Positions 1 through 64,000 of a stretch of DNA of 64,000 nucleotides are shown one piece after another. The stretch is from Scyliorhinus canicula (Eukaryota): contig NC_052146.1 of assembly GCF_902713615.1 (NCBI RefSeq), positions 71,009,238 through 71,073,237 on the forward strand, written 5' to 3'. The position numbers were made by a program, and so were the translations under genes. The notes under the pieces were generated by a model. The model was given only the letters and a program-made list of their open reading frames with translations. It searched no databases and was not told where the DNA came from. Position 1 is the first letter of the stretch. Every line of letters begins with the position of its first letter.

Positions 1-386
1 GCAGAAGGAGGCTGTTCGGCCCAACGAGTCTGCACTGGCCCTTGGAAAGTGCACCCTACTTAAACCCAAACCTCCACTCTATCTCCATAACCCCAACTAA
101 TCTTTTTTGTTCAACACTAAGGATAATTTAGCATGGCCAATTCACTTAACCTGCACATTTAGGGGCTTTTCACAGTAACTTCGTTGAAGCCTACTCGTGA
201 CAATAAGCGATTTTCATTTCATTTCATCTTTGGACTGTGGGAGGAAACCGGAGACCAGGAGGAAACTCACACAAACACAGGGAGAACACACAGACTCCAC
301 ACAGACAGTGACCTAAGCCGGGAATCGAACCTGGGACCCTGGAGCTGGGAAGAAACTGTGCTAACCACTGTGCTACTGTGCTGCCC
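1..386 (-). mobile_element. HE1-type V-SINE
   Basis: tRNA-like head gggcagcacagtagcacagtggttagc, V-domain and LINE-derived tail. Confidence 0.88.
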
Positions 387-463
387 TTCAGATGACCTTG
401 ACACTGATTTCCTATCACAGATGTTCCAAGAGCTCTACCACCCCAAAGACACTCACCTCGGCT

Positions 464-793
464 GGTTGGTGGTTAGCACAATTGCTTCACAGTTCCAGGG
501 TCCCAGGTTTGATTCCCGGCTTGGGTCACTGTACGTGCGGAGTTTACATTTTCTCCCCATCTCTGCGTGGGTTTCCTCTGTGTGCTGCGGTTCCCTCCCA
601 CAGTCCAAAGATGTGCAGGTTAGGTGGATTGGCCATGCTAAATTGCCCTTGGTGTCCAAAAAGCTTAGGTAGGGTTACTGAGTTACGGGGATAGGGTGGA
701 GGCATGTGCTTAGATAGTGTGCCCTTTCCAAGGGCTGGTGCAGCCTCGATGGGCCGAATGGCGTCCTTCTGCCTGTAAATTCTATGCTTCTAT
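464..793 (+). mobile_element. HE1-type V-SINE
   Basis: V-domain tgcgtgggtttcctc...ccacagtccaaagatgtgc and tail ttctatgcttctatg. Confidence 0.88.
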
Positions 794-799
794 GCTTAG

Positions 800-2890
800 T
801 GTAGAGGCTCCTAGGACACTATCTGATGTGCACCACACAGCTGATCCAGCACATCAGGTGGAGATAGGAACTCCTAAGAGGCGACCGGTCAGATTGCACA
901 CATACCCCAGGGACTAGCTACTGTCCAGATGGGGTTTGGACAGTCCTATCAATTATGGAGAAGCAGTCACAAAGCCAGGTACTACATGAGCGGTTGTTGG
1001 CGAACATGCAGCACCCACAGATGCAATTGGAGGAGGCCAACCACATGCAGGAGCAGGAGGTAGTGCTGACCATGTGTGCCAACCAGGCCAAGATTGCACG
1101 GGTGGCGTCCATGGTGGAGGCATTGGGAGTAAGGGTTTTGGCTCTGGGTCAGCATGTTCAAGGTCTGGGGCATTCTGTACAGAGACTGGCATGCACTAAT
1201 GCACCGAGCTCTGTGAATTCCCAGACAGGTCGCCTGGAAGGAGCCCATGGCACACAAGTTCAGGGCGACTGTCACCTTGATGTCCACCATATGGCACATA
1301 TGTCACACTGTCCCCCTGCTCAGCCGGAGGCTTCAATGGCATGCCTGGTCCGTCAGGTCCTCGAATGACAGGCACTGCCAGTACCATGCGAGGCCTCATG
1401 CAGTGCCTCCTTTGCATCTCCTTCTCCTCCTCCACGGCCTGTTGGGCGGCTGGCTCTTGATCCTCAGCAACTGCTTCCTGTTCCTCTGGGGCAACCTCTG
1501 CTGCTGCAGCTTCTTCCTTCTAGAGTAGCTCCAGCTTGTACAGTCGCAGTCCTTCCATCAGGGCTGCGGCTACTAGGAGGAAGGCCACCATTGCTGGTTA
1601 TATTGCAATACCTATTGTCTGCAGGGTTCGAAAGGCTGACATGTTAGCATGGTGCGTACTCTCCTGCACAACCAGGTCCGCCAGGCTACACGATGGCCCT
1701 GGCTGGCATTGTGGATTTTGCTCTTACATGTTTCCCCACCCTTCCACCCTCGATTCCCGTACACCTGGCCCCACTGGTGCCAGGCTTCAGTGCCCTGGTG
1801 CCCGTCTCTGCGGCCGAGGGACACTGCATGGCTGACGGGAGTTATACACTGTGGTCATGGCTGATGATGCCTATTCTGGTGCCAATGCCAGCGGTACACT
1901 CCATGGCCCCTGTCTGGCGTCTCCCCATAATAGCTACTGTGGACGTTGTCCTTGGCTGGCCCTGCTGGTGAGAGGTGGCCAATTAGGATCGGGTGTGGTA
2001 TAGCGGAGGGTGAGGTGAGGATGGCATCTGGGATGTGGGGATTGTGGGGTGGGGGCACCCATACGGCCAGTGTCGCTCTGCAGAACCATGGGTCAAGGTA
2101 GGGGGTCAGTGAGGTGTCAGGCAAGGTGGTTGCCTTGTAGGTTGTGTCAATAGCAGTCCGTCCTTGGACACCATCCCAATCCCATGTGGGGTTACCCTGG
2201 CCCCACCCCCGACCCCGTCACCCCCATAGCTCTGGCAACCCGCCCCCAAACCCAGCCAGCCCGGCCAATATCCAGCCCGGCAACCCACTGTTGTGTCTCT
2301 CCATGTCCTATATCCTCACTCAGCCTTATCAGCCTGGCACCTGTTTCCCAAGTTTTAAAAGTACAAGGACTGAGTTTAGGAGGAACTTCTTCACCCAAAG
2401 GGTTGTGAATCTATGGAATTCCTTGCCCGGTGAAGCAGTTGAGGCTCCTTCATTAAATGTCTTTAAGGTAAAGATAGATAGTTTTTTGAAGAAAAAAGGG
2501 ATTAAGGGTTATCGTGTTCGGGCCGGAAAGTGGAGCTGAGTCCACAAAAGTTCAGCCATGATCTCATTGAATGGCGGAGCAGGCTCGAGGGGCAGATGGC
2601 CTACTCCTGCTCCTAGTTCTTATGTTCTAAGTGATCCTCGGCGTTGGAAATTCCGTCCAGTGGAGGCAGAGAATCGTGGGGACCCCGTAGAATACCGGGT
2701 CAGGCTCGGTAATGACATGTCAATGGCATTAACTGTACATATGGAATGGAACACATTGACGCCACTATCAAGGCACCGGAAAATTGCGATTTGGCATGAA
2801 ATCGGCACCTGCCACGATTTGGGCACCTTAACTGATTCTCCACCCAATCGCGTTTCTTGATTCCCGTGTCAGCCGAGGGAGATTCATGCC
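800..2890. mobile_element. Internally deleted PIF/Harbinger-like DNA transposon remnant
   Basis: The plus strand coiled-coil ORF 955-1368 resembles the C-terminus of the Myb/SANT partner. It abuts a minus strand transposase-like N-terminus (RRHCMRPR.V...SFEDL, about 1365-1620). A TIR-like end lies near 2880. Assigned from recalled family resemblance. Confidence 0.5.
2355..2625 (+). mobile_element. CR1/HER1-like LINE 3' end
   Basis: FRRNFFTQRVVNLWNSLP followed by the tail ...cctactcctgctcctagttcttatgttct. Confidence 0.85.
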
Positions 2891-2924
2891 GATGTCCTTC
2901 CGTTCGGAAGATCCAACAAGGGGT

Positions 2925-5790
2925 AATATCCGCTAAATGTATACCTTATCAACCCGCTTTATCAACTTATATTCTTCAATTTGATCTCGCATTCTTTTAA
3001 ACTCCAACGGGTAAGGCTGAAACTGCTTAATCTCTTTTCATAAGGTAAGTCTTTGTGCCCTGACTTTAACTACTCTCTTCATTTTTCTATACTTATATAA
3101 TCGTTTGTTGCAAATTTTTAAATTTGCGCTAGATTATTATTATTATATAATTTCTTTCTTAATTTACTTTTGCTCCTTTTCTTACCTGTTAAAGTAACGC
3201 TTAAATGTTTCTCAATCCTCCAGCGTGCCAGTGATCTTTGCAATATACTGTGCTTTAGTTTTTGCCTTTATGTTAGCTTTACCCTCCTTGCTTAGCCACA
3301 GATGCATTTCCTCCCTCTTATTGCTCTCTGGGATATGTTTTATTCGGGAGGAATTGAGTATGTGCTTACAAGTCTGCCACTGTTCATCTACTGACCAATC
3401 TTGTAATATTTCTTCCCAGTCCACTAGGGCCAAATCGTTCCTTATATCTATGTAATTGCATTGGCTTAACATCAGAACACGAGTGTGAGACATATGTTTA
3501 CTGCCTTCAAACTGAATTTGAAATTCAACCATGCAATGATCACTCTCCCCCAAAGGATCCTTTACTACAAGATCATAAATTAATCCCACCTCATTTTACA
3601 ATGCTGAATCAAAAACAGCCTGCACCCTGGTTAGTTCAAAACTATATTGTTTCAAGTAAAAAATCTCTAATGCACTCTATGAACTCTCCCAAAAGACCAC
3701 ACTTGCCAATTTGATTATTCCCGTCTATGTGCATATTAAAACCGCCCTAACATTGGATTTGTTTGTTGTCATGTCTACCGAGGTACAGTGAAAAGTATTT
3801 TTCTGAGAACAGCTCAAATAGATCATTTAGTACATCACACTAAAATAAAAGAAAAAGAAAATACACAACAGGGCAACACAAGGTACACAATGCAAATATA
3901 TAGACACCGGCATCGGGTGAAGCATACAGGAGTGTCGTATTAATCAGGTCAGTCCATAAGAGGATCGTTAAGGAGCCCCCAGTATTTCCTGGTTTATACT
4001 GCCTTACTGTGGGACTATTGTTAGCGGTCCTTAAGATTACTCCCACTGGGAGCTTCTTTCTCTTGCTATTTCTTATTTCTGGCCAGATTGAATCTACCTC
4101 TTGATCTCCAGTGCCATTATCATTTGTCACAACAGCAATGATCTCTTCCTTTACTAACAAACGTACACCATTTATTTTCCCTTTCTGTCTATTATTCCAA
4201 AACACTGATTACCTTTGAGAATCCAACTCCCAGGACTGGTCTCCTTGTAACCATGTCTCGGTTGTTGCCACCAGATCACACCCCGTTGTCTCTATTTGCA
4301 CTGGCAATTTATTATTTGTTTCCAAATGCCAATCTAATTCAGGTACAAAACTGTCAAATTATTAATTTTCCCTATACTTGTATGATTTCCTGGAGTAATA
4401 TGAAGTTCATGTGCTTTGCCCCTTCCTTTCATTATCTTGTAAGAATTAGCCTCGTCAATAACCTGCAGCCCACCTTTTCACCTTTTCCTTACGTTTTGAT
4501 TTTTTAATTATTTTAATTTTTTAAATTTCCATGACAGTGAACTCCCCCTCCCTCACCCTCTCCCACCCTCTCCCACCACCCACCATTTAGTTTAAAACCT
4601 AATCAACTACCCTTGAAATTCAGTTTGCCAGGGCACTTATACCAGCATGAATTAAATGGAACATGTCCCGACATAAAACCTCCCATGGAATCAAACCCAT
4701 TACTCCCACACCGTAATCTCAGAGGAAGGGGCCACCCATTTAAAATAGAGCTGATGAGGAGCTTCTTGTCCCAACGTGTAGTGAATCTGTGGAATTCCTT
4801 CTCGCAGTATGTTCAAGGCTGAGATAGAATTTTAATCAGTGAGAGAATCAAGGATTTGGGGGATAAGGCGGGAAAGTGGAGTTGAAGATTATCATTTTAG
4901 ATCAGTTGTGATCTAATTGAATGGCGGAACAGACTCTCTGGGTCGAATGGCCTACTTCTGTTCCTATGTCTAATGAGCTTATGGCCCAATATGAGCCTCG
5001 CATTTACATCTTTAAACTGATTGAATCTCTGCCAATTAGTTTGTTGCTCAGGTAGTAATCCGGAGATTATTACCTTTTTGGTTCTGATTTTTCATTTAGC
5101 ATCTAGCTGCTCGTATCCTCTTTGCTCAACCTCTTTCCTCGTTCCACCTATATCATTGGTAGCTACATGGACCATGACAGCTGGATTCTTCTCTTCCCAC
5201 TCCAATTCCTCCGCAACCGAGATGAGATACCCTTAACCTTGGCACAGGTAAGCAACAGAGCTTTCGGGTCTCTCAGTCCTGCCTAAATATAACACTCTCT
5301 ATGCCCTAACTATTCTATGCACGACTACATCTATATTTAAATTTTCTCTCCCGACTTGAACGATTCCCTGCATCACGGTGCTGTGCTTAGTTTGCTCATC
5401 CTCTTTACAGCCCAATCTCTCATTCACACAGGGAGCACAAATCTCGAATCGGTCGGACAAGGGCGGGGGCTGAGGCTCCTGCAGTGCTGCCTCTTGGATC
5501 CCTCAACCAGCCTCACTCGCAGCCACACACTCCTTTTCCCGATCACTGACCGAATTCAAGATAGTTAATCTGAGGGGTGTGACAGCCTCTGATACAGGTC
5601 TCCCTCTCCCTGAAATGTTGCAATATCTGAAGCTCGGACTCCAGCTGGGCCGTTGTTCCTCGAGTAACCAACATTTGCTGCAGATGTGGTCACTATGAAT
5701 CACAATTAGGTCCACTAGCTCCCACATGCTGCAAATACTACACATCATCTGGCCCTGCATCCCTCTCATTTAATTCGATTTTCAATTTGT
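2925..5790 (-). mobile_element. Decayed CR1-clade LINE (ORF1 zinc finger/esterase and ORF2 pieces)
   Basis: CSICSMWELVD...HICSKCWLLEE (5503-5769), KVIISGLLP esterase motif near 5060, and ESDHCMVEF EN motif (3212-3589). Confidence 0.75.
4715..4980 (+). mobile_element. CR1/HER1-like LINE 3' end
   Basis: RGHPFKI...FLSQRVVNLWNS plus the characteristic tail. Confidence 0.8.
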
Positions 5791-6198
5791 CTTTAATTTT
5801 ACTTCTGATCTTTAGTTTTTAATCAACCTATACTCCACATCTTTATTATTGGCATCTTCATACTGATATGAATTGAGGGGTTGTTGGGTTACGGAACATT
5901 CCTACTAGAACAGAGGCAGGAATGGAATGCTTTATCTCCTATTTTTTGACAAATAGGACGAAATGCATAGTTCTTTCTGATAGCTGTACACTTACAAGAA
6001 TAGGCCAAGTAGCTTCCTTCTGTGCAGTGAATTTCTAAAGTTTCCAGATGGAAATCGGATATCATCTCAGAAATACTGCAATTGGTTAAGTCCATTACTT
6101 CCTAACATGTTGGGTAAGGAACAAATTCTTGCCTGCAAGCTTGACTATATTTTCCCTGCCGTTCTATCTATTTAATAAGGTAGTACATCCTAATTTCT

Positions 6199-6422
6199 TT
6201 TTTTTCAATTTAGAGTACCCGATTCATTTTTTCCAATTAAGGGGCAGTTTAGCGTGGCCAATCCACCTACCCTGCACATCTTTTGGGTTGTGGGGGCAAA
6301 ACCCACACAAACACGGGGAGAATGTGCAAACTCCAAATGGGCAGTGACCCAGAGCCGGGATTGAACCTGGGATCTCGGCGCCGTGAGGCAGCAGCACTAA
6401 CCACTGTGCCACCGTGCTGCCC
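6199..6422 (-). mobile_element. Short V-SINE subfamily with an A-tail
   Basis: Exact 16-bp TSD GTACATCCTAATTTCT (6183 and 6423). Confidence 0.92.
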
Positions 6423-7339
6423 GTACATCCTAATTTCTGACCAATTATTAGCGTTTCATAATATAAATAGCTAATTTTAAGTATTGTGACGGTTATGCTT
6501 CAAATAGAATTCATGCCTTACTGGCACCGCTGTCGTATGCGCGTGACAAATTTTACCATATCTGCTTTGTCCTGACCTATCTCTGGTCGTCTATTCTGCC
6601 CCACCTCCAGTGCCCTCTTTCCTACTACATAATTTTGCACATTTTTACCTTTCTTCATCGAGGCCATTGCCTTGATTTACTCCTTCTTGTGATGTCACAA
6701 AGGAAGAAAAGACATAAATGAAAAAGCAGAATACATTGTCCTTTCGCAGGGAATGCCGGCCGAGGGTGGACTGACTTGGCCTCGTCTCAGTGCTAGTGTG
6801 AGGGATTTACCTGCAGAGTGTGCTGTCTCCCACCCTGAGCTGGTGGTGCGCTCATGTACGTCACATCCTATGATAATGGCTGTTCCAGTAGCCATCAAAA
6901 TACCATGTGGCACCACCCCCAGCAGAGGCTGCTGTTGTGATGCGTTCACTGCTGGAGTCTGGGTACAAAAATAGGTCCACCACAGATAAACAGATACACA
7001 CGTAAATACGGAATGGCACTCAGGCTTTCACTCCCACAAAACAATGGTTCCCTATTGGGGAATGGGGATGACGGGGGCGAGACGGAACATGATTTGGGTC
7101 GGATCATGAAGGAGTCAAGCATGGGTGCAGGACCGTGTAGAGCAGTGAAGGAGGGGGTTGAGTGGGTGAAGGATCAGAAGGGGGTGTGGAGGAGGAGGTG
7201 GGAAGGAGGCGTGCATGGGTGTGTGAAGAAGAGGCGATGGGTGCGAAGGAGGGTGGCATGGGTGGCTGAACGAGGTGTGATGGGTGTGATGGAGGGAGCA
7301 TTGGCATGTAAAGAAGGGTTGAAGGGATGAGGGAATGAA

Positions 7340-8270
7340 GAAGGAACTGAAGGCACTGTTGCTAAGTTTGCAGATGATCTGTAGAGGGACAGTAGCGTTG
7401 AGGAAGCAGAAGGGCTGCAGAACGATTAGACAGGCTAGGAGGGTGGGCAAAAAAGTGGCAGATGGCATACAATGTGGAAAAGTGTGAGGTATGCACTTTG
7501 GAAGGAGGAATGGAGGCATAGCCTATTTCCTAGATGGGGAAATGGTAAGGAAATCAGAACCACAACGGGACTTGGAAGTCCTTGTTCATGATTCTCTTAA
7601 GGTTAATGTGCAGGTTCAGTGGGCAGTTAGAAGGCAAATGCAATATTAGCATTCATATCGAGAGGGCTAGGATACAAAACCAGCAATGTACTTCTGAGGC
7701 TGTATACGGCTCTGGTCAGACCCCATTTGGAGTATTGTGAGCAGTTTTGAGCCCCGTATCTAAGGAATGATGTGCTGCAATAGAAAAGGGTCCAGAGGAA
7801 GTTCACAAGAATGATCCTGGAATGAAGAGCTTGACTTATGAGGAATGGTTGAGGGCTCTTTGTCTGTACTCGTTGGAGTTTAGAAGGATGAGGGGGAAGT
7901 CTTCTTGAAACATACAGGATACTGCGAGGCCTGGATAGAGTGGACATGGAGAGGATGTTTCCACCTGTAGGAAAAACTAGAAGCAGAGGCCGCAAGCTCA
8001 GACTAAATGGATAATCCTTTATAACTGAGATGAGGCGGATTTTTTTCAGCCAGAGGGTGGTGAGTCTGTGGAACCCTTTGCCGCAGAAGGCTGTGGAGGC
8101 CAAATCAATGAGTGTTGTTTAAGACAGAGATAGATGGGTTCTTGATTAATACGGGGATCAGGGGTTATGGGGTGAAGGGAGGAGAAGAATATCAGCCATG
8201 ATTGAATGGTGGAGCAGACTCGATCGGCCGAGTGGCCTAATTCTGCTCCTGTGTCTTATGGTCTTATGGG
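7340..8270 (+). mobile_element. CR1/HER1-like LINE 3' portion
   Basis: KFADD region through LVRPHLEYCEQFWAP to a (tctta)n tail. Confidence 0.85.
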
Positions 8271-8834
8271 TTGGGGTGAAGGAGGAGGAATGGCCAGCGG
8301 TAAAGTATTGGGGGTGGGTGTAAGGTCCGTGGGATATGGTCCAGGGGGTTAAGCACCTCTGATCCTAGTTCCCACCATTATGGGCTTCAATTTACAGGTG
8401 GACACCTCATATTCCAGCTGTTCTTCCTCCACTGCTCTCTTCCGAACTCTCAAACACTGGGCGCCGCCACCGCGATGTGGTACCGCGAGGCTGAGTTTCC
8501 CCTGATTCCCTGCTGACGCTCCTCGCTGTGCAAATGCTTGGCCACATGCAGCATGGGTAATGGAGCCTGAAGGTTTGATTGTCTCCATTGCGCCTGGGCA
8601 GAACAGAGAGGGACAACAGATAAGTCCCACTCCCTCATTTTTTGGGAATAGTGATTGATTTTAAGTTAGTGGGCGGTTTGCCACATGTCTCTGTATTTGA
8701 TTGTGAGCGACATGAATCAGAGAACATGCATTTAGAGGACTACTCCGAACAATGAAGTTTCTCATTATTTTACATTTTAGCATTAAATTTTAATTTGGCT
8801 AAAAGAACAATGACCTGCTTTTAAGATGTAATTA

Positions 8835-9145
8835 AATCATAAAATCATCTTTATTGTCACAAGTACCCTTATATTAAGGCTGCAATGAAGTTACTGCGAA
8901 AAGCCCCCAGTCATCACACTCCAGCGCCTTTTCAGGTCCACTGAGGGAGAATTCAGAATGTCCAATTCACCTTACAGCACGTCTTTGGGGTCTTGTGGGA
9001 GGAAACCGGAGCACCCGGAGGAAACCCACGCAGACACGGGGAGAACGTGCAGAGTCGGCACAAACAGTGACCCAAGCGGGGAATCAAACCTGGGACTCTT
9101 GCGCTGTGAAGCCATAGTGCTAACCACTGTGTTACCGTGCTGCCC
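8835..9145 (-). mobile_element. V-SINE with an alternative 3' tail
   Basis: Head and V-domain plus a tail ending ...gtgacaataaagatgattt. Confidence 0.82.
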
Positions 9146-10158
9146 TGAGTATTGCAAAGCTCAGAGCCTAGTTTACTTTGTTAAATATTGCTCTATATTT
9201 ACTTGGGTGGGTATTTAACTCAATAAAAACTGCCTGATTTTTTTGTTTGAACTCATGAAAGCCTGCCAAACTAGTTTCTTTGCCCATTCAGTCCAACAGG
9301 TGTGCATGGTGTCGTGGAGGAGCAATCTACTACACCCCACTCTCCCCATATTTTCCCATAGCTTTGACAATTTTCCTCATTGCAATCTTATCTCCTGCGA
9401 TATCGGGGATTCCTAAAGCGCTTCACAGATAATGAAATATTGTTTGAAGTGTAGTCACTGTTGTGACGCGGAGTCATGGCAGCAACGATGTGCACAGCGA
9501 ACTTCCACAAGTAGACACTTCATTAGGACAAAATAGTAATTTGAACTGATGATCAGGGACTGCAAAATATCGGCTCGGGACACCGAGGATACATCCCCTT
9601 GCTGTCTTCGAATACGTTCATGCATTTTTTTTACATCAACCTGGGAGAATAGATGCCGATTGGTTTTGATGTCCCATCCAAACTATGGACCAGTCTCCAG
9701 GTCAGGCTAAATACAATAAAGGCAATATTGTAAATATATGTAAATTCGTGTATGTGACCCGAAAACAAAAGGTTATATAACGACATTTATTTTGTTTGCA
9801 AACCATTCGGCATTCATCAATTTCATTGAAAATACATGTAGATGCCGCTCTACTGTTATTAACAATATCAAAGAAAGAGTTCCTCAGGCGATCAGATACC
9901 ATGGGGGTGTGCGGGTTAGAGAGCAGCGGCTGATCAAAGGGTTCGTTGGCTAATATATTGCGGAATTGAGTGTGGTTATTATTGAGATTGTGAAAATCCC
10001 TCATCACCAATCTCGCGCACAAGCTAAGGAAGGATTGAAGCCGCGCATTGTTTCTGGTAAAATATTTCGAAGAGTTTTTAAACTGGCTTTAATAAACCTC
10101 TTTAACTTGCGATTTATGTATACGAATGAAGCCAATTTAAACAAAATTCTTACCTAAT

Positions 10159-13100
10159 GGACTTCCGGTGGCGGCCTGCAGAAGGAAGTCGAACGTCGGA
10201 GGGCTCCTGCTCGGGGCTTGATTTTTTAGAACCTAATGCCTGGTCCCAGGGGCAATTTTTCAACAAATACGTGCAGGAAGACATAAGGAAGGAGGGGGAT
10301 GCACAAGAACAAAAAGAAGGGGGAGAATGAAGGTTCACCGGGGAGCGTACGGGTCAGCTAGGCGACTGGAAGGGTGGTGGAGGCTGGGTCCCTGGGTGGC
10401 CCACACTGTTCACGGCAGAAAAGATGACCTATATGATGATTGTGGAGATTGAAAAACGGTTTGCAAAGCACTTGGAGGTGATGAGGAAGGAGATGATGGC
10501 GGCGATGAAGGTAATGGTGGAGGTGGCGATTACCCCACGAAGGCGTGTGTCAAAGGCATCGGCTGAGGTGCGGGGGTAGGGTGAGAAATTGAAGGGGGTG
10601 GAGGAGGCCTTGTTGCAACACCGCGATCTGCTCACCTCGATGGGTGAGCAGCTGCAGAGGGTGGTGTAGGCCAACAAAGGTCAGAGAGCGAAGGTGGAGA
10701 ATCTGGGAAACAGATCTAGGTGGCAAAATCTGAGGACCATGGGCCTGCACGAATGGGTTAAGAACATAAGAACATAAGAACTAGGAGCAGGAGTAGGCCA
10801 TCTGACCCCTCGAGCCTGCTCCACCATTCAATGAGATCAAGGAATTCCATAGATTCACAACCCTTTGGGTGAAGAAGTTCCTCCTAAATTCAGTTCTAAA
10901 TCTACTTCCCCTTATTTTGAGACTCTGCCCCCTAGTTCTGCTTTCACCCGCCAGTGGAAACAACCTGCCCGCATCTATCCTATCTATTCCCTTCATAATT
11001 TTATATGTTTCTATAAGATCCCCTTCATCCTTCTAAATTCCAACGGGTACGGTCCCAGTCTACTCAACCTCTCCTCGTAATCCAACCCCTTCAGTTCTGG
11101 GATTAACCTCGTGAATCTCCTCTGCATACCTTCCAGTGCCAGTCTGTCTTTTCTCAAGTAAGGAGACCAAAACTGAACACAATACTCCAGGTGTGGACTC
11201 ACTAACACCTTATACAATTGCAGCATACCCTCCCTGTTCTTAAACTCCATCCCTCTAGCAATGAAGGACAAAATTCCATTTGCCTTCTTAATCACCTGTT
11301 GCACCTGTAACCAACTTTCTGCGACTAATGCACTAGCACACCCAGGTCTCTCTGCACAGCAGCATGCTTTAATATTTTATCATTTAAATAATCATCCCGT
11401 TTGCAGTTGTTCCTGCCAAAATGGATAACCTCACATTGTTGGAGGGCTGAGGCTGACGGAGTTCTTTGCCAAGATGTTGGCAGAGCTGTTGGGGGTGGGG
11501 GAGGGGGGAGATCCATCCCATTATGAACTGGAAGATGCTCATCGGTCATTGAGGACTGAACCGAAGGTGATTGAGCCACTAAGATCAGTGATTATTTGTT
11601 TTCATAGGTGCCATGTGAAGGAGAAGGTCATCAGTTGGGCGAAGCAGAAGCGGGATATTCAATGGGCTGTAGGTGGTATATCCCAGGCCCTAACCATGGG
11701 GTTGGCGAGGAGGCAGGCAGCCTTTGGTCGAGTGAAGACGGCACTGTACAACAGTGGTGTGCGGTTCGGCGTTGTGTGTCCAGCTAAGTTGAGGGTAACG
11801 TACAACTCCAAAGATTTTTACCTTGAGGTGGTGAAATCGGCGGAGTTTGTGAAGGCAGAAGGACTAGGGTTAGAAGTGTGAAATGGGACTGAGGATTGGT
11901 GTTGAACTGAGGATGGGGGGGGGGGGGGTGGAAGATTGCATATAGTTCTATTTTTTATTTCATGTTGTTCTCTGTGTTAAATGTGATGAAGCTGCCTATT
12001 TGGGTGAGGTAGGAGTTGGAAGTTTTTGCAATGATGGTTTTCTGCGGATTGTGTGTTTGCACTGGGTTTGTTTGTTTGAAGGGGCTTTCTTTGTTTTCCT
12101 AGGACTGGGTAGGGAGGGAGGGGATTGTTGAGGAGTGGGTCTGGGCAGCAGCTTCCACAGATCAAGCTGTGTTGGGAGTAAGGTGGGCATAGGGGACCAA
12201 CACTGGGTGAGATGTTTTAGAGAGGAAGTGAATGGGGGGTATTCTGGGAGGGGGAGGGGTTCGATGGCAACAAAGGGGTGGAGCGGACCAGGCTCAGTTG
12301 ACAGGCCCGGAGTTATGATGATGGTGGATAGGAAGGTCGGGGGTGAGCGACCCCTGATCAGGATAGTTACATGAAACATGAGGGGTTTGGGAGCCAGTGA
12401 AGAGGTTGAGGGTGTTTGTGCACCAAAAAATCTTAAACGCCGATGTTGTTATGCTGCAAGCGATTCACCTGAAGGAGCAAGACCAGGTGAGGCTTGGGAA
12501 GAGCTGGGTGAACCAAATATTTAATTCAGGGTTTGACAATAGGGCGCAGGGATAGCAATTTTGGTGGGTAAGAAAGTGAGGTTCTAGATGGAGAAGGTGG
12601 TGGCGGACCAGCGGGGAAGTTACCTGATAGTAACGGGGCATTGAAGCGGAGTTTGGTGGCATTGCCAAGTGTGTATGGCCCTAATTTGGAATATGCAGCA
12701 GTTGTGAGGAAGGTGCTAGGGGTCATTCCGGACTTGGATTCACACAAGTTAATAGTGGGAGGGGACTGGAATTTGGTACAAAAATGGATAGGTCATAGCC
12801 GCGCTTGCTTGCCCAGTTGGGGGAGTGGGGCAAAGGTGCTGACTGGGCTTATAATGGAAATAGGAGGGATCGACCATGGAGGTTCTCGCACCTGAGAGAG
12901 GGGGAGTATTCGTTTTTCTCCTCAGTTCACAAAGTTTATTCGAGGATAGACTTTGTCGTAGTGTGGAAGGCATGGCTGGTGGGGATTAGGGGAGCAGAGT
13001 ATTTGGCGAAAGTGATCTTGGATCATGTGTCGTATTGCATGGACATGGTCATGGAGAAGAAGCTAGTGCAGAGGCTGGGATAGAGAATGGATTTCAGGTT

Positions 13101-13925
13101 GCTGTGGGACCGCAATTTCTGTGAAAGCCAAGTGGGAAGAAGAGTTGGGAGAGGGTATGTAAGAAAGTTTGTGTTGTGAGGTGCTCTGAAGGGTGAATGC
13201 CTCAACTTCATACACGAGGTTTGGGCTGATACAGCTGAATGTCATGGATAGGGTGCATCTCAGGATGTCTGCGAGTGGTGTGGGAGGGGCTCTGCAAACA
13301 AGGTACATACAAGGTACATATGTTATGGTCCTGTCCGAAGATGGAGACGTATTGGAGGGAGGTTTTCAGTATCATCTCAGGGGTACTACGGGTGAACCTG
13401 GAACCAGGTCCCCTAGAAGCTATTTTTTGGGGTGCTGGACTGGCCCGAACTGCAGACGAGTGTGAGGGCAGATATTTCAGCCTTTGCCTCGCTCATTGCC
13501 CAGAGGCAGGTCCTGTTGTGGTCAGCTTCTCCACCCTGTGCCTCAGCATGGCAGGGGTGGGGCGGGGGGGGGGGGGGGGCTACTTGAATTTCTGACTCTT
13601 GAGAAAGTGAAGTATGATCTGAAGGCGATGAAGGAGGAGTCTACAATTCATGGGGACTGTTTATTATGCATTTTCGAGAACCAGTTACCATTGAACATTG
13701 GGGGGAAGGGGCGGTGTTTGGATTATTGTCGTTTTGATTGCACGGATTACTGATTGACTGTTAATTTTTTATCTGGAACGCACAAGCGGATGTTTTGGTC
13801 TTTATATTGAGGGGCGTGCAGTTTTTGAGAGGATTGTTATTGTATTTGGTTTTTGTTTGTTGTTTTTTTTGTTGTTTATTAGTTGAAAATGTTGAAAATG
13901 AGGAGAATAAAATTATTATTTTTAC
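10159..13925 (+). mobile_element. L1/Tx1-like LINE (A): 5' end, ORF1 split by a CR1 insert, EN domain, internal deletion of RT, 3' end
   Basis: Starts GGACTTCCGG. ORF1 motifs (AHRSL, RFGVVCPAKLRVTY) and EN motifs (IVGGDWN, VYSRIDF). Degenerate TSD aattcttacctaat/atttcttacacaat. Absent at the homologous site in copy 2 (about 60390). Confidence 0.88.
10757..11437 (-). mobile_element. CR1/HER1-like LINE 3' portion inserted in L1-A ORF1
   Basis: Minus strand LVSPHLEYCVQFWSPYL, with an (aagaacat)n tail at 10757-10780 and an internal deletion near 10843. Confidence 0.88.
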
Positions 13926-14516
13926 ATTTCTTACACAATCCCTTTGTCAGCAGAAAGCACTAAATGCCTGGATATAAAAACATAAGGAGCAGGAGCAGGA
14001 AAAAGGATTTTGGCCTTTTCAGACTTTTGCACTATTCAGCATCATTGATCACCCACTTTATAATAATAGTCTTTATTGTTACTGTGAAAAGCCCATGGTC
14101 GGCACTTTCTGGTATATGTTCGGGTACATAGAGGGTAAATTCAGAATGTCCAAATTCAACTCCACCTTTCTGCGCTATCCCCAGATTCCATATTTCACTT
14201 ATAGACCCAAAACCTATCAATCTCTCATCTGAATATACTCAATGGCTGTACTTCCACAGATATCTAGGATGGAGAATGCCAAAGATTCTAAACATATTGT
14301 AAATTATGGGATGGCAAGTACTGATCCCTTTGGCACCCTGCTAGATACAACCTCCATCCAGTAATTGACAAATTTATTCATACTTTCTATTTCCTATTCA
14401 CCAATCACAATTCATGCTCATAGATTTCTTCCAATTATTTGGTCACAAATATTTTAGAATAGGCTGTTGTTTGGCTCCTAATTCAGTCTGTCTTTGTGAA
14501 AATACTAACAAACAAC

Positions 14517-17500
14517 AGAAGTGAGGTGGTGAGGGAGAAGGTGAAGAGGGGTCGCCTGGGAGAGGGGGGAAAGGGTAAGTGGGGAGGGGAAGAAGGGGAA
14601 GGGGAAAAGCGGTGGGGGAGGAGGTTTCTGTGATGTGGCAGGGGACGAGAGATGGCATGGTCAAGGGTGAAGAAAGGGGCCATCTGGGATGGGCTAGGTA
14701 CAGAGTGGAATTAAAGTGGCAGGAGTTAAGTGGGTAAGGTGACGGATGGTAGAGGGGATTGGAGGCACAAGCCTCCGGTAAGGTTCGTAACGTTGAACGT
14801 CTGGGGACAGAATGGGCCGGTTAAAAGGTCGCGGGTGTTCGCTCACCTCAGGAGCTTGAAAGCAGGGGTTGTCTTTCTGCAGAAGACGCACCTCCATATG
14901 AAGGACCAGGTTAGGTTAAGGAAGGGGTGGGTAGGGCAGGTTTTTCACCCGGGATTTGATTTGGAATCAAGTGGTGTGGCGATTTTACTGAGCAAAAAAA
15001 TAGGATTCGTGAGTTGAAGGAGGTGAGGGATCCGGGTGGGAGATATGTGATTGTGAGTGGGGTATTGAAAGGGACACCCCGGCCGCATTGGTAAATGTGT
15101 ATGCCCCAAATTAGGATGATGTGGGTTTTATGAGGGGGTTGCTGGCAGCAATACCGGATTTGGCCATGCACCAGTTGATCATGGGAGGACATTTTAACTG
15201 TGTCCTGGAGCAGAGGGTGTATAGATCGAGCCCCAGGTCGATGGGTAGGGTATGAATGGCAAGGGGACTGGGGGGGTTTATGGAGAGGATGGGTATGTTG
15301 GACCCATGACGTTTTCAGAACCCAGGGGGAAGGGCGTATTCCTTCTTTTCACACGTCTATAAGGTGTCTTTGAGGATTGACTACTTTGTAGTGAGTCGGG
15401 AGTCATTGGTTGGGGTGGATAGTTATCTCGGACCATGCACCCCACTTGCTGGAGATTCAGTTTAGAACAGGATGAGAGCAGAGGCCGGAGTGAAGGTTTG
15501 ACACGGAGTTGTTGGCGGATGGAGGTTTTTGTGAGAAGGTGCGGTTGGCAATTAGTGATTATGTGGAGTTGAATTAGAATGGGGAGTGTCGGCGGGCATT
15601 TCTTGGGAAGCACCGAAGGCAGTGGTCCGGGGAGAAATTATCTCATATACGGTTCGTGCGAATAAGGAAACAAGGGCAGAACATGTCTGTTAAGTGAGCG
15701 AGATAGTGGAGGTGGACAGGGAATATTCGAGGGTGGCCACCATGGAGGGATTGGTGAGGAGGAAAAAGTTGCAGAGGCAGTTTGGCAGGCTGACAATGGG
15801 GAGGACGGTAGGGCAACTGCGTCGGACAAGAGGGGTGCAATACATGTATGGGGAGAAGGCGAGCCGCATGCTGGCGCACGAGCTGCGGAAGCAGGCTGCA
15901 TTTAGGGAGATATTAAAGATCCGGACTGGGGCTGGGGATGTGGAGTCAGAGCCAGGGAAGATAAATGACGCATTTAGACAGTATTACCAGGGACTTTATG
16001 AGGCAGACCCAGGAGGAGAGGAGGGGAACATGGGGCAGTTTCTGAACGAGCTGGAATTTCCCCAGGTGGAGGAAGCAAAGTGGCAGCCGTTGGAGGAGCC
16101 CCTGGGGCTGAGGGAGGTGCTGGATAGTATCATGGGTATGAAGTCGGGGAAGGCCCCTGGGCTGGATGGATATCCGGCAGAATTATATAAGGAATTTGAA
16201 GCGGACCTGGCACCACCTCTGTTGGGGGTGTTTAATGAAGCACTGGAGAAGGGGGAGTTGGTGGAGACGATGAAGCAGGCAGTAATCACACAAATCCCCA
16301 AAAAAGGGAAGGATCGAGTGGAATGTGGGTCGTATAGACCCATATCACTATTGAACACGGATGTGAAAGCATTGGCTAAGTTATTGGCGGGAGGATGGAG
16401 GACTGTGTCCCGGGGGTGGTTGCAGAAGAACAAACAGGCTTTGTGAAGGGCAGGCAACTCGCAATCAATACAAGATGGCTATTGAATGAGGTGATGAATC
16501 CATTGAGGGCTCTGGTATTGGAAGTGGTGGTGTCCACGTGGATAAAGCATTTGATTGGGTGGAGTGGCGGTACTTGATCGAAACTTTGGGAAGATTTGGG
16601 TTTGGGCCGAGATTTGTGGCATGGGTGCAGTTGCTGTATGTGGCACCAAGGGCGAGGGTGAGGACGAATGATATGAGCTCACAAAGCTTTGACTTACACA
16701 AGTGCCCGCTGTCACCGCTGCTGTTTGTGCTGGCCATAGATCCATTGGCGATGGCTCTCAGGGGATCGGCAGAGTGGCGAGCGATTATGAGGGAACAGAG
16801 GGAGCATTGGGTGTTGCCCTATGCCGATGACCTCTTGCTGTATGTTTTGGATCCGTTAGAGAGTATCGGCAGGATTATGGGCCTGTTGAGGAGGTTTGGA
16901 GGGTTCTTGGGTGCAAGCTGAATGTAGGGAAACGTGAGGTATTCCTGGTGAATGAGGTGGCACAGTGGGCTAATTTAGGGGGGATGACATTTACGGTAGT
17001 GAGGGATAGGTTTAGTTATTTGGGGATTCCAGTAGCGAGGGAATGGAACATAAGTGGAACTTAACGAAGCTGGTGGAGGAGGCCAGGGAGGGTCCTAAGA
17101 GGTGGGATACACTGCACTTAACGTTGGTGGGGAGGGTGCAAGTGGTGAAAATGAATATTCTGTCGAGGTCCTTCTTTATCTTTCAGGCTCTCCCGATCTT
17201 TATACCAAAGGCCTTTTATCGGAAAGTGGACACCATCATCTCTGACTTTGTATGGGCGGAGAAGGTGGCAAGGGTGGGGAGGACACTGCTACAGAGGCAG
17301 AGGGGGGGGGGGGGGTTGGTGTTGCCAAACTTGCTTCATTATTATTGGGTGGCGAATGTGGACAAGGTGTAGCTGTGGTGGGAAGGGGAAGGGGTAGAGT
17401 GGGTTAGGATGGCGGAGGAATCTTGTAAGGGGTCTAGTTTGAGGGCTATGGTGATGGCAGCATTGCCAATGGCACCGAATAGATATTCAGGGAGCCAAGT

Positions 17501-20500
17501 GGTGCAGTACAAGATGAAGATATGGAATCAGCTGTGTAGGCATTTTAGGGTGGAAGGGATGCTGGTGCCAACGCCGCTGTGTGGAAATCATGGGTTTGAG
17601 CCGGGGAGGGTGGATAGTGTACACAGGAGGTGGAGGGAAGTGGGGCTGGTTAAGGTGAGGCATTTGTATTTGGAGGAAGGGTTCACCAGTCTGGAGGAGC
17701 TCAGGGAGAGGGTAGAGCTGCCAAGGGTTAGTGAGTTCAGGTTAGGGACTTTTCACAAAAGCTCTGGAAGGGGTTCCCTAGATTGCTGGGATACACCCAA
17801 CTGGAGCGACTACTGCTTCCAGATGTGGAAGGGAATGAAGAATTGGGGATATGTATAAATGGCTGGGGGAGCAGGGTGGTGAGCAGGTGGTGAAGATCAA
17901 GGAGAAATTGGAAGCGGAGTTGGGAATGGTGATCAACTGGGGGGTATGGGCAATTGCGCTCAGGGCAGCAAAAAATTGGAGGGGGATCCGAAGGGGAGGC
18001 AGAGAGCACAGAGTCTCACTCTATGCAGATGATCTGCTCCTCTACATCTCGGACCCACAAAGCAGCATGGATGGAATCATCGCGCTCCTGAAAGAGTTTG
18101 GAGCCTTCTCGGGCTACAAACTCAACATGAGCAAAAGCGAGATCTTCCCAGTACACCAGCAAGGGGGGTGGGGGGGGGGGGGGGCGGGGGGCAGCACTAA
18201 AGGGGCTGCCGTTCAAACAAGCCCGGCATAAATTCCGCTACCTGGGGATCCAAATAGCCCATGACTGGAAAGGGATCCACAAATGGAACCTCACCAGCCT
18301 GGCGGAGGAAGTAAAAAAGGACCTGCAAAGATGGAACACACTCCCACTCTCCCTCGCAGGAAGAGTCCAGACGATCAAAATGAACGTATTGCCCAGGTTC
18401 CTCTTCCTGTTTAGATCCATTCCGATCTACATCCCCAAGGCCTTCTTCATAGCGCTGGACAAACTTATCATGGCGTTCGTATGGGGGGGGGTAAAAATGC
18501 TAGGATCCCAAAGAAGGTCCTACAGAAAACAAAATCCAGGGGGGGGCTAGCCCTCCCGAATCTACAATTCTACCACTGGGCGGCAACAGCCGAGCGAGTA
18601 AGGGGATGGATCCAGGAGCCAGAAGCCGAGTGGGTGCGTGCGGAGGAGGCCTCCTGCATGGGGACCTCCCTCCGGGCCCTCGCCACGGCAGCACTCCCAT
18701 CCCCACCCAAAAAACATTCCAGCAGCCCAGTGGTGACAGCCACCCTCCAATCCTGGAACCAACTGCGGCAGCAATTTGGCCTGAACAAAATGTCGGACAA
18801 GGCTCCCATCTGCAACAACCATAGGTTCAAACCAGCACTGACTGACGCCACCTTCAAAAGGTGGAGACAGGACGGGGGGACACTGACAGTCAGGGACCTA
18901 TACACGGACGACAGGATCGCAACACTGGACGAACTGACAGAGATATTTCAGCTAGCTGGGGGGAACAAGCTACGGTACCTGCAGCTCAAAATCTTCCTAC
19001 GAAAGGAGACAAGGACGTACCCACAACCGCCACGACAGACACTACTAGAAGACCTACTGGACGCACGTATCCTAGAGAAAGGGAACTGTAGTGACATGTA
19101 TGGCCGACTGGTAGATAGGGACGACACCGTACTGGACGCAACAAGAAGGAAATGGGAGGACGACCTGGGGATGGAGATAGGGTGGGGACTCTGGAGTGAA
19201 GCACTGCATAGGGCCAACTCCACCTCCACGTGCGCAAGGCTCAGCCTGACGCAACTAAAAGTGGTACATAGAGCCCACTTAACGAGAAACCGTATGAGTA
19301 GGTTCTTCCCGGAGGTGGAGGACAGATGTGAGCGGTGCCAAAGAGGCCCGGCCAACCACGCCCACATGTTCTGGTCTTGCCCCAGACTTGTGGAGTACTG
19401 GACAGCCTTCTTTGAGGCTATGTCCAAAGTGGTGGGGGTGAGGGTGGAGCCATGCCCGATAGTGGCGGTCTTCGGGGTTTCAGACCAGCCAGATATATTC
19501 CTGGGGAGGAGGGCGGACGCCCTTGCCTTTGCCTCCCTGATCGCCCGCCGTAGAATCCTGTTTGGCTGGCGGTCAGCAGCACCGCCCAGAGCTGCAGACT
19601 GGCTGTCCGACCTCTCGGATTCTCTCCAAATGGAGAAAATCAAATTCGCCATCCGAGGGTCGGACGACGGCTTCCACAGAACGTGGGAGCCATTCATGCA
19701 ATTGTTCCGGGACCTGTTTGTGGCCAACGTGCAAGAGGAAGAATAGTCGGGGGAAGGTAGCCGGCGGGGAGGGGGGGGGGCTACGGGCTCGTTACGGGGG
19801 CTTGATGGCTAGCTAAGGCCCAAAACCAAACTAAATAAATGCCAATAAACATGTTGGGGAATGTAAAATATGTATGCCGGCAAAGAGGGGGAGGCCACAG
19901 TTATTACTACGAAGGTGCTCACCTGTAAATATATATGTTAATTTTTGCGTGTTTTTTTTTCTCTCTAACAATTTGTAATTTGTTCAATATAAAACATGAA
20001 AACTGAATAAAAAACATTTATAAAAAAAACTGGGGGGTATGGAGTGAGGCACTGTGAAGGGTAAACGGGACTTGTCTTGTGCAAGGATGAGCCTGATACA
20101 GTTCAAGGTGGTACACAGAGTTCACATGACTCCGGCAAGAATGAGTGTGTTCTTTCAGGGGGTAGTAGATGAGTGTGAGAGATGTAGGCGGGGCCAGCAA
20201 ATCACACGCACATGTTTTGGGGTTGCGAAAAATTGGGAAGATTCTGGGCGGGAGTGTTTGCGGTCTTATCCAGGATAGTGGAGGAGATGGACCCGGACCC
20301 TTTAGTGGTGATATCTGGAGTTTCGGAGAAGCCGGAGCTCATGGAGAGGAAGAAGGCCAATGTCTTGGCCTTCGCCACTCTGATTGCACAATGGCGAATT
20401 TTGCTGGAGCAATGGTCGGCATCGCTACCGGGGACAGCGGCTTGGTTGGGTGACCTGTACGACTTCCTGCGGTTAGAGAAGATAAAGTATGAGTTAAGGG

Positions 20501-20728
20501 GTTCAGCAGGGGAGTTTGAAAAAACGTGGGGAATATTTGTGACCGTGTTTGAGGAGCTGTTCGTGGGAGGGGGGGGGGGGGGGGGGCTGGGTTTGATGGG
20601 GAGGGGTGAAAAAGGATAAAAATCTGTACAAACCGTATAGCTTATTGGGGGGAAGTATGTTTCCTGGGGTGTTCATTTGCTGTAGCCTACTTTGATACAA
20701 GTTTGTAATAAAATGCATTTTTTAAAAA
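14517..20728 (+). mobile_element. L1/Tx1-like LINE (B), decayed ORF2, host of nested L1-C
   Basis: EN (TLNVWG), RT (KAPGLDG, SYRPISLLN, PYADD) and C-terminal Cys region. 19-bp TSD GAAAATAC(T/G)AACAAAC(A/T)AC at 14498 and 20729. Confidence 0.9.
17950..20027 (+). mobile_element. L1/Tx1-like LINE (C), young 5'-truncated copy nested in L1-B
   Basis: SLYADD through a 421-aa open C-terminal ORF (18481-19746), AATAAA and an A-tail. Exact 15-bp TSD AACTGGGGGGTATGG (17935-17949 and 20028-20042). Confidence 0.94.
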
Positions 20729-21337
20729 GAAAATACGAACAAACTACACCCTTTGGTTTCTAGTTTTGTTTTGCCTACCACTGATGTTAGCTCAACCGGC
20801 TCGCAGCTCCCATTTGATTTATTCCTCCTTTTTTCTAATTACATGGTTATGTTTGCTCTTTAGCTGTCCTTGAACACAGGTCTAGGATCTAACGGATTTT
20901 GGAAGCTCGATATCAATGCATCTCTGCAGCTACCCCGCTAGAAAGCCGAACAGACAGGTCGTCACAATTCATTCAGGTTAGTTTCGTGCGCAGTACTAAC
21001 ACATACTGATTCATTGAACGGAATCATTTTTGCGAAAGCATTGGTTCCTGATCATTTTGAGCGTGTTTTCCTTCTGTCTTAATAACAGATAGCTAGAATT
21101 TGTTTAATGTCTCTGCCATTTTCTTAATTCCATTATGATTTCACTAGCTTTTGCCTTAATATTTCCACATTCATATTCATTAATCCCAGCCTCTTGATAT
21201 ACGTTTAGAAAATCTTAACATCTGTATTTGTGTCTCCTGTTCGTCCACGCTTCCCTCTTACCTTTTGAATTTTTTGGCCCTCCTTTTTGAATTCCAAAAT
21301 AAACTCTTAATCATCGACCAGATCATTGTTTTGGAAA

Positions 21338-21410
21338 CACGAACACACAGTCACACAGACGGGCGCGCACACACAGACTCTCACACACACAGACTCACAC
21401 ACAGACACAC
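21338..21410. repeat. Imperfect (CA)n microsatellite downstream of C1
   Basis: acacgaacacacagtcacacagac...acacacagacacac. A shorter homolog lies at about 61536-61590. Confidence 0.75.
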
Positions 21411-21591
21411 TTTCACTGTTTGGACAGGGTGAACAGATATTTCATCGACCCGATAACAATTGTTTTCCAGACAACCTCGCGCACTCTTTATTACGTGATC
21501 CTGAATAATACCTGAAACGTATTAATTTGACTGATATTGCAAAAGCAATAAATGATACAAAAACTCATTGTATTTGATCTCAGACCAGTTA

Positions 21592-21597
21592 TTTATT
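21592..21597 (-). terminator. Polyadenylation signal, cluster 1
   Basis: AATAAA on the minus strand about 310 nt after the C stop, followed by T-rich sequence. Conserved in cluster 2. Confidence 0.75.
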
Positions 21598-21907
21598 GAA
21601 CAGCTGTATCATGAAAATCTAATAGTGAGTTGAAACTTAAGTACCAATAGCCACATTGTTGCATTTTAATATGATTTTCGGATGCATTAAGGTAAATTAA
21701 TAAACAATGATCTTTCATTGAACGCCGATAATATTCCGAATGAAGAGCTGTTTAAAAGTACAAGTCATAAACGCGCGAAATTCCCGCCGGCATGGCCACT
21801 TCCTTAAATTTCTGAAACACAATTAATTTCTATTGTTTTTTCACATGAAAGAAATGAATCGGAATGAAAAAGATCAATCTGAACTGGGTCGAGAGCAGTA
21901 TCCCGGG

Positions 21908-22230
21908 TCACATACAGCTGGATCTGGAGATGGTTGCTCTAAACGGAGTTGCCTGAATCTCGTGCTTGACCAGACAGGAGTAAAGCTCGTGTGAGTTCCA
22001 CTCTGAGGCTGACAGAGTCAGATAGCTGCTCACACTGAACGTGTTGTCCGCCTCCTGCTGGATCCGACTGGTCTCAACCCCATTCCCTCTGACACTGCCG
22101 TCTACAGTCCATTCAATCTCCGCAGCTCCCGGGTTAAACCCGCTCACCAAACACACCAGGGTCGCCGTGTCCTTCGCTGCGATTTGATCCCATGAAGGCG
22201 GAAGGACGGAGACAGATGGCTTCTGAGGAT
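21908..22230 (-). CDS. IGLC: Ig light chain constant exon, cluster 1 (type II/lambda)
   Basis: Acceptor tttctttccaaaacag, then (N)PQKPSVSVLPPSWDQIAAKDTATLVCLVSGFNPGAAEIEWTVDGSVRGNGVETSRIQQEADNTFSVSSYLTLSASEWNSHELYSCLVKHEIQATPFRATISRSSCM*. C1-set Cys/Trp/Cys and penultimate Cys are present. It closely resembles shark lambda-type C domains as I recall them, and is phase-compatible with the VJ exon. Confidence 0.96.
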
Positions 22231-24493
22231 CTGTTTTGGAAAGAAACTACTGTTAGTCGTATAAACATTTGATTTGGTTACGCATGCGATTTTCCCGAAC
22301 CAATAACATTCGAATTCTGGCACTCATTGAGAATAATAAACAAATCCACTTGTTTGATATTTGGGGATAGCAGCAAGGTTAAGTTTTAATGACTGACTGG
22401 AGCTGAACTGAAGTTGATTCTGTACAATTTAACAGACAAAGCAACGCTTGTGCATTATGTTTCACAATGTTACCCCTGAATCTATTGCTGTATGTTTAGC
22501 TTCCCTGTCTTCACATTGAGATGCTGCTTTGCCCGTCTCAGTCAGAAATAGAATTAGATACATTGAACATACAGTAAATTTATTCCAATGTGCTCCATAG
22601 TGATGAGCCGTTGATCAGTTTTGCGTCACATTTTACGGTAATCTGACCGCGCAATCTAGACTGACATTCCAGCGAAGGGAATGTGGAAAAGCCGTTCAGC
22701 CAGCATTTGGATTATAATCAAACCGAGATCCTCTACTGACGAACCTAAATTACTCTGTTACTGGATTGGAGGCAGTGGTGGAAGACCGTGTTCTCTGCGT
22801 GAAAACAGGTTAATGGGTGATTGGTATTTTTGCTGTTTGTGGGAAATAGGTGACTGTCACGGTGGGGGAATTTATTATGGAGATCTCATTGATTAAATAT
22901 TTTTACAAACGCTCAGGTATGTTTCGGATTCAGGCCGCGAAAAAAATATACTTAATTATGTATGATTCTTGACCTTACATGTTGTGTTTTGTAGGAGGAG
23001 CTAACGGGGGAACCCTTGACTGCAACAGCGTAAAACTGGCGATAAATGAACGGAATGTTTTACAATGAGGTCAGTGGAAATAGAAGGCGGGACAAATATA
23101 AACACCTTTGCGGACCCCACATCAGCCGTTTAACATTATCGGTCAAGTTAAACTGCACACTCACATTGCAGGAATGGAAGATTTATGTTTATATATCTAT
23201 TCCAGTAAAGATCAGCGCTGAGGTTTTGCGGGAGTTTGGTTCCATTATTAAAGTCGAAAACGCAATAATTAAATATGAGCAACACTATTACTGCAACAGA
23301 ATTGTTAATTTAAGTCACATTCTGACTTCTCTGATTATTATGCATCGGAATAACCAACAACTCTGATCAGATTTTCACAGCAGAAATAACAAGATATAAT
23401 AATATATGCTCAATACACAGAACAATCTGACAATATTAATAGTTCGAGCACAAAGTCAGAAAACAGAACAAAGAACAGTACTGCACAGGAGCATGTCCTT
23501 CGGCCCTCCAAGCCTGTACCGGTCATCATACCATCCTTGGCCAAAGCCCTCAGTATTTCCTAGTGCCCTATCCCTCAAAACCTAATGGAGAACTTAATAG
23601 TGTCACTGTTCACATGATCACATCTCAGTTTTCAAAATACTCTGCGCTGACATGAAACTTGGCAAGTTCGTTACAGAAAGGGTCAGGGAGGGATTCGCTA
23701 TTTTCATTGCAAACACGCATACGCTTCATGAGAGACGCATTATTCCTGGATAACCGTACAAATTCCGAGCTTTGCGGAGGTTGTGCCCAAATGTACCCAT
23801 GCGCAATAAGCTAAGAGATTGTTCATTTCGCGGACATTTATCCTGTGCCCTCAGATAAAGGCAGCATTCGGACTGAACATCACTTGTCATTCAAACCGTT
23901 ACATTCAGTGTAACAATAGTTCAGCTAAAAGAAGCTAATAAGGAGTTGAAAACGCAGGGCATTGGAGGTTAGATTGACCGTCATGTTTTGATCTTATTGC
24001 TATTAATCTGGGGCGATTTATTCGCGCGATCCATGTTGCAAAGTACCTAGCGCAGGTAGTTATTATTTAATTGTGTTAACAGGCAGAGAGCTTTGCTGTG
24101 GTATTAAGGAAGGGAATACATAAACATTGAAGTCCTTCTTGTCACTAACGGAGGTCCATTTTCCCTACAAGGTCACTCGATCGCAAATTAGGACTAAAGG
24201 GTTTTACAGATTTCGTTGATCTGACGGTGCAGAGATTCTGAGTATTTTTGCTATTGTGGCTGAGGGAAGGCAGCTCATTGCTGACCAAAATTCCACTCCC
24301 AACTCAGACCAGAACACAGAGAACTGCAAGGTTCAGTTGTTAACTGGTTAGCAGGGTAGACTTACATCAGTACAATTGAATTTATGGCTCTGTTGCTGGA
24401 AAGGACATTAACATTTCTTCAAAATAAAATATCAAGACAGTATTTTGCTTTTAACATTAAGTAATTTTTGAACAATGTAACGGGTTTACTCAC

Positions 24494-24841
24494 TGCCAAC
24501 ACTCAGCTTGGTTCCGCTGCCGAAGTAGTACGCGCTGCTAACCCATATGGCACAGTAATAGTCCGCGATGTCCTTCGATTCAACGTTACCGATGCTTAAC
24601 GTTCCTGTGTTGCCGGATACCGAACCTGAAAACCGGTCTGGAACACCCGAGGCTCTGTTCGTGCTGCTTCCCGCATAGTGATAAAGCAGATACCGAGGAG
24701 CATTTCCAGATTTCTGCTGGTACCAATATATGTTGCCGTTACCTAAGGTGGCACCAGACAAGGTGCAACTTATTTGGACGGTTCCTCCGAGAGAAGTCGA
24801 TTTCGAAGACGGTTGACTAACTGTAATCGCCGCGTTTGAAA
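24494..24841 (-). CDS. IGLV: Ig light chain cluster 1, germline-joined V-J exon
   Basis: Reads (F)SNA-AITVSQPSSKSTSLGGTVQISCTLSGATLGNGNIYWYQQKSGNAPRYLLYHYAGSSTNRASGVPDRFSGSVSGNTGTLSIGNVESKDIADYYCAIWVSSAYYFGSGTKLSVG. It has the conserved Cys, WYQQ, YYC and FGxG motifs, with V running directly into J in frame. Donor GTGAGT follows 24494. Confidence 0.96.
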
Positions 24842-24986
24842 CTGAAAGGAAACAGCATCAAAAATATTAATGTAACTATACTTTAATCAATTGTCGAAAC
24901 AATTGAGTTTTAACTCCCTTGAAATTTTGTTCAAGAAACCTCAATAAAGGTGTCATTGCAGTAAATCTACATTTCAAAATACTTAC

Positions 24987-25035
24987 ATGCCAGGCAAAAT
25001 ATGAACACAATGATCGCATGGACCCAGTCAGTCAT
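24987..25035 (-). CDS. IGLV: Ig light chain (type II/lambda) cluster 1, leader exon
   Basis: Minus strand ATG at 25035 reads MTDWVHAIIVFIFCLA plus 1 nt (49 nt, phase 1), followed by donor GTAAGT. A 145-nt intron ends in tttcctttcag at 24842. Typical Ig split leader. Confidence 0.93.
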
Positions 25036-25157
25036 TGTGAAAAGTTTAAAGAGGCACCGAAGTGTCTGCCAGATATTTGACAAGATGAGTTAACTCCCTG
25101 AATCTCTCTGTCTCCTTTAATACCCCTGTCACCAAGAAGGTGTACCCTCCTGACTTG

Positions 25158-25165
25158 ATGCAAAT
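25158..25165 (-). promoter_or_regulatory. Ig promoter octamer ATTTGCAT
   Basis: ATTTGCAT in gene sense, about 123 nt upstream of the leader ATG, in the light-chain orientation. TATA-like TATTAAA at 25116-25122 lies between them. Confidence 0.9.
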
Positions 25166-25869
25166 TAGTCTTTTCGTCTCAACCAATCAGGTGTTTTGCG
25201 ATTCAAACATCATCTCAAATTCTCTTCGGCAATTAGAAAATACAAGGAAGGTCGGAGAAAGCAAAATACTACAGGTGTTGGAATTCTGGGGGAAATACAG
25301 AAAAGGCTAGAAATATTCAGCAGGTCAGACAGAATCTCTGGAGAGATAAAGAGAGTTAAAGATTCAGGTCTTGACTTTTCAATAGACGCTATTGGCACAA
25401 GCATTAGTACTCTAGCAGGACATATTCTACAAAGGTCAAGCGGTGATTTCCGGAAAAAATGGGATTTGATTCAGAGAAACATACAGAACATGACAAAACT
25501 GTCCAACTAGTCCTACACAGGCACTTCTCCTTGTACCGGCTAAGAAGGGCAAGGGCCCAGACTTGCCCAAACACGCCCCCGACCCGATCAATGGAACAAT
25601 TCGGAACTCACATGCGTGTTATTCTAAACTAGCATTACCTCCACAGGTCGGCCGTGACACCAAATTCGTTCCAGCGGACTGGGTGGTTTCTTCCACTCAG
25701 AATAATGGGACACTGCGACCCTGGAAAGGTGGAGGATGCAGCCATCTAATTGCGGAAACCAGCGACCAGGAGCCCTGGGAATGGTCGGCTTGTCGATGAA
25801 GGGTCAGCAGTGGAGAGCAGACTGAAGGGTTCGCCGAAAATTTGAGTGGTGCGGAGATGCCTCAGTATT

Positions 25870-25904
25870 CACCTGAGGAAGGAGCAGTGCTCCAAAAGCT
25901 CGTG
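25870..25904 (+). ncRNA. Degenerate minimal (Penelope-type) hammerhead ribozyme motif
   Basis: CAC-CTGAGGA-A-GGAG(cagtg)CTCC-AAAA-GCT-C-GTG. Stems I and II, the core and the palindromic AGCT stem III are present, but GAAA is mutated to AAAA. Confidence 0.6.
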
Positions 25905-26642
25905 TTTGAAACAAACCTGTTGGACTTTAACCTGGTGTTGTGAGACTTCTTACTGAAAATTTGACTCCAATGAAGTTTCCGTGAAGGAGCCGGGAATTAA
26001 ATTTAGGAACCGACCATCACCTCTCGCTTCCTTCTTAAAACTTGTCGCGATTGTTAGCTCCCGTTTTGGTTTAAATACATTAATGCTGCTTACTGAAGGC
26101 TTAGTGTGTCGGAGGGAAACGGCTTTTTAGTTTCAGTCTTTAAATTTGACTAAAATTGGGAATCATTTCCAAAGTTTCTAACGAATAGTCTTTGGCCTGA
26201 AACGTGAACTGTGTTTCTTCTCCACAGGTGCTGCCTGATGAGTTCCCAACAATTTGTGGTTTCGATTCTAAAGTTTAATTTAATTTAGCACGGTATTCCA
26301 AGATTTTGCAACGCTTATTTTTATTACTGTGATTCACCAATATGTTCATGTAAGTAGATGGTCAAATTTCTAAGGATACAATAAAAATAATATTGTTATT
26401 AGAATGTCTTAAATCAATTTTTTGCAAAACGTATGGACACATTTTGATTTTTTTCATCTGTGTTTATTTGTGAGTTTTCAATTAAAGTTCTAAAATACAT
26501 TTCTGATAAGCAGGGTGTGATTATTGTGGGATATTCATTGGGTTAAGTGCCGTGCCCCAGTCTGAGCTCTGATCGTCTTGCATTCTGCACTGTCGCTCCT
26601 TAATCCGCGCCAAAGGGCCCGCAACAGGAGGATTTTCTATCT

Positions 26643-26883
26643 TAGAATCCGTAGAATTCCTAAAGTGCATAAGGAGGCCATTTGGTCAGTCAACCCTGCG
26701 TCGACCCTCCAAAGAGCACTCAACCTAGGCCCACACCTCACCCTAGCCCCGTAACGCCGCACTTTGATCACGGCCAACCCACCTGAGCTCCAAATCTTTG
26801 GACAATGAGGGGCAATTTATCATGGCCAATCCACCTAGCCTGCACATATTTGCACAGCTAACCACTGTGCCACCGCGGCGCCC
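26643..26883 (-). mobile_element. V-SINE, internally deleted
   Basis: Head fused to the 3' part; V-domain missing. Confidence 0.75.
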
Positions 26884-27310
26884 CACTAATAGCTCCTTCT
26901 CTGCTTATCAAAATACAGACTTTCAACTATGACAGAGAATTGTAGGCTCACTCAACGATCTTCGCTACCAGCTTTAGGAATTATTGGTGCAGCACCCTCA
27001 AACCTGCCAAGCAGCAAAAGTGGCTTTTCAACACAGTACTGGCCCTCAACGCAATCTGTCAGCTACTTGCGCTCACTTGCTTTCACTGTGGGTTGTAAAA
27101 TAGCATCAGCGGAGAATAAACCTTGACATTAATTCCCCATTTTCCCACTAATCTTCAGCAGGCACATTATGCAGCTACTGGAATGTTGCAAAGTTCATTC
27201 TGGGGCCTCAGCGATTTACTTTCCATGTTAATGACATAACTAATAAACCGAGAGTAACCTAAGTTTGCTGATGATACAAAGATAGATGGGAATGTAAACT
27301 TTTTAGAGGA

Positions 27311-29014
27311 GGATGAAGGTGTTGTCACGACATAGGCACAGGTTAAGACGGTGAACGATGGCATGGCAGATGGGATATCATGTGGGTAAATGTGAGGGTA
27401 TTCACTCCACTAGTAAGTATATGATAGCAGAATATTTGTAAACGCACAGATCTTCCAAACATTGATGCTCAGAGATACGTGAGTATCCGATACAAGGAAC
27501 ACAATGTGAGCATGCAGGTACTGCAAGCGATTAGGAAGGCAAATGTTATGTTGACTTTTCTTGCAAGGGGATTGGCGTACAAGGATACGAAATTGTTGCT
27601 ACAATATATAAGACTTAGGATGGGGCGGTTTGTGTGTGTCGGAAGGGGGTGGTTTGTGTGTGTGGGGATGGGGTGGTTTGTGTGTGGGGACGGGGTGGCT
27701 TGTGTGTGTGAGTATGGGGTGGTTTGTGTGTGGTGATGGGGCGGTTTGTGTGTGGGGATGGGTGCTTTGTGTGTGTGGGGATGGGGTGGTTTGTGTGTGT
27801 GGGGATGGGGTGGTTTGTGTGTGGGGATGGGGTGGTTTGTGTGTGTGGTGATGGGGTAGTTTGTGTGTGTGGGGATGGGTGGTTTGTGGGTATGGGGTTG
27901 TTTGTGTGTGGGGATGGGGTGGTTTGTGTGTGGGGGTGGGGTGATTTGTGTGTGGGGTGGTTTGTGTGTGGGAATGGGGAGGATTGTGTCTGGGGGTATG
28001 GCGTGGTTTCAGTGTGTGTGGGGAGGGGTGTGGTTTATGTGTATGTGGGCTGATTATTGGTTCGGGTGTATTGTGAACGGCTGGTGTGCAGCGAGTGGGG
28101 TTGTTTATGTGTGCATGAATGGGGGTTGTGTGTGTGAATGGGGGTGGTTTGTTTTCGAAATTGGGATGAAGGTGTTGTCACGACATAGGCACAGGTTAAG
28201 ACGGTGAACGATGGCATGGCAGATGGGATATCATGTGGGTAAATGTGAGGGTATTCACTCCACTAGTAAGTATATGATAGCAGAATATTTGTAAACGCAC
28301 AGATCTTCCAAACATTGATGCTCAGAGATACGTGAGTATCCGATACAAGGAACACAATGTGAGCATGCAGGTACTGCAAGCGATTAGGAAGGCAAATGTA
28401 ATGTTGACTTTTCTTGCAAGGGGATTGGCGTACAAGGATACGAAATTGTTGCTACAATATATAAGACTTAGGATGGGGCGGTTTGTGTGTGTCGGAAGGG
28501 GGTGGTTTGTGTGTGTGGGGATGGGGTGGTTTGTGTGTGGGGACGGGGTGGCTTGTGTGTGTGAGTATGGGGTGGTTTGTGTGTGGTGATGGGGCGGTTT
28601 GTGTGTGGGGATGGGTGGTTTGTGTGTGGGGATGGGGTGGTTTGTGTGTGTGGGGATGGGGTGGTTTGTGTGTGTGGGGATGGGGTGGTTGTGTGTGGGG
28701 ATGGGGTGGTTTGTGTGTGTGGTGATGGGGTAGTTTGTGTGTGTGGGGATGGGTGGTTTGTGGGTATGGGGTTGTTTGTGTGTGGGGATGGGGTGGTTTG
28801 TGTGTGGGGTGGTTTGTGTGTGGGAATGGGAGGATTGTGTCTGGGGGTATGGCGTGGTTTCAGTGTGTGTGGGGAGGGGTGTGGTTTATGTGTATGTGGG
28901 CTGATTATTGGTTCGGGTGTATTGTGAACGGCTGGTGTGCAGCGAGTGGGGTTGTTTATGTGTGCATGAATGGGGGTTGTGTGTGTGAATGGGGGTGGTT
29001 TGTTTTCGAAATTG
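27311..29014 (+). repeat. Tandem duplication of about 853 bp (27311-28163 and 28164-29014)
   Basis: CR1 fragment plus satellite repeated head to tail, with an identical 85-aa ORF at 27479 and 28332. Confidence 0.93.
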
Positions 29015-29925
29015 GGGGTGGTTTGTGTATGTGGGGGTGTGTGATTTAGATGCGTGGCGGTATGTGTGTTGGTTAGTGTGTATGGGGATGGGGTGTTTTT
29101 GTTTTCAGGAGGGCTGCTTTGTGTGTGGGGGGGGATGGGGTGGTGTACGTGTGTGTGGGAATGGGGGTGTATTTACAGAATTTACAGTGCGGAAGGAGGC
29201 TATTTGGCCCATTGGGTCTGCACCAGTCCTCGGAAAGAGCATCCTACTTAAGCCCACCCCATCTAACCTTTTTGGACACTAAGGGCAATTTTACATGGTC
29301 AATCCACCTAACCTGCACATCGTTGGACTGTGGGAGGAAACTGGAGCACCTGGAGTAAACCCACGCACACACGGGGAAAACTCCGCACACACAGTGACCC
29401 AACCCAATGACCCACATCTGGGACCCTTGAGCTGTGAAGCAATTGTGCTCGCCACTGTGCTACCGTGCTGTCCACAGTGTGGGGGTGTGGGGTGGTGGTG
29501 GTTTGTGTGGGGGGAGATGTGGTGGTTTGTGTATGTTTGGGGATGGAGTTGGTTTGTGTGTGGGCTGATGGGGTGGTTTGTGTGTACAGGGAGGGAGTCG
29601 TTTGCATCTGTGGGGACAATAATGGTTTGTGTGTGCGCGGATGGGTGTGGTTTATGTGTATATGGGGTGGGGTGGTTCGTATGTGGGGCATAGAGATGGT
29701 TTGGGGATGTGCGCATGGGCTGGTTTCTGTGATGGGGGGATAGCGATGGGTTGGGTGTGTAGGAATGGGATGGTTTCTGTGTAGGGGGAAAGGGATGGCT
29801 TGGGTGTGTAGTTGTGCAGGGATGGGGTGGTTCCTGTGTGTGGGGCTGTGGGCTGGGGAGGTTCATGTGGTGTGGGGATGGAGGTAGTTTGTGTTTGTTG
29901 CGATAGGGTGTGTTTTTGGGAAAGA
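27610..29925 (+). repeat. G-rich minisatellite, unit approximately GTGTGTGGGGATGGGGTGGTTT
   Basis: Arrays at about 27610-28160, 28460-29165 and 29475-29925. They generate the spurious C/G/V/W-rich ORFs in the track. Confidence 0.92.
29171..29473 (-). mobile_element. HE1-type V-SINE within the G-rich satellite
   Basis: Full head, V-domain and tail. Confidence 0.88.
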
Positions 29926-31173
29926 ACAGAGCTGAAGAACAGTTCACATTTTGGTCCTCATATTTTAGCAAGGACATACATGCATTGAAATCTTGGATCA
30001 CCGCGTTGCCCTATGATGAGACGCTCGTGTGAGTTTTCAACAATAAAAACTGATGAAAGACAGAAGATTCCGAAGGAGCTTCACATGGAAGCGTTTGACG
30101 GGTGATGTCGCTCTTCTTTCCAAAACAAAACTGGCGAGAAAATATTTTATAGACAGATATTTTTACCATCTAAATCTCATTGAATGCCACGCGTGGCAGG
30201 GTGGCACAGTAGTTAGCACTGCAGCCTCACAGCGCAGGGACCCAGGCTCAATTTCGGACTCGGGTGACTGTGTGGAGTTTGCCGCCTGTGATTGCCAAAC
30301 AACGGGCAGGGAGATGGTGGGGTATGTGTAAGCGAGGGAGCTGGGGACGCAAATTCATTCTGCATCTTACCTGTGTCAATAGCCTCGTCCTTCCTTGCCA
30401 GAGGGATGTCCTCCAGCAGATAAATCAGCTCTGGGCTGTGGCTGGATTGACGCTGCAGCCTCAGATATTGGTTCATGTACCTGCATCGTTTGTTCTCTCG
30501 TATCCAATGCTGCCACATCAGATACAGGCACTGCTGTCTGTCCAGAGTGAACGCAGCATTCCGTTTCTATAGGGTCTGCATCGTGTCAGTGAAATCCCCA
30601 TGAATGATTTCAGTAGATAACTGCTGGTAAAGGCCCAAGGTTAGATTCCTAACGTTCTGCCTCACAATTGTCACCCATTGTTTGATCAAATTACAAATGC
30701 TGAAATGTGTGTCATTTTGTGCATATATGGTGGCAGTGTTCAATCATTCATGAGGTCTGGGATGAGGAAATATTTATTCACTTCACGGGTAGTGAACCTG
30801 TGGAATTCTTTAGCACAGAAGGCTGTAGAGGTCTATTCACTGAAGAAATTTTAAAATAGTCAGTTTTTTTTAGATATTCATGCCATCAAGGAGCATGGGG
30901 AAGAAAGGGGAATATGGCATTGAGATAGTGGGTCAGTGATGATCAGATTGACTGGCAGAGCAGGTTCAAGGAGCCGGATTGCCTATTCCTGCTCCTAGTT
31001 TCTGTGTTTCGATAGTTCTATAACGGTTGATGACAAGTGCAGGGAAGATTAAGCTTGATAATTAGTTTGTAGTATAGTTATGGCATTAGTCGAATAATCA
31101 ATGTGTGTCAACCCAATATAGATTCCTGCTCAAATCTGGAACATTATCTCATCACACTCAAACTTGACAAGGG

Positions 31174-31388
31174 CAGGGGCAGCACTGTGGTGCAGTGGGT
31201 TAGACCTGCTGCGTCACAGCACTGGGGTCCCAGGTTAGATCCTGGCTCTGGTTTTGGTCCGTGTGGAGATTGCACATTCTCCCTGTGTTTGCGTGAGTTT
31301 CACCCCCACAGCCCAAAAATGTGCAGGCTAGGTGGATTGGACATGCTAAATTGCACCTTAATTGGGTATTCTAATTTTTTTTTTAAAA
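31174..31388 (+). mobile_element. Short V-SINE with a T/A tail
   Basis: TSD TGACAAGGG on both sides. Confidence 0.85.
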
Positions 31389-31649
31389 CGTGACAAGGGA
31401 GAGAGAAATTATGGCCTGAAGTCAATGACAACTACAACATAAACATACTACAGCAAAGCAGCTCCCTCTGCAAAAGCACATTGTTAAGCGCCTGTTTCAA
31501 TCAAATTCTAAAGGACATGCGGTATCTATTGATAGCTTTGATTGTCATGTTCTGCAGACTGGCCAAAGTGAACATGTAATTTAAAATAAGTTCTTATAGA
31601 ACAAACTATGTGGCAAGATAACAAGGGTAAATTAACGAACAAACATCTA

Positions 31650-34165
31650 AACTTCCGGTGACAGCGGGCGGGAGGCAGCTGCACATTGGAGGGCTCCCAT
31701 TCTGGAACGGCATTTTTGGGGTTCAACACCTGGTCTCAGGGGCAACGGAGGCGGCAAAAGCAGGGAGAAGGCACAGTGAAGGGAAATGTCGAAAATAAGT
31801 AAAAGAACAGCCGTGAAAAAAGCAGCTGAACGTCCGTCGGGGAGTGGAAAGGTCACCGCGGGGAGGGCAAGAAAAGCGGAGGCTGGGGCACCAGGGGAGG
31901 GCGCATTGCCCACGGCTGAAGAAATGACTAGGGTGATGGCTGTGGAACTTGAAAGGCACTTCACAAAACACATGGAGGGGATGAGGAAGGAGATGGGGGC
32001 GGTATTGAAAGTGCTGGTGGAGGAGGCAATTGCCCCGGTGAGGGCGGCGGTATTGAGCGCAGTGGCAGAGGTGCGGGAGCAAGGTGAGGTGCTGAAGGAA
32101 GTGGAGGAGACATTATTGCAGCACAGTGATCAACTTACCTCGATGTGGAAGGAGATGCGGAAGGTGATAGAGATCAACAAGGGTCTGCGAGCCAAAATGG
32201 ACGACTTGGAAAACAGATCCAGGTGACAGAATCTGAGGATTGTGGGTCTGCCCAAAGGAATAGAAGGCCCGAGGCTGACTGAGTATTTTGCCGCGATGTT
32301 GGCGAAGCTATTGGGGGCGGGTGATGATCCCTCCCGATATGAACTGGAACGGGCTCATTGGTCGTGGATCCCTGTACCAAAGGAGAGTGAGCCACCAAGA
32401 GTAGTGACTCTGTGTTTTCATATGTACAGTGTGAAGGAGAAGGTCCTGTGCTTGGCAAAGCAGAAGCGGGTGGTGCAGTGGGCTGGAGCTGGTATATGCA
32501 TATATCAGAGCTTTGCAGTGGAGCTGGCGAGGAGGCGGGCTGCCTTCAGGCGGGAGAAGAAGGCACTGTACATCGGTAAGTTGCAGTGTGGCATAGTATA
32601 CCCAGCTAAGTTGTGGGTGACCTACAAATCCAAGGACTTTTATTTTGGCATGGTGGAAGCAGCGAAGGAGTTTGCGAAGGCAGAAGGACTGTTGCTGAAT
32701 TGAGAAATGGTCATGCACCGAAGTAGCCTCATTTAGCTGTATTTTTTCACTGCGTGCTGGTGTATGTGCTAAATGAACCAACATTGTATGTATTTGGACA
32801 AGGGACGAGATGGGACTTTCACTTGCAATGATGGATCTTTTGGGCTTGGGTGTGTATGCGGAGTTGGTGTACTAAAGGTGACTTCTTGGATGTCCTGGGA
32901 CTGGGCAAGGGGGAAAGTAACCCACGTGGAGGCCTCCATGCTGGTCGGTTTAAGCTGGCCAGTGAATGGGAGTGAGGTGGGGGGAGGGGCTGCGGCCATC
33001 GGAGCCTGGCAGAACAGGTTCCGATTGTTGCACGTTTTACTGTGGTTGTAAAACGCGTTTATTGGAGTGTATTAACACGCCTCCGTATTCGACGTGTGCT
33101 TAACACTACTAGGCTCTGTTCTATGTATTTATTCAGCTCTGGAGTCGCCAGTTGCCGTATAGACAACGTCACAAGTATTCCAAGGTCAAGTTCAAAGTAA
33201 TAAAGACGATACACCGATTAGTAAGGTTCAAACGATCAATATTTATTATACAGTTATAATAAATATTCATACACACACTAAGAGACTAAGCTATAACTAA
33301 ACTTAAGTGAACAGAATACTTATCTAACAGGAACAGGCAAGGTCAGAGAACGAGGCCTTCGTCCTGGTCTTGTACTGCAGCCTTCAGCAAGCGTTCTGGT
33401 ACTGGGGGTCTAGTGGGCTTGGATCGCGTAGCGAGCGTTGAACTTACGGTTTCGGCGGCTGGTGCTCAACGGCTGGAGTCAGGATGCAAGATGTCTATCA
33501 GGGCCGGAGCACGGGTTTAACAGACCGGGCTATGTGGGGAATTTGCCTTTATACCCCTCTCTAATGTCCTTGCCCCCTTCTAGGCGGGCTCTACCTTTCG
33601 GTACCGATTGGAGCGTTTCCAAACGGTTACCTTCGAAATCCTCCAATGCGAGGGCCTTCCTCGATGTTGGGGGGTGGTTTCGATATTCGTTACTCTGGTG
33701 CCATCCTGTCTGCACAACCAATTAAGTGTTACATTGAGATGGAAATGTTGCCATTGTTCGTGCCTGGATCTGGGCTGCCTCATCAGAATGCTAAGCGCTT
33801 TGCCATTAACACCTTTGGCTTGGAGATCTTGCACCTGGCCAGAAACTGGTTTGCTGCTTGCAAAATGCTAATTAGTTGAGAGCAGACTGTCTGCTCACAC
33901 TAATCAGGCTTTTCCTTCTGTCTTCCATTTTACTTTGGCTCAGTGTCCATTTTGCGTGGCCAGCATGGCTACACGATGAGTCTAGGCAGGGTGGAAAGTT
34001 GGGGGGGGAAGGAATAGAGTTTTGGGGGAGGAGTTTTAGAAGAGGAAGTGGAGGGGAGGAGTCGGGGAGGGGAGGGGTTTCAAGTCATGGGTATCATTTA
34101 CGGTACTCTTTCGGGGATTGTATGGCATTGAATGTTAGGAGGAGGAGGGGTGGACTCTATAGGTC
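31650..34165 (+). mobile_element. L1/Tx1-like LINE (D): 5' end and near-intact ORF1, interrupted by a solo LTR, 3' part lost
   Basis: Starts AACTTCCGG. ORF1 31786-32703 is broken only by TGA at 32224-32226 (probable CGA>TGA in SRRQNLRIVGLP). Confidence 0.88.
33026..33973 (-). mobile_element. Solo LTR (948 bp), same family as 55797-56743
   Basis: Reverse-complement match end to end, with an exact 4-bp TSD CGAT (33022-33025 and 33974-33977). Interrupts an L1. Confidence 0.94.
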
Positions 34166-34267
34166 AATGGTGACAACGAACACTAAACTGTCCTGGGTCG
34201 ACTGCAAATATGTCTATCTCCCGGCACCACCAACTCCCAGTTCACATGGTGACGTGATGGGTGCACA

Positions 34268-34283
34268 GTGCCACCTAGTGGTA
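34268..34283 (-). promoter_or_regulatory. CTCF consensus motif
   Basis: Minus strand TACCACTAGGTGGCAC fits CCASYAGRKGGCRS at every position. Confidence 0.6.
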
Positions 34284-34631
34284 GGAGGTCCTGCATAACA
34301 TTATGTGCAAACTTATATTATGTATATCACGACATAGATCAATTAGACATCCAATTAATCCATATTCCCAGACATAACAGTCTCTCTTAGCTCACAAATA
34401 TCAGACATCAGAACTACTCTATATATTTTTATATCAGTACTTTGTCATCTCTTTTATTCGGTCAAAGGATATGCCACTTTATCCTTTGTTTAAAAAGTAA
34501 AGTAACTCATTCCAAGTAACCACAGAAGGAAGTAACGGCAACCTTCAAATGACCTATAGAAAACATTGAGTCCCTGATAGGCGAGCTGATTTAATACCAA
34601 ATAAATGAAGGTTGATAGGATGAGTATCCAT

Positions 34632-34860
34632 ATCTTTTATTTATATACATTTAGAGTACCCAATTCCTTTTTTCCAATTAAGGGGCAATTTAGCACGGCC
34701 AATCTACCTACCCTGCAAATATTTGGGTTGTAGATGTGAAACCCACGCAGACACGGAGAATGTGCAATCTCTACACGGACAGTGACCCAGGGCTGCGATC
34801 GAACCTGGGACCTCGGCGCCATGAGGCAGCAGTGCTAACAACTGCGACACTGTGCTGCCC
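34632..34860 (-). mobile_element. Short V-SINE with an A-tail
   Basis: TSD TGAGTATCCA (34621 and 34861). Confidence 0.88.
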
Positions 34861-35635
34861 TGAGTATCCAATGTCAATCATGAGGACATGATCGCATATT
34901 TCATCCATCCTGAATAAATGAAAAAGGAAGGTAAAATTAAACATTATTTCATCTTAGCAATCAGTAACTTAAAATTTATTGTGAGGGATGGTCCCATATG
35001 TTACTGATACGTCAGTGAGGGGACGTTGGGAAATGACATCAATAGATGACCATCACCCTCGAGAAGCCAATTAGAAACTGATCATCACCAAACACATTGA
35101 TCATGCATGCCTTAAACTAATTAAAAATTACCTTCGCTTCATTTAGGCCAATTAGAATGCAATGAATCATTGATCATGCTGTGGGAATACGGTTTGAAAT
35201 GCGTTCAAAAGCAGAAGCTTTCACTGCATAGGCTTTGCAGCAAGTGCTGCTGTCCATAGGGAAGCAGAGTAAGGACAAAAAAAACAGAGAACAAACGCCC
35301 AATCAGCTGGGTAGCTTTTCGTCAATCCTGTTAATCTGCTTCAGCATTGTTGGAGCTGCACTCATCGAGAAAAATGTAAAGTATTCCATCACGCTCCTGA
35401 CTTCTGCTTTGTAAGCGGTGGATTGGCTTTGGATAGGCAGGAGGTGAATTACTCTCCGTAGGATGCGCGACCTCTGACCTGCTCCTGTATTTACATTGAT
35501 GATTCAGTTCAGTTTCTGATTAATGGTAACCCGCAAATTGTTGATATTGGTGGATGCAGAAAAATGGCAATGCCATTGAATGATAAGTGGTGATGATTCA
35601 TTTCTGTCTTGTTCGAGGTGCTCATTGCAGAAGAT

Positions 35636-37165
35636 CCCTACACCCACTCTACCAACCAGTACATATATGACTGGGACACATACACACCCGTGACCAACTC
35701 TTCAAAGTGAAGACTAAGCAGACTCCATCGCTTATGGAACCCCTCGATCGCCCCCTCAAGGAAAAAGTAACCCTAACAGGACCCGCATCTGCTGGTCTGA
35801 CAGGTTCGGCACCCCAAATACGACCCCAAAGGGACTGGACTCCAAGTGCAACATCGCCGCAATGGTGCTGATCAACGAACCCGCATTCACCGTCCAATAA
35901 TACTATAATAAATTCGGGAGGCCCATGTTGCTAAGTGTGCTTTACACTTAATTTGCTCTGTTTAATCACCTTGCTCTAGAGTCGCCAGGCATCTTTATGA
36001 TACCACCACGAGGTTCAAGTTCAAGTGCTGATCAATAACTCAATACACCAGTTAGTAAGGTTCAAATCAAAACACATTTATTATATACACAGTCAATTGC
36101 TACTCATGCATAAAATACTACTCACTAGACTATCTCTAACACTAAAAGACCAATACTTAGCTTTGGAAACTGGCACACCAGGTCAGGGGAACAACTGGCC
36201 TATCATTCGATTCTGAGTCTGCAGGCTTCAAGCTTGTATGGACTGGTAGCTAGGAGCACCTATCTCGTAGCATGCGTTGACTGGACACCTACTTGGTTGG
36301 TGCAGCTGCTAGGCAGGTCACGGTCAAGGGTTGTTTCGAGCTGCAGAGAGACCCTGCCAAGAAGCTGTTAGGCTTGCCTCTCCTCGCTGAGAGCCAAGCG
36401 TCAAGAAGAACGTATTGAACTTGGGGACTCTATTTTATAGTCCCCAGAGGCTTTGTGCCCTTTTGGGCGCACCCCGTACCTGGTTCCAATTGATTGGCCC
36501 ATGTTCCAATCAATTGATTTGATTTCCCCAATACGGGAGCTGTTCCCTGATCGCTGGGCGGTTCCTATATGTCCGTTGGCCTTCCTTTGTCTTGGCTCCC
36601 GCTCGTGCCGAGGAGTTTGGCTTGGCCTCAATTACCTTAAATGTTTCCAATTGTTCCCGGGGATCGCTCATCAATATGTAGATGGTTGTTAGTTCAGTTC
36701 TGTCTGGGTTTCTGCAAGTTGTAATACATAGGAAGCTTTGCATCTGCTTGCTTCCCTGTGCCTGTCCATTTCTCCCTGCATTCTTAGCGGTCCTCCATTT
36801 TAAAGTCGGGAAGTGGCCAACCCAGGTGGCTAGATGATATTTCTGAAAGGACATTAATTTGTGGGTACAGAGAAGAAGTCTAGTTTCCCAGAGTACCTGC
36901 CCGGGGCCATCGGCAGCATTGTCGTTTCTAGCGCCCTCAATGCCAACACCTACACAGATCCTCCTAAACCACCAGGACTGCGCCCTTCCAACCCAACCCC
37001 TCATCTTTTCCGCATTCACCGTCCAATAATAATATAATAAATTCGGGAGGCCCAACCCCCCTGCCTCCCACTCTCTGCAGCACCACCTTTCTGACGCAGT
37101 TACTTCCCCCAAAATAAATGAAGTGTCCACTTCCTTAAAGAATGCCTCCATTCTTAGCGGCTGCT
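35636..37165 (-). mobile_element. Rearranged L1 ORF2 fragments flanking a solo LTR
   Basis: Minus strand GGLGLPNLLYYYW motif at about 37010-37070 and C-terminal ORF2 remnants at 35640-35880. Confidence 0.75.
35926..36834 (-). mobile_element. Solo LTR (909 bp), related subfamily
   Basis: Termini T(C)TAGCCAC...GCAACA on the minus strand. Shares U5 motifs with the other LTRs (aataaa...ttgaac.ttactaa..ggtgtat; ctggcgactc.agagc). TATA at about 36434. No TSD. Confidence 0.85.
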
Positions 37166-37879
37166 TTAACATAGTGGGCTAAACAGCTGGCTTGTAATGC
37201 AGGACAAGTGTCCAAAAAGGTTAGGTGGGGTTACTGGGTTACGGGGATAGGATGGAGGGGTGGGCTTAGGTAGGGTGCTCTGTCCAATGGCTGGTGCATA
37301 TAAGGGAAATTACGTATTTATGCGTGCGATACAGTGTAAGAGAACCAGTCTTGCAACAGTCATAGTATGTTCTTTACATTTTTGATAATAAAGACGTGAT
37401 TTGATTTAAAGATAAAATTGAGTCTGTCAATGGAACGGTGTCATTGATTCCTAGCATCAAGTCATATAAAAATGTTTATATTGAATAAAAAATGTTCTCA
37501 AAAGACAATTGATATGTACCCTGCTAATATCCCAGGATGATGCCAGTCTTGAGGACATGATGTGACATGTGCAAGAGCAGTATTAATCTTTATCATCGGC
37601 AATTCAAACACACGTTGAACGTTTGAAATGGAATTTTGAATTGTTTAAAAGTGACTATTTTTTTCAGAGCGGTTTTCATAAGAGTTCGGGAAAAAACGAT
37701 TTATTTTTAACCAAGAGAATTATTCCCAAACAGTAATTCCATCGGGGTTCGTGCGCATGCGCCGAGGTGTTTTCAAATCGCCTTCACACAAGCGCATCCA
37801 TGGAATCCCCAATTAGCCAATCGGCGCATATTGCCCGAATGGCCAAACGCGAAAGGCGAACTAACCAAAGCAGCTGTCT

Positions 37880-38210
37880 CTTCACGCAGGCGACACCACC
37901 GAGTGCGTCAGCGTGGCTAGGTCACGTGATGGAGTTTCTGGACCTTGAAGGTTAAGTTCACTGTCAGGCGGTCGATATGGTGGATTCTGCCGTGGATGTC
38001 AGCTGTTCATATTGCGTGTGAGGAATTGGTCACTGTTAGCTGTTGGTGGGAGGGGGGCGAGGCGAGAGGGCGAGTTGGTGCGCTTCATTTTCGTAATTGG
38101 GCTGTATTGTTGCAGTTTTCGCTTCGATTTTTTTCTTTTGTTATATGTTAGTTTTGTTTTGCTGTAATTTTTTAAATACAAGTTCAATAAAGATATTTTC
38201 AAAAAAAAAA
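37880..38210 (+). mobile_element. L1 3' end fragment
   Basis: PPSASAWLG.VMEFL then a T-rich 3' UTR, AATAAA and an A-tail. Confidence 0.72.
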
Positions 38211-38339
38211 AGAGCAGCTGTCCCATTGACAACTATTTGGGGGTGGGGGAACTTTACGTCCGTGATCCACCTGTTTTATCACTTTTCAACTCTTCTGTGA
38301 AAGTTCGACAGAACGGATTGTTGTATGGGTCCTTTCAGA

Positions 38340-38580
38340 GGGCAGACTGTGTGAGTCTGCAGTCACATGTCAGCCAGAACAGGTATGGATTTCCTTCATT
38401 AAAGGACACCAATGAGCCAGATGGACTTTACACCAAACGATCTTGCTTCCTGGTCAACGTTAGGGAGACTACATTGCAATTCCTTATTTATGTATAATTA
38501 AACATAAATTCCACCAGCTGCCATTTGAACCCATTAGGGTGGGCCTCTTGTTTAATAGATATTACCACTATGTTAACAGT
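38340..38580 (-). mobile_element. Old DeuSINE/SacSINE-like element
   Basis: gatttccttcattaaaggacaccaatgagccagatgg...aaattccaccagctgcc...atattaccacta, recalled resemblance to shark Deu-domain SINEs. Confidence 0.5.
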
Positions 38581-38753
38581 TCCCCGAAAGTGAATTGAAT
38601 GTGACAGCCATTGAAATCAAGGCAACGTTTGACCAAATGTGGTATCAAGAACACCTAAAAAAACTTAAGTCAACGGGAATCAGAGAGGAAGCTCTCCACC
38701 GGTTGAAATCATTCCTGATAGAAAGGAAGATGGTTCTGGTTGTTGAAGGCCAA

Positions 38754-39080
38754 GGGGCAGCACGGTAGCATAGTGGTTAGCATCAATGCTTCACAGCTCC
38801 AGGGTCCCAGGTTCGGTTCCCGGCTGGGTCACTGTCTGTGCGGAGTCTGCACGTCCTCCCCGTGTGTGCGTGGGTTTCCTCCGGGTGCTCCGGTTTCCTC
38901 CCACAGTCCAAAGATGTGCGGGTTAGGTGGATTGGCCATGCTAAATTGCCCGTAGTGTAAGGTTAAGGGGGAAGTTGTTGGGTTGCGGGTATAGGTGAGT
39001 TTGAGTAGGGTGATCATTGCTCGGCACAACATCGAGGGCCGAAGGGCCTGTTCTGTGCTGTACTGTTCTAAACTGTTCTA
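38754..39080 (+). mobile_element. HE1-type V-SINE
   Basis: Near-identical to 43471-43798. Confidence 0.9.
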
Positions 39081-39895
39081 AAAGTCATATCCGTTTCAGG
39101 ATATGGTTGCAGGAGTTGCTCAGTTTTGTGCCCTAGGCATAATTTGCTTCATCGTTTCATCACTGGCCTTCCAGCCTTCTGTCTATGGACTGCCCAGAAC
39201 ATAAAAACAAAGTCTGACCCAGTCACTTCAAGGAACACCACTAAAATTTAAGTTATTGGGAATCAGGGAAGCTCTCCAGTGATTGGAGTCGTACCCATCA
39301 TAAAGGAAGATGGCTGTTGTCGGCTAACCTCAGTCCCAGAATATTGCTGCAGGAGTTCCGCTGAGGACCATCACCGGACTCAAACATCTTCAGCTGCTTC
39401 ATCAATGACCTCCTTCATACCATCAGAAATGGGGACGCTCGCTGACATCAATGTGTCACAATTTCCAGCAAGACCTGAACAGCATTCAGGCTGGTATCTG
39501 AGGAGCAACATTCACGTCACAAGCAGCAGGTAATGACCATCTCCAACAAGGGAGAATCTAATCATGACCCATGGGCATTCAATGAAATTATCATCATTGA
39601 ACACCCCACTATCAATATCCTGCTGGTTACATTGAGCAGAAAGAGAACTAGGCCAGTCCTTTGAAGACTGCCATCCTACGTGCAATTAGAGGTGGGGACT
39701 TCTGTGGCCAATAACTCCTTTTATGACTCCCCAAGCCTGGCCGCCATCAACATGGTTCAAATCAGGAGTGTTATGGAATATTTTCCACTTGCCCAGATGA
39801 AAGCAGCTCCAACAGCAGTCCAGAAGCCTGACTGCATCAAGGTCAAAACAGTTCCCCTTGGTTGGCACCCCACCCAGCCCCTTAAACAATCACTT

Positions 39896-42227
39896 CTTAT
39901 AATGGGAGCGCCCCCCCCCCCCCCCGGGAGAGAAAACCAGGGGTGATCGTCTCCCTGGACGCAGAAAAGACCTTCAACAGAGTCGAATGGAACTGCCTCC
40001 TCGAGGTACTGGAACAGTTTGGGCCAGGAGCGGGGTTCACTGTCTGGGTGAGGCTCCTGTCCAATGCTCCCAAAGCGAGTGTCTGAACTAACACCAGCTC
40101 TGAATACTTTCAGCTACAGAGAGGAACAAGGCAGGGCTGCCCCCTGTTCCCACTCCTGTTCGCACTAGCGATAAAACCCCTGGCGATATCCCTGCGGGAC
40201 GCGGAAAGCTGGAAAGCAATCCAGAGAGGAGACAGTAAGCACAGAGTTTCACTCTATGCAGATGACGTGCTCCTCTATGTCTCGAAGCCACAGGAGGGAC
40301 TGAAGGCAATACTGCAAATACTGAAAGAGTTCAGAACCTTCTCGGGTACAAACTTAACGTGGGCAAAAGCGTGGCATTCCCAGTGAACCCAAAAGGGGGA
40401 GGGGCAGAGCTGGAGGGGCTCCGTTCAAAACGGCCCAGAACAGATTCCGTTACCTGGGGATCCAGATAGCCAGAAAATGGACACAGATCTACAAGTGGAA
40501 CCTGACCAGCCTGGTGGAGGAAGTAAGAAAAGACCTTCAACGGTGCGGCTCACTCCCACCCTCCCTGGCACGGAGAGTTCATACAATCAAGATGAACGTA
40601 CTGCCACGGTTCCTCTTCATGTTTAGATCCATTCTGATCTTCATCCCCAAGGCCTTTTTCCAAAACATAGACAGTCTAATCATGGCGTTTGTGTGTGTGG
40701 GGGTGGGGGTGAGGGTGGAAGGAACCTGAGAATACCCAAACCGATACTGCAAAGAAGAAAAATCAAAGGGGGCTTGGCCTTACCAAACCTACAATACTAC
40801 CACTGGGCAGCAACGGCAGAAAGAGTGAGGGGATGGGTAAAAGAACCCGACACTGGGTACAAATGGAGGAGGTGCCCTGTAAAGAAACGATCCTCCTCTA
40901 CAACAGCATCCTCCTCAACGAGATACACAATGAGCCCAGCTGTAGCCGCCACGCTGAAAACGTGGACCCAGTTGAAACAGCACTTTGGGATAAGTAAAAT
41001 GGCCCCTATGGGCCCCATCCACGGCAACCACAGATCCCCCCCCCCTCCCCCAGTCATGATAGATACCACCTTCAAAAGATGGAGTCAGGATGGGGTTGCA
41101 CTGCTGGTCGGGGACTTCTACGTAGGGCATAGACTGGCAACACTGGATGAACTGACGAGGAAGTGGAAACTAACAAAAGGACAGAAAATGAGACACCTCG
41201 AAATAAAAAACTTCCCCCGCAAAGAGACAGTGGGGTACCCCGGGGCCCCAGAAAACACACTACTAGAGGACCTGATAGGCACAAGCTGCGAGAAGGAGTG
41301 GGTGGGGGGGGCTATGTGGGAAAAGATAAGGACAGCTACTGGACATGGGTCGAACACCACTGGACAAGACCAGACAAAAATGGAAAGGCGAACAGGGGAC
41401 AGAGGTAGGATGGGGACTCTGGAGCGAAGCAGCGAGCAGGGTGAACTCCACCTCCTCCTGCACAAGGCTAAACCTAATACAGCTCAAAGTGGTGCACAGA
41501 GCGCACCTGACCATAACTCGAATGAGTTCCGGAGGTGGATGACAAATGTGAACGGTGTCAGTGGGGCCTAGCCAACCACACCCACATGTTCTGGGCCTGT
41601 CCCAAACTTGCTGTGTTCTGGACAGCCCTCTCCGAGGCAATGTCCAGGGTTGTGGGGGTGAGGGTGAAGCCATTACCAATAGTGACAATCTTTGGGGTAT
41701 CGGAGCAGCCAGGGTTACACATGGGGAAGGGGGCCAACGCCCTTGCTTTTGCTTCCCTCATCACACGCCGGAGAATCCTGCTCGGCTGGTGATCGGCAGC
41801 ACCACCCAAAGCTGCAGACTGGCTCGCTGACCTCTCCACCTGGAGAAGATTAAGTACGCCATCCGAGGGTCAGAGGAAGGCTTCCTGGATACTTGGGGGC
41901 AGTTTGTCGGCCTGTTCCAAAACCTGTTCGAGGCCAACAACGAGGAGTAAGATAAGAATAAAAAACAAGCAAACAAGATAGATGAGGACAGCGCAGCCCG
42001 GTGTGGGGAGGGTAGGCGGGAGGAAGGTGGGGAAACCACAAGAGAAGAGGATGGGGAGGGGGGAAGAAGGGAGGACGAGACGGGGAAGGGGGAATTATAG
42101 ACCAATCCAAGGGCAACAAAATGTACATAGAGTTAGTTAAATTAGCGCGGGCGAAAGAAAATGTAATGTATACTCACATCAACTGTTTATAAATAAGAGA
42201 AAAGCCAAGAAAAAGATTTTCGAAAAA
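39896..42227 (+). mobile_element. L1/Tx1-like LINE (E), 5' truncated, inserted in a CR1-like LINE
   Basis: RT (QGCPLFPLLF, LYADD) through the C-terminus and A-tail. 12-bp TSD AAACAATCACTT (39884 and 42228). Confidence 0.9.
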
Positions 42228-43470
42228 AAACAATCACTTTTTCCACACAGGTAGACAGTGGCAGTAGTGTGTACCATCCAAAATATGCACTGCAGCAACA
42301 AGCTAAGTTCTTCCAATAGCATCTCCAAACTCACGAGATTTCCCCTCGCAATAAACAACATTCTGTTAATTTTTCTAATTGCTTCTTGTGCCTGCCTCCT
42401 AATCATTTCAAATTCATGAATTGAGGTACCCATATCCCTCGTTTCGTTTTAATTCTTTAAGCCCAAATGGAAAATTTAATTAAATATTCCATATTAAGCC
42501 GGAATGTAACTAACTACAAAGAGGTGTTGGAGATGGAGGGAATTTTTGATTAAATCATTATGGACTACGGATTTGTTTCACAGCAGCATTGTGGTCCTCC
42601 ACCTCGTCAGCTGTACCTCGATTTGAGGATTTTGTCGACTCAGGGTCACGATGTTCTGCCGTGGATTTGCACGGGACTGAAGAGGTCGATTCTCCACCAG
42701 GTCGTTGGGCACACGGAGCAAAACATCCAAATAGGTAGTGGGATTTGGAGTTCAAGATTTTCTTCCTTTTCTTTTCTGTCTCAACCTTAAGATAGTTCGA
42801 TCGACAAATTGTTGCAATTTTGGACAATTGGTAGCAACCTCCTCGAAGTCATTCAGAAGTTTCAGAATGTCTTTAAAGCACTTAGAAAGTTAGAGCACTT
42901 AGAAAGGACAGAGTCGACATAGTTTTGTGAAAGAGAGCTCATACTTAACTAATAAAGTAGAGCTCTTGAGGAAGTAAGAAGTAACATGGGAACAGGGAAA
43001 CCTATTAACGTAATGCACTTGGATTTCTAGAAGGTATTTGACAAGGTTTTATGTCAATAGTTACTGAACAAAATGAGAGATCAGAGTGTGGGTATAACTG
43101 TTAGCACGGATGAAGGATTTCTTACCTAATGGGAAACAGCAGATTGGCGTAAATGGGTATTTTTTGGGTCAGCAAGGTGTAGAGTAGAGTCTCGGTATTG
43201 CCCTTAAAGGGACGATCTCCACACTCACCACAGTGCGGCAGTGATCAATGCCGGGGTCTCAACTACTTACAGCCTACATTAATGGCCGATACGACTATGC
43301 TGAAAGATAAGTATGAAAGTAACTTGTGAAAAGGGCATAACAAATCTGAAAGGGGATATGGATATATTAAGTGAGTGGGCAAATGACGTATAATGTGCGA
43401 AAAGGTGAACCTGTCCACTTTGGCAGAAATAATAGAAAAAAGGTGTCATGTGAGAGTACCTTTCAGAAAT

Positions 43471-43798
43471 GGCCTCACGGTAGCATGGTGGTTAGCATCA
43501 ATGCTTCACAGCTCCAGTGGTCCCAGGTTCGATTCCCGGCTGGGTCACTGTCTGTGTGGAGTCTGCACGTCCTCCCCGTGTGTGCGTGGGTTTCCTCCGG
43601 GTGCTCCGGTTTCCTCCCACAGTCCAAAGATGTGCGGGTTAGGTGGATTGGCCATGCTAATTGCCCGTAGTGTAAGGTTAATGGGGGGATTGTTGGGTTA
43701 CGGGTATACGGGTTACGTGGGTTTAAGTAGGGTGATGATTGCTCGGCACAACATCGAGGGCCGAAGGGCCTGTTCTGTGCTGTACTGTTCTATGTTCT
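43471..43798 (+). mobile_element. HE1-type V-SINE inserted in the Gmr1 5' LTR
   Basis: TSD AAATGG (43467 and 43799); absent from the 3' LTR. Confidence 0.92.
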
Positions 43799-44385
43799 AA
43801 ATGGGTGTTTTTATAGAATAACTGTAGTGGGTGTACTTTACGAAATGGGTGTTTATTACTGCAGTGATGTCAGAGTGTGGGTGGAGCTGGGTTGCCTGTC
43901 TGCTTACTTTCGTTTTTGAGCAGGTTGCTACAGAGTGAGTTTTTAGTTTCATTTTCAGAGAGAAGAGCTGCAGTGAAAGCCAGCAGATGTGCATGGATCT
44001 CTTGACAAGCTAAAGAATATTCATATTCATTGATTTCAAAACGATAACTGCTCTCATTAGAGAAGGTAAACCTGATTTCTGTGTTAAAAGGGTTTTTTGT
44101 CTTATGGATGTTGTTTGGGTATTTATTAAGGATTACCTAGCGTTGTATTCTTTGGGGGTTTTATTTGAATTGATGGTTGCTAAGATGTTCACTGTATTTT
44201 TTTAAAGGTTAACTTGAGTTCATAGAATAAACATTGTTTTGCTTTTAAAATACTGTTAGATGTCTGCTGCACCACACCTGTCAAGTGAGCCGTGTGCTTC
44301 CCATACCACAATCTATTAAAAATTGTGAGTCAGGTGAACTCCATGATACACTTTGGGGTTCTCTAAACCCTGGCCCATAACAAAT

Positions 44386-44403
44386 TGGGGCCTCGTCCAG
44401 TAT
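44386..44403 (+). promoter_or_regulatory. Primer binding site, tRNA-Pro type (degenerate)
   Basis: TGGGGCCTCGTCCAGTAT, 15/18 match to the tRNA-Pro PBS TGGGGGCTCGTCCGGGAT, 3 nt after the 5' LTR. Confidence 0.8.
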
Positions 44404-44516
44404 AAAAGTAGATCTATTGGATTGGTTTAGTGAACGTAAAGACAGTGAGGGTGAGGATATTGTGGTTGCTTTTCAGGTGTGGTATTTCAGTTGAAGTAGG
44501 GGGTGCATTGAGGACA

Positions 44517-46217
44517 GTGGCTCTTTCAGAGGCTCTGAAGTTTTTGGGGTTGGAGACGGTCACACGCAGTACCTTATGGACAGAGACAAAAGGAAACTGT
44601 TAGATTTGGCGAAAACACTGCAGTTAACATTACCTGACAAAATGCGAAAAGATGAGATAATTATGGCGGTGGCTAAGCATTTAAAGTTGCCTGAGATACA
44701 GTTTGACTCATTGGAAATGGCAAAAATTCAGTTACAAATAAAACAAATGGAACATGAGAAAGAATTAAAGCAGCTTGTATATGAAAGCGATAGAGAGGAA
44801 AAAGAAAGCGAGAGAGAGGAAAAAGAAAAGGAGAGAGAAGAAAGGCGAAAAGAAAGAATAGCCCTAGCAGAACAAAAAAAAGAGAAAGGGAGATACAGAT
44901 CAGGGATAAAGATAAAGAGAGAGAGTTCGAACTTCAGAAAATGGCCATGAAACATCACAGCCAGTTAAAATTGGCAGACGTAAAGGGAAACGTACAGTTG
45001 GATGATAGCGATGAGGATAGCGAAAGAGCGTCGCAGTTGAAGGCTTGATGGGGATCTATTTAAATATGTCCAAGCATTGCCACGGTTTGATCAGAAAGAG
45101 GTAGAGCCTTTTTCATTTCATTTGAGAAGGTAGCTAAACAACTGAAGTGGCCACAAGACATGTGGGTATTACTGATTCAAACAAAACTGGTGGTCGGGCT
45201 AGTGAAGTGTTTGCATAATTACCAGAGGAGATATCTGGGACGTATGAGGAGGTGTAAAAGTCCATCTTAGGTGCATATGAACTAGTGCCTAAAGCCTCCA
45301 GACAAAGGTTTCGAAATTTAAGGAAAACATTTGGTCAAACGTCCATGGAGTTTGAAAGGCTCAAACAGAGTAATTTTGAGAGATCGATAAGGGCTTTCAA
45401 AATAGACCAAACGTATGAAGCTCTCGGAGAAATTATGCTTTTGGAGGAGTTTAAAAATTCAATTCCTGATGTAGTGAGAACTCATGTGGAAGGGCCGAAG
45501 GTTAAAACTGCGAGGTTAGCAGCAGAAATGGCAGATGATTATGAATTAGTTCATAAATCAAACATTGGTTTCCGACATCAGTTTCAGCCTGTGAGGGTTA
45601 GAAACTGGGGACATGAGAAATACTTAAGTGGTAAAGGTGAAGGTGATCTGATTGGAGATAATAAGGGGAGTGTACCTCAGACTAAAAAAGAAATCCAGAA
45701 GGGTGGAAAAGAAATGAAAACTTTCAAATGTTTTCACTGTAATAAACTCGGCCATGTAAAATCACAGTGTTGGTGGTTGAAGAAAAGCACTGGGAAGGTT
45801 GATGTGACAAAACAGGATAAGACAGAGGGGTTTCTTAAAGTGGGAAAGGAAAGCCCAAGTGAAGCGAAGGAGGTGCAAAAGATTTTACAACCTGATCAAG
45901 AGGTGATTGATAAGAAGGTGCCAGATCTCTTTAAAGAATTTATTTGTGTGGGTAAAGTTTACTCATGTGTATCAGGAGGAGCAGGTAAAGAAGTCACAAT
46001 TTTAAGTGTTACGGGAGCTAGTCAATCTTTAATGGTAAGAGATGAGGAGTTATGTAGTTTGGGACGAATATTGCCAGTAAAGGTGGGAATATGTGGAATT
46101 CTGGGTGAGTGGAGTAGTGTTCCATTATATAAGGTAAGGTTGGAAAGTCTAGTGAAGAGTAGTAAAGTGGCAGTAGGAGAACCTATCTTGTCCAGGAATA
46201 CAGTTTATCTTGGGTAA
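44517..46217 (+). pseudogene. Gmr1-like gag and protease (frameshifted)
   Basis: ORF pieces 44576-44950 and 45285-46217 carry a coiled-coil, LEEFKNSIP, a CCHC knuckle and a decayed protease site L(SV)TGASQSL. Confidence 0.82.
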
Positions 46218-46597
46218 TGATACAGCTGGATCGCAAGTGGGTGTGTTGCCTACTGTGGTTGATAAGCCAATGGAAAATTAGACAACTGAAGTGTTGAAGG
46301 ACGAGTATCCTGGGATTTTTCCGAATTGTGTAGTGACAACGTCGCAAAGTCACAGGTTACGACAAGAGGAGAAATCAAAAAGTGAAAATGAAGTGTAAGC
46401 GTAATTATCAGAAACGATTTTTGATCAGATGGTAGCAAAAGAAGAAGAACAGGTGGAGGATGAGGCGGATATTTCTAGTTCAGGAAAATTGGCGGAGTTA
46501 CAACAAAAAGATATAGAAATAAACAGATGTATCAGAAACATATACAGAAGAGGAATCTGAGTGTGTACCAGAGTGTTATTACGGTAAAAATGATGCC

Positions 46598-47677
46598 TTG
46601 ATGAGAAAATGGAAACCTTTACAGATGCAGGTGGATGAAAAGTGGGCAGAAGTTCATCAAGTGGTATTGCCGGTAGGGTATAGAAAGAAGGTGTTGCGAG
46701 TTGCACATGAGATACCAGTGGGAGGTCATTTGGAAGTATGGAAAACTCAAGCTAAATTACAAAAACATTTTTATTGGTCGGCACTGCATAAAGATGTAGT
46801 AAAATTTTGTCAATCATGTCACACATGTCAAGTAATAGGAAAACCTCAAGCAGTGATAAAACCAGCGCCCTTAATACTCATTCCAGCATTTAGGAACCTT
46901 TTACAAGAGTCATAATTGATTGCGTCGGACAACTTCCTAAAACGAAACTGGGAATCAATATCTTTTGACTATAATGGATGTGTCTACTACGTTTCCAGAG
47001 GCAGTCCCAGTGCATAATATTACAGCTAAAATGATTGTGGAGGAGTTACTTAAATTCTTTGCTGGATATGGACTACCCACAGAAATACAATCGGATCAAG
47101 GATCAAATTTATCTCAAGGTTCTTCAAAGAAGTTATGGATAGCTTAGGAATAAAACAATTTAAATCAACTGCATACGATCCAGAATCGAAGAGAGCATTG
47201 GAAAGGTGACATCTGACATTAAAGGCAATGTTGAGGTCTTATTGTCACGATTATCCAGAGGATTGGGATAAAGGAATTCCATTTGTACTGTTTGCAATTA
47301 GGGTTGCACCGAATGAGTCAACCAAATTCAGTCCTTTTGAACTAATTTTTGGCCATGAGATAAGAGGACCACTTAAATTGATTAAGGAAAAATTGGTGAG
47401 TGAGAAATCAGAAATTACATTATTGGATTACGTGTCAAAATTTAGGGAACGAATAAATAGAGCAGATGAATTGGCTAGACAACATTTAGAAGTTGCACAA
47501 AATATGATGGAACGGGTAGTGGACAAGAAATCCAAAGTTCGTACTTTTGCCAGTGGAGATAGAGTTTTAGTGTTGTTACCAGTGGTAGGTGAGCCTTCAA
47601 AAGCAAGGTTTTGTGGACCTTATGAGATTGAAACGAAATTAAGTGAGGTGAATTATGTGGTTAAAAACACGAGATAG
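46598..47677 (+). pseudogene. Gmr1-like integrase (frameshifted), upstream of RT
   Basis: HEIPVGGH...CQSCHTC zinc-binding motif, EIQSDQGSN, WDKGIPFVLFAIR, FCGPYEI. Confidence 0.85.
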
Positions 47678-47979
47678 AAGGAAGACTCACCGAGTGTGTC
47701 ATGTGAATATGCTTCAAAGGTATTTTGAAAGGGAAGGAGAGAAAAAGGAGGAGGTTTTAATGATTCAAACTCAAAGTTACGAACCAAATCCAGATGACTG
47801 TGAATTTGACATACCTCAACTTAAATTGGAAAATAAGGATGTTCTTAAAAATTGGGATAAATTGTTGAGTTAACTTCCAGAGGAAAAACGGACTGACTAA
47901 CAGAGTTATTGATATCACATGGACAAGTTTGTAGAGGTAAATTGGGAAGTACTAAAATGGCTTTCCATTATGTAGATGT

Positions 47980-48850
47980 GGGAAATGCTGTTCCAATCAA
48001 ACAACAGCCAAAGATTTAACCCTTTAAAATTGGCACAGGTTAACAAAGAGATTGAGAGCATGCTTAAAAATGGCATAATTGAAGTGGATTGCAGCTAATG
48101 GAGCTCACCCATAGTGATGGTCCCGAAACCAGACGGTACCCAACGGTTGTGTTTGGACTATAGAAAGGTTAATGAAGTTACAAGAACGGACTCTTATCCT
48201 ATCCCACGTTTGGACGATTGCATTTGAGAAAGTGGGACAATCAGCTTTTATTTCCAATCTGGATTTACTTAAAGGTTACTGGCAGGTACCTTTATCCGAA
48301 AGGGCGAACGAGATTTCAGCTTTTGTGACTCCAGATGGTATATACCAATTCAAAGTTATGCCATTTGGCATGAAAAGCACCCCAGCCATATTTCAACGGT
48401 TAACTAACAAAGTCATTTCAGGATTACCCAATTGGGCGGTATACATCGGCGAGCTGGTAATTTTCAGCCAGACATGGAAAGAGCATTTGAAACATCTGAT
48501 GGAGTTATTCGATCGGGTTCAGGAGGCGGGTTTGGTGGTAAACCTAGCGAAAAGTGAACTTGGAACAGCCCAAGTCACTTTCCTTGGCCATACAATCGGA
48601 CAGGGTCGAATGGTCACACGGGATGTGAAAGTAACAGTTATTGAGGAGTTCCCAATACCCTCATCACAAAGGAAAATAATGCGATTTCTTGGCATGAGTG
48701 GATTTTATCAAACATTTGTGCAAAGATTTTGTAGCGTGATTGCTCCACTGATGGACTTGCTCAGTAAGCGTAACAATTCCAGTGGACAACAGAATTTCAA
48801 CAGGCATTTTACTGCCTGAAAGCTGTGATGACCAATGCTCCTGTGTTGGA
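47980..48850 (+). pseudogene. Gmr1-like reverse transcriptase; RNase H apparently missing
   Basis: WSSPIVMVPKPDGTQRLCLDYRKVN, LDLLKGYWQVP, YQFKVMPFGMK, decayed YIDD (YIGE), FLGMSGFY. Only about 280 nt remain before the PPT. Confidence 0.85.
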
Positions 48851-50489
48851 GAATTGCATGGGACTCTGATCAGATTGAACTAAAGTATCTGACTTTAAAG
48901 AGAAATGCCGAGGTGTAGAGAAATGGAGGGATCGCACAGAGACCTTCTTGTTCAAAGAGACTGTCAATCAAGAGGGATTCCAGTTGGAAGAAGAAGAAAA
49001 AATGCACTATATTATTATACCTGTTTGCATCTGTTGTTTTTTTAAACGAAAAAGTATATTTACTTTTCTTAAAGGATAGTGAAAAGGTGAAAAATGAAAC
49101 CATCTTGAAGTTGATGGTTTATTTTTTTGGGGGGGGGCAGGTGTCATGTGAGAGTACCTTAAAAAATGGGTGCTTTTATAGAATAACTGTAGTGGGTGTA
49201 CCTTTATGAAATGGCTGTTTATTATTGCAGTGATATCTGAGTGTGGGTGAAGCTGGGCTGTCTGTCTGCTTTACTTTCTTTTTTGAGCAAGCTGCTATAG
49301 AGTGAGTTTTTAGTTTCGTTTTCAGAGAGAAGAGCTGCAGTGAAAGCCAGCAGATGTGCATGGATCTCTCGACAAGCTAAGGAGTGATCATTTGGGTGAT
49401 TTCAAAGGGGTAACTGCTCTTATTAGAGAACTTAAACCTGATCTCTGTGTTTAAAGGGTATTTTGTCTTAGGGATGTTGTTTGGGAATTTATTAAGGATT
49501 TCTTAGTGTTATATACTTTGGGGGTTTATTTGAATTAATGGTTGCCAAGATGTCCACTGTATATTTTTAAAAGGTTAACTTGAATTCATAGAATAAACAT
49601 TGTTTTGCTTTGACAAACAGTGTTATATGTCTGCTGCACCACACCTGTCGAGTGGGCCGTGTGCTCCCCATACCACAATCTATTAAAAGTTGTGGGTCAG
49701 ATGAACTCCATGATACACTTTGGTGTTCTCTAAACCCTGGCCCATAACAAATGGCATATGATTTAAATGGAGAAATATTGCAGAACTTTGGGTATCATGG
49801 TACACTGAACCACAGAAGTTAGTATGCAGGTACAGCAAGTGATGAGGAAGGCAAATGAGATGGTTCCATTTATTGCAAGAAGATTAGGATATTGAAGGAG
49901 AGATGCTTTGATATGGTTGCACAAGACCACGTCTTGTGTGATATGTACAGTTTGGATCAGCTTATTTCAGAACGGACATTTGTTTTAGAATCAGTGCAGA
50001 GGACGTCCACTTGACTGATTCCTGGGATGGGGTGGGTGGATGAGGGGGATGTTGTTGGTTGGTTGCTGATGAGGAAAGGTTGGACAATTGCACCTGTATT
50101 CATGAGAGCTTAAAAGATGGCAAGGTGATCGTATTGAGGGGAGTTGATGGTGAAAGTATGTTTCTTTTGTGAGAAAGAGTAGAAATAAGGCACACTGTTT
50201 AAAAAAAGCGCTGTTCCATTTAATACTGAGTTGAGAATACTATTCTCTCAGAAGGTCATGAATCTGTGAAACGTTATTCCCAAGAGAATTCAGGAGGCAG
50301 AGGTAGAGAGATTCTTGACGAACAACAGAGGTAGAAAGATTTGTGACTAACATGACAGCCTCGCGGTATTGGGGATAGATGCACTGTGAAGTTCAGATCA
50401 CAACAGCTGCAGTCAGATGAGCCATGAACTTCTCAAATGACAGAGCAGGCTCAATTGGTCGAATGGGGCTACTCCTGCTCCTAATCAAT

Positions 50490-51870
50490 TTGAAAGTATG
50501 TATGTTCATATGAAAAAAGGGCAGAGTAGAGAAGCCAGGCATAGTGCCCAGTCCATTGAAGTTGAATATGCAGGACATTTTCCTGGATGCTTCAAGGAAC
50601 TCACAAGCATTAATTCGATTATTGTCCAATTGAAACCAGCTGATGAAGTATTGCTGATCAAGTTTCTCTAGCACCCTTATGTGTTACTAATGCAAAGTCC
50701 GGGATTCGGTGGAACAACCATCAAACTAAAAATGCTTGTGTATTTCTTGAAGCCAGGTGTACAGCATTCAGGAAAATCTCCTGCATAATCAACTTCAATG
50801 GACTGGCCACTATGTCAGGCTTCCCTGCTACGTTCTGCAACCGACTATAGTACATGAGCATGCTGACGACAACAGCTCATACACTAGGACATTCAATGGC
50901 CTGTGGAGGTCGGCATTGTGAAACATTCACTACTGTAGTTAATCGAAGGCTGAGCTGGTGCTGCGGATCCGATGTCAGATCTCTTCATCAGTGATGGCCT
51001 TTTGGGCAAGGTAGTATGGGAAGTGCTCAACACATTGCAAGAGTCTATCCTTCACCATAAATGGGAGCTGAAATATTTGGTTGATCAGGTATGAGTTCAG
51101 ATATTTGATTTATTTTGGCAATATTCAAGGGCAGGCCGAGTATCCTGTAGTGAAGAGATTGGGACTCAATTGTCAATCTGGTGCACAGTGGGCAAAGACA
51201 TTGCAGTCATCCACAAGCTGTAGATTTTGTATGTCTATGGCGGTCAATTTAATTTTGTCTCAGAGTGAGTGAGATTAAGGAGTTTCCATCTGGGCAGTGT
51301 TTAATAATGTCAATAAAGGTCAGTTGCTCTTTGATGAGGTGAATAGTCACTGTCAGCGATTGTAAGTACGATGTGGGCGATGTCGCAGCCTTGCTTCAAT
51401 GCAGTCTCGATTTTGATAGGGTCTGTTTCAGACCTCCCATTCAACACAGTTGCAGTCAGGTTATCACGGAACGATTTACAAAAATGTAATCAAGTGTCAT
51501 GGATATGCAAATCATTGGAACACAAGTCTGTAGAGTCTCACGATATACTCAGTCAACAATTTTGGTCCGGTTGTTGAAAGTTTTTGGTCTTTTCTGGACA
51601 CTGTTCTTGTATTTGTTTGGCAACAAAGACCCATGGTGGCGATTCCTCCGGAAGGCCTGAACCAACATGGTGTCACAGGAAGGATTCCCTCAGCCACTGG
51701 AAGTAGATGATTCAGGAAAATATGTGGCAGGACTTTACGTGCTGTGCTCAAGAAGAAAAAACCTTGATTGTTCCCACAGCATGCCCCCCCCCCCCCCCCC
51801 GCCCACCCCCCGCATGAAGATGGCTAGAATTGTCACGTTCCTGAAGACTGGGTTGGGGGGTGTAAGTCGA
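50490..51870 (-). mobile_element. RTE-clade LINE RT remnant
   Basis: Minus strand ...ETDPIKIETALKQGCDIAHIVL, matching the RTE-type TDPI..QTGVKQGCVIAPTLF. Confidence 0.6.
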
Positions 51871-52329
51871 GGATGGTGGTTATGCTTCAAATATGATTAA
51901 TCGCTTAATGGCACCATTGTCTCATGCAGATTTGACCGGATCTGCTTTGTCCCGACATATCTGGTCTTCTATCCTGCCCATCTCCTCTACCCCCTTTCCA
52001 CCTACATAATGTTGGACTTTTCTGCCTTTCTTCATTTCTGCAGAAGGATCACTTCGATTCGAAGCACAAACTGTGTTTCTCGCTACTGATGCTTCCAGAG
52101 CTGCTGAGTTTATCCAGCATTTTCTGTTTTTATTTCAGATTCCCTGCAGTCGCAGTACTTTGATTATATCAGATATATGAAGTGGTTAACAAAACTTCTG
52201 GGGACTGGAAGAACTTCCATATCCTCAGAGAATTTGGTTTAACATGACCCAAGTCTTGATTCTTATTAAATATTTATGAAGTTGGGAAGCATAAAGAGGT
52301 CGCAACCCTGATGCTGAGATTCTATAATA

Positions 52330-52745
52330 GAGGCACTGAAGGCTGTTATCAGGGGAGAAATCATCTCAATTCAGGCCCATAAGGAAAAGGCTGAGGGGAA
52401 GGAGTTAGACAGACTGGTAGGCAAAATTGTACAGGTGGACAGGAGGTATGCGGAGTCTCCGAATGACGGACTTTTGAAAGGCCGTCAGACACTGCAGTTA
52501 GAATTTGGGCTCCTGTCCACAGGTAAGGTGTTGGGACAGCTGAGGAGGGTAAGGGGGCGGGTTATGAATATGGGGAAAAGGCCAGTAGGATGCTGGCGCA
52601 CCAGCTGAGGAAACAGGTGGCGGCGAGAGAAAGGGAAAGCAATGGACACGGGGGAGGGCGGGGGGGAGGGGTTTGGACCCAGCGGGGGGGGTGAATGATG
52701 TATTTCGGGAGTTTTACAGTAAATTTTATACATCGGAATTTCCAC
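52330..52745 (+). mobile_element. L1 ORF2 internal fragment
   Basis: Decayed LKAVIRGEIIS...YEYGEKASRMLAHQLRKQ region. Confidence 0.75.
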
Positions 52746-53160
52746 AAGTAGAAACTTCATCAGGACAAAATATTAATTTGAAGTGATGATCAGTGAGGGT
52801 AAAATATCGACGCAGGACACCGAGGCTACATCCCCTGGTTTTCTTCCAATACGTTCATGTTTTTTTTTACATCAACCTGGGAGAATAGATGCCGATTGGT
52901 TTTGATGTCCCATCCAAACTATGGCTCAGTCTCCAGGTCAGGCTAAATACAATAAAGGCAATATTGTAAATATATGTAAATTCGTGTATGTGACCCGAAA
53001 ACAAAAGGTTATGTAACAGCATTTCTTTTGTTTCCAGACCATTCGGCATTCATCAATTTAATTGCAAATACGTGTAGTTCGGCAGTGAGGAAGGAGCTGA
53101 AGGGGTTATGGAGCGTATTGGGGGGGGTGGACTGGTGGAGGTTTGGGAGGCCCAGAATGA

Positions 53161-54177
53161 AGAAATTGTCATAATTCCACATGGGATTCAGTGCTCCCCT
53201 TTGCACTTATGTTCATAAGGAACACTGTCTCCACATCTACAGGATACACACCACATACACTCATGACCGGACGCCCTATGAAAGGTACAGAATTCCTTTT
53301 AGGACTGGACATGACAAGCCCCGAAGTGACGGCCCTCACACATGAAAAGGCAGTTAAAGATCTAGTTGAGACTGTGAGGTCTGCACAGATCGCAGCCGCA
53401 GTCCAGCTAGGGAAACGCCGACAGCAACGTACTGCCTGTTTCAATAAGACCGTACACACCACAGAATTCCAGGTTGGGCAACAGGTAATGTTATCTGTTT
53501 ATAACCCCAGCAGTTTTTTGGCTCCAAAATATTCCGGTCCCTACTCAATTTCGGACAAAATTAGCCCCTCCGTTTACAGGATAAAGTATCCTAATGGGAA
53601 GACCGCGTGGTTCCATATAAACCAGTTAAAGGCATATGGAACACAGGCCAACCATGCTCACCATGTCCTGCTGGATGCAGCAGAACACTTCACCCCGCCC
53701 ACCAGAGACACTTTTCCACCATCCCCCTCACAGACCAGTTCATCCACGGACTCGCCCACGACTCCGCCCACAGACCACGACAGACCACGCCCCGACACGC
53801 CCACAAGCTGCCACAGCAGAGACAGCAGGACTGACACTGACTCTGAAGACAGCGACAGCACACAGCCATACAGCCCACACTGCACCAGCTACGACCCCGA
53901 CTCCAGTGACCCCATGGAAGTCACCTACCTCAAATATCCAGAACCACCACCCGACCCCGACTACCCCGACAACACACTCGACACTACACAATGGCACAGG
54001 GACAATTCCTACAGACTTGTCCGCAATGATGAAAGTGACCCCCGGTCACACAATTCCAAAGTTTCATGCCTGATCCACACAAGGGTGTGGGATCCGGGAG
54101 AGCAGGACGACGCAATGTCTGAATCCCGACACGGCAACCCCTTTGTGACCCTGTTCACAGAGGCAGAATCAAAGTGA
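53161..54177 (+). CDS. Retroviral-type integrase, C-terminal half plus about 175-aa extension (5' truncated)
   Basis: WDSVLPFALMFIRNTVSTSTGYTPHTLMTGRPM (end of the IN core) and PKYSGPY...YRI...WFHINQLKAY (GPY/F-type C-terminal domain), then a P/T/S/D-rich tail. No internal stop. Confidence 0.88.
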   Translation, partial: RNCHNSTWDSVLPFALMFIRNTVSTSTGYTPHTLMTGRPMKGTEFLLGLDMTSPEVTALTHEKAVKDLVETVRSAQIAAAVQLGKRRQQRTACFNKTVHTTEFQVGQQVMLSVYNPSSFLAPKYSGPYSISDKISPSVYRIKYPNGKTAWFHINQLKAYGTQANHAHHVLLDAAEHFTPPTRDTFPPSPSQTSSSTDSPTTPPTDHDRPRPDTPTSCHSRDSRTDTDSEDSDSTQPYSPHCTSYDPDSSDPMEVTYLKYPEPPPDPDYPDNTLDTTQWHRDNSYRLVRNDESDPRSHNSKVSCLIHTRVWDPGEQDDAMSESRHGNPFVTLFTEAESK

Positions 54178-55109
54178 GGTGTCCAGATGATGTAAAATAG
54201 GAATCGTTTGAGGGAAACGATGTCCTTTCTGATGGAACCTGCACGTATGTTTGTCTTCATTTTATGTTTGTTTGTTTCCAGGATTGTAAATTGTTCAGCT
54301 GGAGGATGGACATCTTCTTTTCAGCTGAAAAGATTGTGACCACCTCACATACACGTTAGCTTGTCCGCAGATACCTTTGAGAACTTCGGTTTGATTGGAG
54401 ATCTTTTCCAAAGTTGTAAGGCCACACGCCAAATAGTTTATCTGCAGATATCTCTGAGAACTTCAGTGATGTCCTCAGTTGGAGCATCTTGGCTCCCTTG
54501 GTTTTTAGGTGCCCCTTATTCGGCGAAATAGAGGCTGCAAGTCATGATGAACACATTCGTACCCGTTTTTTCCAGGTTACTCAGGCAGTGGACAAACGGC
54601 ACTGAGGACCCGCCCTGTCTGAGAACCAACCCTTGGTCAGCCAAGCTCGGGTATGGCACAGCACGCCCTACCCGGGGATTCCATCCAACTCATACCCGTC
54701 GCGGCCCATACGCAACTCATTCGGATGTTTGTTTCAAAGTTGTTTTCATTTACGTTAGGTAGCCCTTCGGCCGCCATCCCACATGCTATTTACATCCGGG
54801 AACATTCGGATGGTAAATCAGCAAAGCCTGCGAGACGGCTCGCAGAAGGAAGGATTGTTAGGTGTATGCTGGTCTTCAAATTCGCTTTTTGAAAAAAAAA
54901 ATGAGGGGAGTCACAGGGTGTGACTTAGCCAGTCATTTTAAAGGGTCAATTGGGTTTTGAAAGACAGATGCACTAACAAGTAAAGGTCTTAAACTGTGTA
55001 TTGACAGATACTGTGCTTGATCCCAAAGGTTTCAAAGGACGAGACAGAGGTCGAAGCCAGGATTGTCAATACCGGAGGAAGAAGGAAGAGAAAGAAGAAG
55101 AACAGCAAA

Positions 55110-55466
55110 ATGATGGAAACCCACCTATTGTTTCTAAATGTCATGTGTATATGTGTGGAAACAAGACACGTTTCCCCCACAACCCCCACCGTAAATGTTT
55201 CAATTACAGCAAACCCCCAGTGCTCAGCTCTGATCAGCGAGGTTCAGACCTGGTGCACTAAATTCATGACGTGGTACTCCATGTCCTATATAATCGAATC
55301 ACTGTTGGTGATCGCGATCCTCATCATACTAGTGCAGACCCTCAGGTTGAGGAAATGGAAGAGGAGAGCCTCTCGTTCCAGCACCTCACCCATCTATAGA
55401 GTTCAATCCCCCATCTTCGGATTCCACCAAACCCCTCAACCCCTCACTGATTACAACACTCTGTAA
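55110..55466 (+). CDS. Small predicted type I membrane protein (118 aa) in the env position of the LTR element
   Basis: ATGATGG start. Hydrophobic N-terminus (HLLFLNVMCICV), NVS sequon, C38/C49 pair, TM YIIESLLVIAILIILVQTL, polybasic RLRKWKRR and C-terminal YNTL. Branch point CACTAAC (54971) and acceptor ttgacag (55007) lie upstream. Confidence 0.65.
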   Translation: MMETHLLFLNVMCICVETRHVSPTTPTVNVSITANPQCSALISEVQTWCTKFMTWYSMSYIIESLLVIAILIILVQTLRLRKWKRRASRSSTSPIYRVQSPIFGFHQTPQPLTDYNTL

Positions 55467-55796
55467 ATAAAAAATTCAGCCATGTATTATATTGTTCCAT
55501 ACTCGACTGCCGAGTTGGGAAGTGTGATGTTGTGGTGTGAATGGTTAAGGTTTTAGAGTGATGAAATGTTAAGTTAAGGTTAAGGTTAATAGTGATAGGT
55601 AGAGGTTCCCAGTTGTAGTAATGCATGTCCCTTTGACATAGGGCCAAGTAGAAATGTTAGTTAAAAATTTTTCTCTTCTTCCCATAGTTTAAGAATAGAG
55701 TAGAACAGGAACTGGCAAGAGGTCAGAACACAAGGAAGGCAACGTACATAGGTGATCCTTCACAATAGTATGATTGTGAGGATCACAAGGAGGGAA

Positions 55797-56743
55797 TGTA
55801 GCCATGCTGGCCACGCAAAATGGACACTGAGCCAAACTAAAATGGAAGACAGAAGGAAAAGCCTGTTTAGTGAGAACAGACAGCCTGCTCTCAACTAATT
55901 AGCATTTTGCAAGCAGCAAACCAGTTTTCTGGCCAGGTGCAGATCTCCAAGCCAAAGGTGTTAATGGCAAAGCGCTTAACATTCTGATGAGGCAGCCCAG
56001 ATCCAGGCACACACAATGGCAACATTTCCATCTCAATGTAACACTTAATTGGTTGTGCAAACAAGATGGCACCAGAGTAACGAATATCGAAACCACCCCC
56101 CAACATCGAAGGAAGCCCCCGCATTGGAGGATTTCGAAGGTAGCCGTTTGGAAACGCTCCAATCGGTACCGAAAGGTAGAGCCCGCCTAGAAGGGGGCAA
56201 GGACATTAGAGAGGGGTATAAAGGCAAATTCCCCACAGAGCCCGGTCTGTTAAACTCGTGCTCCGGCTCTGACTGACATCTTGCATCCTGACTCCAGCCG
56301 TTGAGCACCAGCCGCCGAAACCGTAAGTTCAACGCTCGCTACGCGATCCAAGCCCACTAGACCCCAAAGTACCAGAACGCTTGCTGAAGGCTGCAGTACA
56401 AGACCAGGACGAAGGCCTCGTTCTCTGACCTTGCCTGTTCCTGTTAGATAAGTATTCTGTTCACTTAAGTTTAGTTATAGCTTAGTCTCTTAGTGTGCAT
56501 GAGTATTTATTATAACTGTATAATAAATATTGATCGTTTGAACTTTACTAATCGGTGTATCGTCTTTATTACTTTGAACTTGACCTTGGAATACTTGTGA
56601 CGTTGTCTATACGGCAACTGGCGACTCCAGAGCTAAATAATTACATACAACAGAGCCTAGTAGTGTTAAGCACACGTCGAACTCGGAGGCGTGTTAATAC
56701 ACTCCAATAAACGCGTTTTACAACCACAGTAAAACGTGCAACA
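55797..56743 (+). mobile_element. 3' LTR (947 bp) of the retrovirus-like element
   Basis: TGT...ACA termini directly after the PPT. CCAAT 56159, TATAAA 56217, donor CC|GTAAGT 56323, AATAAA 56522. Homologous over its full length to 33026-33973. Confidence 0.92.
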
Positions 56744-58156
56744 CCCCCCCCCCCACACTAAGGCACTATCCATCTTTTTTTATATTAAAAAGGACAAGAA
56801 TCCGGAGCATTGTGGATTGTACCATCTGATATTGCAATTGTATGTAGATTGAAGTTGATGGTGAAGCTGTTGGCTTTGCGAATTGAGGACTGCGGTCCGG
56901 GGTGATAGGTGAGGACCAAGTGGGGTTTGTGAAAGGGGCTCAGTTGTCAGCAAATGTGTCGAATCTGCTTAATGCTGAATATGATGCCTCTGGAGGGCAG
57001 GAGGTGGAGGGGAGAGGCAATGGACGCAGAGAAGGATGGAGCCGGGCGGAGTTGGAATATTTGTGGGAGGTGCTGGGGTGGTTTGGGTCTGGGCAGCGTT
57101 TTGTGACCTGGGTCCAGTTCCTGTACAAAGCACTGGTCACAATTGTGTGGATGAACCGAATGAGTGTGGGACATTTTGGGCTGCATTGGGGGATAAGGCA
57201 GCAGTGCCCACTCTCCACATTGCTTTTTACTTTGACTATAGAGCCATTGGCAATGGTGCTTAGAGCATTGAAGGATTGGAAAGTGATTGCGCATGGGGGT
57301 ATGAAGCATAGGGTTTTGTTGTAGATGAACGACGTGCTGTAATATATATCTGGCCCATTGGGTGGCATCGAGAGCATTATGGGGATTTTGGAGGACTTTG
57401 GCTGGTTCTTTGCGTACAAGTTGAACACAGGAAACAGTGTGGTGATCCCGATTGAGGCTAGAGGGCAGGAGAGGAGGTTAGGGGGCTGCCGTTCAAGGTA
57501 GTGGGGACGAGCTTCAAATCCTTGGGCATCCAGGTCATGCAAGGTGGGGCGCAGTTGCTCATGGTAAATTTGACTCGTCTGGTCGAACAGATGAAGGGGA
57601 ACTTCAAGAGATGGGGTGTGCTGCAAAGATAATGGTGCTGCCAATGTTCCTGTTCATACTTCAGAATCTCACGATCTTTGTCCTGAAGTTGTGCTTTAAA
57701 AATGTTAATCCGCTGCCCTCTGGCTTTGTTTGGGCAGAGAAGACCCCGTGGGAAAAAGGGCTTTTTTGGAGCTGGATTGAGGAGGGGGCGGTGGGGGGGG
57801 GGGGGTGTTGCAGAGTAATCTTTATTAGTGTCACATAGGCTTACATTAAACCTGCAATGAAGTTACTGTGAAAAAACCCCAGTCACCACAATCCGGCGCC
57901 TGTTTGGATACACTGAGGGAGTATTCAGAATGTCCAATTCACCTAACACGCACATCTTTCGGGACTTGTGGGAGGACACCAGAGAAAACGGGGCAGTAAA
58001 CATCACCATGGTGAGGGAATGGGTAGTGGGGCAGGGATTGGCATGGTTGGGGGGTGGGGTTTGGAGGCGATTCTTGTGGATGCACGAGCATAAGGGCATT
58101 GTTAACAGTGGCTCTGCTGCACTCGCCGGCCAGGTACTCCATGCACCCAGTGGTGA

Positions 58157-58926
58157 TGTAGCCATCTAAGATGGCCACCTGCAAAGGACCATGGCCATTA
58201 TGGCCAACCCAGGACTCAGACAGATACAGAGTCTATGTGTATCTGAATCACAGATAACCAGGCCTGGTCGAAACCCCCGCTCGTTGCATTTCAGTGGCCC
58301 ATTTTCTCAGGACAATACAACTCCAATCAAGCAACCGGTACAGCCACAGACTGATCGGCGCCACTCCCTTTACTCAGAAAGCCCAACTGCCAAGGTCAAT
58401 GACCACTAAGGACCCGCCCAGCTATCAAGGCACCCGCCCCTTTATTGGCCAAAATCAAATCGAAGACAGTGACCAGAGCCCTGCCGAACTATTGGCTCCA
58501 AGGTTAAGGACCGCCCCAAAGAGCGCAAAATCACAGGGGGATAAAAGAGGACACAGCCATGTGTTCTCTCTCTTTTGGATCCGGCCTGTGCCAGCCCAAT
58601 TGCAGCAGGAACAGCCAGCTAAGTTCAAGACCAACGACCGCTACCCGACGGATGAGCCCAGCAGAGACAGAGCCACTTTCTTCGAACCAGTCAAGTGAAA
58701 TCCGGATTAAGGCCTTATCCATTTGCACAGTGCCGGTCGCCCTGAAGTTAAGTATAGGTTATTGTAGCTGATAGGTGCAGTTTAACTCGTAGTAGATATT
58801 GTTTTTGCATGTCGACATTACTCTTGTGTATGTAAATAAATAATCTTTTGAACTAACTGGTTGTGTGATCATTTGATCGATATAAGGGAAGGCTTGTGGT
58901 TCACCAACATTATTAGTAGAGCAACA
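58157..58926 (+). mobile_element. Solo LTR (770 bp), more distant relative
   Basis: TGTAGCCATC...GCAACA termini and AATAAA at about 58834. Flanks GTGA/GTGT form a 4-bp TSD with one mismatch. Splits an L1 ORF2 reading SPVV-VSAL. Confidence 0.82.
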
Positions 58927-60506
58927 GTGTTGTCGGCCTTGAGTGATTGGGGACAGTAGAGGAAGCATTTTGGACTAGAGGGCACTTCGGCGTGGGCACT
59001 GAACTGCGACAATTATAAGGTTGCACCGGAGGGGCTGGATGCAAGGTTTCAGGGTGGCAGCAGGCAGGGATTCAGTGATTTGGTGACCTGTTTGTAAGGG
59101 GCAGTTTCACAAAATTGGAGGCCCTGGAGGAAGAGTATGAGGTGCCCAGGTGGAACAACTTCAGGCCCCTGTAGGTTCAGGGTTTTGTGAAGAGAGATGT
59201 ACTGTCCTTCCCTGGGTCACCGCCCTTGGGATTTCAGCACAAGGTGCTGTCAAAGGAGGAGATAGGGGAGCGGACGGTGTCTACAAGGAGCTAATGGATT
59301 GGGGGTGGGGGTGGTGGAGGATACACAGTCAAAGTGGGGGGAGGAGCTGGGTGGAGACCTGTACACCGGGACGTGGTTTGCGGCCCTGCAGAGGGTCAAT
59401 GCATCCTCTTTGTGTGCGAGGTTAAGCCTTATCGGTTTAAAGTACTTCACTGGGCGCATATGACAGTAGCGCAGATGAGTACGTTTTTTGAGGGGGAGAG
59501 GGTAGCTGCGAGCAGTGCATGGAGAGGCCTGCAAATCATGACCACAGGTTTGGGGCATGTCTGAAGCTAAATGGGTTCTGCCAGTGATTTGCCGATGTAA
59601 TGTCCGCAGAGCTGGGGTGAAGGTGGCCCTAGTCCAGAGGTAATGCTCTTCGGAAGACCCGGGAATCCAGGGGGCCAGAGAGGCCGACGTATTGGCCTCT
59701 GCCTCCCTTATAGCCCAGAGGCGGAACTTACTTGGATGGAGGGACTCGGAACCGCTATAATCGGGGGAGGGGGGTGAGTCATGTGGTAGAATTACTGAGG
59801 CTGTAGAAGGTCACGTTCGTCTTGAGGGGGTCAGTTGTGGCGTTCGCCCGGAGGTAGAAGCCGTTCGTTGACTTCTTTAAGGAGGATTGAGGAGTCAGCA
59901 AAAGGCGAGGGGGTGGGGAGGGGGTTAAAATAGGGAAGACAGTATAGGAGGAGGGGGCGAGAGTGGGGACCAGGTGGGGGAGTGGATGTTGGTTATTTAT
60001 AATGCTGTATAATTTTGCTTCGGCTTCGGTTTGTTTTTTTTATGAAAATGCCTCAATAAAATGTTTTTGAAGAAGGAAACACATGTAGCTGCCGTTTAGC
60101 TATTATTATCAGAGAAAGAGTTCCTCAGGCGAGTACATCAGAGATGCAGGCATGTGCAGGTTACAGGACAGTGGCTGATCAAACAGCTCATTGGCTAATA
60201 TGCTACACAATTGAATATGGATATTATTGGGATTGTGACGAATCACCAATCACGCGCACAAACTAAGGAAGGATTGAACCCGCGCATTGTTTCTGGTAAA
60301 ATATTGCGAAGAGCTTTTAATCTCGCTTTAATAAACCACTTTAACTTGTGATTGATCTACATGGATGAAACCAATTTCAACAAAATTCTTGCCTAATTCC
60401 TTGGCTAGCAATCAACACCAGAAAATACGAAATGCCTGGACATAAGAACATAAGGAATAGGAGCAGGATAATGGATTTTGGCCTTTCGAGACTGTTGCGC
60501 TATTCT

Positions 60507-60712
60507 GCGTGGGTTTCCTCTGGGTGCTCCGGTTTCCACCCACAGTCCAAAGACGTGCAGATTAGGTGGATTGGCCATGATAAACTGCCCTCAGTGACCA
60601 AAAAAGGGCAGATGGGGTTATTGGGTTACGGGGATCGGGTGGAAGTGAGGGCTTAAGCGGGTTGCTGCAGACTCGATGGGCCAAATAGCCTCCTTCTGCA
60701 CTGTATGTTCCA
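60507..60712 (+). mobile_element. 5'-truncated V-SINE
   Basis: V-domain and tail; absent at the homologous copy-1 site (about 14037). Confidence 0.85.
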
Positions 60713-61782
60713 TGTTTATCACTGACCATCCACCTCAACTCCACCTTCCTGTGCTAGCCCCAAATTCTAGGGCTTTTTGCCTACTACTGATGTTAGCTCA
60801 ACTGGCTAGCAATTCCCCACATGATGTATTCCTCCTTTTTTCTAATTACATGGTTGTGCCTGCTCTGTGGCAGTCCTTGGAAATTCTAGGATCTATGGAT
60901 TTTGGAAGCTCGATATCATTGTATCTCTACAGCTACCTCGCTCAAAAAGCCGAACATGCAGGTCGTCACAATTCATTCAGATTAATTTCAGCTGTGCTAC
61001 TTACTAACATATACTGATCCCTTTAATGCATTCATTTTTGCTAAAGCATTGGTTCCTGATCATTTTTGGCGTGTTTTCCTAATGGAGATTCATCTTCATT
61101 GAAGATAGGATCAGGAGGAGGCCTTGTGGCCCTTCGAGCCTGCTCCGCCATTTATCACGAAAATGGCTGATCATTGAACTCAATCGCCTAATCCTCCTTT
61201 CTCCCTGGAGCCTTTGATCACATTCGCCCAAGTGATATATCTAGCCGCCTCTTCAATATATTCAATGTTTCAGCATCAACTATAGCTAACAGATAGCTAG
61301 AATCTGTTTAATGTCTCTGCTATTTTCTTAATTCCATTATGATTTCACTATCTTTTGCCTTAATATTTCCACATTCATAAATCCCTGCCTCTTGATATAT
61401 ATTTCGAAAATCTTAGCATCTGTATTTGTGTCTCGTGTTCATCCACTCTTTCCTCTTACCGTTCGAATTTTTTGGTCCTCGTTTCTGAATTCTAAAATAA
61501 ACTCTTAATCATCGACCATATAATTGTTTTGGAAACACGAACACACAGTCACACGGACGGGCGCACACACACACTCTCACACAGACATACTTTCACTGTT
61601 TGGACAGGGTGAACAGATATTTCACCGACTCCATAACAGTGGCGGAATTGTTTTCCAGGCAGCCTTGTGCACTCTTTATTGCGTGATCCTGAATAATACC
61701 TGAAACGTATTAGATTTGACTGATATTACAAAAGCAATAAATGATACCAAAACTCATATTGTATTTGATCTCAGACCAGTTA

Positions 61783-61788
61783 TTTATT
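61783..61788 (-). terminator. Polyadenylation signal, cluster 2
   Basis: Homologous AATAAA in the same context (...cagaccagttatttattgaacagctg). Confidence 0.75.
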
Positions 61789-62101
61789 GAACAGCTGCAT
61801 CATGAAAATCTAATAGTGGGTTGAAACTTAAGTACCAATGGCCACATTGTTGCATTTTAAGTATAATTTTCGGATGCACAAAGGTAAAATAATAAACAAT
61901 GATCTTTCATTGAACACCCATAATATTCCAATTGAAGAGCCATTCAAAAGAACAAGTCGCAAAAGAACAAGAAATTCCCGCCGGCATGGCCACTTTCTTA
62001 AATTTCTGAAACACAATTAATTTCTACCGTTTTGTCACATGAAAGAAATGAATAGGAATGAAAAAGATCCTTCTGGACTGGGTCGAGAGCAGTTTCCCGG
62101 A

Positions 62102-62424
62102 TCACATACAGCTGGATCTGGAGATGGTTGCTCTAAACGGGGTTGCCTGAATCTCGTGTTTGACCAGACAGGAGTAAAGCTCGTGTGAGTTCCACTCTGA
62201 TGCTGACAGAGTCAGATAGCTGCTCACACTGAACGTGTTGTCCGCCTGCTGCTGGATCCGACTGGTCTCAACCCCATTCCCTCTGACACTGCCGTCTACA
62301 GTCCATTCAATCTCCGCAGCTCCCGGGTTAAACCCGCTCACCAAACACACCAGGGTCGCCGTGTTCTTGGCTGTGATTTGATCCGATGAAGGCGGAAGGA
62401 CGGAGACAGATGGCTTCTGAGGAT
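62102..62424 (-). CDS. IGLC: Ig light chain constant exon, cluster 2 (type II/lambda)
   Basis: 323-nt paralog of 21908-22230 with 8 substitutions. Reads PQKPSVSVLPPSSDQITAKNTATLVC...IQQQADN...SSCM*, with an intact AG acceptor. Confidence 0.96.
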
Positions 62425-64000
62425 CTGCTTTGGAAAGAAACTACGGTTAGTCGTATAAACATTTGATTTGGTTACGCAAGAGATTTCCCGAACCAATAAC
62501 ATTCTAATTCTGGCACTCATTGAGAATAATAAACAAATCCGTTTGTTCATCCGAGGAAGGAGAGAGACCAATGGGATATTTGGGGATAGCAGCAAGGTTA
62601 AGTTTTAATGACTGACTGGAGCTGAACTGAAGTTGATTCTGTTCAATTTAACAAGACAAAGCAACGCTTGTGCATTATGTTTCACAATGTTACCTCTGAA
62701 TCTATTGCTGTATGTTTAGCTTCCCTGTCTTCACATTGAGATGCTGCTTTTCCAGTCTCAGTCAGAAATAGAATTAGACACATTGAACATACAGTAAATT
62801 TATTCCAATGTGCTCCGATTTGATGAGCCGTTGATCAGTTTTGCGTCAGATTTTACGGGAATCTGACCACGCAATCCAGACTGACATTCCAGCGAAGGGA
62901 ATGTGGAAAAGCCGTTCAGACAGCATTTGGATTATAATCAAACCGAGATCCTCTACTGACGAACCTAAATTACTCTGTTACTGGATTGGAGGCAGTGGTG
63001 GAAGACCGTGCTCTCTGCGTGAAAACAGGTTAATGGGTGATTGGTATTTTTGATGTTTGTGGGAAATAGGTGACTGTCACGGTGGGGGAATTTATTATGG
63101 AGATCTCATTGATTAAATATTTTTACAAACGCTCTGGTATGTTTCGGATTCAGGCCATGAAAAAAATATACTTAATTATGTATGATTCTTGACCTTAAAT
63201 GTTGTGTTTTGTAGGAGGAGCTAACGGGGGAACCCTTGACTGCAACAGTGTAAAACTGGCGATAAATGAACGGAATGTTTTACACTGAGGTCAGTGGAAA
63301 TAGAGCGCGGGAGAAATATAAACACCTTTGCGGACCCGACATCAGCCGTTTAACATTATCGGTCAAGTTAAGCTGCACACTGACATTGCAGGAATGGAAG
63401 ATTTATTTTTATATATCTATTCCAGCAAAGATCAGCGCTGAGATTTTGGGGGAGTTTGGTTCCATTATTAAAGTCGAAAACGCAATAATTAAATATGAGC
63501 AACACTATTACTGCAACAGAATTGTTAATTTAAGGCACATTCTGATTTCTCTGATTATTATGCATCGGAATAACCAACAACTCTGATCAGATTTTCACAG
63601 CAGAAATAACAAGATATAATAATATATGCTCAATACACAGAACAATCTGACAATATTAATAGTTCGAACACAAAGTCAGAAAACAGAACAAAGAACAGTA
63701 CTGCACAGGAGCATGTCCTTCGGCCCTCCAAGCCTGTACCGGTCATCATACCATCCTTGGCCAAAGCCCTCAGTATTTCCTAGTGCCCTATCCCTCAAAA
63801 CCTAATCGAGAACTTAATAGTGTCACTGTTTACATGATCACATCTCAGTTTTAAAAATACTCTGCGCTGACATGAAACTTGGCAAGTTCGTTACAGAAAG
63901 GGTCAGGGAGGGATTCGCTATTTTCATTGCAAACACGCATACGCTTCATGAGAGACACGTTATTCCTGGATAACTGGACGAATTCCGAGCTTTGCGGAGG

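Follow-up and report, generated by a model that had tools for sequence, protein, structure and literature searches.

A gene for a predicted small membrane protein, kept by purifying selection at the env position of a foamy/loki-type LTR element of Scyliorhinus

A 64,000-nt stretch of the genome of the catshark Scyliorhinus canicula, hereafter the window, carries a real gene for a small predicted membrane protein, under selection and previously undescribed, at the env position of a foamy/loki-type LTR element. The gene, a 118-aa ORF (P0001), is maintained under purifying selection, and on its sequence the product is best read as a new small type I glycoprotein filling the place of Env. We put at roughly 40% the proposal that this membrane glycoprotein, predicted to have about 100 residues, anchors capsids at the cell surface and, replacing Env, aids their hand-over to a neighbouring (germ) cell. 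The intact ORF between pol and the polypurine tract (PPT) that a first-pass annotation of the window had reported was found as claimed (Table 1). No description of it turned up in the literature searched, a body of text to which subscription papers and Repbase/Dfam entries are external.

Table 1. Features of the element, its ORF and a related LTR in the window
Feature	Position	Strand	Basis or remarks
Solo LTR, same family	33026..33973	-	4-bp target-site duplication
3' end of pol	53170..54177	+	integrase C-terminal half, SH3-like domain, long Pro/Ser/Thr/Asp tail
Non-coding spacer from pol stop to ORF, 932 nt	54178..55109	+	4 of the 12 best-supported indels here; no TATA-like box
Candidate branch point and splice acceptor	54971..55007	+	heptamer starts 54971, AG ends 55007
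118-aa ORF P0001, predicted type I membrane glycoprotein	55110..55466	+	sequence, selection, homologs
Predicted signal peptide, aa 1-18	55110..55163	+	hydrophobic core in window copy and 3/3 homologs with the region; sequence poorly conserved
N-glycosylation sequon NVS	55194..55202	+	NVS kept in 3/4 homologs; P0008 without
Variable Ser/Thr/Pro-rich stalk, including non-conserved C38	55203..55247	+	identities to homologs 4/15, 0/15, 1/15, 0/4
Conserved membrane-proximal helix with C49 and W48, W55, Y56, S57, S59, Y60	55248..55289	+	8-12/14 identities
Predicted transmembrane helix, invariant Glu63	55290..55343	+	hydropathy, alignment, model
Juxtamembrane basic cluster	55344..55376	+	identities 8-10 of 10-11
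Cytoplasmic tail with Pro, conserved Tyr96, non-conserved YNTL	55377..55463	+	predicted disordered, pLDDT <50
Polypurine tract	55787..55796	+	sequence
3' LTR, 947 bp, TG...CA	55797..56743	+	TATAAA 56217, donor GT 56323, AATAAA 56522, poly(A) site 56545

Selection on the ORF and its predicted product

Differences between copies of the element were collected from four runs aligned to 53150-56760 and four, one of them in common, aligned to 54960-55520. Among the best-supported 40 of the 113 differences over 54960-55520, 39 lay within the ORF, with 26 at third and two at second codon positions; 25 of the 39 were silent and none created a stop. This corresponds to a pN/pS of 0.17-0.22 (p <3e-6), from counts over related copies in which each site was classed singly. 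Silent changes made up 17 of 22 over codons 22-87 (pN/pS 0.11), CpG sites accounted for 5 of the 25, and the remaining five frames gave 0-14 silent changes. For the integrase ORF, which served as control, 7 of the 13 differences listed were silent. Coding sequence makes up 37% of 53150-56760, and none of the best-supported 12 of 68 indels fell in it (p 0.004). The four indel rows over 54960-55520 comprised a 2-nt loss at 55200, a 1-nt loss at 55204 and, shortly after the stop codon, two rows at 55469; since the losses at 55200 and 55204 were each carried by 15 of 70 reads, they are probably one in-frame loss. One contig spanning 54996-55312 contains three gap letters. The first-pass annotation had asked whether the ORF is disrupted in most copies or evolves neutrally, and what we see instead is a constrained protein, without stops among the differences listed and with the best-supported indels outside coding sequence.

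A HMMER scan of 1.84 billion representatives with P0001 gave five hits, from which P0009 (E 3.6e-4) was dropped as a repetitive protein with 12 repetitive stretches. The other four are homologs, all RefSeq protein models, two from S. canicula (P0005, P0007) and two from S. torazame (P0006, P0008), and are 43-61% identical to the window protein. Each carries an unrelated N-terminal extension, which would fit gene models that splice into an exon of the element. Mapping RefSeq-model exon junctions onto the window gave no alignment better than shuffles. No homolog was among the three candidates from a word-index search with P0001, viral contigs gave no loci with the five-sequence alignment as query, and the sole locus from metagenome contigs (L001) was dismissed as coincidental, given the strand context of a bacterial gene there. 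The first-pass annotation had spoken of an env-less lineage of sharks: a selected membrane-protein gene in the env slot stands, with the lineage demonstrated for Scyliorhinus only and not for sharks at large.

The motifs that had been listed for the window copy, namely NVS at residues 29-31, Cys 38 and 49, KFMTWYSMSY, RLRKWKRR and the terminal YNTL, are all present, with Cys at positions 13, 15, 38 and 49. The 118-aa protein has a single strong TM, and the top 19-residue hydropathy (2.48) covers residues 57-75. Assuming cleavage after residue 18, a site predicted by eye, the ectodomain would be about 42 residues long. Hydrophobicity at the N-terminus is modest in the window copy, with a 9-mer at 2.6 vs 3.1-3.7 in three homologs; a hydrophobic N-terminal core followed by the sequon occurs in 4/4 sequences with this region, the topology being predicted. 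When the 1.6-kb pol-to-LTR region was resampled 2000 times with a Markov model, no ORF of at least 80 aa combined a TM with a basic cluster.

Across all five sequences the invariant positions are W48, C49, W55, Y56, S57, S59, Y60, E63, L66, A69, V75, T77, R79 and the basic cluster, and C49 is the sole invariant Cys of the ectodomain. W83 is also invariant, with no Tyr directly after the TM, and Y96 is kept in the 3/3 homologs that retain that part. All four homologs have one Cys near the inner end of the TM (column 72 or 73) that is missing from the window copy. The stalk is hydrophilic in most homologs. Two features that the first-pass annotation had offered did not hold for the family. The terminal YxxL is seen in neither of the two homologs reaching the end, and the C38 of a proposed p10-like cystine loop lies in the least conserved segment and occurs in 0/4 homologs. 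C38 is usual in the window's nearest subfamily, as the 12 differences of the main contig of run X3 all lie elsewhere; the loop, judged from the alignment, is therefore a subfamily trait and not the design of the family.

An AlphaFold model built on the five-sequence alignment (pTM 0.32) predicts one helix over residues 36-90 with disordered ends, at pLDDT 83-90 across residues 51-80 and low confidence around 38. C38 and C49 would sit three turns apart on one helix face, an arrangement that would fit inter-chain bonds and not a loop. The protein is probably a disulfide-linked oligomer. Invariant polar residues gather on that helix face (p 0.006-0.024, for a pattern chosen after alignment), and the same face test with all invariant residues gave p 0.12-0.22. 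The best 11-mers of the tail reach moments of 0.43-0.65 and are mostly basic and hydrophilic; the tail is Pro-rich, and no clear amphipathic helix was found in it. No MGxxxS/T myristoylation motif is present in the window copy or in the 3/3 homologs with this N-terminus.

Profile and structure searches returned no family. The five-sequence profile had no PDB match at E up to 10, Foldseek found no match to the AlphaFold model, and every Atlas feature look-alike scored <0.9. Pfam gave no significant family; adenovirus E3A, K1, TMEM156 and GP19K appeared below cut-offs (E 0.014-0.8), and we rejected these hints as reflecting TM composition.

Host gene models also draw exons for a TM and tail from the element gene. 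P0008 (XP_072365112.1) is a HEPACAM2-like isoform of S. torazame whose end (residues ~343-454) has the TM, the basic cluster and the Tyr motif of the element. This is possibly an exonisation by which an Ig-domain protein of the host gains another way of being anchored in the membrane.

The element, its splice signals and its transcripts

The copy in the window is 5'-truncated at ~53170, inside sequence judged by eye to be LINE-like, and its gag and reverse transcriptase (RT) are for this reason missing from the 64 kb. The pol remnant matches Pfam SH3_Tf2-1 (E 2e-7), and its integrase part is 77% identical over 128 aa to the S. torazame integrase P0004, in an alignment that begins at 53170; two of 970 candidates were integrase homologs, both from S. 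torazame. P0004 retains the integrase core, and its placement is a ranking within the PDB and not a tree, with foamy virus (PFV) at 8e-40, Ty3 at 1e-27 and orthoretroviral entries at 5e-11 or weaker. P0004 is named after NYNRIN, a synonym of CGIN1. By sequence the element is a multicopy LTR element of foamy/loki type, a label kept at that breadth because the copy is without RT; members of the family, in reads and contigs aligned to the element, are 85-99% identical. The integrase tail gave 0 of 163 candidates when compared with longer proteins, and P0002 as query found no loci among viral contigs. This tail (53650-54177) runs to ~170 Pro/Ser/Thr/Asp-rich residues, and P0003 has one too. A 145-aa frame at 53636-54073 overlaps it and matches the shifted tail of P0004.

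From pol to the LTR the element spans 1619 nt (~1.6 kb), of which 330 nt separate the ORF from the LTR. As the first-pass annotation had stated, Env features are lacking: neither the ORF nor the spacer holds an env remnant, be it furin site, fusion peptide or heptad repeat, and the nine plus-strand stop-to-stop frames starting in the spacer had no Pfam match. The env-less call rests on this pol-to-LTR stretch of one 5'-truncated copy, and env-bearing relatives are possible.

The solo LTR and the 3' LTR align with 918 matches, 26 mismatches and 7 gap columns. In the 3' LTR, 67 reads of the raw-read run X24 carry a poly(A) end behind 56545. Poly(A) reads stop at this site, which places the donor GT within R, with the transcription start taken from the TATA box. 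R (56248-56545) is ~300 nt long, X24 sense reads accumulate over exactly this interval, and both the donor and the poly(A) signal lie inside it, so that solo LTRs could yield short polyadenylated RNAs. At 55848, 201 reads and the contigs of two further runs exit the LTR into different sequence, which suggests that the family has two variants of U3.

How the ORF would be reached by ribosomes was addressed in the first-pass annotation by a splice from a donor in R to 55008. Two parts of that proposal were borne out. No ATG lies between 56066 and 56499, so that the donor has none upstream of it, and the reading frame does open at the branch point and acceptor. The acceptor text itself contains a TGA (55002-55004), however, and the opening of the frame there is consequently not independent evidence. 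The candidate acceptor is weak (48% pyrimidines, with earlier AGs at 54980 and 54985). Three observations speak for some use of these signals: a purine-rich tract lies behind the acceptor, loose ends of divergent copies keep both the branch-point heptamer and the donor hexamer, and the first ATG after 54968 is that at 55110.

The spliced mRNA itself was not seen in the reads aligned. Its joint is absent from the three joints listed (4718 reads and three contig sets), and no loose end falls at 55008 in the listed 24 of 94. The smallest loose end listed for X24 is supported by 22 reads at a depth of ~590, so a spliced form in this run would be under ~4%. A contig of run X1 (54892-55118) crosses the acceptor unspliced, and in X3 the depth is equal on either side of it (730 vs 742). 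X24 is a poly(A) single-cell library of which ~1/100 of reads were sampled, and the contig runs are taken to be RNA by guess. X24 is the only raw RNA run, and its coverage of the ORF is low on both strands; sense-strand polyadenylated LTR RNA is present in it, the source of which may be any LTR copy. From its sequence signals we consider a splice from the R donor to 55008 plausible, and a minor or tissue-specific use of it still the simplest route to an mRNA. Foamy viruses are described as unique in placing their major donor within R, before the poly(A) signal, where it also suppresses 5' polyadenylation (PMC3694450), and the R donor can thus be explained without any link to the ORF.

Other repeats also lie in the window. 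A second LTR element at 43799-49752 has 591-bp repeats that are 89.8% identical, broken frames and a gag with weak SCAN and zinc-knuckle matches; its integrase precedes RT, an order that we take to be that of Gmr1-like gypsy elements. At 27311-29016, in low-complexity sequence with a strong G skew, a unit of ~855 bp is duplicated in tandem at 97% identity, and a 2.7-kb repeat is present in two copies of 93% identity at 21083-23780 and 61287-64000. A SINE-like repeat of 150-330 bp recurs in many copies (225-780, 8950-9150, 29180-29470, 38755-39080, 43476-43800, 60500-60720), with a core that resembles the shark HE1/V-SINE type.

Possible roles of the protein

Selection among copies of the element implies that the protein aids the element's own multiplication. 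Its predicted signal peptide, sequon and TM would have it act at the cell surface or along the secretory pathway, something needless for an element confined to one cell; that an env-less element keeps such a protein suggests a membrane step in its life cycle. As the slot holds no env, the simplest role would be a pared-down version of what Env does. Foamy virus capsids depend on Env to reach membranes, so an anchor of this kind would be useful. We propose that the signal is cleaved near residue 18 and N29 is glycosylated, that a continuous helix (~47-90) self-pairs via Cys49 and the polar face Y56, S59, E63 and T77, that the basic cluster serves Golgi export or lipid binding, and that a host adaptor or Gag docks at Tyr96. 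The oligomeric anchor would then gather capsids at cell contacts and aid their passage to the neighbour, perhaps via a Tyr96 adaptor. The selection on the ORF, its location between pol and the PPT with no env remnant, the architecture shared by four homologs in two Scyliorhinus species and the precedent of insect sORF2 argue for an Env-slot role. Against transfer, no FAST-type fusion peptide is conserved, the variable stalk carries the sequon, the tail shows no clear amphipathic helix, the aligned reads gave no splice junction and low coverage of the ORF, and even for sORF2 fusion was not reproduced in culture.

A wider version of this proposal, which we regard as somewhat unlikely, is that a vertebrate lineage of foamy/loki type near the retrovirus root swapped Env for a glycoprotein of ~100 residues, unlike FAST fusion peptides, that moves capsids from soma to the shark germ line; it would be to vertebrates what sORF2 is to insects, and would found a new minimal class of fusogen or transfer protein. 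Env is taken to be the means by which a retroelement leaves the cell, and a mini-protein in its slot bears on whether early retroviruses lost env, swapped it or had not yet gained it. As the gene is short, intact and conserved, direct functional testing is feasible.

The same conserved residues can be read in other ways. The protein could be an accessory modulator of host signalling or immunity, loosely a zeta/FcR-gamma decoy, in which a disulfide dimer pairs its membrane Glu with a basic residue of a receptor while Tyr96 binds or diverts SH2 proteins. We consider this unlikely. Cys49, Glu63 and the basic cluster are invariant, Tyr96 is present in all three homologs that have that part, and the TM pattern presumably resembles that of CD3-zeta/FcR-gamma; however, the tail has neither ITAM spacing nor a paired YxxL, no such family appeared in Pfam, the likeness to CD3-zeta was not confirmed by the PDB profile search, and immune modulation would be of little use to an element copying within germ cells. 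It seems quite unlikely that the protein is viroporin-like or a release factor, that is, a small glycosylated, disulfide-linked and acylated oligomer that either forms a pore lined by its polar face or gets rid of a host restriction factor, a build that we would compare with influenza C CM2 or influenza A M2. This would account for invariant polar residues on a single helix face and for the Cys near the inner TM end of all four homologs, but the window copy is without this Cys; Flu_M2, an Atlas look-alike at 0.85 and so a lead only, is below 0.9 and does not return with a homolog query. Improbable, in our estimate, is a true cell-cell fusogen of the FAST class that has converged on a cleaved signal peptide and uses its W-C-x-x-F-x-x-W-Y helix as the membrane-active segment. 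Size, single TM, a ~42-residue ectodomain, the aromatic membrane-proximal helix, the basic cluster and possible palmitoylation all agree with it, and putative FAST segments behind a signal sequence have also been proposed for pistolviruses (PMC12945298). The absence of C38 from all four homologs, the conserved sequon, and the lack of a myristoylation motif and of a clear amphipathic helix in the tail count against it.

Two further accounts concern where the ORF came from. A shrunken env, from which SU and the fusion core were lost internally while signal peptide, membrane-proximal region, TM and tail were kept for budding or as a helper-dependent passenger, would explain the Env-like position and acceptor and a part order like the two ends of Env. 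We judge it highly improbable. There is no Env similarity in Pfam or PDB (Baculo_F, at E 0.16 with one member, is at noise level), the spacer is free of env remnants, just 2-5% of aligned contigs continue into unlike sequence, and a passenger would not give the core pN/pS of 0.11. As a statement about origin it can be compatible with the capsid-anchor role that we prefer. We give virtually no credence to a chance ORF within a neutral 3' region: an ORF of at least 118 aa of any kind did appear in 73 of the 2000 Markov resamples, but chance accounts for neither the codon-position bias, the indel avoidance nor the protein conservation across species.

Comparison with known systems

With the reovirus p10 FAST proteins (PMC7412057, PMC7830690) the catshark protein shares a length of ~100 aa, a short ectodomain, a single membrane pass, an aromatic membrane-proximal region, a basic cluster (5/5 sequences) and possibly a palmitoylated Cys (4/4 homologs, not the window copy). 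FAST proteins have 100-200 aa and an ectodomain of under ~40 residues, against 118 aa and a predicted ~42 residues in the catshark protein. As far as these accounts describe p10, the catshark protein differs in having no conserved cystine noose and no di-cysteine, and in place of the reverse signal anchor of p10 it has a predicted cleaved signal peptide and a sequon. No clear counterpart of the amphipathic endodomain helix of FAST proteins was seen, and the N-terminal myristoylation motif of p14/p15 is absent. We do not file it as a FAST protein, because noose and myristoylation motif are missing and a cleaved signal peptide is predicted instead of the reverse signal anchor.

Fish and shark foamy-like ERVs (PMC5210030, PMC5512871) share with the catshark element a foamy-nearest integrase, an R donor before the poly(A) signal and a 4-bp target-site duplication, the last known here from one solo LTR and made by foamy viruses and gammaretroviruses alike (PMC4422553). 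Accessory ORFs of the teleost elements are likewise under purifying selection, but env is present in them (PMC5210030, PMC5512871), and these accessory genes reportedly have no TM motifs (PMC5210030). The GGGTG of the PPT-LTR border in fish foamy-like ERVs (PMC5210030) is missing in the catshark element, where GGGAA is followed by TG. ERV-Spuma.0-Sca of S. canicula (PMC10699275) has a pol-to-LTR gap of 1486 nt vs 1619 and an LTR of 866-869 vs 947, and by this comparison may be the same lineage or a sister. If it is the same, the element is already known and its gene was overlooked: a 1326-nt 'env CDS' is annotated, Table S4 has no ORF row for it, and the text reports an env domain for a hagfish element only (PMC10699275). 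In lokiretroviruses the integrase groups with CGIN1, and the catshark relative P0004 is named NYNRIN-like; their integrases belong to the same broad type as P0004, which tells against a plain foamy label (PMC7947760). The Env of lokiretroviruses is F-like and has both a furin site and a fusion peptide, unlike the catshark ORF and spacer, and the host classes listed for them include no cartilaginous fish (PMC7947760). An ERV survey that, as described, counted elements only if an Env homolog was present (PMC4422223) would have skipped an element of the catshark type.

The closest parallel to the proposed role is the Env-independent route reported in 2025 in insects (10.1101/2025.03.14.642691), an article in whose text 'shark' and 'cartilaginous' do not occur. 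There, the sORF2 of insect LTR retrotransposons, those of the MDG1 group among them, encodes 63-107 aa, mostly myristoylated and with a ~30-aa ectodomain, and colocalises with capsids where soma meets oocyte; of 22 lepidopteran consensus sequences, 7 have it downstream of pol, and its fusion activity was not reproduced in cell culture (10.1101/2025.03.14.642691). The carriers are Metaviridae of insects that use unspliced RNA, and no signal peptide is mentioned for sORF2. The catshark protein, by contrast, starts with a signal-like segment and bears a sequon, a Cys in its ectodomain and a Glu in its TM; the integrase of its element is of foamy/loki type, and instead of the Tyr that directly follows the TM in sORF2 the protein has the invariant W83. 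Both are short single-pass proteins of env-less LTR elements, encoded in sense orientation and sometimes 3' of pol, with a basic patch after the TM. The insect search covered myristoylated ORFs only and excluded non-myristoylated forms (10.1101/2025.03.14.642691); if the proposed role is true, the mini-protein route would extend to vertebrates and to a signal-peptide, glycosylated design that this search would miss.
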